DNA of 54,145 nt, the filler included, from Streblomastix strix (Eukaryota): the NCBI GenBank assembly GCA_008636045.1. It is 3 parts of 3 records of this genome, joined end to end, with 100 filler letters (N's around TTAATTAATTAA, not from the genome) between each part and the next. Parts side by side here need not be neighbours in the genome. Positions count along the whole stretch, not along the records: positions 18,096 to 36,085 come from SNRW01000653.1; 2 more parts are not named here. One strand, written 5' to 3'. The notes beneath the pieces are model-generated. The model searched no databases, had not been told where the DNA came from, and saw only the letters and a program-made list of their open reading frames with translations. The position numbers were made by a program, and so were the translations under genes. Of this stretch, positions 1 through 54,145 are shown in pieces. Numbering within the stretch: the first letter of the stretch is position 1; the number at the start of each line of letters is the position of its first letter.

Positions 1-299
1 ATTTTAAACATAATTTTATTGAATATTTATGGACTGGCCAACGGGTGGATTGAGTTGATTGGCCAATAATTGAGAAAAATAATAATTTCAAACGTTAGCA
101 TCTTCGTTGATGTCTTGGTCTTCTTCTCTTAATCTATCATATAATTTTATCAAATCTTCATTCAATTTATAAATCCATGTTCGTTTTTCATTAATTGTTT
201 TTCTAATTCTTTGACATTTATTTATTATTATTTATTATCATTATTTTATATTCATTATTTTATTTAACATTATTTATTTTATTTTTCTATGTGGGGCAC

Positions 300-1144
300 T
301 CTCCATATTCTCATAACTACTAACGATAAGGCTTTTGCGTTTTCACGATAGACGGCAGATGCTTCCAATGGGTGTTGTTACCCAGGTTCTGAAGTTGGCA
401 AATAATCTTCATGTTTCCATCGGTGGCGCTCGGCGTTTCGAATCCAGGATTCGTGCGTCTGTAATTTGTTTGAATTGAATTTGCTAGCAATTGAAACTCC
501 AACAATACCAGTTAAGTCTCTCTTGATAGTTTCTGATTTGAAAGATCGGCTATGCCTTCTGTGCACGCTTCGAGAACGACATCTGCAACTTTATGAAGAA
601 TTGGAACTTTCATCTGATGTAGTTGATCTACATCGATGTTTTCGAAGTTTCTTGTTCTTACATCGTTTAAGATGTTGCTATTCTCCTGATTCACTCTATG
701 AATCGCTGTCTGAACCTTCATGGCGTTTTCGCTTTTTCCTTCCAATCTTTTCAAGCAGCGTTTCCAATGTTTGTGTTGCAAGATTATTCTACAGTAATAT
801 TTTGATAAGATTTTGCCATTAAACGTGAGTGATGTTTAGTGGTATTAAGCACCAGGTAAGGTTTTCATAAAAACTTCATTCGGCTGAGGAAGTTGATCTC
901 GAAGGTCAATTGCTCGATTATGCTTGTTGATTACATATGCCCTGAGTAGAGCTAGGCTTTCTAGATATTCAGGGGTTCAAACCTAGAGGTTAATGTCTGA
1001 AAACTTCCAATCAGTTAAAATTCTTCTTCTTTCAGCATCAGGAAGTCGTCTAATGTCTTCTATTGTTTCGATCTTGAAGGAATGCGGTTACCGTTAGTTT
1101 CGATGCTCTATCCGAGGGTTGTCTTTTTCTTTTTCCTGAGACAT
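300..1144 (-). pseudogene. Degenerate gag-like ORF, probably from a DIRS-type retroelement truncated by the contig start
   Basis: In code 6, ATG at 1144 reads MSQEKEKDNPRIEHRN...DWKFSDINLQV*TPEYLES...KTQKPYR with one internal TGA. It is intronless and GC-richer than its flanks. Downstream minus-strand sequence near 30-60 reads NPPVG, resembling the P(V/L)GG start of DIRS RT ORFs. Confidence 0.4.
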
Positions 1145-1760
1145 TAAGGAAATGATCTTTTCTGGCTAGGCCAATACTGGCATCCCAGCAGTCCAATAAA
1201 CAAGCTAAGAGCTAATAAGCTCTGCAAGAGGATGTAGATAAACCGGAGTTTACGAAGGGTTATATTTCTTTCTTTTATTTTGTAAGCTGCACAATAAGAT
1301 GAAATTGAGTTAAATATTGATATATAGTATAAATAGGTATAAAGAACTAAATTTATGAGAATAATAATGCTGTTTGACAAGAAATTTGTTTAGTTACAGT
1401 TAGATTTCACAGATAAATTGAAAAAATTGTGTCCTGAGTCCAACCATTGAAATAAATATTAATATTTATATTAAAATATAATATTTCAGTAGTAGTAATA
1501 TTCATCTTAAAATAAATATAATAAAATTAAACTCTGAATATTTGAATATTTCACTTTTAATTAAAAAACGCATTTTTTTCTACATTTACTTCACATTTTT
1601 TTGTAATTTTATGATTAATTTGTTATATTTTGCTAATAAAAAATTAATAGCATATTATTATATTATAAATCTTTCAAATACAATTTATTTTATTATCCAA
1701 ATTTTCTCAATCAGCTCTACTTTATATTTGCTACAAAATATTATTATTTCCTTCAACAGT

Positions 1761-4700
1761 ATGCAACTTCTGGTTGATAAATTGTTTGCTTCCTCATTAG
1801 ACCTTACGAGTGGGAGAGAATCGCCTTTCAAAGTATATAAAAACTCTAAGTAGATTTCTGGAGGCCTTAAGTATATTTATTTTTAAATTTTATTTTATTG
1901 ATTGATATATTAATATTTTTAATACAATTATATAAATAATATAATAAATAGAATTGTGGGCGTGAATTAGTGTTCATTATCTGAAATCGAGGCGTCCAGC
2001 AACTTGGGGACAATATTAAGCTATAAAGTTTTAATTATCATTATATTTTATTAATTTATCATTATATTTAACAAAAAATATACTTTTATATATTAATTTA
2101 GAGGAAATAATTTGGTTCGATCATTTCCTACGAAAAAAGTATAGTCATTGATTTAAATGGAGACGAACAAGTGATAAACACGTTATTGAAAGATAAACTG
2201 CAATAACAAGTCACAACAACTATTAAAATCCATAATGTTATCTTTATGGGCTGAAAAGATGGAGTAGTAGAGATGTGGAATATAGAAGATATAAATAAAG
2301 AAGGAAACCAGAAAAAGCTTTAATATAAATTAGTACATGAGGTAAGTTTAACTTATTAATTTTATTATTTATTTATTAACTATGAATTAATAATATAATT
2401 TTCACCAGTTTAAAGATGTTAATGACAGAAGCTCAGTTTTATCTCTAGAATCTATTCTCCCATTTCCAAGTGTTATATCTGTATAAATTAGTGGATTATG
2501 CAGAATATGGTATTATATTACTATATTAATACTTCTATATATTTGAGTATATATTAATTATTATCACAATCATTATACAGGACTCCAAATATGAATGTTG
2601 TAAGTGGAATTGATAATAGAGAATTAGATAATACATTAATTGAAGGAGATTCATTTGGAGTTGTATGCATATAATATTGTAATACAATATGATTCATTTA
2701 ATAATTATTTAACATTGCAGGTTTTATCTTCTGCATTGATCTCACTTCTCCCTCAACCTTCATTGACTGAAAAATAACAATAGTAAAATTCAATTCATTC
2801 ATCTTCATCATCTTCATCATCTATTACATATATGTTTGCTGTTGCATCATTTCATAGAATAAGAACTGTTCGTATGATTGGAGTGTAGAATATATTGAAG
2901 TTGGCTGAATCTGAGATTGAAGGAAATGAATGTGAAGATATTGGGTTATAATAATCTGGTAATGAAAATTCATAAAGTAAATCAAATTAAATATCAATTT
3001 ATAAATACATTCCATGTGTTCAATGGAAACCACGACACAATTCAGATTTTGAATGTATGTGATGTTTTTAGTTACTGATAAGTATTAATATTTATTATTG
3101 GATGGATATTTTATTATTGTTTTATTTTGTTATGTAGATATTCTTTCTGTCAGTGTTGGGAAGCGAGTGACATTTGTTGATGAAATGTTGAAACAACTTC
3201 CTCCAACAATTTGTAAGGTTTACAATTTAACAAATTATTCTATTTTTAAATAATTTTTTAATTTCTTTCTTTTTTGCTTTGATACATTTAAGAGTGGATT
3301 TAATCTGGAAAATGTTGCTTTTACTCACAAATGGATTGATTATTCAACTCTTGCAATTATCGACTTGAAAAATTTTCTAACGTTTGACTTTATTTAATTA
3401 TTTCTAACATTTTTATATTACATTTATTTAATTATTTCTAACATTTTTATATTACATTTATTTAATTATTTCTAACATTTTTATATTACATTTATTTAAT
3501 CAGTTTATATCAATTTCCTTCGTGTACATCAATAAATTAGATTGAACTTCCTCAAATAAGATAATTAACACATTCTCCATTTGATTCTTTAATTTGGAAA
3601 GATAGAAATGAAATTGAATAGAATAAAGAATAGGATTAAATAAATATAAAGAAAGAATATTTATCTGAACAAGCTCTAAATTATATTAAATAAATTGAAT
3701 TCATTTAATGGTAACCTTACGTTTCAGTTTCACCAATTGAGAAAGAAGATTCATAATTATATTCTTATTTGGATAAATAGAATTCTTCTTCAATTGTTTC
3801 AAATTCTGATTCTTCTGAATTGATTCATCTTCCTTTTCTGTCATTTATATCATAAGAAGGATTATTATAAAGTATTTATATCATATAACTTATTTAATTT
3901 GAATATAAATACTTAATTTATTATTGTATATTTTATTTATTACAGAAGTTGGTATATAAAATTGGAAAGAGAGATTGAATGAAATTGCAGAAAAGAATAA
4001 TTTGATTGAATTTATGAATTTATCTCAGGATTATTATGATGGAAGGGGAATGTATGAAATAATGATGAATTATTATATAATTAAATAAATAAACTTATTT
4101 TGATTTGATTTATTTAAATTTAATTAATTTTATTATGAAATGTTTATTCAATATATATTTCAGTCTTCCTCCAACACTTTCACTTATTTTGAGAGATGAA
4201 AGAGAAAAGAAGATTAAATAATTTGTTTTTGAATCAGACAAAGGATTATTAATTAAATTAGTTGAAAATTAAATATAAATCACATCTCAATTATTGCCTT
4301 CATCTGAATCAAATATCACTTCAAACGATCTTAATATGAAGTAAAGTGAAGAAATAGTAAATTAAAAAGATTCAAGAAATGATATTGATATTTATTCATT
4401 TATTGATCTTACTCATTCTCTAATTAATTTTGCATTGAATATTGGATCTATTGATGAATATCTGAATTTTATACATTCAATTCTTTTAGATAGGATAAAT
4501 CAAGATAAGAAAATTAGAAAAGATATTTAAATGGAACTTGGAATGGAAATTGTTCATGGGAGAGTGAAGATTATTCCCATAAAAGTTTGATTATTATCCA
4601 TTTAATTTATCATTAATTATTTATATACATTATTTATTTTCAGGTACTAAATGAACTTGTAAATGTACTCATTAGTGAGAATGAATTTGTATTGGTAGAG

Positions 4701-7700
4701 ACTGTATTATTAATGCTGATCAAGAATGTCTCAAAAAGATATAGCGATCTTCGTGAATATAATAGTAAAGAAAATAATTCTGAAAATGAAAACAAGAATA
4801 AGAAATAAGATTCCGAAGAATTTAAGTTATAAATGGAAGATATATTTCAATTTTCTTTAGATTGCGCATTGGAGAATGGATTTGTTAGAACTATTCTTGC
4901 TTTACCTTCAATTGAATGGGGAGGATTTTGCTTCTAATAAATAATGAAAAATTAAAGCAAATAAAATCAAGATCAAAAAGAAAGCAAAATTGAAATTTAA
5001 TAAATGTGTGATAAGATAAAAGGAGGATTGATTACTATTCCAATATAAGGATTTAGATTTGAGAGGATTAAAGATCTGGAATTTGATAAGAATGAATTTG
5101 GATTTATTGAACATGAAGATGAAGTTGATGATATTTTATTAGAAAAAGAAAGAGTCAGAAACATTGAATCTGAGAATATTGTTATTTCAAGAGAGATTCC
5201 AATGAGTAATATTATTAGAGAGAGAAACATTGAATATGTTTTATTCTCTCCAGATCATCTGGTGAATGGATTAAAATTGATTTGGTTGAAATAAGATAGA
5301 AGAAAAAGAAAAGAAGAAGATGAATAAAAATAAGAAGACAATGAATTAAATAATAAATTTAATAAGCCTAGTTCTGAAGAAATCATTTTAAGTGTTCTTT
5401 ATATAACACTTGGATTAAATTTTCCATATCCACATACAAACACACAACTTTTTAATTTAAAAGATAAAAGATAAGCATTTAAACCCTTAATTGATTGGAT
5501 ATTTGAATAATCTAATTCTCTTTTATAATCTTTATTAAACTGGGATTATTAAATGACTCTGGAATCTGTTATTAAACCATCTTTGTTGATTGCTGCTGAA
5601 TTTGAGAGAGAAAATGACAATCCATCATCAGATCGAATATCTGAATATAATAAATCTGATTAAACCGAATAAAATTATAATAATAGTTCAGATGAGATGG
5701 AAAGATCAAGATTACTATAGACAACACCATTATCAACTTATTCATCATAAATATTCCATTCTCCTTAGTCAATATAAATTACACCCCATTCACAAACATA
5801 ATCACTTCATTCTATTGACTCAAATTCAACTCCATTTAAAATATCATTATAAAATCAACTCAGTAATTCTCCAAATTAATCTCCTATTATATTATCTTAA
5901 TAATTGAATTAATAATAGTAATAATAAGTCCCATTACCTCCTCAACCAATTTATCAAGTAATCCCATAAACAAATATGAATAAATAGAACTTAAAATAAA
6001 GACCTGTAATTTTAGCTCCTCCACAAATGAGCAAAATCGTTGGAAATAAAAACACACTCACTTAAACATCATCATTATCTACTTCTTCATCTTAACCACC
6101 AACTACACTTCAATAGCCAATGAATAATACAACTGCAGAATAATAAGTTAAAGAAAAGGATGAATTAAATCGAAAATCATTATTAATATAGAAGTTCCAA
6201 GATACAAATGTTATACTGATTAAATAGATTCATGATTTAGTTGAATTCTAATCATAAACACTTCCTTCAACATCACTTTTCTTTATCAAATAACTTTAAT
6301 CATCTAATAATATGCCACAATATCAATATCAACCATAATCATTACAATTCACATTCAATTCACTTTAATAAGGAAATTAATAAAATAAATAAGGTCAATT
6401 CCGTATTATGATTGAATCTGTACAATAATCAGCATTTGAAGATTATTTAGAAATTGATATTCCTCTTCCAAATTTAGATCTTAATGAAGATAATTAAAAG
6501 TAATCAAATAATTAAGGATCAAAAAACACTGTATAATAAATAAACAGTATTATTTCAGAAATACTTATCAAGAAATAATATTAAAGAGATTAAAAAAAGA
6601 AAAGGGAATTAAAGAAGAAAGAAATAGAAGAATAAGAGAAGAAGATTTTATAGAGACATTATTATGATGTTGATCTTCCTCGTGAATGGTTTGTCAAATA
6701 AATCAAAGACCAAACAAAGACGTAACAATTAACAACAGACATGAAACTAACATAATAATAAGATACTTAATAGTAATAATTTCAAGAACCATCTCCACAT
6801 TCTCATATATCAACTACTCCTCATTATCATCAGACTCAAATATCTCCTAATTCTCCATCTGTTTAATCGCCAATGAAGATTCAATAAGGAAAAGATAATA
6901 AAATAGGAAATGGAAATAATGAGAAATAATAAGATGGGGAAGATGATGATGATGAATTAAATGAAAAGGAAGAGAAAGATGATAATTTGGGGTTTGTTTC
7001 AGTTAAATAAATTATTCTGAAGATTTTGAATGAAGCTTAAATGATAAAAGGATTGTGGAATGTTCTATTTGATATACTAATGAAGGAGGACAAAGATAAA
7101 TATAAAGATATGAGATAAAATATAAATATAATTAGTTAATAGCAATAAGTACATCTAATTCACTACATAATTCCTTTTATTATATCATTTAATATTCATC
7201 TTCCTCCAAAAGCATTTATTCAATTCATTCTTTACTTCATTGAATATACCTCATAATAATCAATTGTTCCATTATTGAAGAAATAATAATGTAAACAAAT
7301 AATCATGTAATTATTATCATCATCCATACCAAAACTTATTTCTCTCATTGATGAATAAAAATAAAGAAAATAAAACGATGAAAATTCTTTCAGCTAGTTC
7401 TTCATATAATCTTCATCTTATGAAGGATCATTTTAATATCTTATTGATTATATAATAAAGAATGATAAAGATAAATAAAAAGAATCAAAAGATTAGAATT
7501 TAATAAAAGATATAAAACATAACAATAATCGATTATTCATTTCTCGATCTATTTTATCAGCATTGGGAATTGTTTGTCTGAAATCTTCTGGAACATTTCA
7601 GGAAATAGGAATCAAAATAGGAGAAATAATTAGTGACTTTGAACTGGTAATTAATGGTGCATTATTTTATTATTACATATATTCACATTAGTATTTATTA

Positions 7701-10700
7701 TCATTATAACTAATTCTAATAAATTTATATTCTTTTATTTATTTACTATTCAGGATTTCTTGAATATGGAGGAATAAGAGGATCTTTAGAATAGGGAAGA
7801 AAAAGAATGATGAAACATTTGAGTGAAAGAAACAGAAATGAAAAATAAGAAATTGGATAAGAAAGAATAAGAGAAAGAAGAAATAATAAATCAGAATTCA
7901 GAGGAGATGTTGATACTAATTTGAGTCTGTGTTTATTTGGATGCAACAATTGTTATAAAGAAGAAGATATAGGAAAAAATAATGAGAAAGAAATTTTAAA
8001 AGAAAATAAAATAAGCAGAGTTTTATAAGATGATTTTGAATACTATTTAATGATTGATTCTGATGATGATGAACATTTGTAGGAATTTTAAACAATATTT
8101 GATTTCCTTTTTAGATACATATCATCTTTTGGGGAAGGAATTGAACAAATTGTAGAAATGAAAGGAAATGAAGAAAGAATTATAATTGAAATGGAATAAT
8201 AAATTAATTTGTTGGAAGATGCCATTAAAAAGAAGCTAAAATAATTATCATAACTTAGTGTAAGTAAAACAGCTCTTCTTATTCTGAGTATAATAGATTA
8301 GAGTGGAATGATAATAGTAGATAGTGAAAGAAGGATAAAAAGAAGAAAGAGGATTATTATAAGAAGAGAAAAGAAACCAAATGTTGATAAGAATGAATAA
8401 TAGGATATTCCATCTCCACTGTTCACAAATACAAATGAAAGTGAATTTGAAATATTTTCATAATCTGAAGAAGAATCGTCAATATTGAACATAAATAGAT
8501 GTAAATAGATGTAACAATAATTATTTTAATTGCTTTATTAATCAGATGTAAAATAGAAAGAGAAATGGAAGGAGAGAATTCTTGCTCATTGTCTTGTATT
8601 ATTGATTACTGATGTTTCATGGAAAGTTAAGATATTGTTGGAAACCAAGAAATATGAAGATTCTAATGATGAAGGAGAAGAATATAAAGATTAGGATGAA
8701 GATAAATAAGAAAGAATCATTATTCTATGGGATAATGGAAGACATCATTCTCTATTTGAGAATCTCACATAATCTCCTTCTTAAATATTTTCTCAATCTT
8801 TGATATAAACAAACAAAAACATTGGAGACTATTTTGAACTGAGTGAAAAATCACTTGAAATTGTATTTGAATATTTGATTAAAGTTGGAGAAAGAGGAAT
8901 ATCAAATAAAACAGTGAATGAGAAAGAGTAGAATAAACTCATCAATGATGATGCATTCTTATTCTCACTTCTATAACAGCATTAAATACACACACAACTA
9001 AATTCACCTTTGAGATACTTAGGGATTGGATAGAAGCATTTTGGTGATCTGACTTCATTTCTATTTTGTGATGTTGTTGGAGATATTGATGGTGCAAAGA
9101 AATCTCTTATTTCTGCATTAGAGGTTAGTAAAATTATTAATTTTATTTATTTATCAAAAGAATAATAATTTTAATATTCTATTCAATATATATTTATATT
9201 TATATTTATATTTATATTCATATTCAGAGATGGATGAAAGAAACATCAGATCTAATATTGGATCTATCTAAATATATAGAAATGAATTCTTAGACTCATT
9301 TAATTCCATTTGATTCACTTCCATAATCAGTAAAAGATTAAATTAATTAATAATAGAATAATAATTAGAGTAAATTAAATGAAGAAGAAGAAGATTGGTT
9401 TGGAATTAGAAACAGAGCAGAAGTAATGTGGAAGTATCTTATAAATATATCACCAGGAATTAGGTATGAAGAGATTGGAAATAAAGAAGAAGAAATATAA
9501 GATTTGTTTAGTTTATTATCAGAATGGATGATTGATAATAATTACAAAGTTAAGAAATAAGATAATAATAATTATAAATAATAATAAATAAATAAATTCT
9601 TGAGTGAAGTCAGTATTACACGAAGAGTATATTATGCAGCATTGAGAATTCTTGAAGGAATTAAATTATGGGATCAAAGCAGTGGATAAATAATTTCTGA
9701 ATCTGGACAATCAATTGTTTCAGGATTTCCATTCAATCAATCTCTATAAATTGGATCTAGAGGTTACTAATTGTAAAAAAGATTTGAGTTAAGTTTGATA
9801 CCAACATGTTTGATTAGAGAATTTGATGTGCTTTATTTGCTTGAGGAATATTTAATTGTTATTGGAGAGTAATTTTCTTCATTGTAAAGTTTCCGATCAG
9901 GATCGCTTTTCAATTTGAGATCATAAACACAGTTGGAAAAATTAGGAGGATTTCAATATGGATAAATATAAAATAGAGATTAAATAATTTAGATTAAATT
10001 CAATTAATTAAATTCTGGTCTGACAGAAAAAGGAAATGAAATTGGGAAGAATTAGTCAATTGAAATTGGATCACCATACAAATCTGATACAAAGGGATCT
10101 AATATAGAAATTGAATGGGCAAAACTTATTGTATAAATAGCATCATCACATAATATCAGTAATACTGAAAGTGAATTAGGTTAAGAGATTATGAAAGAAC
10201 TTGAGAAGAAGATTATAGTGAATATCTTTGAGCGAATTGTTATGCTTAAAGTATCAGGATCTGAAGATAAAGAAAAGAATATTGAAATTTCTAATGGTAA
10301 AACAGGAGTATCACTTTCATAGCTGTTTATTCGTGTAGTTGAAGAAGGTAAAGGTAAATAAGGAGACATAAATTTAGTATTGACTACAATGCTAGATCTA
10401 TTATAAGAAGATGGGGAATTCCTTAAGTCAGCTCATGGTGTTGGAGAGAATGCAAATGCAGAGTTTGTGGATAGACTTCTCTGGGAAGGAAGAAGAGGAA
10501 GATTATTTGAGTTTGGAAACAGAAGAATGAAGATGAATGGGAATTAAAATTAGAGATGTTGTGTTTGTGGGATAAAAATAGAAAGAATTCAGAATAAAGT
10601 GAATATAAATGATCTGGATGTGAATAATGAATCTGGGCGTATCATTTTATATGGATGTGGTCACATTGCTCATGAATAATGTGTATGTAATAACAAAGGG

Positions 10701-10925
10701 CAGAAGAAAATGTGGCGCGAGTAAGAGTGCAAATTGTGTAATGAGATAAACAGATCGAGAGATATTGGAATTGCCCAAAAGTTTGAAAATAATGATGATG
10801 ATGAATTACCTATTATAGAGCCATGGGAAGCTCCACAAGCTGGAATATAGTAAGAAGGAAGATCTGGTCGATTGGTGGTAGAGGATGCTAAAACCGTACA
10901 ACTTCGCATATCCATCTTTCGTTGA
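1761..10925 (+). CDS. VPS8: Vps8-like CORVET tethering subunit (N-terminal WD40-like region, helical solenoid, C-terminal RING-H2), multi-exon
   Basis: Code-6 reading with several GT-AG introns from MQLLVDKLFASS to ...VQLRISIFR-TGA. WD-like LWAEKDGVVEMWNI. Vps8-like segments LGMEIVHGRVKIIPIKVLNELV...VETVLLML and VLYITLGLNFPYP. C-terminal CCVC...CGHIAHEQC...CKLC at about 10557-10741. Long Q/N/E-rich insertions. Exon boundaries approximate. Confidence 0.65.
3389..3500 (+). repeat. 34-bp tandem repeat, about 3.3 copies, forming most of an intron
   Basis: TTTATTTAATTATTTCTAACATTTTTATATTACA at 3389, 3423 and 3457 plus a partial copy, within a GT(3382)...AG(3503) intron. Confidence 0.9.
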
Positions 10926-11466
10926 GTAAAATGATGTAAATAATAAACCTAAAATAATATTATTAATTTAATTTAATTTTTTTGCACATTTATCATACTT
11001 TCATAATTATTATTGAATCCTCAAAAAAAATGAATGGATTTAAAATCCGCAATTGCTTGAACAGTCTGATGCTCATATTTAAAAAATCCTGCAAATTGAA
11101 TCATTGCAACAAACATTCGTTTATATTCAATTCAATTAATAACAAATTATCACAAATTAAAGCCAATGTTTAAAATTTTTTAGAAATTTGAACATATTGC
11201 ACACCCTACAATATATAACTCTAAGTAACCAATAAAATTTATTATTAAAAAATTGTAAAAGCAACATAATATATTTCATAAAACAAATTATTTAACCTTT
11301 GCTAATTTCAAAATTAATTTACAAAATTTTTTTAAAAAAATTTACTTTTTTATGTTATAAATCAATTTAAAATAATTCATTTTTTTATATTTATCCATTT
11401 TATTTTATATTAGATATTTTAAAACTCAGATATAGGAATTCATACAACAAATAGAATACATTAAAT

Positions 11467-12235
11467 ATGACATCCAAAAAAGAGCTTGAGAAATTAGAAT
11501 AAGAAGAATTTGCAAAATAAGAAAGATTGAAGGAGTACTTCGATTCATTTACGGATTATGTATGCTACAGTTATGCATTTATTCTACTTATATGTGATTT
11601 TTCATAAGTACCCAAAAGTTCCTGAAAGTGCAAATGTGAAGAAAACAGGTAATTTATATGTTCATATTTTAATAATTATTTTTTTGTTATATTTTAATTC
11701 ATATTGGAACTTTTATTCTTTAATTCATTCAGGAATTGAAGCCCAAAGACGAGCTGTAATATATGAAGTATTTGAGTACTTTGATACAGATCATTCAGGA
11801 TCTATGGAATTGGGTGAGATTAAATATGCAATGAGTACCCTGGGATACCCAACAAAGAGTGAAGAGATACAAGCAGTACTTGATGATAAAGGTATGCTTA
11901 TATATAATAATTATATGTTAATATATTATATTTGATGTGCAGGTGAGGATGGAAGTTTAGATTTTGACTAATTTACTGATTTCGTCCTGAGTAAAATGGC
12001 GCAAGTTTCATAAGAGGAGGATATTCTTAGATCATTTCGTCTGCTTGATTAAGACCGCAAGAATTTCATTGATGTTTAGGATCTAAAGAGAGCAGCTTCA
12101 CAGATTGAATATGATATGGGGTTTGATTAAGGAAATCTGAAGAAGATCATTGAAGCTGCTGATAAGGACAAAGATGGGCGTGTCTCCTTCGAGGAATTCA
12201 AACAGGCTTACCGAAAGACTCTTGCTTAAGGCTGA
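11467..12235 (+). CDS. Centrin/calmodulin-family EF-hand protein
   Basis: Four exons (introns 11560-11608, 11649-11732, 11892-11942). EF-hand loops FDTDHSGSMELGE, GEDGSLDFDQF, LDQDRKNFIDVQD and ADKDKDGRVSFEEF. The IKYAMSTLG segment is centrin-like. TGA stop. Confidence 0.85.
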
Positions 12236-12826
12236 TACAATATTAACTTAAAGTAAAATATATACATTGAGTATCAATAAAATAAAACTAAAAACATACA
12301 TTTGTACTTAAATGATGTAATTTAAATGAGATGCAATTAAATAAATTAACGAAAAATACAATGAATTAAAAACATAGATGAAATAATAACAAACAGTTGG
12401 TTTCAAAATCTGTTGCTAATTTTCACAGGTTTCAGTTATAATATTGGTTGGTTATAATATAATTTATTACAAGTTATTCCATTACTTATATTTCTTCATT
12501 GAAAACGCAATAAAAGCTAATTTTGAGCCTAGAAATAAAATTTTTTCTTTTAATATATTTTACGTAAACACGCACAGTTTAATCTTAGCATAAATATTGC
12601 ATATATACATACAATAATGTTTATATCACATTATTTCATCTAAATAATAGCTTTATTTATCTGATTCACTATATTTGTGCTTTATTATTTTTTTATTTAA
12701 AATACATATAATATCAGGACAAAGAAGATTTATTTTATTTTAAAATAAATATTAGTTTACTACAATTATTCTAATTCATTCTATTCTATCATTAATCTAT
12801 TATATCAATATTTAGAAGATTATAAG

Positions 12827-14460
12827 ATGGATCAAGTCAGAGATTTTTTCTTTCCACTTCTTTCAGGGATGGCAGCTGGTGTTTCTCCATGTGTTATTGC
12901 ACTATTCCCAATGTTAATATCAAAAGTTGAATAACTACGTGGAAAAGGCGGTAGTGCATTGATTTTACTAGTAGGTTTCCTGTTTTTTTTCGTGATTCTA
13001 TCGCTATTTGTATAAGAACTGCTTTAAAGTCAGTTTCAAACTGGGATTAGAATTTTGCTTGGATTAATTTTCTGCACCTTGGGTTTGCAGAGCTTATTAG
13101 GGAAGGTCAGTGCAAAAGAACTCCCACTTATTTCAAACCAATTTCTAATGGGAGGAGTATATGCTATACTTGTGAGCTACAATCCATGCACTCTTCCTTA
13201 TTTAACTGTAATTGTATCAAGTTATGCTGGAGCAACACTTGCATTAAAAATGACAATCTTTGGAATTGGTCTTTCAATACCAGCTATTGTCATTGCTATA
13301 TTTGGAAATGCATTACTATAATATATACAACAAAAAATATCAAATGTATTTCATTGGATAAACAAAGCAATGGCTGTTGTGAATATTGGAGCAGGTGCAT
13401 ATTTAGTTGTTAAAATCCATAAACTGTCTATTTATGATGTAGTTATTGGAGATTGTGGATTATTTATATCATTTTAGATGATATTTAGAGTTTGAAATTT
13501 ATTTTGATACAACTTTATTTATTGTATTCAAATTATTATTTTTCTAATTTTATAGATTTATTTTGATATTAAAAAAGCTTAAGTTTTATTCACAAAGAAG
13601 AAAAAAGATGAAAATAAAGAGAAAAAAGAAAAGGACAAAGAAGATAAAAAAGAAAAAGAAAAAGAAGAGAAAAAAGAAAAAGAATTAGAACTAGAAATAT
13701 ATAAGAAAAATCAAAGAACGGCAAAGATTATAATATCATTAGTAATATTATATATAATATTATATGCAGCTGGATTTGCCATTGGATATTTTTCTATTCA
13801 GAAGAAATTTGATTTGTTTTTAAGTAATGATGAGAAAGAAATTTTGGTATTATTTTCTTTATTTAATATTTATACATGTATTATTTATTATTTATTTATA
13901 CAATCAATTATATTTCATTATCTTCTATTATTCAGGCAATTTCATAGAAGAGGATTGAAGATAATAAAGAAGATTAGATTGAAGAATCAGATGAAGATGT
14001 TAATATAAAAGATATAAAAGATATAAAACCATAAAGAATAGAAAAATAAGAATAAAAATAATAATAAGAATAAAAAGAATATAAAGAAGAAGAGGAAGAA
14101 GAAGAAATTCCATTAGAAAGAGGAGAAGATGAAAGTAGTGAAAAAGAATTGGATGAAGAAATCAAAGTTAATAAAAACAAACAAATCAAATCAAATGAAA
14201 CTGATAATAAAGATAAGGATAATAATATTACTGATAAAAAGCCAACTTAATAACCTATTAAGATTGACTGTCAAGTAACTGGAGTGTGTTATGAGTGTAT
14301 ATTAACTAGTTGGGGATTACTCATTCTTCTATTCATTGGATCTGCAGCAACTCTGGCTGCTGCTTGGTGGGAAGAGAAGGAAGATTTTCGCGGTATAGTT
14401 GAAGAGGTATGTGCTGTTCCTAAGTTTAGAAAAGGCAAGAAGAAGAACAAGGCAAAATGA
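12827..14460 (+). CDS. CcdA/DsbD-beta family transmembrane thiol-disulfide electron transporter with a C-terminal extension
   Basis: GMAAGVSPCVIALFP (Cys at 12890) and LVSYNPCTLPYL (Cys at 13187), followed by FGIGLSIP, in a roughly 6-TM core. Introns 13490-13555 and 13848-13935. Extra TM helices, charged loops, DCQVTGVCYEC motif, ends KKKNKAK-TGA. An upstream exon is possible. Confidence 0.8.
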
Positions 14461-14668
14461 AAAAAGTATTTCACTTCATACCGAGTTCCAACACAACACT
14501 ACAAACAAGAGTTTTATAAGTTGAAAATCTTATAATAAAAAATATAATTAAGGACAATATTAATCAAGCATATTTAAACTGTGTGTCACATTAAAGTTGA
14601 AAAATCTTAGCTCGGGCGCTTGGTCACAATTTGGATACATTTTTATTAATTCAGTTGTATTATTAGTA

Positions 14669-17600
14669 ATGTAAGCGTAATATTACACACCTGTGATGGA
14701 TCGTGGCCCGCTTGGTGTGGGGAGAGGCTTTTCTCCTGGATTTTCTCCAATCTAAAACAGCGAGCAGTCCCCGGTCTCTATCGGAGATCTAGATGTAAAT
14801 AATGAATAAGCTAATGATGCTGAAAATTTTAGACAGACTGGAATTTCTAGAAAATCAACTGACGAGAGCAACGGCTCACAACCTAGAAAACAGCGCAGCA
14901 CGCCACATTCAACGCACTTAGGTGCTTAATAGTCACGTTCTGCGCACAAGTCATATTTACCATCGCTTTCTTCATTTGTGTAAACTCAAATGACTCCTCA
15001 GATAAAGGGAAACAGCCTCAACAAATAAAAAGCAGGATCCAAGCGCAAGTCTTCTTCAGATAAGATATCTCGCACTCGAAAAGCAAAATAATAATCTCCA
15101 TCGGATACAGACGAATCAACAGAATCAGATTTAGATTCCTTACATTCGCATAAAGTTAAAGTTTTCTCTCCTCTAGAACTAACATTTACTCCAGCGACCC
15201 TTCCGCTCTTTTCCACTTCACAAATTGCATAAAAACCAGCTTAAAATTCTTCATTTATGACATTTACTCCTTCAAAAAACATTTCTTTGCTATCCACACT
15301 TCAGACTCCACCAAGACCATATATTGCACCAAATTCATAAACATTTCAACCACTCTCTAATGCTTTTCCTTACTCTTCCTCCAACTACTATTAACTGTAA
15401 CTTAGATAACTTGAATAGTAACAACAACCTGTATAATTATTGATGCAACCACAATAATATCCTCGTTTTGATCTACTTCAGACTCAGAATGGATAATTTG
15501 TTGCAGTCCCATAAATTCCATAGTTAAAATAAGTGAAATAAAATAATGGTGATGAAGATGAATCAATTTCTGAGAAGAAGAGCAGAAGGTAATTATTAGA
15601 TTCATTTAATAAACGAAGAAAAGAAAAAGATAGAGATTAAGAATAAAATAAAAAAAGATCAAAATCAAATACCAATTCTAATGATAGAAAAAGTTCATAG
15701 CATTCAAATGGTGAGATTAAAATTAATAATAAAAAATCGCCAAATAAATCTATCACTTCATCACCTATTTCTAAATCATAAAAATAAAATAATAAATAAC
15801 CTTCAAATGAAAAGAAGAAAATATAAAGCAATAATTAAATGGAAATTAAATTAGAAATATAAAAGAAAGAAAGAAACTAAGAATCAGGAAATCTTCCAAT
15901 TCAGAATTCATTTGATAAACATTCACTTCGTAGAAGGAATACCCCATCCCCTACAATCCCAATTCAACCATCTCTTCAATAATCATAATAATAAGAATAT
16001 TATCCACTTAATACATCATAACAATCATAATATTAGTAATCTATTTCTCCTCCTAATATTATTAATGCATAATAACCTATTTAATAATCTTCATAATCCC
16101 ATTAACATGCATAACAACCATTAATCCATAGCTCTTCACCTTCATAGTAACATAATAGAAATAAGATCACCAATGATTAATAAGTAACAAATTAATTGTG
16201 GTAAACTATTGATAAGATGGGTCAAGTATTAGATGAGTTTAGAGAATCTATTTCTATGAGCAGAGAAATGGATTAAGATAATAATGAATTATAGTAAAAT
16301 TAAGAACATGATAAAAGAAGAAGTCTTAATAGAGATAATAAAGAAAAAGAGAATAGAAATAAGCAAAAAGATAAAAATAAAGAAAAAAGTAAGGATTAAG
16401 ATAAACATTAAAATAAATATAATTAAAAAACTGAAGATGAAAAACCACATAAACATTCTCATTAGCACCATCAGAAATCTCATCCATTATAATAATAACC
16501 ATAAGTTAATAATTAATAGCCAAATAAATTTAGTTAATTATAGGACAAATAATATTAATAATAAAATATATAAATTGATAATAGATAATAATAACCATAA
16601 GAAAGAGAATAATAATATTAATAATAAAGAGGTCGTGAACCAATTAGATAAATATATACATCAAAAGAGATTATAATTAATGATATGAATAAACCATTAA
16701 GATATTCATTAAGTGTCTAACCTTCTTCTTCTTCTTAATATAATACATAATTAAAGATTAATTCATATTCTCCTTCTCCATCTCCAATTCCCTTCCCTTC
16801 TTAATCACCATCTTATTCACCTTCTGTTTCTCCATCTTATATTCATTCATCTCCTTATTCACATTATAATACAAATACTCATTCAAATAGTTATAATAAT
16901 TATAATAATAATACTAATACTAACTATCCTAATAATACAAATACTAACTATCCTAATAATATAAATACTAATTCTCCAATTCATTAATAATCTTCTTCTC
17001 ATTCTCTTTATTAGAATTAATCTCCTTCTCCAAATCATTCACTTAATAACTAATAGATCAATTATCCACCAATATAGCATACTTATAATTCATAATAAAG
17101 ATATCCACCATCACATAGATCATAGAAACAACATCATTCTTAGCCACATCCACATTAGCATATACATAAACATATACATATTCATTAACGTTCTCCTTCT
17201 TCAACTTAATCTTAATCATAATCAAATTCTTTATCATCTTCATCTGTTTCTACTCATCCTTCTTATTCATATTCGCAATAATCTAATTATTCATCTTCAT
17301 AATCTAATTCTTATTCATCACAATCATTATCTACTTCTGACAGTAGAGTGAAATATAAATATAAATAGAAATAGAAATAGAAGGAGTAACATTCACATAG
17401 GAATCATAAAAGAAGATAATCATCAGAAAGATAAGATGATAAACATAAAGAGAATAAGAATAAGCATCAAATTAAATAAAGGAAAGATAATTAAGATAAT
17501 CGGAAGGAAAAGAAGGTGAATGAAAATAAAGAAAAAGATAAATAGAAAGAATAGGAAAAAGATAAATAATCAAAGAAAAAAGATAATAAAGAACCAAAAG

Positions 17601-17995
17601 AAGATGAAAAAGAAACTGAAATTATTAAAAAAGTACCAAAAGATAAGAATTAAGTAAAAAAGATTAAGCACTTTTAAAAAGCAGTCAATCAATCATTGAA
17701 ATAACTTCCTATTCTTTAATCTACTCCTTAAAGTTCACCTTCATCTTCTCCAAATTAAAATAATTAATAAAATTTAAAGCAGAAATAGTCAAAATAGAAT
17801 AATATAATAGAATAAGAATAAGAATAATAAAAACAAAAATAAGAACAACAATAATAAGAATGATAACATCCAAGTAAATCATAGTTAGCTTCAACATTTC
17901 TCACTGGTATTTCTTTTTCATAGGAAGATGATACCAGTAATGAAGGTAACAGTGAATTGAAGAATAATGAACGTGGAGAGAAATAAGATAAGAAA
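14669..17995 (+). CDS. Large low-complexity (Q/S/N/K/P-rich) hypothetical protein, 3' truncated
   Basis: Code-6 frame from MQAQYYTPVMDRGPLGVGRGFSPG appears open to the contig end. No recognisable domain. Confidence 0.65.
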
Positions 17996-18095
17996 NNNNN
18001 NNNNNNNNNNNNNNNNNNNNNNNNNNNNNNNNNNNNNNNTTAATTAATTAANNNNNNNNNNNNNNNNNNNNNNNNNNNNNNNNNNNNNNNNNNNN
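17996..18095. other. Artificial contig-joining spacer
   Basis: 44 N + TTAATTAATTAA + 44 N, a six-frame TAA stop linker. Confidence 0.97.
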
Positions 18096-18941
18096 TCATG
18101 GGAAATAGATATTGTATTTTCAATGAATCCTGAGTTAGTTAGAATTAATTAAATTTATTTATTCTGTATTAACATCAATACTAAATATCTTGTTATATAT
18201 CCATTACATAGTAAATCATAAGGGGATATTGAAAAAACATTGTAAAATTTGGTTTGAAATAAGCATGTTACACATATCAGAGGTGATGGTGAAAAAGGAT
18301 TTGCCAGCAATTAACTTATGTAATTTTATAACAAGAATGATATTAAGACTTATTTTGTGAATGGCTCTCAAGAATTAACGAATCATAATCGTGTTGCTGA
18401 TTCTGTAATAAGAACAATAAGAGATGCTTTTGGATAAGATGACAGATCGTTTTCTAATCCCAAGTTAATGTAACAAATGGTTGATCTTTACAACGATACT
18501 CCTCATGGTGCATTTGATAATTAATTTACACCTAAGTAAGTGAATACTTAATAAGAGCTTGAAGCTTATTTCATAAGGAAGAATGATAAAAAATTACGAG
18601 ATGTAAGATAAGAATAATATGAAGATGGACTAACTAAATATAAACCTGGAAATATTTTAATGATTCATGTTGATTACTTACGTATAATGCATCGTTATAT
18701 GAAGTAAAGAAGAAATTTCAATGAATTAGCTAAGTTTATTAAATATGATGGTGGTAATGTAGAGTGCTTATTATTAAACCCATTTTCTGATTTAGATAAG
18801 ATAAGTGTACCAATATATTATACAAAGTACATCTGTGAAAATGAATAATAATTAAATTAACCTTAATTAATAAAATTTAATTAATAATTTTTTTAATTGA
18901 AAACTTTTATAAAAATATTTTATTTTTCAACAAAAAAATGA
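18096..18941 (+). pseudogene. Retroviral-type (rve) integrase, 5' truncated, one internal TGA
   Basis: SWEIDIVF...YLFCININTKYL...IRGDGEKGF...NRVADSVIRTIR...YNDTPH...FTP. Internal TGA at 18255. Confidence 0.85.
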
Positions 18942-19210
18942 GTTAAGTTTATATGAATATTCATGATGGAAGATTATGCAAATATTCAACAAAGGAAGAA
19001 GCAATTAAAGTTGCAAAATAGCAAAGGAAATAAAGATTAATTAGATTATAAACATAAAATAGATAATTTATTAACAGTGTCTCAGATTCTTAATTATTTC
19101 TCATTAAGAGATTATAAAGTATTATTATTTCTGATTCTCTTGAAGTAGATAGAATACATGAAATTATAAATAAGTATGAATAATAAGAATAATAATACGA
19201 AAGTATTTGA
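18938..19210 (+). CDS. Small basic hypothetical protein, conserved in element 2
   Basis: MSQVYMNIHDGNYAKYSTKEEAIKVAKQQRK matches KQFQTEDQAKNIARQQRK in the ORF at 45871. Confidence 0.6.
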
Positions 19211-19247
19211 AAAAATATATGAATTAATGTAAAAAATATAAGAAATT

Positions 19248-20321
19248 TCATTCTTTCTTATGAATTTTCGTAGATTTAGTTAATTTCTTATGTAAATCAG
19301 ACTATGCCTTAGCTGATTGTATTAGTTATGAAGTTGGAATAAACTTTTTCTTAAGCTTTGAATCTTTCTAACCTACTGGAACTACTGGTTTCTTCATATA
19401 AGGTTGAGGATTACCAAATTATTCATATTTATAACCAGCTTTATATGTTTCAAATGGAGATCTACCATAGATATCATTAATTGGTGGTCTACCCCAATCT
19501 AAAGCTCCAATATCATAGACAGTATTAAGATAATTTGCAGCAAGCATTTCTGATTATATTTATTATAGTTATTCATCCGTTAATTTTTCTTAAGCTAATG
19601 ATTATTCTCCAGCTATTTCTGAAACGTAAGCTGAATCTGGATGAAGTTCATCATTATCAGTAGGATATTCTTTGTTTAATTCCTTAGTTACCTATTCTTT
19701 TTACTTTTATGATCCATAATTCAACAATTCATTCAATTATTCTTCTTGTGTAACTACTGGACCTTTAGATCTTAAATCCATCTATGGTTAATTTAATCTT
19801 GCATTAATATTTCCCTCATAACTCTAAGCATTCTCAGTATATTTCTATTCTATTAACCTACCTTGTTCATTTAATCTGAAGGTAGTTTCATAAAGATCTG
19901 ATAATAAGCTTTTTGGAAAAAGCTCAGTATAAACTTACCGTCTATCTTTATGATCAGTTATTGCAGATATTCCAAATCTAGCTTCCTTTTCTGATATTTT
20001 TGTAATTCAACGCATAACTTCTTCTTCAATTGGTTTTAATTATGAAGCAGTCATTCCTATCTTAAATCTCAGGCCACTATTTAAGATTATATCTGGTATT
20101 TCAGCAACTAGTTCAGGTCTATATCTTTAATATCTAAGTGTTCTAAATTTACCAACAGCTTTCATCTTAGATTTATAATCACCACCAGCTTGTTGTTTCT
20201 TAAACTTCTCCATACTACTATTAATGAGTTCATCAAGACTAGTCAATGGAACTTTTGATAACTCTAATTCATATTCATTAGGTTTATATGTTTTTTTACC
20301 CTTCTTTCCTTTCTTAGACAT
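19248..20321 (-). pseudogene. Hypothetical viral protein with basic termini (possible core/DNA-binding protein), one internal TGA
   Basis: MSKKGKKGKKTYK...LDWGRPPINDIYGRSPFETYKAGY..., homologous to LNWGTAPVNQYYCKTPYATKRIGY near 46400 on the minus strand. Confidence 0.6.
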
Positions 20322-20339
20322 TTACTTACATTATTTTAA

Positions 20340-20450
20340 ATGTAAACAAAGTAAATCAAATTTCTAATGATTTGTGATATATTAATAACAATTTCATCTT
20401 GTTTATTACTTGTTGTATAGATAATTAAAATTTAGAGTAAAAATAATTGA
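20340..20450 (+). CDS. 36-aa single-transmembrane peptide
   Basis: MQTKQIKFLMICDILITISSCLLLVVQIIKIQSKNN*, with a syntenic homologue at 47286-47378. Confidence 0.55.
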
Positions 20451-20489
20451 AGAAAAACATAGGTATTTTATATATTTTTAAACCAAAAG

Positions 20490-20708
20490 CACATTACAAT
20501 AGAATAATTTCTTGTATATTCTAATTTTTTTAGTTCATTATTATGTGTTGCAACTAAATCAGATCCTGAAATTGAACTTATATTTCTCTTACGGTAGTAT
20601 AATAAACATCTTAAGATGGAATAACTCAAATAAATCATTGGTATTGCTTTAGATACTGGTGAATAAGAATCATTCTTAAAATTAGTATATTACCTTAATG
20701 AAAAATGA
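20490..20708 (+). CDS. Small conserved hypothetical protein (start uncertain)
   Basis: ...SLLCVATKSDPEIELIFLLRQYNKHLKMEQLKQII... aligns with 47430-47645. Confidence 0.55.
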
Positions 20709-20742
20709 ATACAACAGTATATTTATTTTTGAAATTAAAGTA

Positions 20743-22225
20743 ATGTCATCCTTTAGCTTATAAATACTGTGTTCTGACTCAGATTCTGATTATGTAACTT
20801 GAAAGACATCAATTCCCAGTGATTCTAAGTCATTTTAAGTAAATTTTCTTAATAACATGCCAATAAATCTTACTTATTACTTGAATCAAGATTACTTAGA
20901 GATATCTCATGGTATGTAATCATCTATAAATAAGAAATACTACGAATAATATAATATTCGTAATGGAACATACAAATTAACAGAGATAACTGAGATTCCA
21001 ACTATAAAAATAAACTTCAATACTACTATTAACAAAAGATACACTAACGAATAGAATTATCAAGGATATTAATATGCTCTCTTAACCATGGTTATAACTT
21101 CAGCATAGTTAGATGAGTTCGTAGATTCTTAAGAAAAGTACTTTCAGATGATAGACACTAGTAATCATGGAGTAATTTGCATTAATAATGCTTCTAATGA
21201 ACATACTTAGAAGTTATCAGATGGAAAATACTCATTGAATATTAATGATAGTTAAGATATAGTATCTTCTGCAATAAATTATATTATTCTAAGATTAGAT
21301 TCATTTCTATATAAGTACTTTACATAATCTAATGGTTGTTACTACAGATTAATAGGTATCAATCGTTTATATTGCCCTACGATAAATAACTTCATAACAA
21401 CTATTGAACCATTCTTAACAACAACATCAGTTCATTCAGTTAAAATACGATACTTACATGGAAAATAATTCCATATCAATGATGTTAATATAATAGAAGA
21501 AGTAATAGCTTTACCAAAGAATATTTAATAACCAACTATGTAATCAATCACTAACAGTATCAGTACGTATCCAGTAAGAATAATATCTTCAATTCGTTGT
21601 TAGAATTCTAATGATTGGAATATTATATATACTGCTGTTAACAGACTTTAATATTATAAATAATATGTTCTTGATGTATTAACTCAGTTTTCAACTATGA
21701 ATTATTAAGCTAGTCCTTAGATTCTATGGTAACCAAGGAGATTAACTCTATCACCTAATTTATTCAAATAATTAACTGGTGCATTTGATTTATATGATGG
21801 ATTATCTGAGAATGCTGCAAATCCTATCGTTAATAATGCTTCATCAGTGAAATTTATTGACTTAGAAACTTGGTATTATAAAAACTCAGTATGATTCTTA
21901 TAGTTAAATTGCTGATACTCCAATTCTATGTTCATTGATTGGAATTTTCCATTAATATCCTCAGATGCTTATAATTTCTGTCTCTAACGAGTTATAAGGT
22001 ATCACATTATAAGGAAAAGATGGTTAAGGATTCTTAAATGTATGCTACAAGTAAAATCTTATTGGTGCACCACTATTATTGGGTTAAAATATGTTATCTT
22101 AAGAATGTACGATAGGCTAATACAAAAATGTTATATTCATTTTATATGACAATTATGGAAGAAAAATAATTAATTAATATATTGATATGTATAATAATTT
22201 ATTATTAGAAATTCAATCTTAGTGA
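20743..22225 (+). pseudogene. Putative minor capsid (penton-like) protein
   Basis: About 490 codons, beta-rich, C-terminal FILYDNYGRKI...LLLEI typical of Polinton-type pentons. Clear paralogue at 47666-49162. Internal TGAs and frameshift. Function is inferred. Confidence 0.55.
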
Positions 22226-22393
22226 CACTCTTTGAATTACATAATACCATTGATTTTCCTTATTTTTACTTAACTTAATATATTTAATATTGGATCATTA
22301 ATAATTATTAATTCTGCAAATGTAATACTATTATTAATCATGTTTATAATTGCAAAAATAATTATAACAAGCATATTTTATTTCTCCACCTTT

Positions 22394-24352
22394 TCATCCA
22401 CTTCTAAGCATAGTCCCACCAACTTCACCTATGATTTCAAAGTTTAAAACCAATGGTTCAGGTGCATCATCAAAAGTAAATCTAATGATAGCATCGTATA
22501 GATAGTGCATCTAAAGAGTTATTTGAGCATTTCTTGGAGTAGGATAAGCTCTTGTTGCAATAAATTGTAAAAGATTATTCTAATCATCTTAGATTCCAGG
22601 AGCTGCATCAAGTATCTATGAATTATCTATTATTCCTTGAGTTATACTCCCTTATAAAGTAACTTGAATATACGTTCTTGCACCCATTTTGTTGAACTAT
22701 ATTATTTCATAAATGAATCATAAGTTGCCATCTTCCATGCAAGCATAAATTTATGATGATAATGTATTTTTACTGCTTTATTTCCTATGTACAACGTTGT
22801 ATTATAGAATATATTTTCTCTATCAATATAACTAGTGCCCATTTGTCCATAGTAATTGCCATTTGATTCATTTATAGTTTGATTTTGAAAATTCAATGAA
22901 TGATATAAATCTGTAGGTGCTGAAACTAAGTCTTACTCAACAAAAAATTTGAATATCTATCCTGTAACCATTGGATTCATCGATACATATTCTTACTAAA
23001 TAATATGTCGCTGATCAATTTCCAAATTAAACTTCTAAAATAACACAGGAAACATCCAAATTGGATATTAATTCAATGCAAATGTAATAAACATAGCTTT
23101 TATGTTTGAACACGACATCGTACTCTACATTGAACCACCATTTTCTGAAAATCCACGAAATGGGAAGTTACTTGATTATGTACGTATAATTTACATTAAG
23201 AAATTCAATATTTTTTGAGTTCTTATCATATCAATGATTGCTTATTCATTTTCCATGTCAAAACTCACATTATTAATATCTAACTTAATGAATCTTGCTT
23301 CCTTAATTTAATTTATTGAATTTGTAGGTCTTCTTTCATCACGAGCTTTTCCTTCCATATTAACTAATCTTACAGAAAATCCTAAATATGCAGCTACAGC
23401 TGCATTAATTAAGAAAATTAGATCTGATTTCTCTGTTGGAATCATTTAATAAGCAAGATGTTAGTTAGTTATTGTATCAGTCATATTCAAATATACAACC
23501 TTCAGATATTATAAGAAATCTTAAGTCTAAGTATAAATATAACGATGCATAGTTACGTTTTAACACTGGAAATGAATTGAATATTGGATTTAACTAATTT
23601 AAGTCAAGTACTCCAACAATAATTATTGGATATGTAATTAATTAATTAAAGCTTCCAGCAGCAAAAGCTTCAACAGGTATATCTATGAAAACTCCACAAT
23701 GTCTTCTGCCACTAACAACTGTTTCTAAAGGTGATACACTTACAGAATTTTTTGTACATGAATCAGATAATGAATTTGCAGCTATCACAGCTTATTCTCT
23801 TGCATATCTTGATGTCTCCCATAGTTTTGTATAATCTTTACAGATTGCTATTTATTAGAATGGTCCACAAGCTATTGAATAACCAAGCCAGAACTTAACA
23901 TATTCATTCGGATTGATTGGCATTTCTTTATCTTTAGCACCAACTGCCATAGTGCGAACCCAATCTGCTTATAGATCCTCTAATCCATTGAAATTTACTC
24001 TTGCTCTTGCTATTGCCTTTGAATTTAGAGCTGTAGATAATCCTGGAATTAAATTAAGTTATAGTGCCAATCTCTCTCCAGGAATTGTTATTAACCAGCA
24101 GATTTAACATGATTATGCCATAGAGCTAGTTTCTTAACCTCTTGCACCTAATGGAGCTAATGTATATCTTTATCCATCACTTGTAAGTTAATTAATAGGT
24201 TAATCAAAGAATTTTAATCTACTTATATTAAAAATCTATGGATGAATAGAAGCCTATCTCAATACTTCTGACATTGCTGAATAAATAGATATATAATCAG
24301 AATGTTAAACACGAGCTAATTTTTAAATATAATCACTTGCTGAGAAACTCAT
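22394..24352 (-). pseudogene. Putative major capsid protein (double jelly-roll inferred)
   Basis: About 650 codons: MSFSASDYIQKLARV...KFWLGYSIACGPFQQIAIC...LDLNQLNPIFNSFPV...KFMLAWKMAT...HYLYDAIIRFTFDDAPEPLVLNFEIIGEVGG. Several frameshifts. Size and context fit an MCP; the fold is not verified. Confidence 0.6.
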
Positions 24353-24407
24353 TAAGTTTGATTTACTTAGAATTTAAAACAGTAAGTAAGTTTTATTATT
24401 CAATCAT

Positions 24408-24647
24408 ATACATTAACTAGAAAATCAAATTAAATTCAATAAGGGATTCTTCTCTGGTTTGAAAAATTTCGAAAGTAAGATATTAGGTGGTATTAAGAAA
24501 GTTGCAGACTGGGATACGCCTACTTTACATAAAGTAATGGGTACTTTAAGTGGACCATTCAGTATATTACATCCAGGAGCTGGATAGATCATGGGAACTA
24601 TAGGTAATATTGCTTGTGGATTAGATAGGCATTTAAATAAGAGATGA
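24408..24647 (+). CDS. Gly-rich amphipathic peptide resembling the adenovirus protein VI lytic helix (start codon unclear)
   Basis: KGFFSGLKNFESKILGGIKKVADWDTPTLHKVMGTLSGPFSILHPGAGQIMGTIGNIACGLDRHLNKR*. Confidence 0.55.
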
Positions 24648-24699
24648 TAATAAAATACTTATAAAAATAATCAGAATAATTATTTTTCTAAAAATAAAA

Positions 24700-24933
24700 T
24701 CATCAATAGAAGATTTATATAAATTTGCTTAAACACTAGGAAAAGAAAATAATGCCTCTGAATATGAAGTGTTAAAAATATTTGAAGCATTGATTGATGA
24801 TAAGGAATTAGATGATTTGTAATAATAGTTCTATGATTAGAAAAAATAGGAATGTAATGAAAGATATGGTCTGATATCAGAAAAAACTTGTGAAGTCATT
24901 GGTTATCTTCACTACTTAGATACGTTAAGATGA
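24700..24933 (+). CDS. Small acidic hypothetical protein
   Basis: SIEDLYKFAQTLGKEN...IGYLHYLDTLR* is open in code 6; start uncertain. Confidence 0.4.
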
Positions 24934-24939
24934 GTTAAT

Positions 24940-25361
24940 TGATAATATGCACAAAATAGTTGATTATCTACGTCTGTAACAAATTAATTATATATCTGTT
25001 TTTCATCATCATCAGTTGCTTCAGATATAATATATTTCTTTATTTATTATGGTTATTAATTCAAATCCATCTTCTTCTTGATTTGATTATATTCTTTTGC
25101 ATAATATTTATTATTCTCACCATATATTTTAATTTTATAGTCTTCATCATCAATAAATTATTTAATTGACTATAATTTACTCTATTAAGTTGTGAATTAC
25201 TTATTAATTCTTATTAATTCTTTAAGTAATATATGTTATGAATCTTATTTACTTTTCATCAGCTGATTCTATAGTGCTTCCATCATTGTTTTAATTAAAT
25301 CATCGTCTTCATAGTTTGTTTTTGGTAGTTCAGCGAATAATTATTTAAGCGGTTTGGACAT
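24940..25361 (-). pseudogene. Hypothetical coiled-coil protein, probably frameshifted
   Basis: MSKPLKQLFAELPKTNYEDDDLIKTMMEALQNQL... Confidence 0.4.
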
Positions 25362-25400
25362 TTAATATCAAAAATAAATTATTAACATTTCTTAATATTT

Positions 25401-27634
25401 TCATGGAGGAACAGCCCCTAATGTTACTGGTTTAGCTCTCCAACATATTTTAGGTCCATCACTATAGAATCCTCCATTTGTATCTACGCTATTTACACCC
25501 CATAGATTGGACTTTCTGTTGAATAATTAACTAAACCATTACTAGCACCGTTAATTGCACCGATTCCAGCAATTACTTATCCATTAAAAGATAATGTGTT
25601 TCCATCTGTTGAGATCATTAATCCTTAATTATCCTGACCAAGTTGAATATTAACTCCAATTCTTAATTCTCCAATAGGTGTATTTACTATTTTCCAGTAA
25701 TCTGTTAATGTTCCATCAGTTGAATTTGGATTACATCCTAGATAAATTCCACTATAATTAATAGCTTCAGAACGAGATATTCTTATTCCCTCATTATAAC
25801 TATTACTAGATGGTTTTATTTAAAATATATTACTAAATGTCTTTCTACCTGTAATGGTTTAATCAGTTCTAACATCAACTAATTCATTACTATTAAATTT
25901 AAATTATGTACAATCACTATTAATACTTAATCCAACACTATGGTCAGCTTATCGTAGAGACGATGGGTTAATTGTTAGTGCCCTATCACTTATTTTACTT
26001 ATCTCCCATTAACCTAATTGTGTAGTATATATAGCTGTAGTTGAACATCCGAAATATAATGATGAGCATTCAGTGTTATAGTTTCCAATTCTAAAACTAT
26101 TATTAAACGTAGTATAAGTTTGGCCTGTCGGATTAACTTATAGCATATTATTTATTATACCACCATTAGCTAAATTATAGGTAATTGGTATTTATATACC
26201 ATTTGATATTCCTGAGACTACATCTTATGTTAATATCTCTGTGATTCTATCAGTATAATAAGTGCTTTAATCAGATGCAACTATCGTAACGTTACCAGCA
26301 GATTCTAATCTAACATATGCTGAATAAATAGCTGATGTATCAGAGCCTGAATGATTATGAAATAATTAATTAACACCTTAATCTATATCATAGTATGAAT
26401 TAACTTTAGTTGCAGCTGTAAATATTCCATATATAGTATTGATTCCATTAACAGTATAATAAGGTTCTAATCTAATGGTTTGAACAGAATTGTAAGATGA
26501 ATATAATTTAAATTCAATGAATGGGCTACCTGCACTAGCACCAGCAGGAAATACACATAATCTAATCCATCCACCTGCACTAGCGTTATATGATCTAGAA
26601 AATTTGCAATCTATTGTAGTTGTATCACCATTAGCACACAATACTTCTGTAGCTGTTCCTCCTGATTTAATAAATTTAGTTGCTATACCATTTCCATCGT
26701 AAGTTAGTTACTGAGGATGAAGATGATCATGTCTTGAATAATATGCTGATGTACAAATATTTCCGACTCCATTAACTACAGGTACAATTGAAGCATTTGT
26801 TTAGACATTAATAGAATGAGAATGATCATTTCTAGAGTATGAATCAACTGTACCATAAGATCCATCTGCTGAATCACTATTATAAATAGTAATTACAGTC
26901 TAAATTGGATGTTAATGATCAGATCTAGCATAAGAACTAGCTTGTCCAACAGTATTTACAGATGTATCTTTACTTGGTAAAACATCAGAAACTTATAGTG
27001 GATGCTTATGATCTCCTCTACAGTACTCATTTGAAGTTCCTGCAGCATCAGTTCCACTCCAAACTAATGGAATATCATCACTTGCAAGAGTTACTTAATC
27101 AGGAACCATATCTCCACTGTTATATCAATTCTAATCATACATCCATACTGTACCACTTTCAGCTGAAAAAGCAAAATCACCATTGGCAGAATTAGGTCAA
27201 TTTTATATATCTGTGTTCAATAAATAGTAACCTCTAAAATGTGTTTATTTGTTAAGTTCATCATTAATATCATTAATTTATTATTATAATCCACCAATAT
27301 CTTATGTTGCTGTTCCAAACGTCTATTATAATACGTTAACTTCTTATTCTAATGTAGTTATTTTACGTAAGAAATCAATATTTAATAAATTTTTATTCTT
27401 CAATGTCATAACACCATTGGTTTCCAGTTTCATGGCATAATTCAATGGATTATCTATTGGTGCATATATTTATGAGTTATAATCATCAACTATTGATTAA
27501 TATTCACTTCCTGAAAATTAACTACTGGAACTTGATGAATTTCTTGAATATTGTATCAAATATTGGAAATCAAATTATATTTATGAACGAATAACTTAGA
27601 TCTATTATTAACTCAAGGTTTTAGCTAATATCAT
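25401..27634 (-). pseudogene. Phage-like tail-fibre / receptor-binding protein
   Basis: N-terminal coiled coil; four YxRxDHxH repeats (YCRGDHKHP, YARSDHQHP, YSRNDHSHS, YSRHDHLHP; about 26715-27030); FIKSGGTATEVLCANG; DQTITGRKTF; two GxRI...I/LYxGC...W beta modules. Two internal TGAs and a late frameshift. Confidence 0.75.
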
Positions 27635-27689
27635 ATTTGAATAAAGAAAAATAAATATAATCATATAACTTATGATTCGTTCTTTAGTA

Positions 27690-28262
27690 TCATCTTTAAT
27701 ATTTTGATTTATAATTTCCATTACGCAGCTTATCAATGTATATAAAAACAGGTTTATCGTTAATATCTTGAGCATAAACATATTAATATTAATATTTATT
27801 CTTTTTAGTGAACATCTCTAACTTTCTATATTTTAGTCCATTATGGAAATAAACGTTAAAATCTTAGTCAAAACTGTAACCTTCAAGAATTGATTCATTA
27901 TATTAATTTAATATTTAAGATCCTGCAGGTAATTCATCTATATATTCATAGGTTGATCGATTTGTGTTATTCTCTTTTGGAGTTACCCATCGTAAATTTT
28001 CTATTCGATTATCGGCTCGATTTTGGTTTTTGTGATCGATATCTGGTAAATTTAAAGGATTAGGAATGAATTGTATAGTTATAACTCGATGAAATTAAAA
28101 TTTTACACAATTTAGAGAAACATATTAATAACCGTACTTCTTATCAATTGAAACAATTGGAATAATGCCATATGAGATTTTTCGTATTGTATATGGTGAT
28201 CCAGTTAATATTTCATAATCATTATCAAGTTCTAAAACTTACCATTAATTAATTTCTTCCAT
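27690..28262 (-). CDS. HNH homing-type endonuclease (HNH_3/NUMOD4-like)
   Basis: Intact 190-aa code-6 ORF containing HRVITIQFIPNPLNLPDIDHKNQNRADNRIENLRWVTPKEN. Confidence 0.9.
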
Positions 28263-28300
28263 TTTTGGAAGGAAAAATAATTATTTATTAAATAAAGTTT

Positions 28301-29356
28301 TCATTATTTGATTATCAGAAACTGGCTAGACCATTTACTAAGTATTATGAATTCATATTTATAATGAGTTCCATACAGTAACATAAACTCATCAAAGTTA
28401 AGATTCTATAAAAAGTTCTCTTCGTATGCTTGTTTTAAATCACTGTCAGATAGACTAACTCCTAAATGCATGACATGAGATAAAATTCTTGCAGTTTTAA
28501 ATAAGTAACTTGGACGTTATGCAACAAAGAAAACAGTATTTTTATTATGTTTACTGTCGGAAATTAAATGAGTTATTGTCTTCGCTAATCCTGAAGAGAA
28601 TCTATAAATATCAGCATTACTTCCTACGTCATCAAATATTAACAATGAATTTAACAATAAACTATGAAATAATATAGGAATCTTCGTTACTTTTAATTCA
28701 GCATCACCATCATCTTATTATATTTCTATTTATCTCTCTAATTATACGTTCTGAATCATAGCAGGAATAGTAAATCTCATTATCATTGTTGGAACACTAT
28801 ATTTAGTTATGATATTAATACATTCTTAACGAAATATCTAAGCAATTCTTCTTGCATAATCCTTTGGTTTCTCTAATTATTATTCTGGTGTTGCAGAAGC
28901 AATTCGTGTTGGATTCTATTTTATTTGATTCATTATTAATATTCTTTCTTTCATTCTCTGTATGTAATCAGATTTGTACGATAAATTTACTTCAATTAAC
29001 TTCCAATATGCATATATTTCTTTAACTTAATATTTAATTTCTTCAAATTATGGAAGGAAATACATAGCTTCTTCATAAGTTATTTTAGTTAAGACTATAT
29101 TCTTAGAGTTTAGATTCAATGCCATAGTCTCATCAGCACCAAAATTAGAGAAATATAAAATGAATGGATAGATTTTTTATTTGTAGATTACTATCAGTTT
29201 ACTTAATAAAGTTGTTTTACCTTAACCAACTGCACCAACTATATAATGATTCCCAATGTTTAAGAATAATGAATTCCTTGTCAATGGCTTTGTTTTATAT
29301 TCATCTAACATAGAAATATCGGTAAATGTCACAGATTATATCTCAGATAATGTCAT
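28301..29356 (-). CDS. A32/FtsK-HerA-like genome packaging ATPase
   Basis: Intact 351-aa ORF: Walker A GAVGQGKT, Walker B LLIFDD, then SKHNKNTVFFVAQ (RH...Q motif). Confidence 0.85.
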
Positions 29357-29397
29357 TATATTTATTATTAAACAAATGTAAGTTAAATATTATAATA

Positions 29398-29790
29398 ATG
29401 ATAATAAATTCTATATTTTATGGAGTAAACTTCATTGTATCTATAATTTCTCTATCAAATCCAAAGTAATTACCAGATATTACTGCTTTAATTAAATAAT
29501 TATGGAGTTATTTTGATGTGATTCTAGTTCCTATTAATATAATTATATATTTATTTCTGTTTGTTTATCGTAGGAGAAAGAAAATTAAGATATAATCATA
29601 AAAAGAATCTGAAGAGAAACCAAATATTAATTAAGTAAGTTATTTTCATTGGTCTAAGTATTCAAATGAATAGATAGAGGAATTCATTAAAGAAGCCATA
29701 GAAAAATAATACGAAGAACTTGCAAAGATGTGGAGATATATTGTATTTAAAGTTATTGAATCTTAAAACTTATAACACTGTCTCAAGTTG
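29398..29790 (+). CDS. Putative membrane protein (end uncertain)
   Basis: Hydrophobic N-terminus, TM segment VILVPINIIIYLFLFVY followed by RRRKK. Confidence 0.45.
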
Positions 29791-30781
29791 AAATATAATA
29801 CGTTCCATTAATTATAACAGAATTTCCTGTTGTCCAACTTATTTTTTGAAATATTTCATACTTACCAGTAATAATTATCAGTTGGACCATTAATTCTTAA
29901 ACAAACGTTCGTTGGATAAGTAGAACCTTATGAAAGAGAAATTTCTTAAAGCGGAAGATATTTTTTTCTAGTGATAGCCTAATATCTTATGGAATGCTTA
30001 ATGTAATTATTTTCTAACTGAATGATGTCTCATATATTGTTAGATCCATGTTAATATACACCATATTTTACCATTTATACACGAATTATGTTGAAAATTC
30101 TGATGGAATTGAAACATTTGTATTCAAAGTTATGGAACTACAATAATTAGTTAATAAAGTTGAAGAATAAATTACGAGATCATTAAACATTAATCTTTTA
30201 CTCATCATAGCTTATCAATGTTGTGAATCATTACTTGGATGAATTAATAAAGTATTTAATTTACTTGCTCTTATTGACCATTATCCACTAATAGCACCAC
30301 TTTCCTAAGTGTTAGAACAGCCAAAATATATGTTTGAATTCTAATCCAATGTCAATTTTGCTAAATTTCTGGAAATTCTTATTCCATCAACACATTCAGC
30401 ATCATAATAATGTCTTAAATTAAAATGATTCATATCAATTCCATTTACAAGCATAATTTATTAATTAGTACCTTTTGGTTCTTTAAAAGATTATGCTGTA
30501 ACTTGATTCGTAAATGATTTAGTTCCAGTAACAGTATAAGCTGTGTTCAATGTTACTAAATGTGATATATCCACTTATGTTTTCTTAAAGAATTAACTAA
30601 AGTAAGTAAAATATTTTATTATTTCATTATCTATTTATTATATTATTTATTTTTACAAATTCTATAGTGATTCTATTTTTTATTATTATTTCTTCTTCTT
30701 CTCATATTCTGATTTCATTTATTATAGTTCTTCTTCTGATAGATCCTCTAAGTCAGTTATTTATTACGCTTCTTCTTCCAT
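29790..30781 (-). pseudogene. Second, shorter tail-fibre-like gene, degraded
   Basis: Coiled-coil start MEEEAQQITDLEDL..., then LVTLNTAYTVTGTKSFT and GIRISRN...IYFGCS...GQWSI, matching modules of the 25401-27634 fibre. Frameshifts and stops. Confidence 0.6.
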
Positions 30782-30809
30782 TAGTTTTCAACAAAAATAA
30801 ACAATTTCA

Positions 30810-31540
30810 TGATGATATTTATTTCAAAAATCTTCTGGACCAATATCTGATTCTAGCTTGTCAGATTATCTAATAAAGTCTTTGGTAACACGATACAGCT
30901 TCTCAATACTATTCCCTAATACGTTATCAATGTTGGAAATTGAGATATTCTTTATAAGAACATCATCTACTCTTACAATCTCTTTCTTCTTATATTTTTA
31001 TGAAGTACAACTATTATATCTCATCAGTGGCTCTTTCATAACAACTTCAGTATTTTTCTCTTCTTCTTATATTATTAATGCCCAGAGTTTAATATAGTTA
31101 TCAGAGTTAAATATGAAATCATCACCTTTCTTTCATGAATCCACACATCTCCAAATCGTATCTATGGTGAATTTCTATACTTCTAAGTCAGTATGAGAAA
31201 AATATGTATCCTTAACAGCTTATTCTGGTTCAACCTGAGCTATTGCACGTGGAACTTCTTTATATTTATTAATATTATACTTACGTCTTCGTAGTCTTTC
31301 AGTTTAGATCTCTCGTTGTGGTTCTTCTTCACCAATGATTAGATCACTGCTTCGTAATGGTGCCTGAATCGAGGACTATATTTATAACTATGGAATTTAC
31401 ACTGATTTCCTGAATCCATTCGTAATAGCTTCATCAATGGCTTATAATCTAGCCTTATCTTCTTCTGAAAGTTCTTTCTTAACAACACTCGCATGTTTGC
31501 TTTTATGAACTCAAATTTGATTTGTTTGTATTGTAGTCAT
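30810..31540 (-). pseudogene. Hypothetical viral protein with internal TGAs
   Basis: MTTIQTNQI*VHKSKHASVVKKELSEEDKARLQAIDEAI... Confidence 0.45.
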
Positions 31541-31581
31541 ATAATTTTGTGTTTAAATAAAATCAATAAGTATCTTAAAAA

Positions 31582-32270
31582 ATGAATCAAGCATAAGCAT
31601 TAAAAAATTTCAGCGAAAACGGAACTTCAATCAAGTATTTCAATAATGGATATATTATGTAAGTTAAAGATAAGATCAAAGTATATGAAGAAGGAAAGAA
31701 AGCAGCAAGAACTCTCACTCAAGCATAATAAACTAAGCTATTATTAGAAGCTAGAGGTGGAGGTTAAACTAAATAACCAAAACGAACATTAAAAAGACAT
31801 GTTGAATAAAACTGTGATGAAGCAGAAGATGAACTCACGAAAATGAGCAGATCTTATCTACGATAAGAGCAAGCTGAACATTATCTTATGAATAACGATG
31901 ATTATGACTGTGACGACTAATAAATTATCGTAGAATAACCAAGATAAACTCCAAAACCAAAGCCGATGAAAACAATAAAGAAGCCATAGATAAATTATAC
32001 TTCTCCATAAGTAGATTTAGAGAAATTAATACGTTTACGAACAAAAAACTCATTTATTAAGTAATAACATCAAGAATCTATTAAGTAAGTTGCGAAATAT
32101 AAAGCAAAAAAAGAGATTATAAATAAAAGAAACTTAACGATGAATAAGCAGAGTAAATATAAACTCAACCATAAGAATAAACTCCTGAATAATAAGAATA
32201 ATAAGAAATTAAATTTAATGAAACAGATTTGTGGTGAATATTTTAATTATAATTCATTATATTAAATATT
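31582..32270 (+). pseudogene. Hypothetical charged protein, apparently frameshifted
   Basis: MNQAQALKNFSENGTSIKYFNNGYIMQVKDKIKVYEEGKK...; 3' end uncertain. Confidence 0.45.
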
Positions 32271-32922
32271 TTTAAATTTATAAATATTTTAAACAATAAT
32301 ATAGCTGTTATAGCTTATTGGTATCGATAGTGAATCAAAAAATTTTCGGCTTAGGTTTGTATCGAACTTGAGTATTATTTTTATAAAAATTATTTTCAAT
32401 TAGTTGATCATGATCATAAAAATAAAAATTAAAAAATTAATTTTCAGAAGTTTGTCGATCACGATCTGATCGGATCAAACTTTAGTGATCAAACATTAGG
32501 AATTGAATTTGAAAATTATTTTTTGGCAAATATTTCGGAAGATCACTTAAGATATGTTATTATATTTTATAAATGCAAATCCTAGCTTATAAATTAATAA
32601 AAAATCAAATTATAATAAATAATATGGAAATAATAACATATTTAACACGAAATCTTGAAATATTTATAAAATCGATTTTTCAGCACGAAATTGCAATTTA
32701 ACTCAATTATTTTTTATTTTCCAATATTTAATTATTTTTTATTTATATTCTAATCACATTCATTAGCATAGAATCACTGTATGATTACTGTTTGCAGACC
32801 TCGTTTTTGGTGTCAACCACACTACATTATTTTTGTATTTTGAGCTCTATCAAGCTCAATCACTCGATGAACATGACCTTGAGTTGATTTTGAAAATGAG
32901 CTCTCAAAATAGTAATTATTCG

Positions 32923-33052
32923 TTGAAACACGTTTTAAAACAGCAATCACTTATTGAAACACAATTAAAACAACAATCGCTCGTTGAAACACAATTAAAA
33001 CAGCAATCGTTCGTTGAAACACAATTAAAACAACAATCACTCTTTGAAACAC
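32923..33052 (+). repeat. 30-bp tandem repeat, about 4.3 copies
   Basis: TTGAAACAC at 32923, 32954, 32984, 33014 and 33044; unit approximately TTGAAACACAATTAAAACAGCAATCGCTCG. Confidence 0.9.
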
Positions 33053-36000
33053 GTTCTCAGACGAATTCTTAACAATTAATGCAGTGCCCGTCTTCTCTAT
33101 ATTATTATTTCATTTTACAATTATCTTATTAATTATTTATAATTTTTATTATTTGTCTACTTTATTTATTTTTATAATATGCAATTAAATAATTTTAATA
33201 AATATATCCTATAAAACTTTATTTATTCAGACAGATATGAATTAAATAGTCAAATTTATTCTAACTTTTTTCATATTTTGTTAATTTATTAATCCATTTT
33301 TGAATTATTATTAGTTTAATATATTTTTAATTTAATTTACATTAATTAAACACAGATTATTTATTAATTTTTTTTTATATTTGGTTTTAAATTAAAAATT
33401 AAAAATTGAATGATATACTTAATGAATTGACTGATTGAGATTATTATGATAAAAAATAAATAGCAATTAAATGAACGGTTAGATTAATAATTGTCATTAA
33501 ATTCTGATTAATATTCATTATCATTTGCAATTACATCAACATCATCAAAATCATTATTAGTATATTTAAATCCTATGTTTGATAGAAAGATCATAGTCCT
33601 ATCAACTGTTAATTCTCTCCTTTCATATGAAACCAAAGAATAGATGTTTCTATCTACGATCAATTTCACAAGAAAGAGATTTTTTGATATTACTTGATGC
33701 AATTAAACGTTTTATTATTAATATTAATAATAAATATTAATTGACATTATGTTTGATTAAATGCTAGAATTAAGATTTGAAAACTAAAAATGATGGAAAA
33801 GCTCCAACTAAATAATAATCAAAATTAGAAATGAATTAATGAAGTCATGAATTCTTTAGTACTTGCTGTAGATATGAAAATTCCAAATTCTTAAAATCTT
33901 TTCTTTATTGAATGTATTTTGCGTAAAAAATATCATTTAAACTTATTATTTCAAATGAAACTTCTCTGATTGAACTGGATAATGCAATGAAGAATTCAGA
34001 TCCAGAGTTTTGAGAAACACAACTAAATTGAATGAAAAAGATATCAAAAAATTGAAATTGAATATCATACAAAATAATGATGCTGTGATAAGGAATTAAT
34101 TTGAGAAGGAATTAAAGGAAATAAAAAAATTTAACGAAGAAAAATTATCTGAAAATTAAAAATAAAGAAAAAATGGTGTAAATAGGATGAATATTTTGGC
34201 GACTTGAAAAATGATAATTTTGATTTTGGATAGATAGCTAAATTTTAATATTAAAATATAGGGGGAAAATGATTTGCAATAATATTTAGTAAAATTATGC
34301 ATATGGAGAGAATGACGGCTAAATTTGTACATGAAGGAACAGTTATAACACTTTCAGACGAAAAAAAATCATAATATCAAATATTTTCTCATTAGTCCAA
34401 AATAGTATCATTTAATACAACTCTTAATTCGTTGTGCAATGGTTTTGCAGCAACGATGTCTCAATTAATGCGAATATAAGATTTAACTTAATAAAATGAA
34501 GATATATCAATCTCTGAATTTCATCTTGCATTATGTGAGTAGCATGATCATGATATAATAGATTATTATGCAAATTTCACACCGAAAATAATATTAAACC
34601 AACAATACCAATTATTCTTTACTTGTGACAAATTGTAGAATCATTTACACAAATAGAATGCAGGTGACTTCTTCGATTTGCTTCAGGTAGTGGAGCTACT
34701 CAAATAAAATGATTTGCGTATCTAGTTGGAAATTAAATCGATGAATATTATAAATTTGCAATTATATTAATGAGTATAGTCCTAATGTTGAAGCATAAAG
34801 AAGAGCAGAAAGATGCAAATAATTAACAATCCAAATTGAGAAAGATAGAGCAGTGGAATTGTGAGCCTTTCTGTTGATCATTTGCGTTTCAATCGAATTT
34901 ATATTCTTCCATATACATTATCGCAAATGTTGGAAGCTTTACTAACCAATATTTTAAATTTACCAAAGTTTGTTACTGTAGGATTAGATATGAACTGAGT
35001 TTATTGATCTACATATTTACTGTTATTTTTTGTTTATTTGCTATCTTTGATGCTTTTTACTCAAAATTTTTAAATAATAATAATTCATTTCACATTCGCA
35101 CTTCATTACCGAGATTACTTGTACTTAAATAAATAAATATTTTTTTTGTTATCAATTAATATTCTATTTTTTGATTCAGAAATAAAAAATAAAATGAAAC
35201 TTATATAAAATTGTTGAATTGAATGTTTATTGAATGAACAATTTTGATAATAAACAAAAACTTTCTTGGTGTAATCTACCATCAATATTTAACTTGCAAT
35301 TTATTTCATTGATAAATAAACTGATATAATTTTAGTATTATATTATTATATTCTTTTCGCAAAATTACGAGTTATTGCTTCTTTTGTTTTACTACATCTT
35401 CTGCTTTTGAACAATGCAGTTCTAATTTTCATTCTGTTGAATTGTATTTTATTTCTTCAATGAACTTCATTCATTCTTTTGAAAGTTGGAATTAGTGTCT
35501 CTATGATCTATATTTATTTTCTGAGAAATGCGATTTGAATCCAGTTCCTTCATTTGATTCTTCGCGCTCTACCTCGTTTGTATTTTCATGGTTCAGTACA
35601 TTGCAAACACTATCAGAATCAACTATTACCTTGTCTTTCTGAATTTTTAGAAGCTCAACACAGACAATAAATTCATTTTTTTATTCTCCTGCTTCGCATT
35701 GAGGTCGGAATAATTGTCGTTCTAGTCGTTCAATCTGTTCACCTTCTCCAGGATGAAAGTTGATTGGCAATATGAATATTCATTCATTAATTTAATTTGA
35801 TACGTAGGGTCATTTCAAAATATAGTATTTTGAAAATACATAGTACTTATGAATGATCAAAGTTTGTTTAAGAAAAAAATTAAATGGATTCATATATACT
35901 TCATATATGCTAATAAAATAGAATTCAAATCGTATATTTAATATATGCTGAGTGCTGGTTTATTGGAACTTTTAAACTAAAAAATGCATAAAAATAGTTA

Positions 36001-36085
36001 CGATATAGTTAAATAAATCAAAGACAAAAATTTCACTAATATAAAAATAAAGTATATATGTTACATATATTGATTTTCATATCAG

Positions 36086-36185
36086 NNNNNNNNNNNNNNN
36101 NNNNNNNNNNNNNNNNNNNNNNNNNNNNNTTAATTAATTAANNNNNNNNNNNNNNNNNNNNNNNNNNNNNNNNNNNNNNNNNNNN
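36086..36185. other. Artificial contig-joining spacer
   Basis: 44 N + TTAATTAATTAA + 44 N. Confidence 0.97.
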
Positions 36186-36548
36186 TATTGAATGCTTTAT
36201 TTTGTTATTGTGATCTATTTAAATGTTTTCATATGAAATAATTATAAAAATATCTTAGTATATTTTTTATTTGAAAAATGGAAAAAATCTCAATTTGTTG
36301 CCCTATTTTGTATATTTATAACAAAGTAATTATTTTAATTATTTATATTTGAGCATTTAATTTAAATAATTATATATACATATCAAATAAAATCTATACT
36401 GGTTCAATACAGAAGTTTTGCAAAACATACCGTTCTCCGTGGACAAAGAGAATTGGCAATTAAAAATACATTCATTTTCTTAATTAACATATATATATTA
36501 AAATTTTAAAATATAATATTGTTTGTCAAAATCCAACCAAACTTACCC

Positions 36549-36624
36549 ATATAAATATGGTAATAAAGGATAATATATTGGTAAAAACTAAGGTAAAAAT
36601 ATAAATGATCTGTCCCTTGAAGCT
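36549..36624 (+). repeat. Left inverted terminal repeat of DIRS element
   Basis: ATATAAATATGGTAATAAAGGATAAT...GATCTGTCCCTTGAAGCT; 71/76 match to the reverse complement of 39149-39224. Confidence 0.9.
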
Positions 36625-36651
36625 TTTTTATAATTCACAAAAGTGTTCAAA

Positions 36652-38046
36652 ATGACACAACAGACCCTCAACGACCCATTTAAATGCCTTAAAAATCTGA
36701 AAAACATGACTACATAGTTCTTTTTTGACGTGGCAAATAAGGATGAGCAAGCCTCGGGCTAGTATATGAATTGCTAAATCCCTTCGTTCATTACGCCGAT
36801 CCTCCCTGCATGCTTACATCTACTTCGATGATTTGTTCAAGAAATTGACGTTTTGGAGGGATAGAACTCTTTTCCGTGGCAATAGTTGCTTGAAGGCGTG
36901 AGCGTGAAGCATATTAAGGCATTTCACTTCTTACTTATCGTCGGGGGTCCAGTTAATACGGACGGTACCTTATCAGAGAGTGTACAATCAACATAGTTCA
37001 TGTGAGACATACATAAATTGTAATATGGTGAAGTTGAACAGCAAATTCAGATGGAGACATTCGGATTTCCTAGGCCGACTGAGGAGCAGTAGAGACCGTA
37101 TACGCCTGCGTTTATACCGTGATAAGGAACTAAAGTCCAATTCAATGTACCACTGACTAAATTTCCAAGCCTGCTTAAGGAGAAAGAGAAGATTCGATCT
37201 CCTGATTTATTACATGCGTAATGATCCTATACGCAATCACAATTGCACTCGGTTCCGTAAATATCTCATCCAAGACCATCTTTTACATCACTTATGGATT
37301 AAGAAATCTCTGACGAAAGCGATATGAACCAAGAATTGGACGACTATCTCCTTTTGCAAGATGGATAGCCGACTCAGAGTATTAATGGAAGAGTACTTCA
37401 GGAGGTTGCATAAGCAATTGAAGAACTATCGATTAGAGTTCTGAAGCTACCCAAATTCACGTGGGAGTCAATTGAACTGGAAATACTTAGAAATTTAATC
37501 GTCAGATGTCCACAAATTCAGAAACCGGAAGATGTAATTGGATTATTGGCCAAGAAAGAATCAAGTGACACACTCTCTCTCGATAGATACTTAACAGGAA
37601 TTTAAGGGCGTGTATTTAACTTAACAAAGCTGCTCCTTGCTACTCTGACAAGTTATGCAGTGCAAACTGGACTACATCTATAAGAGATAATAATTTACGT
37701 ACTCAAAACAATGGAAATATTCAATTCTATTTAAGAAACAAGGCGTATTAAGTGCCTGTACTTATCATCAAAGCCCGTCGCGACAACAGAGGAAGCATAG
37801 AAAAGACTGAAGGAACTAGAAGAAGAAATAAAACTGACACGCAAACCTAAGTACGATTTCCGACCACAATATACAATGAGACCTTTATCGAATATGGACT
37901 AAAAGAGGAAATACAATGGGTTTCAATAGTACAATCAATTCAGTTGGCCTCCGAAACAATAATAACCTGGGAAAAGGACAATTGGACGTGATCGAGGCTA
38001 TGATAAAGCAGGAAGAAGAGGCAAGAAGCCTCAAAATTCAACATGA
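36652..38046 (+). pseudogene. DIRS gag-like ORF1
   Basis: 465-codon frame MTQQTLNDPF...RRGKKPQNST* with about 4 internal TGAs; basic RG-rich C-terminus overlaps the RT frame. Confidence 0.65.
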
Positions 38047-39150
38047 TCTTAACGTGATTGGGCCCCCGAACCCCAACAGAACAATCGGGGTTGGATATAA
38101 ACTGCATTCAACCCTAAACGGCAGTTATTAAAGGAATAGATATAGAAAATTAAAGATTAATAAAGCACAGAAAGATAACAAACGCCATTAGGGGGATGTC
38201 TAAGATATAAAATATTACAATGGAAAGAAATAAATTGCAAATTCAATCTTAATTAAGGTATTCAAATAGATTGGGCCGATAATCCTCCATCATCAAAGGG
38301 TTACTCTCAAATTATCGCTCATAACTTATAGGAATTGGAAACACTAGACTAGCTAATAAGCGAAGAATTAAAGGAATAAATTATAATACATTGCAGAGAA
38401 TAGGAAATTCTTCTTCTTAATCCAATCTTTGTTAACCGAGAATCTTCTGAGGGGTACAGAAAAATAATGGATTGCCAAAATCTAAATTAATATATCAATT
38501 AAATTCATTTCAAAATGGAAGATCAACGGACGTTAAGAGATAATTTGTAACATAACGATCTGGTTTCAACACTAGGTCTTAAGTCAGCTTATCTTCATGT
38601 ACCAATGGCGGAAGAATCCTCTAAATACTTCGGGTTCAAATACAATAATCAATATTACCGTCAGAAAACGCTATGCTTCGGGCACACATCTGCCCCACAT
38701 ATATTCATACAACTAATGAGGCTCATAATCTCTCAATTGAGACCCAGAATTAGAACAGTCTCGTACCTAGGCGACTTTGCTTTCCTGTTTACAACAGAAT
38801 CAGAAGCTTTAGCTGGAATAAAAGAGATTATCTTACTTTTTCGAAAGCTAGGATTAACGATAGAATGGAATAAATCTAACCTCATTCCATCTCATTAATT
38901 CACATACCTCGGATTCGATTGGGATACAAGTAAGATGATTGTAAGCCCATCAAAAAAAAGAATATAAAAAGCAACAAATAAAGTTTCTCAAAGATTAAAA
39001 AAAGAATTACTTTTGTGGGAAAATCGCCTTCTATTGGACTTTGCTCTATCAATAATTCCATTTCATTAAGACGCAACCCTTACCACAGATGCCAGCTAGG
39101 ATGGTCTAGGAGCTTGGTTACAAAAAGGAAACTAGAGAATGGCTCAACAG
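37916..39150 (+). pseudogene. DIRS-type reverse transcriptase with partial RNase H
   Basis: PLGGCL...W, RKIMDCQNLN, HFKMED, LGLKSAYLHV, LCFGHTSAPHIF, SYLGD, FTYLGFDWD, TLTTDASQDGLGAWL. Frameshift near the 5' end. Confidence 0.9.
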
Positions 39151-39224
39151 CTTCATGGAACAGATCATTTATTTTTTTACCTTAGATTTTACCAATTTAT
39201 TATCCTTTATTACCATATTTATAT
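39149..39224 (-). repeat. Right inverted terminal repeat of DIRS element
   Basis: Reverse complement of 36549-36624 with 5 mismatches. Confidence 0.9.
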
Positions 39225-39299
39225 TGTACATATTTGAACACATCGCGAATAAAAGAGTGAAGTTCTCATTCATGTCTATCGCCTGGGCTTTGCCGAGGC

Positions 39300-39590
39300 T
39301 CATTGATTTTTTTTATAGTCTCGAAGTTATTCAACATTATGTCTCTTTCTTTGAATATCATCTTTTATTCCTGTTCTGTATCATAATCAACTACTTTGAT
39401 AGCAACAATTCTTTTGTGCTGCTTTTTCCATCATGCATCAAACTGTTCCAAATCCACCTTTTCCAAGTTTCTTGACCTTTTTAACTAATAACAAATATAT
39501 AAATAGAATAAAATGAAAATATTTGTAAATATTAATCTATCAATAAAATTTGTTCTTCAAACAGTCAGTTTTCTTCCAGGATGAGTTTAA
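39300..39590 (-). pseudogene. Protein kinase N-lobe fragment
   Basis: KKLGKGGFGTV*CM...(frameshift) RIVAIKVVDY...KERDIM (subdomains I-III), lost next to the DIRS end. Confidence 0.75.
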
Positions 39591-40059
39591 TGGCACATTT
39601 GAACTAATAAATTATGAAGGTTGAATAACATGCAAAGTATGAGTAGAAGGAATTGATTAAAGATGAAGTTTAGGAATGTATTATTGTGCATTTCTTGCTG
39701 ATCCAATTTGAGAATGATTCTCATTTTTAAATCAAATGCCTTTTGGATATAATTGATTATATGAAAATAATGGAATAATGGATTTGTTAGATAATTAATA
39801 ATATTAATATTAACATAAAATAATAATAGTTTAATTTGAAATAAATAATATTCAAATACTAAATATCTAAGAAACAATATCAAAATCAGGACATGCATTT
39901 GGATGTATATATGGTTATATGATTAATTGATGCATTCAGGATGAATAATTATTTTATTATTATATTTATGATTAATTTTGATTAAAATAAATTGAAAATG
40001 AAGAAGAATTGTAAGAATGATATTATTAATAAAGAACATAAAGCAATTATTTAAAAAAA

Positions 40060-43000
40060 AATTAATATTTTCCATTTGAACTTCATCTTCTATTTTATTT
40101 TTCTATTTCATGCGTTTGCAAATGCAACAAATATTTATAAATGGTTTTGTTATAATAAGGTGAACACCAACTACAGCAATTAGAATTATCTTCCAATTAG
40201 CTAATGAAAATCCTTTTGGCTAATCTTCAACTTCTATTTAATCTTATTTTTGTTCTTCCTTTTCCAAATCATCTATTTCAAAGGAACCTGCTATATCTTC
40301 TTTTCCTTAAACTCCTATGAATATTTTTCTATCATTTGAGATATGCAAACTATAATTATTATGTATATAATCAAACCATTAATAATCTTTAATTCCAAAT
40401 GTTGCTGTTTATTCACCTTGAAGATCTGTTTCAATATGGATTGAATTTCCTGTTTCATCTGATGTATATATTACATCTCCGTTATTATCTTATTATATTA
40501 ATATTTCCTTTTTAAATTAAGTTATCAGTCATAATTCAACAATCTTAGCACATAATTCATCTTAAATCATACCTTGTCCTTTAATTGTGAACTATAATGG
40601 TTCTTCATTATTACATTCATTCAATGAAATATTTATATTAGTCAAGGTTATAGTTTCAGCACAGAAATATTAAAGATTATATTACTATGATTAAATTTCA
40701 TCTTATGAAAGCTCTTGGAATACATTTTATTCCATAATAATACCTTCAAATTCATTTTAATTAGATAATCCATCACCGCAATTTCCTTTCTCATGTTCTC
40801 GATTATTTCCATATTTACATCATTCGACAACACCTTTCATTACAAGATATAAACTTTATCCTGATCTATCTGCTTTATTATTATATATCTTCATTCCTCT
40901 CAAATCTAATCTAAATGTTGATGGATTATAATATCCAGTTCCAGCCAACAAAATTCTTTAACCCTATCCAGATGGAGAAGTTGATGAAGTATTTGTTTTT
41001 GCTTCACAATCTTGAATTATTGTATTATTGATCTTAAATTCAAATTGTGATGCAATGTCTATATTAATACATATTCCTCCTCCATTTTGTCAACTCGTTT
41101 TGCATAAACTGAATTTACATCAAAATTTCATGGTTATGTTTCCTATAGTGTTAATGCTTCAGTAAATAGTTCCTTCACTAAAAGCTAAACAGTTATCAAA
41201 TGTTACATCACTAAATTCAACAGATCATCCAAAGATTACTAAATAAATTCTTCCACCGTTTCCAGATGAACTCACACAGTTACTGAATTAACTTCAATTT
41301 TTAATTATTAATAAACTTCCTGATTTCAATTATGCATTAATTGCAGCTCCATTACCTGATCCTGACTCTGAAATATTCAAAAATATTGAATTTGATATAT
41401 TTATTTCATTCTTTCTATAAATTTATGTTGAAAATATCTAATCAGATTTAATTATTATTGAACTCTTTCATTGCTAATTTTATATTATAATATCTTTCTC
41501 CGATTAATTGTTACAAATCCTCCTTTAAAGGATAATAAACAATGAGAAAGACTTGTGCTTACATATACGGCAGAATCTTGCTAAAATTCTCAATCTACAA
41601 TAGATAATGAAGGAATTTGATAATTATTAAATGAAAAAATTAAAATAAGTGGATTTTATGATGCTGTATTAAGATTATCAAAATGAAGACAAAGAAGTTC
41701 ATTTTGATTTCCAATATCATAATATTTGAATATAGAATTACTTTTTTATGATGTTTGAATATATTATTTGATATATGATTTTTGTATTGGAATATATTCA
41801 TCATATTTGATTTACACTTTATTGCTAAATGGTGATTATGTATTAATTATAATATTTTCTTCAAGTTATGTTGAACTCATAACAATTACTAGAAAAATTT
41901 TATAATCTTTATTAAATTCTGCTATTTGATATTCACTAAAACTCAATACGTAATTAGTTCTTTAACATGGAGATGTCGAATCTCCACATGATGAATTATC
42001 AAATCCTGAATTTGTATTGATATAAAAGTCTATGAAATATTTTGATGGTCTTATATCTGTCAAAAGTGACTAATGATCAGATATTGAAGCATTTGGTGAA
42101 AAGTATTTATCTTCATTAATTTCCAAATAATCATAATAGTAAATTGAATTTTTGTATAGATTAATATTTCCATTTACAGTTAAAAGTTACTCTGATGACA
42201 TTTTTGTTCCAGTTGCTTTTATATTTTGGAAATGAATAAGTAAATTATTCCTAATGTTATTAATTGCTGCACAATTGTAGAATATTAGATCGGTCATTAA
42301 CAAATTGGATGAAATAAGAATATGAGTAGAATCTTCAAAGACTATGAATAATGCTACACCTTATCCATGTGCTTTATTTGAAGAATTCGTTAATATTCTA
42401 CAATTGATGATTGAGCAATTAATAATGAACTTTTTGGAATTTACATCTTAATTAAGATAAATTGCTCCTCAACACCCAGGCTATTTACTATTGCAATTTG
42501 TGAATGATGAATTTTTTATATAAATAGCGACTGCATTTACAAGTTGAATATTTAATCCACCTTCTTTTTCAATGCAATAACAAATCAAGAATAATGAACT
42601 TTTAATATCGACTAAAGATGAATAGAAAGTAAAAATGTCTATTCCAGCCCATATTCTAATGTACAATTTGTGAATGAAACCATATTAACCTCGAATGTCA
42701 CTAAGCCGTATGTACCAACAGTAATTCCTTCTCCATCTCTGGCTTAGCAGGAATCAAATTTTAATTCTACTCTTATATTTATTTTAGTATAATCCTCTTA
42801 TATCCTAAAAAATTTTCCTCTCCCTCTCGTTTATATGCATTAACATTTAGTAAATTACATGTCTATTTTTGTTTTTTATGCCAAATATCTTGAAATAAAA
42901 TGAGATCCATCTCCTAACTATTAAGCTGCACAATTTTCAAATTGCATATAATTGATTATAATTTATCCTTATTTAGAAATATCTATGTTCATTCTAAAAC

Positions 43001-43740
43001 CATATCCAAGAGTACTACATTTCTTAAACTTAAGTCCTTAAAATATCTGAATATTATAATTAGCTTATGTAGAATATATACAACAACCACGTCCATAACT
43101 GTTCGAACTACAATTGTAAAACTATCATATTCCTAATATTGAAAATTATCTATATATATATATTCCTCCACCATAGTTAGATTTACAATTTTAGAAATAT
43201 ATTTATTCCAATGTTACAAAAACAGATGCATCAATCAATAAATATAAAACTTCTCCCCTTATTTGTTGAATATTATCCAATAAAATTGCACGTTGAGATC
43301 TTTACTTAACTTGAAGATATACCAATATTAATATTTATGACACCACTATCAGCATTTGGTACTGCTGATTTCATTGTGAAATTAATATATTTAAATTTTA
43401 TACTACCAAAAATATTGAATTAACCATCTGCATTAATTTGAATCTTACTATTAATTATACTACTTAAAGGACAATTCCTGAATATTCCCAAAGATGATAT
43501 TTATGTTATTTCTAGAATAGATGACAGAGTTATATTGTCAAATACATAAACTGAATAAGTTCTTGCATTGTTTCGATTATTCACTATTTAAGATGCTCCT
43601 AATGTTTAGCATGGTACAGATTACGAACATGAATTTGAGTTATTTCCTAAAAAACTTTCGTAAAATTCTTCTCCATGAAATATTAAAGAATCCATAGGAA
43701 ATAAAGAACTTAAGGAATAATAATAGATAGTGATTATTTT
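40060..43740 (-). pseudogene. Large type-I membrane surface protein with parallel beta-helix-like (GGGIYI / FxNC) repeats, degraded
   Basis: Repeated GGGIYI, GGRIY, FTNC motifs, Cys pairs (NSCSQSVPCQT), C-terminal TM WKIILIAVVGVHLII...ICCICKR. Many frameshifts and TGAs. Ends approximate. Confidence 0.6.
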
Positions 43741-44787
43741 AAGGTTCAACTTGGCGAAATTTGCCGCTAAAATATTTTTTAAAAGACGCCAATTTTTTAT
43801 TTCATTTTTGGCATAACCTTTGTACAGGGGTCTGAGGTCTAATAAGGAGGGGGAAATGAATTTTTTATGAAAATTCTAATTGGAGACAGTTTTCAATTTT
43901 AATTGGCTATTAAATTTAATTTTTCTTATATTCTTTTATATCTCATTAAATTCACTAATATATTTATATATATGTGTTTCAATGTCTTTTTTTAAATATT
44001 ATATTCAATCATTAATTATATATACAAAAATTCACTCACTCATTCTTGAAATACAGTAAGAAAAAGAAAAATTTTGATTTAATCTATTATATTTAACATA
44101 ATTATAATTTTCAAATTATGATTTTACTTGTCTCATATAAATTAACGAATTAAGCTATTTTAAATATTAATTATTAGTAGAATATAATGGGGATTTAAGC
44201 CCTAACTTCAAAAAGTATTCAGTTTTATAAAAATTTTCCATTCCACCAATTTTTAAGTTATGACCTTAATATCAATACTTAAAAAATGTTTTTTATGGTT
44301 TTTTCATAAAATTATTACCCTTGAAGTTAAGACACACAACAACCTTATATAAAATAATTAAAATAAAATAAGTTGTTTATTAAAAAAGCTTTTTAAAAAA
44401 ATATCTCTAATAAATCCGTTCATCAATTTATAAAAATATATAACAACAAATAATGGATACACATAATTTTAGTAATAATTTTAGCATGGAGTTTTAACAA
44501 AAAATGACATAGCGACTTTTTAACAAAAATGTCGGAGATGGACAGCACCATGTGCATCGGGTGCATCGAGTAAAAAATTGTCATAAAAATCTGTGATCAA
44601 CCGGCCAAATGGCAAATTAAATTTTTCTTGATGAATGGCTTATTTAATTGGGATAAAATAATTTAATATTTAATAAATGTAGTAATAAATAATAAAATTT
44701 ATTGATGATAAGGTTTTCAAAGTCGATAAAATAAAACTATAGGATTTTATAAAAAATTTAAATTTTCATTTTAAAAAACAATTTAGT

Positions 44788-45846
44788 ATGAACAATTTGT
44801 AAGAGTAGTTCGAAAATAAAACTATATCATAATGATATAAAATTTACTTGGATAATTTCACGAAATACCACGCTGAAAGAATAAAACAAACAACAAAGCC
44901 ATAAACAAAGCCAAAACAAGTCGTAGAACCCCAGCTAATGATAAATATATTTCGTAGTAAAATTTAAAACAAAAATGATGTTGTATAAGATATAAAAATA
45001 AAGACATTAAAAAAATACTAAAGATCTAATTTTTCACCAGAACTTGGAAGCTGGGAAATTGATATACTTTTTGTAATACACCAAACAATTAATATATTTG
45101 TATAATAATATTTGTTTTGCATCAATATTAATACTAAATTTTTGGTTGTATTTCTTATAAAGGATAAAACAACAAATGAATTACTATGATGTATAATGCA
45201 ACTTATAAAAGACTAAAATGTTAATAACATACGGTCTGATGGTGAATCAATTTTAGGAAGTAAACAAATCAAGGAGTTTTTAAAAGAAAATAATATAAAA
45301 TATTTCTTTAATTCTTCACCATTCATAAATAAAAATCGAGTTGTTGATTCAGTAGTAAGAACAATATGAAACGCATTTGAAAATGACCCTTAGCTAATGG
45401 CTAATAACAAATAAATATAACAATTATTTGGTGAATATAACAAAACAAAACATAATGCTTTGAAGCTTTAAAAATAATCTTTTATACCTTCATAAGTTAA
45501 TTATAATGAAGATTTAGAAGGTATATTTATACGTAAGAAAATGGTGTAGTTAAAAGGTATAATGGATTTATAGAACAAAAATAAACAGCTAGATTTAACA
45601 AAAGGTAATATAATAATGATATATTTGGACCTATCAAAAACACCTCATGGATTTCAAAAGAAAAGAAGGTAATTTAATGAGATAGCAGCATTTATAAAAT
45701 ATGAGCATGGTAATGTTAATTGTGAGTTGTTAAAACCATATAAAAATATAAAAACAGTTGAAGTTTCAGTATATTATACGCATAAAGTTGCTGACAGTAT
45801 TGATGTATTACCTTAAAAATATAAAAGAACCTTTTAATTATTTTAA
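44788..45846 (+). pseudogene. Retroviral-type (rve) integrase, D,D(35)D
   Basis: GSWEIDILF...YLFCININTKFL...IRSDGES...NRVVDSVVRTI*...YNKTKH; three internal TGAs; 3' end set by homology. Confidence 0.85.
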
Positions 45847-45870
45847 TTTATTTTTTTATTAGTATATTAA

Positions 45871-46140
45871 ATGGAAGATATAAAAATTGTAAATTAAACT
45901 TTAAAGGCTTGAAGACCTAAACAATTTTAAACAGAAGACTAAGCAAAAAATATAGCAAGATAATAACGCAAAGAATATAAAGCTAGAAAAAGCGAGGAGT
46001 TAAAAAAGTTTAACCTATAAGCTTCTGCACTACAAATATAAGTAATAAAATTATTAGGTAAAATAGTGTTAGATAACGATGATATTATAAAAATAAACGA
46101 TATGATACAAAAGAAAAAAAACAAATTGAGGTCCTAAAAG
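45871..46140 (+). pseudogene. Small basic hypothetical protein, homologue of 18938-19210
   Basis: MEDIKIVNQTLKA*RPKQFQTEDQAKNIARQQRK... Confidence 0.5.
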
Positions 46141-46169
46141 CTAGCGTTTTATTGAAAAATGAAGCAACT

Positions 46170-47233
46170 TCTTTATCATGGTTTCTTTTTCTTATTTTTA
46201 CTGTATTTATTCTTTAATTATTTTTAAGCTTCTAATGACTTTTATAACTAGCTTGTTGGCATATAATTTTTATGTTTTGGTGGTCTATTCATTCTGTCTT
46301 CCTTCAGCATTAATTCCTTCTTTGTTTGTAAATATAATTGACCCCCTTCATTCATGTAATATCCAATCCTTTTTGTGGCATATGGTGTTTTGCAATAATA
46401 CTGATTTACTGGGGCAGTTCCCCAATTTAATCTGTTTGTAAAATAATCTACTCCCTTTTGCGTTTGTGCATTATTTTGCTAAAAAATTTATCCTTCAACT
46501 TATTTTTCTCTCTATTATTGTTGCAACTCATTTAATGGACTAATTTGCTGATATTATTCTGTAAAATTTTATAGTTAATATTCAAAAGCATCTGTTGTAT
46601 TATCAAGACCTTTAATTTAATAAATATTATCTTTTTCTTTTACCTTTTCCTTTTCTTATTCTAAATGAGACCCAAACATAAATTGCATCAAATCATCTTC
46701 TTTATTAACGTCTTTTGGTGGTGCTGTTGCATGTAATGATGGTTAAGGAATTGCATGGCTTCCTATATCATTTGTCAGTTCATTTGTTCTAGCATTTATA
46801 CATAAGGATTAATCACTCATAGATGCGTTTCTATAAACACCTTATAACGGATCATGAACACCTCGTATATGTTCATCTAAATCCCTATAATATTCTATCA
46901 AATCATTGGGGTCAATCCCACCAAAATGTTTTTACCTTCTTGTTGCACCTTTCATACCTTCAAAAGCTGCTTCGACATCTCCACGGATAATATTAGGGTC
47001 ATACTATCTTACTTAATCAATTTTTTCTTTCCGCTACCTACTACTATCAGCACCTAGTTTTTTTAACAGCTTCCAATAGTTTTAACTCATCTAATATAGA
47101 GGGTATTTTACTTACATTTCGGGGTTAAACTTATTAACCCTTATGTATATACGGCTTTTTTGAATCAATAAATACACTAATATGTGTTTTAGATTTTACT
47201 TGTTTTAGCTGGTGCAACTCTCTTTGCATGCAT
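46170..47233 (-). pseudogene. Hypothetical viral protein, homologue of 19248-20321
   Basis: Shared WGxxP...PY/F...GY motif, same strand and position in the gene block. Confidence 0.5.
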
Positions 47234-47285
47234 CTTATTTTGCTTAAAATTATGTATTCTTATTAATATTTTTAATAACAAATAA

Positions 47286-47378
47286 ATGGCATAACAACTC
47301 ATATTTAGTGAAATAATCATTATAATTTCAAGTTTCTTGCTTATTATTTCATAATTATCAAACTTTAAAAATAATTGA
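47286..47378 (+). CDS. 30-aa single-transmembrane peptide
   Basis: MAQQLIFSEIIIIISSFLLIISQLSNFKNN*, homologue of 20340-20450. Confidence 0.55.
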
Positions 47379-47429
47379 TAACGTTTGTTTTATTATTTTT
47401 TAATAGCACAATTTACGTCTCCCTGTAAG

Positions 47430-47645
47430 ATGTTGAAAATAACCTGTGATGAATACATGATATATGCAAAGTTTCTAAATTCATTAATATCTGTAGCAAC
47501 AAAGGCACCAACAGAAATAGAACGATGTTTTTTATTATGATAATTTAATAAACATTTGAAAATGGACTAGTTAAAAGAAATAGTAGACATAGCATAAGAA
47601 AATAGCCAAAATGTTGATATGAATCTATTTGAATATTTGACATGA
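47430..47645 (+). pseudogene. Small conserved hypothetical protein
   Basis: MLKITCDEYMIY...SVATKAPTEIERCFLL*QFNKHLKMDQLKEIV. Confidence 0.55.
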
Positions 47646-47665
47646 CATTAATTTTTGATAATAAA

Positions 47666-49162
47666 ATGGGTGGTATAGGTTTGCAAATTATAAGCTCTGA
47701 CTCTGATAAGGATTTTGTACAGTGGGACACAACGATACCAAGTGGTTGCTAAAGCTTTCAAGTTAATAGTATTAATTATATACCAATTAATTTAACATTT
47801 TATTTAATTGGTGATTATATCGAAATATAGCATAACATTGCTTCTTCAGATATGATGAAAATATACTTTTAACAAAAGCCAGCAAATGCTGACTAGCAAA
47901 CAAATATATTAAATGATACTTTTAAGCTATAATTTATTGACAAATTACCTCCTATAAGATTAAACATGAACACAGCCATTGATTGCAGTTTTACAAGCGA
48001 CTAAACAGCATAAGGATATAAATATATGCCTAGAATATTAGCTATTCCATTAGCCAACATATCGAGCTTTGTTGATACAATGTTGAAGTATTTTTATACA
48101 TAAATAACGTTGAATAGTTGAACAATATGCTTTAGTAATGGAATGAATTAGCACAAATAAAAACTATAAAATAGTGCTTACGAGTTAAATACAAATTATG
48201 GGTAGGGTGTTGTTAGCTCAGCAATTAATTACATAAATTTAAGCATTGATGCATTCTTATATAACTACTGGATATTAGACACAACCGCTAATGTAGCATA
48301 TCGAGCTATGGGGTTAATTCGATTATATTGTCCTTCAATAAATAACTATATAACATCTATAGAACCAAAGCAATTTGGAGCATAAAATGGTCTAGCAGTT
48401 AGATATTTATTTGGCAAGTAAGTAGACATAAACCCTAATGGAACATTTACATCATCAGATGAATAACCCATTAATGTATAGCAACAAACAATGCAGTAAA
48501 TTATTAATAATATAAATATGTTTCCTGTAAAATTAATTTGTTCAATACCTGCACTATGTATAACTTAATGGTTAGTAATTTATAATTTATTTGGTAGAGT
48601 AAGTTTTTATGGTTTGTTTGTTACAGAGATTATAAGCGATTACGTCAAGACATTATACACATACTGATTTGCTAATAGAATAATTTTAACACTTAATTTG
48701 CATGTATAACTAGCTGGTGCTTTAGACTTATATGATAGACTTAGTGAAAATGGGGCTAATCAGATAATAAATTTATCATATGCCATTAAACAAATAGACC
48801 TAGATATATGGTTCTACTAAACAAAGTTTGATAATTAAAGCATAGAAACAGATTTAAAAAATTTTTGCCCATATATTGGTAATTTTCTTGAATATCCGCA
48901 GATGTTAATAATTAGTGTATCAAACTAGCTATAAGGCATTACTTTATAGTCAATTGGCGGTAATGGGTTTTCAAACGTATGCTTTAAATAAAACTTGGTT
49001 GATGCTCCGGTATTATGGGGGTAAAACATGATGTCTTAATAGTGTTTGATAGGTTAAAATAAGTCCTTAGTATTCATTTTATACAACAATTTTGGCAGAA
49101 AAATACCAATGCATTTTATGGATATATACAATAATTTATTACTAGAAATAAAATATTAATGA
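47666..49162 (+). pseudogene. Putative minor capsid (penton-like) protein
   Basis: 499-codon frame, full-length homologue of 20743-22225 (e.g. QLAGALDLYDRLSENGAN vs QLTGAFDLYDGLSENAAN); internal TGA at 48119. Confidence 0.55.
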
Positions 49163-49179
49163 TTTTAATAATATAATAA

Positions 49180-49505
49180 ATGGATAAATTAAATAAAGTT
49201 TTGACTACATTTGAATTATCAATACTACATTATAGCACAGCATTAAAGGACATAAAAAGGTTTGAAAAACAATTATAAAATCCATCAAATTATACTAAAT
49301 AATGTGAAGGAACAATAAGAGTTAATTTGCATACTATTAGATAAACAATTGATTAAGTGGTGAATAATGCAAAAGAACAGATAAAACACTATACAAAAAT
49401 GATTGAAAACAACCTGGAAACAATAAATGTTTTATATATAATGCGTATCCTTAATTATAGCAGGAGTTTGATGACTTTATAGATGAACATTAAATAACAT
49501 TTTGA
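49180..49505 (+). CDS. Hypothetical helical protein
   Basis: MDKLNKVLTTFELSILHYSTALKDIKRFEKQL...; 3' end uncertain. Confidence 0.4.
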
Positions 49506-49561
49506 ATCATATTTTTTTTTCTCTTTCCAAAATTATTTTTACACATTTTAATTTTAAATAA

Positions 49562-52500
49562 ATGACCCCCCTTCGTAAAGATTAAATTATATATTAAATA
49601 AAAATATATTAGCCTAATTTCGATGAAAAACTAAAGATTCCACAATTAAGATAAAAATTGAATAGTTATTTATCTTTCCGACATTATGATTAAGGAAAAA
49701 ATAATTATAAAAAACTCAGCTCATATATAACCGAACATGTAGCCTGCAGAAATGTAAATAAATAAGGACTATAATTAGCTAGATTATAACGTTATTAAAT
49801 TAAAAAAACGGTTGATAGAAATGAATAATATGAATAAGATTTATAAGAATATAGAAGAGAATAAGAACAATAAGAAGCAGATGTATTTTGGACTTATTAC
49901 CAAAGATAACAAGCCGAAGAATCAAAACAAATAATGAATGAAGAACATGATTTGATGCTATTATAAGAATCAAAGAAATTTATAAAACCATTGAATTTTA
50001 AATAAAAATAAGAGCATTTTATTCTTCCTTTATATTTTACAAGCTAATAATAGAACAAAGAAATATACGATAAAATTAGAAAAAATGCAGATGAAAACAT
50101 CATTTAAATCGAAAATGAGACAGAAACATTGTTATTATTTCCACCGATTGACAACGAAAAATTTGATTAATAGGTTAGATGTGCAAGGTAAGGGTTTTAA
50201 CGTGAAAAGGAAATTATCTCCGACGGTGGCATAAGTCCAATATATTATGAAAATTACATAGATTCTTGGAATAAAATAGAAGAATTTGTCGATATAATTT
50301 ATAACAAATATGACCATAGAGCATTTTAAATTCTATTCAATTTTGGCAATATAATGGAAGAATTAGACCACGATAAATATGGTAATGAAATTGTTAATTA
50401 TAAATATTTGTTGCCATGTGAAGCAAGAACCAAATCACATGCACCAATAAATATATAAACACATGAAGATATAGAAGATTACAAACAATATATAAATGCT
50501 GAGATTATTGACATGTAAAATTATAATTTGGACAGTACAAAAAACGTCATATAACCATTTATTCGATGATGAATAAAGTCTTTAAGTTGTAAAAGGTAAT
50601 GGTTTTATCAAGTATGAAGGAATTAATTTAAAAACACTGGGATGGACACAAGAAAGTTTTATATCAAAATAATGGAGAAAATAATACGTGTTATTAGGAA
50701 GCACTTAGCCAAAGCATTAAATCATGACAACAATAATAAAAGATACAAATAGGACTCGATTATAAGCATAAACCGTTAGTATCTTGTTAAGGTATTAGAC
50801 CTACCATTCGATGAAAAAAATAGAAAAATGACTGAATTATTAAAAATATTTGAAGGTTTAGACTTTATGAAATACTCTTAAATTATAACGCAAAAGGTTA
50901 TGATTAATTAGAATATATACTTTTTATGACGATGTGCACAAAGTTTATTATTAGGATGATATAATTAAATATGTTGATGAGGAACAAGACCAATACGAAC
51001 AAGACGAAACGAATGAACAATAAAATGTTATACAAACAGTTGATATACTAATTGTGCGGAAGGAAATTGATGGAAAACTTGCCAAACACGCATTTGATAT
51101 AGCTAATAAGGAAGCACTAACTCGATTAAAATTTTGTACATTTTGCAAGTCAAAAGGGTTTGATACTAAAATCAAAAATTTCTTAAGAGATTATGAAAAA
51201 CATACTAAAAAATGTGAATAAAATAGTGTTAAAATAGTTAAAACCATTAATTTGGATTATGTTGCAAAACCGTTTTGTCCACATATCACATAAAACAAAA
51301 CATTCTAATATCTATTGGCATATGGAGGATAAAAAGAATTTAAACCAACAAAATACTACATAACATATGATTTAGAAACTGTTGAAAAAATTGTTAATAA
51401 ATAATTTGAAAAGTCAAACAAATAGATATCCGAATTAGTGCCTTTATCTGTTGCTTCTACTATTAAAAATAAACAAGTTATTGACACAATATATTCTAAC
51501 TTGCGAAATGGAGATGATTTTTTAACATAATGGTTAAAGCACGTGTTCATTGAGGCAATCATCATATAGTAAGATAATTAGTATTATACCCCCGCAGGTA
51601 CGATAGACAAAAACATGCAATATAATGTGGAGGTACCAGTAATTTAATTCAATAGTTCAAAGTTTGATTTTTCGTTAATATTCAGGAATTTGTAATGTGC
51701 TGACTGGGAAATAAAGAGTTATATTGGCAGTTCAGGAGTAGCCAAGCAAATTGTTGTTTAACATAAGCACCTAGATATCAAGCTGAAATTTATTGAAGTG
51801 CTGAATTTTTACGTACCAATTACTTTAAAAGAATTTGTACAAACTTTTAATTCTAAAAATTATGATTAAAAAGGCATATTTCTTTATGAGTTTATAAACA
51901 CTGACAACTATAAAGAAATTTTAAACTAATCAGAACCATTTCCAATAGAATCATTCAACTCTACACTGAAAAATACATCAATTAAATAAGATGAATATAA
52001 CTAATATGTGTAATATGCAATGCTATTCAATAATAGATGGGAATACCTTTAATATTATATCGAACAAGACACTAAAAAAATGACTGAACCGATTAATATT
52101 TTGATATAATTGTATTTGAAGTTTGATATCGATATGTTTAGGTTTATGTCAATGGCGGCATGTGCAAATGCCACTAAATTTGCTCTAGCTTATAAAGAGT
52201 TTACTGTAAATGGTTATTACCCTAAGCAAATTGATAAATCACCTAAATTCGTTTTATAATAAAGATATTGGAATAATAATGCGTATTATTATAAAATGTA
52301 GGATTTTCAACAAAAAGAGATACCACCAATAATGTTTAAGAGTCAAATTTCGACTATTTCAAACAACTATTTCAAGATAACAAATATGCGATTTGTGACT
52401 ATGAATTCACACTTAACAATAAACCAACGCTCGACAGAATCGATAATAAAAAGGGTCATTCAAAGGATAATGTTTAACCGTGTTGTTTGTATTGTAAAAC

Positions 52501-53920
52501 CTTTTGCTCTAATAAAGACAAAAACATTCAAAAACTATTCACATAATTAAGAAGATTTTGCAGCTTCAACCTCTTACCAACTAATTTGACAGACATTTAT
52601 ATTTATAAACTAATCAGTTAAGGCATAACTGGTAGCTTGTCTAACGTAATGCATCGGGTTAATATTGCAGGGAAAGATTTTTAAAAGAATTTTTGGAATA
52701 ACAAAGAGACAAAAATAATAACGGTTTTAACATCTGACCATGGAATAACACATATAATAGGAATTGATTTCAACTCTTTATATCCCAATGTCATGTTATC
52801 AGAACCTCACAAATTCATTAAATATACTGGTGTTAAGATATATATGCCTGGGTCTGTTGTTAGTAAAATATTGAATAATTTCAAAGAAAATAATCAAAAA
52901 ATACTTAATATAATAAATAACTAAAATAGATTCAATAATTGGGGTCAACTATTAATTGCAGAAATTAAGGGACATACTAATGAGAATTATTTGAACTATT
53001 ACATCAATTTCCCACCAATTTTAAGGAATTATGAGTTTATGACTAATGAAGAAACAATAGATAAATACATGAACGAGCATATGAAAAATAGCAAAATTAA
53101 AATAGATTAAAAGCAGCGGAAACTGACAAATTTATTTTCAACAATGAAGGTGTATATGTCATTTTCAAATTATTATTTATGGTTTTTGATTGATGACTAT
53201 CATTTTATAATTGATGATGTTAAATAGTTGGTTTTGTTTGATAAACAAGATAAGTTCAATGGATTTGTGAAAGAGGTTACAAGCCAACGAATTTAGGCAA
53301 AAATTGAAGGACAAAAAGGATTAGAACAATTTTATAAAATTAATATGAATAGCTCGTATGGAAGTGATGGCATTAACACTGAGAAATATACAAAAATAAA
53401 AATATTGAGTGAAAAACAAACACTTTAAGCTCATTTGTCGAATACTTCTATGGATGATTAGAAACTAAGTGATGATGTTTATGCAGTACAAATAAATCCA
53501 GAGACTTGAGCATGTAAAACTTCTTTATAAATTACTTATTTTGTAATAGATAACGCAAAGTATTGGTACCTAAATTTCATTTGCAATTTCATGCACAAGT
53601 GCATTGACATGGATAAGTTGCATTTCATAGAAGGAGAAGCTAATTCAGCTTATTGGGTAGTTAGTGGTGATGAAGATGCCGGCTATAAATAATAGTTTAA
53701 ACAAGTTTTAAAAAATTAATAGTTTTATGACGTAAATGTCAATTATTTTTTCCAAGCGTTTGAAGGTGATTTGGTGGAAGGGCATTTGTCAAGTGGCATG
53801 GCGGATGAGAAAAAAATTTTAGGGCTAGCTACAGAGCGAGAAGGTACTGAAATGGTTGCGTTGGCACCTAAAAATTATTATATAAAAGTTGGTGATAAGG
53901 AAAAAATAGAATTAAAACGT
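49562..53920 (+). pseudogene. Protein-primed family B DNA polymerase (pPolB) with long N-terminal extension
   Basis: ExoI YITYDLETV, ExoII FNSSKFDF, KGIFLYE, ExoIII YYIEQDT, motif A IDFNSLYP, motif B KINMNSSYG, degenerate motif C EGEANS, and LAPKNY. Several frameshifts. Confidence 0.9.
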
Positions 53921-54145
53921 GAGAAGATATTATTGGCGAAATTGGCACCATTTTCAAAATCGCTAGGTAATTAGACTCATTTGTCCCAGCCGTTAGAAAA
54001 ATCACGTTCCTCAATTAGGACGACGGAATAAATAACCAAAATAACAATTGATCTGAAAAATAAACGGTCTTCAAGAATCACGGGGATAATCAACGCAATA
54101 TCCTAGGCCCAAGCACAAACACATCAATTCATACCATATCTGGAG

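Follow-up and report, generated by a model that had tools for sequence, protein, structure and literature searches.

Plants and algae have a plastid CcdA, derived from cyanobacteria, that serves the thylakoids. CcdA, as described in PMC3322552, consists of the membrane domain only and works with a separate exported thioredoxin; the same article places the alpha and gamma domains of DsbD in the periplasm, around an eight-helix beta domain, and DsbD is described as having two extra helices relative to CcdA (bioRxiv 10.1101/2022.09.07.506916). ERGU-1/TMEM161B and LMF1 have been proposed as ER reductant carriers of animals (PMC13713018, PMC12781119). A 2025 review treats the ER-membrane protein carrying reducing equivalents as unknown (PMC12781119), and a 2026 paper reports that BLAST searches for a DsbD/ScsB homologue broadly conserved among eukaryotes came up empty (PMC13713018). 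In the full-text literature, exclusive of subscription papers, we found no earlier report of CcdA in oxymonads or of DsbD in Monocercomonoides, and both terms are absent from the searchable parts of 11 supplements of PMC10703272, 4 of PMC8767320 and 3 of PMC9746703.

Here we describe a gene in a stretch of Streblomastix strix DNA of 54,145 nucleotides (the whole stretch analysed, referred to as the window). We hold, with a little more belief than doubt, that this spliced gene, one of a single orthogroup of Preaxostyla, encodes a nine-helix protein with a CcdA core that carries electrons from cytosolic thioredoxin to the ER lumen. Its features, some of them placed with contigs of two runs (X2 and X3), are as follows.

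12405..12428, + strand: 5′ non-coding first exon, 24 nt; loose 5′ end of one X2 contig
12429..12815, + strand: 5′ UTR intron, 387 nt, GT..AG; deduced from the same X2 contig, ends read from the sequence
12827..13489, + strand: first coding exon; six-helix CcdA core (residues 1–199) plus helix 7
12884..12895, + strand: SPCV motif, C22 in helix 1; first catalytic-type cysteine
13181..13192, + strand: NPCT motif, C121 in helix 4; second catalytic-type cysteine
13490..13555, + strand: coding intron 1, 66 nt, GT..AG, phase 0; from sequence, frame, database model and orthologue colinearity
13556..13846, + strand: second coding exon; loop rich in lysine, on the cytosolic side by prediction, and helix 8 at 13724–13792
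13847..13935, + strand: coding intron 2, 89 nt, GT..AG, phase 0; skipped in an X3 contig
13936..14460, + strand: third coding exon; linker (acidic, of low complexity), then the cysteine cluster, helix 9 and the tail up to the TGA stop
14269..14298, + strand: CX5CXXC cluster (C430, C436, C439); start of helix 9, predicted luminal
14377..14430, + strand: conserved tail motif KEDFxGxVxxVCxVPKFR carrying C477; cytosolic by prediction
14443..14457, + strand: KxKxx end (K-N-K-A-K); candidate COPI/ER retrieval signal

The three joined exons encode 492 amino acids, with 17 in-frame TAA/TAG codons read through (table 6), and 492/492 positions are equal to S. strix KAA6399935.1 (EZS28_004540; P0003), annotated 'hypothetical protein'. 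An earlier note on this DNA, made from the sequence, had named code-6 usage, two PC motifs, a CxxxxxCxxC motif and a K-N-K-A-K end and had allowed for an oxymonad host, and all of these are borne out: the database protein is that of S. strix, the motifs SPCV and NPCT supply C22 and C121, and the letters of the cluster at 14269–14298 read CQVTGVCYEC. The coding parts of its gene model also stand; missing from it were the 5′ exon and UTR intron (12405–12815) and the conserved C477. Its two spliced introns fared differently. Intron 2 is absent from an X3 contig, the shorter flank of which is 94 letters. No X2 or X3 contig spans the junction of intron 1, which is based on the open frame, the database model and an orthologue from Monocercomonoides that is colinear over the junction.

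Three runs contain the stretch, with RNA recorded for none of them. An X2 contig spans 12814–13470, that is, exon 1 up to 13470, and the 22 letters at its 5′ end equal 12405–12426 with 2 mismatches, at a single place in the window (0 matches in 100 shuffles). The continuation from there at 12814 points to the 387-nt UTR intron. The ends of the X2 and X3 contigs have the look of what we take to be adaptors and, together with the missing intron, this suggests that X2 and X3 are cDNA. Among the 28 rows listed of 85, the exonic substitutions are 25 synonymous and 3 Ile>Leu; being mostly synonymous, they indicate that the frame is under purifying selection. In the T run at 12983 the X2 contig is one base short; this would put the frame out, and an amplification slip is the probable cause. 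A second S. strix record, EZS28_038063 (P0001), is 97% identical, lacks the first 181 residues and lies on a 2.2-kb contig; it is probably an allele or strain variant.

Directly upstream, at ~11450–12232 (+), lies an intron-containing EF-hand gene (EF-hand_7, E 3e-16), centrin-like by eye, and 4458–10925 (+) is a long multi-exon gene with a RING finger at its end and a weak Vps8-RING match (E 0.009). Further along the window, a reverse transcriptase frame (RVT_1, E 1.4e-18) occupies 38047–39234 (+). The regions 50904–54145 (+) and 18258–29431 hold broken frames with a match to protein-primed type B DNA polymerase (PF03175, E 2e-8), together with a P-loop ATPase frame at 28304–29431 (−) and, by eye, integrase-, capsid- and fibre-like frames; we presume that these are probably decayed Polinton-like elements of the protist. 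Bacterial contamination was considered and rejected, given the introns, the table 6 code, the eukaryotic neighbours and the orthologues.

At E ≤ 1 the full protein has no DsbD match in Pfam or NCBIfam, PF02683 included. Standard models of the kind that the earlier note had proposed for checking the CcdA core miss it, and it is more sensitive comparisons that find CcdA. A phmmer search of PDB sequences with the core returned the CcdA 5VKV at E 9.3e-4 with both PC motifs aligned, and the Monocercomonoides orthologue returned it at E 9.1e-5 with the same motif alignment; for a two-sequence oxymonad profile, 5VKV was the sole match at E ≤ 10 among 177,635 PDB sequences (E 6.6e-7, residues 7–193). 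In the reverse comparison, with profiles of differing depth made from Pfam-selected proteins (CcdA/DsbD, 34 rows of 36 candidates; LysE, 11 rows, 2 of which had been picked by the oxymonad profile; DsbD_2, 24 rows), the S. strix and M. exilis cores scored 24.4 and 29.3 bits with CcdA, 14.3 and 6.2 with LysE, and 12.3 and 4.1 with DsbD_2, the maximum among shuffled controls (~300 per profile) being 8.2 bits. Of the candidate rows for the CcdA profile, one (L127) belongs to a genome not yet published (G006); no other line of evidence makes use of it. By hhalign the oxymonad core gave 97.7% with CcdA, 90.2% with LysE and 58.2% with DsbD_2. The alignment to CcdA covers 177 columns (E 1.3e-12); LysE (PF01810) also aligns to the core, at 90–95%, and DsbD_2 (PF13386) reaches residues 56–195 only, not the whole core.

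Residues G14, P21, C22, P28, G50, G109, C121, P124, G148 and P152 are invariant in 18/18 aligned rows. In alignment A7 the C121 column is Cys in 115/115 prokaryotic rows, and P21 and C22 match in 115/115, the SPCV-type motif having been the criterion by which these rows were selected. Prokaryotic relatives are only 16–26% identical. Residues 1–199 are, by sequence, a divergent CcdA/DsbD-beta core with both catalytic-type cysteines. The CcdA homology claimed in the earlier note is upheld by the profile match to 5VKV, by the aligned catalytic cysteines and by the CcdA profile scoring highest, and the closer affinity to LysE that it had allowed for is contradicted by the scores in both species.

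An AlphaFold model was made from a 118-row alignment, itself a CcdA alignment, which renders fold comparisons partly circular; a model with two-sequence input had a pLDDT of 37.8. In the former the pLDDT of the core is mostly 76–93, and that of the cluster region, 40–60, is too low to show contact with C22 or C121. Foldseek with this partly circular model ranked 5VKV first (E 7e-3, probability 1.00, TMt 0.57), and in VIA it came second, level with a generic helical hairpin (Z 8.1 and rmsd 5.1 for 201 residues), which gives the CcdA fold modest support. Residues 199–309 are modelled as a long helical hairpin.

The added transmembrane helices and cysteine cluster pointed out in the earlier note are kept in the M. 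exilis orthologue, MONOS_632 (482 amino acids, 42% identical), the extension being compared between these two species. The layout is the same in both: helix 7, a basic loop, helix 8, an acidic linker, CX5CXXC with equal spacing, helix 9, KEDFxGxVxxVCxVPKFR and KxKxx. Identity is 101/198 in the core, 10/33 in the cluster plus helix 9, and 13/20 in the tail motif (residues 464–483), which includes a fourth conserved cysteine, C477. The 64-residue C-terminal piece with the cluster region, considered as a possible DsbB/VKOR-type module (a four-helix bundle with CXXC and quinone site), has no match in Pfam or PDB, but is too short and too poorly modelled for this to tell against such a module. On residues 174–270 of the orthologue, a cytochrome b561 match (PF01292, 23 bits against a cut-off of 30) was read as generic helices.

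The nine helices were set by hand, S. strix helix 7 being moderately hydrophobic, and a miscount would flip the side of the cluster. On this count, Lys and Arg residues near the membrane number 4 on the non-cytosolic versus 13 on the cytosolic side in S. strix, and 5 versus 16 in M. exilis, so that the tail would be cytosolic, and the N-terminus and cluster would both face away from the cytosol. The C430–C439 cluster is predicted to lie on the luminal side, after helix 8, as the earlier note had proposed, with charge bias and helix count in agreement. Across helix 9 from the cluster lies C477, where one may guess at acylation or at a redox contact on the cytosolic side.

Set beside CcdA (Thermus thermophilus 5VKV; the Rhodobacter prototype), the protein shares the six-helix core, the PC-motif cysteines in helices 1 and 4, the conserved Gly and Pro columns and a non-cytosolic N-terminus (predicted here). 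It differs from CcdA in its three more helices, predicted luminal CX5CXXC, cytosolic tail, spliceosomal introns and plastid-free eukaryotic host; with ~290 further residues, three helices and four conserved cysteines, it does not match the strict CcdA class of a membrane domain only. In the order of its parts the protein is like the beta and gamma domains of DsbD/ScsB, with eight helices and, after them, a CXXC predicted to face outward, and the cluster sits where DsbD has its gamma-domain CXXC, without the thioredoxin fold. Unlike DsbD/ScsB, the protein has no alpha domain and has a ninth helix; helix 1 starts at residue 7 and there is no thioredoxin match in Pfam or PDB, so that this class is not matched either. 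Nor is the LysE class, given the lower profile score and the presence of the catalytic-type cysteine pair. The protein is a divergent member of the CcdA/DsbD superfamily outside the three classes described for it (CcdA, DsbD and ScsB). With plastid CcdA it has in common that it is a CcdA-family protein in a eukaryote, but its host is an oxymonad without a plastid. A proposed role in cytosol-to-ER electron transfer is shared with ERGU-1/TMEM161B and LMF1, which in the literature available to us are described as functional analogues or candidates and not as homologues of DsbD in sequence, whereas the oxymonad protein is, at the sequence level, a DsbD homologue.

We searched prokaryotic genome sets, whose phylum names are those of the loci serving as their centres, with the oxymonad profile at E ≤ 0.001. 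Matches occurred in 8/201 genomes of Thermoproteota, 8/151 of Actinomycetota, 2/151 of Pseudomonadota, 2/201 of Chloroflexota and 1/121 of Fibrobacterota. Without the Fibrobacterota one, the 20 genome matches comprise 11 DsbD_TM, 2 LysE and 7 without a Pfam family at E 1e-5; the last are all archaeal and have both cysteines. A thioredoxin gene adjoins each of the six best matches. A separate search for related loci returned none in prokaryote genomes, none in plasmids and one LysE gene in metagenomes. Among archaeal CcdA-like loci, L131–L136 and L138 are missed by Pfam at E 1e-5, and no proline precedes their second cysteine, L131–L136 having a thioredoxin gene adjacent; L252–L255 and L257 carry 160–190 extra hydrophobic residues after the core, without a CXXC there. 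No CXXC behind the core was seen among the 60 archaeal loci listed.

Within eukaryotes, the distribution was assessed by word-index searches and one orthogroup table covering metamonads. The table (PMC10703272, supplementary file 3) places MONOS_632 in orthogroup q2007877 with BLNAU_875, two Streblomastix numbers and PAPYR_729; the row was matched via MONOS_632, and the Blattamonas and Paratrimastix members are known by identifier only. Of the survey of other protists suggested in the earlier note, the extension was found in Monocercomonoides; for the other two genera the orthogroup shows membership of the gene. The orthogroup is empty in Trimastix and in 14/14 metamonads outside Preaxostyla (PMC10703272). 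Word-index searches of 5.8 billion sequences returned oxymonad records only, though they are insensitive, one having missed even the Monocercomonoides protein. The gene is present in Paratrimastix, which keeps a mitochondrion-related organelle, and is therefore not tied to the loss of mitochondria; its occurrence in both Paratrimastix and oxymonads makes it older than that loss. In trees of 63 and 46 rows, sampled from five phyla without Asgard archaea or plastid sequences, the oxymonad pair sits at the end of a long branch, and no sister to it is starred. Lateral acquisition, as the earlier note had it, accounts most simply for the narrow distribution, the gene having probably been taken from a prokaryote before the Paratrimastix/oxymonad split, but the trees point to no donor, and we lean only slightly, within the five phyla sampled, to archaea. 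Inheritance from the archaeal ancestor of eukaryotes, with loss elsewhere, would fit the top relatives being archaeal (35–42 bits versus ≤31 for bacteria, over five phyla) and the pair joining two archaeal fusions in both trees (SH-aLRT 88–89). That join is flagged as long branches meeting, in a sample lacking Asgard archaea, and with the empty orthogroup rows and the oxymonad-only search results we regard such inheritance as very improbable.

How might the protein work? By the chemistry of DsbD and CcdA, cytosolic thioredoxin would reduce the C22–C121 pair, the thioredoxin being kept reduced by the thioredoxin reductase encoded in these protists. Published annotations include thioredoxin reductase in 4/5 Preaxostyla (S. 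strix, M. exilis, B. nauphoetae and P. pyriformis) and PDIs in M. exilis (PMC10703272), in which thioredoxins are described as an expanded family (PMC6759080). The core would then switch access to the luminal side, for which an elevator model of the DsbD/CcdA type has been put forward (bioRxiv 10.1101/2022.09.07.506916), and the C22–C121 pair is predicted to reduce the CXXC of the fused CX5CXXC cluster. From there, at a guess, electrons may pass to PDI-family or peroxide/methionine-repair clients, and the cytosolic KxKxx end would hold the protein in the ER.

We take S. strix to be without a mitochondrion. M. exilis likewise has none, according to published abstracts. With no mitochondrion and no plastid, the protein would be in the endomembranes or at the cell surface, and the KxKxx end is the only reason for preferring the ER. 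PaPyr729 does not occur as a whole word in the searchable parts of the Paratrimastix spatial-proteomics supplements. A role in cytochrome c maturation, judged unlikely in the earlier note, was set aside, since Preaxostyla are without heme synthesis enzymes and only b5-type cytochromes are mentioned in the literature covered.

Three other functions were weighed against transfer to the ER lumen. The same chemistry could serve another membrane, with the Golgi, the food vacuole or the cell surface receiving the reductant, so that surface and ingested proteins would be repaired or reduced. The homology and topology evidence fits this equally, the prokaryotic relatives work at the cell membrane, and the lysine-rich C-terminal tails of both species weaken the KxKxx evidence, as the motif may be there by chance; but both species have Lys at −3 and −5 despite a 46-residue difference between their tails, and KxKxx-like ends occur in only 2/59 crude long-frame ends of the window, one of them this gene (a rough control). 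We consider this a doubtful but serious prospect. Electrons might instead flow in reverse, from luminal dithiols to the cytosol, in support of oxygen-free disulfide formation. DsbB and VKOR come to mind because the CXXC stands where a membrane helix, here helix 9, begins. Oxidoreductin, QSOX, sulfhydryl oxidase and VKOR are absent as terms from the searchable parts of 11 supplements of PMC10703272, whose annotations are incomplete, but a reduced thioredoxin pool opposes such flow, neither Pfam nor PDB offers a match to the C-terminal piece, and the characterised DsbD, CcdA and ScsB, as covered in PMC3322552, all pass electrons outward from the cytoplasmic thioredoxin system; reverse flow seems to us quite unlikely. 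We give similarly little credence to a LysE-superfamily carrier of metals or small solutes, with the cysteines as ligands or structural elements (a zinc or copper site) and no redox relay. The oxymonad profile does retrieve the LysE proteins L001, L139 and L140, the NP of the second motif (NPCT) is LysE-like and three close cysteines would suit a metal site, but CcdA outscores LysE and DsbD_2 in both species, both membrane cysteines lie in CcdA columns, and the three LysE matches have no PC motif.

If the preferred reading, transfer from cytosolic thioredoxin to the ER lumen, is right, the carrier of animals or yeast would not be identified thereby. Whether Preaxostyla are the first eukaryotes whose secretory pathway makes use of a genuine homologue of DsbD/CcdA, a self-contained conduit borrowed from prokaryotes, with a new luminal CX5CXXC module in place of the thioredoxin-like acceptor, for ER reduction or, less likely, for oxygen-free disulfide formation, is in our judgement evenly balanced. 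A CcdA homologue for which endomembranes and cell surface are the sole candidate sites would allow a direct, single-gene test of a DsbD-type relay there. For the amitochondriate oxymonads this would mean one more redox function, so far unannotated; the DsbD family would gain a new acceptor module.

Follow-up and report, generated by a model that had tools for sequence, protein, structure and literature searches.

The closest described systems are the endogenous Maverick-Polintons and PLVs of Metamonada, and endogenous Polinton-type viruses of Streblomastix strix are already in print. The accessible part of Bellas 2023 (PMC10120064) reports 820 MCPs; the published S. strix MCP seeds carry six tags, and one such sequence has 562 aa and is about 32% identical to T. 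vaginalis. Metamonada elements are left ungrouped in the available sections of a later study, which finds their morphogenetic module highly divergent (10.64898/2026.06.19.733378); they are unplaced in recent classifications, whose authors want more genomes. PLVs, as presented in the text at hand of Yutin 2015 (PMC4642659), have a minimal module of MCP, mCP and ATPase without a maturation protease, and virophages are recognised by dedicated HMMs for MCP, ATPase and protease (Roux 2023, PMC9952930, in the portion available). The openly accessible articles searched contained no gene map for any S. strix element.

The window analysed here is a stretch of 54,145 nucleotides made of three contigs joined by artificial spacers; it holds element 1 and, on another contig, element 2 (Table 1). 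We are fairly sure that element 1 belongs to a multi-copy family of Polinton-type endogenous viruses in the termite-gut oxymonad S. strix and is a decayed copy truncated where its contig stops; the full-length form of the family probably has pPolB to the left of the integrase. The original prediction of an endogenous Polinton-like virus, from a lineage little described so far and in a protist that uses code 6, was supported. The family has its host lineage, code 6 and hundreds of endogenous copies in common with the Metamonada elements as far as the accessible text of PMC10120064 describes them, and its pPolB (P0209) shares 43% identity with a protein from T. vaginalis. It resembles Polintoviricetes in having a pPolB that bears vOTU-like motifs, an MCP of predicted jelly-roll fold and a 15-20 kb scale, along with a putative rve-type integrase, a putative packaging ATPase and a penton candidate, but differs in that no adenain was detected in the family and the MCP has no Pfam match. 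Whereas almost all PLVs lack an rve integrase, according to the available part of PMC4642659, the element 1 family appears to have both integrase and pPolB. What it has in common with PLVs is the small morphogenetic set of MCP, minor capsid candidate and putative ATPase, with no maturation protease detected.

Gene content and state of element 1

When 18096-33098 was translated with table 1, zero ATG-started ORFs of at least 100 aa were found; with table 6 the gene set emerged, and the host code 6 is thus in use. Read in this code, the virion gene cluster lay where the original prediction had placed it (integrase fragment, penton candidate, MCP, ATPase, peptide, two fibre-like genes, HNH). Most of the listed genes were recovered; of the membrane proteins, given in the plural, one two-helix ORF was found, and a second was absent among the five ORFs tested. 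Most genes are broken: the integrase, penton, MCP and fibres contain in-frame TGA codons or frameshifts, those of fibre A being located in part from P0152. Judged by its reading frames, element 1 is a decayed copy whose products can no longer be made.

Table 1. Features of elements 1 and 2, in positions of the window
Feature	Position	Strand	Remarks
Spacer	17996-18095	none	N44-12 nt-N44; same pattern repeated at 36086-36185
Putative rve-type (DDE-like) integrase, element 1	18096-18941	+	5' end missing; in-frame TGA at 18255
ORF X	19248-20321	-	basic N-terminus; TGA at 20009
ORF Z	20451-20708	+	small, conserved; 48% to element 2 47379-47537
Penton (minor capsid) candidate	20743-22225	+	TGA at 20800, frameshift near 21885
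MCP	22394-24352	-	652 codons; two frameshifts, near 23535 and 22690
Small amphipathic (pVI-like) peptide gene	24441-24647	+	start codon absent in element 1 copy
150-aa ORF	24909-25361	-	no family above cut-off
Fibre-like gene A	25370-27640	-	TGA at 27199 and 27127, frameshift near 25505
HNH endonuclease, optional insertion	27690-28334	-	PF13392, E 5.6e-11
P-loop ATPase, putative packaging type	28301-29356	-	open frame 351 aa; Walker A and B visible
Membrane ORF, two predicted helices	29398-30021	+	hydropathy scan
Fibre-like gene B	29783-30781	-	TGA at 30217
ORF pieces, frame shared with fibre B	30824-31510	-	
Lysine-rich ORF, last gene of element 1	31582-32250	+	inside multi-copy region
Approximate right end of element 1	32250-32500	none	depth drop
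Element 2 (other contig)	44230-54145	+	cut by stretch end
Element 2 integrase	44836-45912	+	followed by ORF X, ORF Z
Element 2 penton candidate	47633-49159	+	homology to element 1
Element 2 broken pPolB	about 49560-54145	+	PF03175, E 2e-8

The integrase is 38-47% identical to pieces of the element 2 integrase; zero Pfam, NCBIfam or PHROG matches were obtained for it, and its assignment to rve comes from DDE-like motifs judged by eye against what we take to be the family pattern. ORF X, to which 46176-47117 of element 2 is homologous (E 2e-6), is possibly a core protein. Genes A and B have a repeat in common (E 1e-4 to 5e-4), and their designation as putative fibres follows from composition and repeats, without a profile match. 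The HNH gene comes and goes between copies: contigs bypassed it in three of three runs, and its summed depth in run X1 was 266, versus 39,000-51,000 alongside. For the lysine-rich ORF there was no family above the cut-off and no similarity to the similarly placed ORF of L002. The right boundary had been set at 33,098; an element is indeed there, but multi-copy cover stops near 32,500, where summed depth in run X1 fell from 43,697 (31896-32495) to 1,005 (32496-33095) and then to 37 (34296-34895). In a comparison for terminal repeats, shuffled sequences scored as well as the right end of element 1 did when set against the left end of element 2.

The polymerase and the contig break

No pPolB or adenain-like protease had been recognised in element 1, and the scans of 18096-33100 likewise found none: of the 145 stop-to-stop segments of at least 60 aa (28 + 117), HNH alone passed the Pfam cut-off, and neither pPolB nor adenain did. 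The further suggestion, that the element could be polymerase-less or helper-dependent, found no support. Position 18096 is base 1 of a 17,990-bp contig, to which P0352, a protein encoded within the stretch, maps; element 1 is cut there in mid-integrase, and since the contig begins at this base, the left portion of the element is missing from the data. In a sister copy, the single gene model P0264, the C-terminus of a pPolB (aa 1-240) is followed by the N-terminus of an integrase whose end matches the first 15 residues of element 1 at 14 of 15 positions (E 5e-5); the element 2 integrase is 47% identical to that of P0264 over 38 aa. The pPolB of P0264 falls in a clade apart from that of element 2; its sister group is a cluster of 17 members, one of them 1,324 aa long. 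Because of the contig break, and because P0264 has pPolB directly upstream of its integrase, element 1 is likely not polymerase-less; the missing polymerase is most likely an assembly artefact, and in the full-length form pPolB likely lies just left of the integrase. The polymerase-less headline falls with this, as the contig break would explain the absence. Of the pPolB and protease that, if present left of the integrase, were to count against the original prediction, pPolB is carried by P0264, and no protease was detected.

Other copies link pPolB with the penton, ATPase and MCP. In P0330 a penton is fused to pPolB, likewise in P0258 as judged by its first 11 residues, and in the pPolB models P0213 and P0326 one exon runs antisense to an element 1-type ATPase. 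At the family level, pPolB, a criterion for Polintoviricetes, was thus found through PF03175 in element 2 and through the links in P0264, P0330 and P0326. Of the 32 pPolB contigs of at least 5 kb, three agreed with an MCP contig in length and had tags close to its own, where 0.32 would be expected by chance (P about 0.003); a case at 7,604 bp is ambiguous, with two MCPs at the same size, and one shared 18,877-bp contig ties MCP, ATPase and pPolB. Contigs below 5 kb, among which chance collisions occur (P0025/P0304), were dropped before counting; P0129 (an MCP) and P0264, both at 3,786 bp, were also left uncounted, this length being too short for both and seven tags lying between them. The MCPs co-located with pPolB belong to other clades than the element 1 MCP (P0419 via its cluster representative P0044).

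From the integrase of element 2 near its left end it had been argued that little is missing from element 1. The position holds, the integrase lying about 600 bp from a left end marked by a depth step and by a unique contig ending at 44228, but the argument fails because the layout differs, element 2 having its integrase first and its pPolB after the penton; gene order, as far as these sequences go, is shuffled between subfamilies. The same position, together with the colinearity of the first four genes in both elements, could be taken to place element 1 in a non-autonomous subfamily which, having lost pPolB, starts at the integrase and borrows a polymerase from sister elements or a helper virus. 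This we consider improbable: P0264 places pPolB upstream of an element 1-type integrase, the gap coincides exactly with the contig stop, and the element 2 layout minus pPolB would turn the penton toward the ATPase end (P0213, P0326), whereas the penton of element 1 faces the MCP end. Sampled pPolB on only 2 of the 59 MCP contigs of at least 10 kb would fit such a loss, although the samples are incomplete and the contigs fragmentary, as they are for the 29 of 32 pPolB contigs with no sampled MCP; so would L002, an intact-looking 13.4-kb relative, cut at one end, in which neither pPolB nor integrase was seen. Least probable is that the stretch combines several nested or wrongly assembled copies, so that the order of its genes and part of its breaks match no single element: at most 0.34 of the sampled words occurred in the best run, no listed contig covers the stretch end to end, 1,729 of 13,755 run X1 pieces are at least 99% alike and other copies have differing neighbours (P0152, P0145, P0184), but the single-copy flank is identical to run contigs with zero differences (run X1 record 8), the hallmark genes are each present once with no module doubled, the colinearity with element 2 holds, and MCP and small peptide are adjacent in four other gene models.

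The link for the element 1 subfamily comes from one ab initio gene model, possibly a rearranged or nested copy.

Capsid proteins, peptide and protease

The element 1 MCP is 70-74% identical, in three pieces, to the intact homologue P0121. Searches returned 223 + 73 MCP homologues; all 193 matches listed bear the S. strix name, with no T. vaginalis MCP among those listed. At least 620 aa were found in 41 of the 286 collected records, and one cluster holds 29 near-identical intact copies. In the ESM Atlas, P0121 had a feature score of 0.96 to Capsid_N/Capsid_NCLDV clusters, and its structure gave a TM of 0.47-0.60 (by query) to viral capsid-type clusters on an Atlas model with pLDDT 0.48; the neighbours are mixed, with several DJR clusters including Sputnik-MCP ones, and the closest non-self cluster (0.97) is mostly Parabasalia. 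By this model comparison the MCP family is predicted to be double jelly-roll; jelly-roll folds had been expected of the capsid candidates. The AlphaFold model of the MCP was poor (pLDDT 52): VIA reached a best Z of 4.3 with it, and its Foldseek search against PDB and BFVD, with zero matches at E 0.001, is uninformative on the fold.

Standard-code metagenomic relatives (L001-L003) are 26-31% identical to the MCP. IMG/VR gave zero loci for the MCP, pPolB and ATPase queries; GTDB contigs gave zero for the MCP and three short pPolB loci, in whose two genomes the MCP was absent, without a positive control. No RNA dataset was among the runs listed as holding words sampled from the stretch. The element 1 MCP has about 650 aa versus 562 aa for the published S. 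strix MCP, and in 400 residues of one published sequence, the part available, the motifs of the element 1 family were absent. None of the six seed tags published for the T. vaginalis-seeded Metamonada MCP group (cluster 40) was among our collected records, a collection that is incomplete, with 103 of 223 matches unlisted. From sequence, the approximately 650-aa MCP seems to differ from the Trichomonas-type MCP published for S. strix, and it may be a capsid type not yet described.

The penton candidate is 42-60% identical to pieces of that of element 2 and, through element 2, weakly linked to a 701-aa ORF of L002 (E 7e-6); it had no profile match. For this distant homologue, Atlas feature leads of 0.91-0.92 included PF21507 V18-19 at 10% of one cluster; the best TM was 0.47 by target on a model with pTM 0.22, and the AlphaFold model had pLDDT 32. 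The ATPase is 33% identical to those of L001/L002, which adjoin their own MCP; there was no Pox_A32 match, PDB matches were generic P-loop only, and the A32 label, given from motifs, is our assumption.

The small peptide, 48-85% identical to pieces of four S. strix gene models, has a hydrophobic moment of 0.52 (shuffle P 0.03 in element 1, 0.002 in P0190). It is Gly/Lys-rich, in which we take it to resemble pVI in sequence. A short amphipathic helix is likewise the lytic peptide of adenovirus protein VI in the accessible part of PMC7998265; the element 1 peptide differs in having only about 69 aa, in lacking a match to adenovirus pVI among PDB sequences (E up to 10) and in that P0190 has no propeptide to remove, its amphipathic helix starting at residue 2. 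Such a peptide may function without need for cleavage. A motif scan of 365 segments gave no His+Cys adenain pair, and adenain was found in none of 145 element 1 segments, 9 element 2 segments and 15 L002 ORFs, in scans that also missed the MCP, integrase and ATPase. The lineage probably lacks a separate maturation protease of the adenain type. If true, a Polinton that has no protease and whose lytic peptide stays uncleaved would bear on the timing and cause of the gain of this enzyme.

As a tentative proposal, in which we place limited confidence, S. strix would have a second, undescribed DJR capsid lineage, its MCP of about 650 aa being unlike the Trichomonas-type one, shared with standard-code metagenome elements, carried by recently amplified viruses with pPolB and integrase, and protease-free because the pVI-like lytic peptide is ready-exposed at the N-terminus. 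If so, its intact copies and distant standard-code relatives (L001-L003) would form a bridge for placing the Metamonada elements.

Proposed life cycle of intact members

In intact members, the linear genome would be copied by its own pPolB and inserted into the host chromosome by the rve-type integrase. MCP, penton and fibres would build the particle, the ATPase would fill it, and on entry the amphipathic peptide would open up membranes; for the element 1 family, assembly of particles and entry are proposed from gene content. The vOTU-like domain at the N-terminus of pPolB would free the terminal protein. vOTU motifs have been described for Polintons, in the available part of 10.1101/2024.03.18.585575, and among the proteins scanned here the vOTU-like His motif was present in 15 and the Cys motif in 3.

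Boundaries and gene content of element 1

The artificial spacers divide the window into three contigs, and since the middle one starts at 18096, element 1 opens partway through its integrase, at that contig's first base. A single window protein was recovered from the protein collection, and its contig measures 17,990 bp. Contigs from three runs of two studies covered element 1 many-fold (a summed depth that does not equal copy number), and because this cover drops near 32,500, we place the right end about 600 bp short of 33098, the end in the original prediction, whose virion gene set was indeed found. The genes were visible solely under code 6, and all 193 listed homologues of the major capsid protein (MCP; 120 of 223 in a first search, 73 of 73 in a second) are named Streblomastix strix, with identities of up to 89%, which points to S. 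strix or a closely related oxymonad as the host.

From left to right, element 1 contains an integrase fragment, ORF X, ORF Z, a penton candidate, the MCP, a small amphipathic peptide, a 150-aa ORF, fibre A, HNH, the ATPase, a membrane ORF, fibre B, unassigned pieces and a lysine-rich ORF. It is a decayed copy: in-frame stops interrupt the integrase, ORF X, the penton candidate and both fibres, frameshifts are present in the penton candidate, the MCP (two) and fibre A, and the amphipathic peptide gene has no start codon. Part of these breaks could be assembly errors. The HNH gene behaves as an optional insert, since it was bypassed by contigs in all three runs and adjoins the MCP in two other gene models.

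Features of the window and of related metagenome contigs
Feature	Coordinates	Observation
Spacers	17996-18095; 36086-36185	
Middle contig	18096-36085	
Element 1	18096 to ~32,500	
Tandem repeats	32906-33060	just outside element 1; five 30-nt repeats in a short ORF; moderate multi-copy cover
Retroelement	36549-39224	RVT_1 (E 1.4e-18); flanked by 79-nt inverted repeats; presumably DIRS-like
Element 2	44230-54145	penton directly before pPolB
pPolB part of element 2 with homologues in bacterial MAGs	52235-53506	
L002, left end	64-363	73-nt repeat, three times
L002, tandem ORFs	5380-7290	three ORFs of ~200 aa with a common short DNA repeat; look paralogous
L005	1-4534	nearly all broken standard-code pPolB of the same family, circularly permuted; end repeats start

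Linkage to a protein-primed DNA polymerase

The element is predicted to work like a Polinton, being self-copying, integrating and capsid-coding, a likeness that does not by itself establish formal membership in Polintoviricetes. The Polinton-like virion cluster of the original prediction stood; the missing pPolB (protein-primed DNA polymerase B) is probably an artefact of the contig end. With the pPolB of element 2 as the query, 71 proteins were found. In the gene model P0264 (contig of 3,786 bp), residues 1-240 are a pPolB C-terminus and the end is an integrase N-terminus, which agrees at 14 of 15 positions with the start of the element 1 integrase fragment; the element 2 integrase is 47% identical to P0264 over 38 residues. 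Since a spliced gene model represents one strand of one contig, pPolB in this copy ends shortly before an integrase of the element 1 type. The pPolB of P0264 clades with P0241 and P0293, separate from the clade of element 2 (FastTree, 46 rows).

That element 1 truly is polymerase-less, as first proposed, is improbable, although P0264 is the one gene model tying pPolB to its subfamily, no sampled MCP partner was found for 29 of 32 pPolB contigs of at least 5 kb and no sampled pPolB partner for 57 of 59 large MCP contigs, the MCPs co-located with pPolB fall in clades other than that of the window MCP (quick IQ-TREE search, 43 rows), and no pPolB was seen across the 13.4 kb of the metagenome contig L002. 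Other copies, however, connect pPolB with this set of virion genes: in P0330 a penton C-terminus is fused to a near-complete pPolB, the pPolB models P0213 and P0326 each have an exon antisense to an element-1-type ATPase, and 3 of the 32 pPolB contigs match an MCP contig in length and have near locus tags (0.32 expected by chance). Given P0264 and the start of element 1 at a contig edge, we favor the contig-end artefact over a polymerase-less lineage. The original prediction had named pPolB and a protease left of the integrase as evidence against it; pPolB is there in P0264, and no protease was detected in the segments scanned of elements 1 and 2 and L002.

The family has at least two layouts, pPolB-integrase-X-Z-penton-MCP-fibre-ATPase in element 1 (pPolB as reconstructed from P0264) and integrase-X-Z-penton-pPolB-ATPase-MCP in element 2 (past pPolB as reconstructed from sister copies). 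The penton-pPolB order of element 2 recurs in P0330 and P0258, bridged by run contigs. Several bacterial MAGs, assigned to Brachyspira, Bacteroides and an alphaproteobacterium, have annotated pPolB fragments of the family, which are probably misbinned protist elements. L005, likewise from a bacterial MAG, may be a wrongly binned element, circular or in tandem, that consists of pPolB only; the genome containing it yielded no MCP.

Protease and amphipathic peptide

As originally reported, no adenain-like protease was recognised, neither in all 145 element 1 segments of at least 60 aa nor in 9 element 2 segments or 15 L002 ORFs, a weak negative in that the same libraries missed the MCP, integrase and ATPase and the elements examined were all incomplete. 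vOTU-like His and Cys motifs occur among the family pPolBs. A vOTU-like protease domain is described for Polinton pPolBs in the available text of 10.1101/2024.03.18.585575. A protease-free state would not be strange for this kind of element, since PLVs were defined as being without a maturation protease (PMC4642659), the protease was found in 74% of Polintons but not in Tlr (PMC4028283), and among the major PLV groups Gosseviruses alone are said to count it as core (10.64898/2026.06.19.733378).

In adenovirus, the lytic peptide of protein VI (pVI) is described as being exposed by the protease (PMC7998265, in part). In the intact-looking copy P0190, an amphipathic helix with a moment of 0.52 (P 0.002 against shuffles) begins at residue 2, the start being a gene-model call, so that, judging from sequence, cleavage would be unnecessary for the peptide in P0190-like copies. 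The peptide gene predicted as pVI-like is present; its homology to pVI found no support in the sequence search. Adintoviruses have membrane-active accessory proteins of other kinds (PMC8502044, in part).

Capsid proteins and their relatives

ESM Atlas places the MCP family with double jelly-roll capsids: by features, clusters of Capsid_N, Capsid_NCLDV and Sputnik-MCP lay at a score of 0.96 from the intact homologue P0121, and its low-confidence structure model gave TM values of 0.47-0.60 by query over 356-473 residues with eight non-self clusters. The AlphaFold model of the MCP was too poor to inform on the fold. Of the capsid candidates expected to have jelly rolls, the MCP is thus supported through P0121, and the penton remains a candidate, which rests on its position, a C-terminal motif that we take to be a penton motif and faint Atlas signals obtained with a remote homologue.

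At Atlas rank 2, the MCP met a mostly parabasalid cluster (0.97). Parabasalid polintons are treated in preprint 10.1101/2024.03.23.586382, whose available text leaves Streblomastix unmentioned, and two 2026 preprints (one being 10.64898/2026.06.19.733378) place, in their available parts, the MCPs of such elements outside the Maverick clade, ungrouped. Bellas 2023 (PMC10120064) reported 820 code 6 MCPs of S. strix, all in a single cluster with T. vaginalis as its seed. None of six of the S. strix seed tags there was among the tags fetched here, and the displayed part of one seed MCP was without the motifs of our 650-aa MCP family. On these tags and this partial sequence, the 650-aa MCP of S. 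strix may be a second MCP type and possibly an undescribed capsid lineage, a comparison that covers part of the S. strix data there and 120 of 223 first-search MCP matches listed; the mostly parabasalid cluster at Atlas rank 2 speaks against a separate type. The element is otherwise of known type; what matters is this possible lineage and the idea of protease-free entry. Standard-code MCP relatives (26-31%) were on three metagenome contigs (3 of 119 pattern matches), and L002 has an MCP, an ATPase, a penton-like ORF and a fibre-like ORF, all open.

Follow-up and report, generated by a model that had tools for sequence, protein, structure and literature searches.

A gene on a contig of Streblomastix strix (fibre gene 1) encodes the remains of a probable fibre protein of modular build, in which three short modules, HxH, FIK and TITG, are homologous to modules of phage proteins as judged by sequence comparison. 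We put the probability at about 0.78 that fibre gene 1 is a broken Maverick/Polinton-type virus gene, that its intact relatives form homotrimeric capsid fibres built partly from phage modules, and that the protist surface is the likelier target of these fibres. The modules common to phage tail fibres were likely taken from bacteriophages, the direction of transfer being read from their distribution and not from a rooted tree.

Host and genetic code

The window, i.e. the whole stretch of 54,145 nucleotides that was analysed, consists of three contigs separated by N spacers (17996-18095 and 36086-36185), and fibre gene 1 sits on the middle contig of 17,990 nt. The host had been supposed to be Streblomastix-like in an earlier, sequence-only reading, and S. 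strix is identified as the host by a database protein that matches 85% of the main frame with 100% identity. Four runs, belonging to three studies, include contigs with related DNA, and no RNA data set was among those listed. Under translation table 11, just seven ORFs of at least 100 aa are found across the whole window, while the region reads under table 6. TAA and TAG account for 42 of the 53 Gln codons counted over fibre gene 1 under code 6, which argues against a mis-binned prophage. Endogenous viruses of S. strix with capsids of the Metamonada group, described in the main text of PMC10120064, use the same code.

Architecture and decay of fibre gene 1

The limits of the gene had been set correctly in the sequence-only reading: it runs on the minus strand from an ATG at 27634 to a TGA at 25403-25401 (Table 1). 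The copy present here is dead, because its reading frame shifts near 25505 and is interrupted by TGA codons at 27199-27197 and 27127-27125. Decoding of TGA as Trp was considered and rejected, as homologues vary in the residue at both stops and TGA terminates neighbouring genes. The capsid-like gene beside fibre gene 1 is broken as well, carrying two frameshifts, and the whole element is therefore decaying. From the N-terminus, the protein comprises an N-terminal domain, a coiled coil, a small beta domain, the HxH repeats, the FIK module and a beta-sandwich, which is followed by beta-repeat B1, the TITG spacer, beta-repeat B2 and the tip. The FIKSGG and DQTITGxKTF motifs quoted earlier are both present. 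In the family of protein P0001, 35 of 84 members stop at short tails resembling ...FNGRVL and 45 have the full tip; the short tails may represent a true short isoform or an artefact of the gene models.

Table 1. Features of the fibre genes and their neighbours, in positions of the window
Feature	Position	Strand	Remarks
Fibre gene 1, pseudogene	25401..27634	-	read in code 6; frameshift near 25505 and two in-frame TGA codons
Predicted coiled-coil helix near N-terminus	27245..27379	-	helical at residues 89-132 of the P0018 homologue model
Small beta domain (HFRGYY...GDFAF...W)	27113..27241	-	contains both premature stops
Four HxH repeats	26717..27025	-	period about 31-33 aa; candidate metal-clamped shaft
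HxH repeat YCRGDHKH	27002-27025	-	fibre gene 1
HxH repeat YARSDHQH	26909-26932	-	fibre gene 1
HxH repeat YSRNDHSH	26816-26839	-	fibre gene 1
HxH repeat YSRHDHLH	26717-26740	-	fibre gene 1
FIKSGG...LCANG module	26627..26674	-	FIKSGGTATEVLCANG; common to phage fibre-type proteins
Jelly-roll beta-sandwich	26222..26599	-	predicted to be like trimeric tailspike C-terminal domain; two sequence types in family
Beta-repeat B1	25892..26146	-	
DQTITGRKTF motif	25835..25864	-	BppL_N-like spacer
Beta-repeat B2	25580..25825	-	variable cassette, 4-5 types
Conserved C-terminal tip	25404..25570	-	frameshift splits tip
Likely major capsid protein gene	22394..24352	-	two frameshifts
HNH endonuclease, optional insert	27690..28334	-	PF13392, 42.4 bits
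P-loop ATPase, likely packaging	28301..29356	-	Walker A GAVGQGKT, Walker B LLIFDD; weak generic P-loop Pfam hits
Fibre gene 2, pseudogene	29783..30781	-	in-frame TGA at 30217-30215
Fibre 2 TITG+FIK stem	30440-30574	-	
Fibre 2 single beta-repeat	30272-30388	-	HMM E 5e-13
Integrase-like fragment at contig edge	18258..18941	+	resembles 44938-45909 by inspection; no Pfam hit of its own

Neighbouring genes and type of element

Fibre gene 1 is placed between a packaging-ATPase-like gene and the broken capsid-like gene. The HNH gene that intervenes on the ATPase side is an optional insert, contigs in X2, X3 and X5 joining position 27690 straight to about 28331. UniRef names 11 of 73 homologues of the capsid-like gene as major capsid protein, and searches of this gene against PDB and Pfam profiles gave no match. 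Five of the 120 listed fibre proteins agree with one of these 73 capsid homologues in the length of the contig and have nearly adjacent locus tags. Matches of module HMMs on the ATPase were traced to fused gene models and discarded. The element is likely an endogenous virus of the Maverick/Polinton type. On the next contig, the region to which the integrase-like fragment was compared matches Pfam rve with E 0.0012 and 19.6 bits, below the cut-off of 32.6. A protein-primed DNA polymerase B was not found among the frames scanned on the 18-kb middle contig, and a piece of such a polymerase (PF03175, 33.8 bits) lies on a neighbouring contig. No terminal inverted repeats were found; the element seems to be truncated by the contig. 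A Caudoviricetes tail fibre in the strict sense was rejected in view of code 6 (TAA and TAG read as Gln) and of the four neighbouring frames scanned, which in PHROG yielded nothing better than E 0.09.

Several further features were noted. A small gene remnant (24444-24644, plus strand) encodes an amphipathic, Gly-rich peptide (GFFSG...KILGG), relatives of which begin with MGFFS and occur in fusion with gene models of the fibre; we take it to recall membrane-lytic peptides of the adenovirus protein VI type. The next contig holds a second element (44938-54145) with an rve-like integrase, a broken protein-primed DNA polymerase B and paralogues of the genes at 20857-22225 (71% DNA identity over 300 nt). 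A reverse transcriptase (37294-39260, plus strand, PF00078 66.4 bits) is accompanied by 79-nt inverted repeats at 36549-36627 and 39146-39224 and likely belongs to a DIRS-type retroelement. Tandem repeats are located at 32906-33060 (30 nt, five copies) and 3389-3505 (34 nt, three copies).

The HxH, FIK and TITG modules and their phage relatives

All four YxRxDHxH repeats claimed in the sequence-only reading were located (Table 1). They are the only matches to Y.R.DH.H in the six frames of the window, and none occurred in any of 100 base shuffles. The eight His positions of the HxH motifs are conserved to 95-100% across family members, and this holds even for repeat 3, in which R is kept in just 56 and D in just 51 of 88 sequences. 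Among 75 members with a measurable region, 53 have four repeats, 21 have a single one and one is intermediate.

A DNA pattern covering one HxH repeat retrieved at least 123 stretches from IMG/VR; in the phage instances the motif is longer, at about 30 residues. To avoid circularity, scoring was restricted to the 12 columns that lie upstream of this pattern. A random set of 20,000 windows served for comparison, and its 99th percentile was surpassed by 47% of 246 repeats from S. strix, the four repeats of the window ranking at 0.99, 0.96, 0.36 and 0.996. PHROG tail families were matched at E 1e-5 or better by 45 of 51 scanned carrier ORFs, which had been picked out of 124 from loci with full flanks; these matches fall mostly outside the HxH module. 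Two tandem repeats are identical in 32 of 67 positions to the phage ORF L250:4350-5537, which is flanked by tape-measure/tail and endolysin genes of a temperate phage with a GC content of 0.51. The absence of phage homologues, named beforehand as speaking against a phage-like fibre, is thus not what was found. An Atlas structure search with the L250 ORF returned a Preaxostyla cluster on top, below the tool's threshold, and Atlas feature scores stayed below 0.9 and serve as leads only. Two further phage ORFs, L027:2216-7120 and L075:1426-6519, contain 12 and seven HxH copies, respectively, with no Pfam hit for the module.

For the FIK pattern, at least 124 stretches were recovered, and upstream of the part searched for they agree in G-x-[IV]-T-A. 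Of the 80 loci shown for GTDB genomes, several of which share a contig or genome and are not all independent, 72 bear titles of Bacteroidota taxa. Named phages matching FIK are crAss-like and Synechococcus phages, with tail fibre genes among the matches. The TITG profile matched 13 frames in loci L249-L336, most of which had been chosen for FIK. In a phage ORF of locus L253, the TITG motif corresponds to Pfam BppL_N (PF18338) above the curated cut-off, and within the fibre family its profile gave a hit in one of 52 members, at E 0.009. The resemblance of repeats and motifs to phage fibres, as proposed earlier, thus reaches beyond the motifs that were searched for. Of the 131 frames with HxH, just two contain FIK or the stem described below as well, and the arrangement in S. 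strix therefore looks like an assembly from multiple sources.

The remaining parts of the protein present a different picture. For the sandwich, B1, B2 and the tip, no phage sequence homologue emerged in the searches made, and IMG/VR scans for relatives of the C-terminal half of fibre 1 were negative. A metagenome scan revealed one phage locus only. The 613-aa frame matched no Pfam or PHROG family apart from coiled-coil noise, and neither this frame nor the HxH module matched PDB sequences. Profiles of phage HxH, FIK and fibre 2 gave no significant match in PDB, nor did PDB sequence searches with the module turn up a solved structure of the HxH repeat. A tblastn search against named phages ended at E 0.2-5, and one with a phage query reached E 0.02 for one unannotated phage.

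Fibre gene 2

A second fibre gene, also a pseudogene, had been said to reuse the modules of the first. This applies to a TITG/FIK-like stem and one beta-repeat but not to HxH, which a six-frame scan of the window did not detect in fibre gene 2, and its tip is unrelated to that of fibre 1. Among seven relatives of fibre 2, the beta-repeat is optional and at least two unrelated tips occur. The stem is identical in 25 of 46 positions to ORF L326 on a contig labelled Bacteroides, where the ORF sits downstream of a PHROG-matching gene. This best match scores 60.6 bits as compared to 45.5 for the runner-up and is suggestive of a Bacteroidota-phage source for the stem. Fibre gene 2 also contains an AT-rich, in-frame stretch of 60 nt with GT...AG ends (30597-30656, minus strand), the 20 residues of which are missing from the gene models of all six full relatives; the stretch may be a spliceosomal intron within a Maverick gene.

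Predicted structure

Monomer models were obtained for homologue P0018 (mean pLDDT 56) and for the C-terminal half encoded in the window (68.5). The HxH repeats are left unmodelled, with pLDDT below 50 at residues 181-345 of P0018. The sandwich matches residues 528-685 of WceF (6tgf) with Z 9.6, rmsd 3.7 and 128 aligned residues (Z 9.9 in a repeat run), and the next seven matches are phage tailspike, fibre or baseplate chains with Z 5.7-7.2. The middle domain is thus predicted to fold like the jelly-roll of trimeric tailspikes. For the small beta domain, a weak match to residues 3-62 of ORF18 of Geobacillus virus E2 was obtained (Z 5.9, rmsd 4.3, 54 aligned). A Foldseek comparison to phage fibres, suggested earlier, was positive in one database only: the top BFVD matches of the whole models are long tail fibres of the gp37 type (E 3e-9 and 5e-9), with TM-scores that are low (0.1-0.3) and stem from elongated models of modest confidence, but PDB yielded nothing at E 0.001 or better. 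As far as predicted models go, the sandwich and the gp37 matches uphold the proposal of a fibre- or tailspike-like fold. Metal binding by the HxH repeats would be consistent with the His conservation of 95-100%.

Variation within the family

Fibre 1 has 350 relatives, and all 120 that were listed are from S. strix. Variability of the tip had been proposed as a check. The tip of fibre 1 is conserved, with a mean identity of 0.77 (n=33), and the variable part lies just before it, in B2 (0.53, n=67). Mantel correlations for the 48 of 120 listed proteins in which sandwich, B1 and B2 were all present gave rho values of 0.77 for sandwich-B1, -0.01 for sandwich-B2 and 0.00 for B1-B2. Furthermore, each of the four main B2 types is paired with both sandwich types. 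The proposed modular build is supported, one module, B2, assorting independently of those upstream of it among these database proteins. The B2 pattern fits cassette exchange; chimeric assembly of repetitive DNA could mimic or partly explain it.

Comparison with known systems

Phage-like fibres in Polinton-like viruses (PLVs) have been published (PMC12220804; bioRxiv 2022.07.28.501842; PMC8502044). Reported examples are BppL_N modules of Paulinella PLVs, phage tail repeats of Trichomonas vaginalis PLVs (PMC12220804) and the Ltf protein of Gezel-14T, which is present in particles (bioRxiv 2022.07.28.501842). The PLV fibres (Gezel-14T Ltf and those linked to cryptophytes, Paulinella and Trichomonas) resemble the S. 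strix fibre in their gene, which is long and modular, includes phage-fibre modules and belongs to a Polinton-type element. However, Pfam hits to the S74 chaperone, collagen, laminin G and gp36 were obtained for none of 52 S. strix members, and a C-terminal Peptidase_S74, as in PLV fibres with an S74 chaperone, was absent from all 52 at E 0.1. Instead, the S. strix fibre features the unnamed HxH repeat, FIK, a tailspike-type jelly-roll and a cassette-like beta-repeat. The virophage DSLV2, as outlined in PMC12724248, likewise combines a gp37-like fibre related to phage proteins with a small eukaryotic DNA virus. Its fibre is specified by three short genes with PF07484 collar domains and forms a heterotrimer with demonstrated LPS binding, whereas S. 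strix has one gene for 740 aa plus a shorter second one and lacks a collar hit.

HxH sites that bind Fe or Zn across three chains are documented for gp37, gp12 and pyocin fibres (PMC6116203). T4 gp37/gp12 and R-pyocin fibres share with the S. strix protein the HxH motifs in an extended region, and gp37-type proteins are its top BFVD matches, but sequence similarity to these solved chains is lacking, YxRxDHxHP is a separate module and the element shows no tail genes. In WceF, which is natively trimeric, residues 528-685 fold into a jelly-roll that follows a triple beta-helix (PMC7949094). The C-terminal beta-sandwich of the WceF/Acinetobacter tailspike is the fold match described above (Z 9.6-9.9); the S. 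strix sandwich differs from it by an identity of about 10%, the lack of a catalytic beta-helix and its position in the middle of the protein. The S. strix endogenous viral elements of the Metamonada MCP group agree with our element in host, code and capsid homologues, and the word 'fiber' does not occur in the main text of that study (PMC10120064). A literature search returned nothing on this S. strix fibre family; the supplements of PMC10120064 and PMC12220804 may mention it. The fibre architecture is new, as are the two phage modules without a name and what looks like cassette shuffling; the general idea has already been published.

Proposed mode of action and possible receptors

In the mechanism we propose, the N-terminus and the coiled coil would anchor the trimer on the capsid, and in the shaft, HxH motifs from three chains would clamp a single Fe or Zn ion per repeat. 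With one ion clamped per repeat, the repeat number (one or four) would thereby set the length of the fibre. The jelly-roll and the exchangeable B2 may bind surface glycans, most likely those of the protist host, and exchange of B2 would diversify binding. The suggestion in the sequence-only reading that host glycans or ectosymbionts are bound remains speculation.

The same fibre could have its receptor on Bacteroidales ectosymbionts, such that particles attach to the coat of bacteria and are passed on to the protist through contact or ingestion, which we consider unlikely. S. strix does bear such ectosymbionts according to PMC12483993, and the virophage DSLV2 provides a precedent in that its gp37-like fibres bind Synechococcus LPS (PMC12724248). 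The prevalence of Bacteroidota titles among the FIK loci and the best match of the fibre 2 stem point in the same direction. However, the Bacteroidota-like parts are stem and spacer, the likely binding domains have no phage sequence match, Synechococcus phages also carry the FIK module and the closest HxH tandem comes from a different phage. Moreover, the origin of a gene does not reveal its receptor. Slightly more doubtful still is the extended scenario in which the Maverick took its fibre parts from phages of the host-coating Bacteroidales, the cassette-shuffled fibre docks there and B2 tracks the symbionts. If docking on Bacteroidales were true, a eukaryotic virus would use the symbiont coat both as its receptor and as the way by which it spreads.

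The breakage of both fibre gene 1 and the adjoining capsid-like gene, together with the many partial members in databases, could indicate that the family no longer serves as virion protein and is either a surface protein used by the host or an inert passenger multiplied along with a transposing element. This is improbable, as His positions and tip are conserved among copies only 50-80% identical, full-length members such as P0018 exist and the fibre gene remains linked to capsid and ATPase genes. That the phage resemblance reflects convergence of short motifs, the modules spanning just 25-45 aa and a whole-protein phage homologue of fibre 1 not having been found, or that the contig is a mis-binned bacterial prophage, is already largely refuted and hardly credible, since similarity extends outside the searched patterns (46-67 aa at 48-54% identity), three modules agree and both TAA and TAG encode Gln.

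Implications

With the reading as fibre of a Maverick/Polinton-type virus, several hundred 'hypothetical' proteins of S. strix gain an identity, and our observations suggest that the Mavericks of S. strix formed particles equipped with an attachment apparatus of their own. In addition, two widespread phage-fibre modules that had no Pfam hit in our scans are defined, one of which is a candidate metal-clamped shaft repeat. The family constitutes a natural allele series, with one or four repeats, two sandwich types, four to five B2 cassettes and at least two fibre 2 tips, with which one could examine the binding targets of a protist virus whose host is covered by bacteria.
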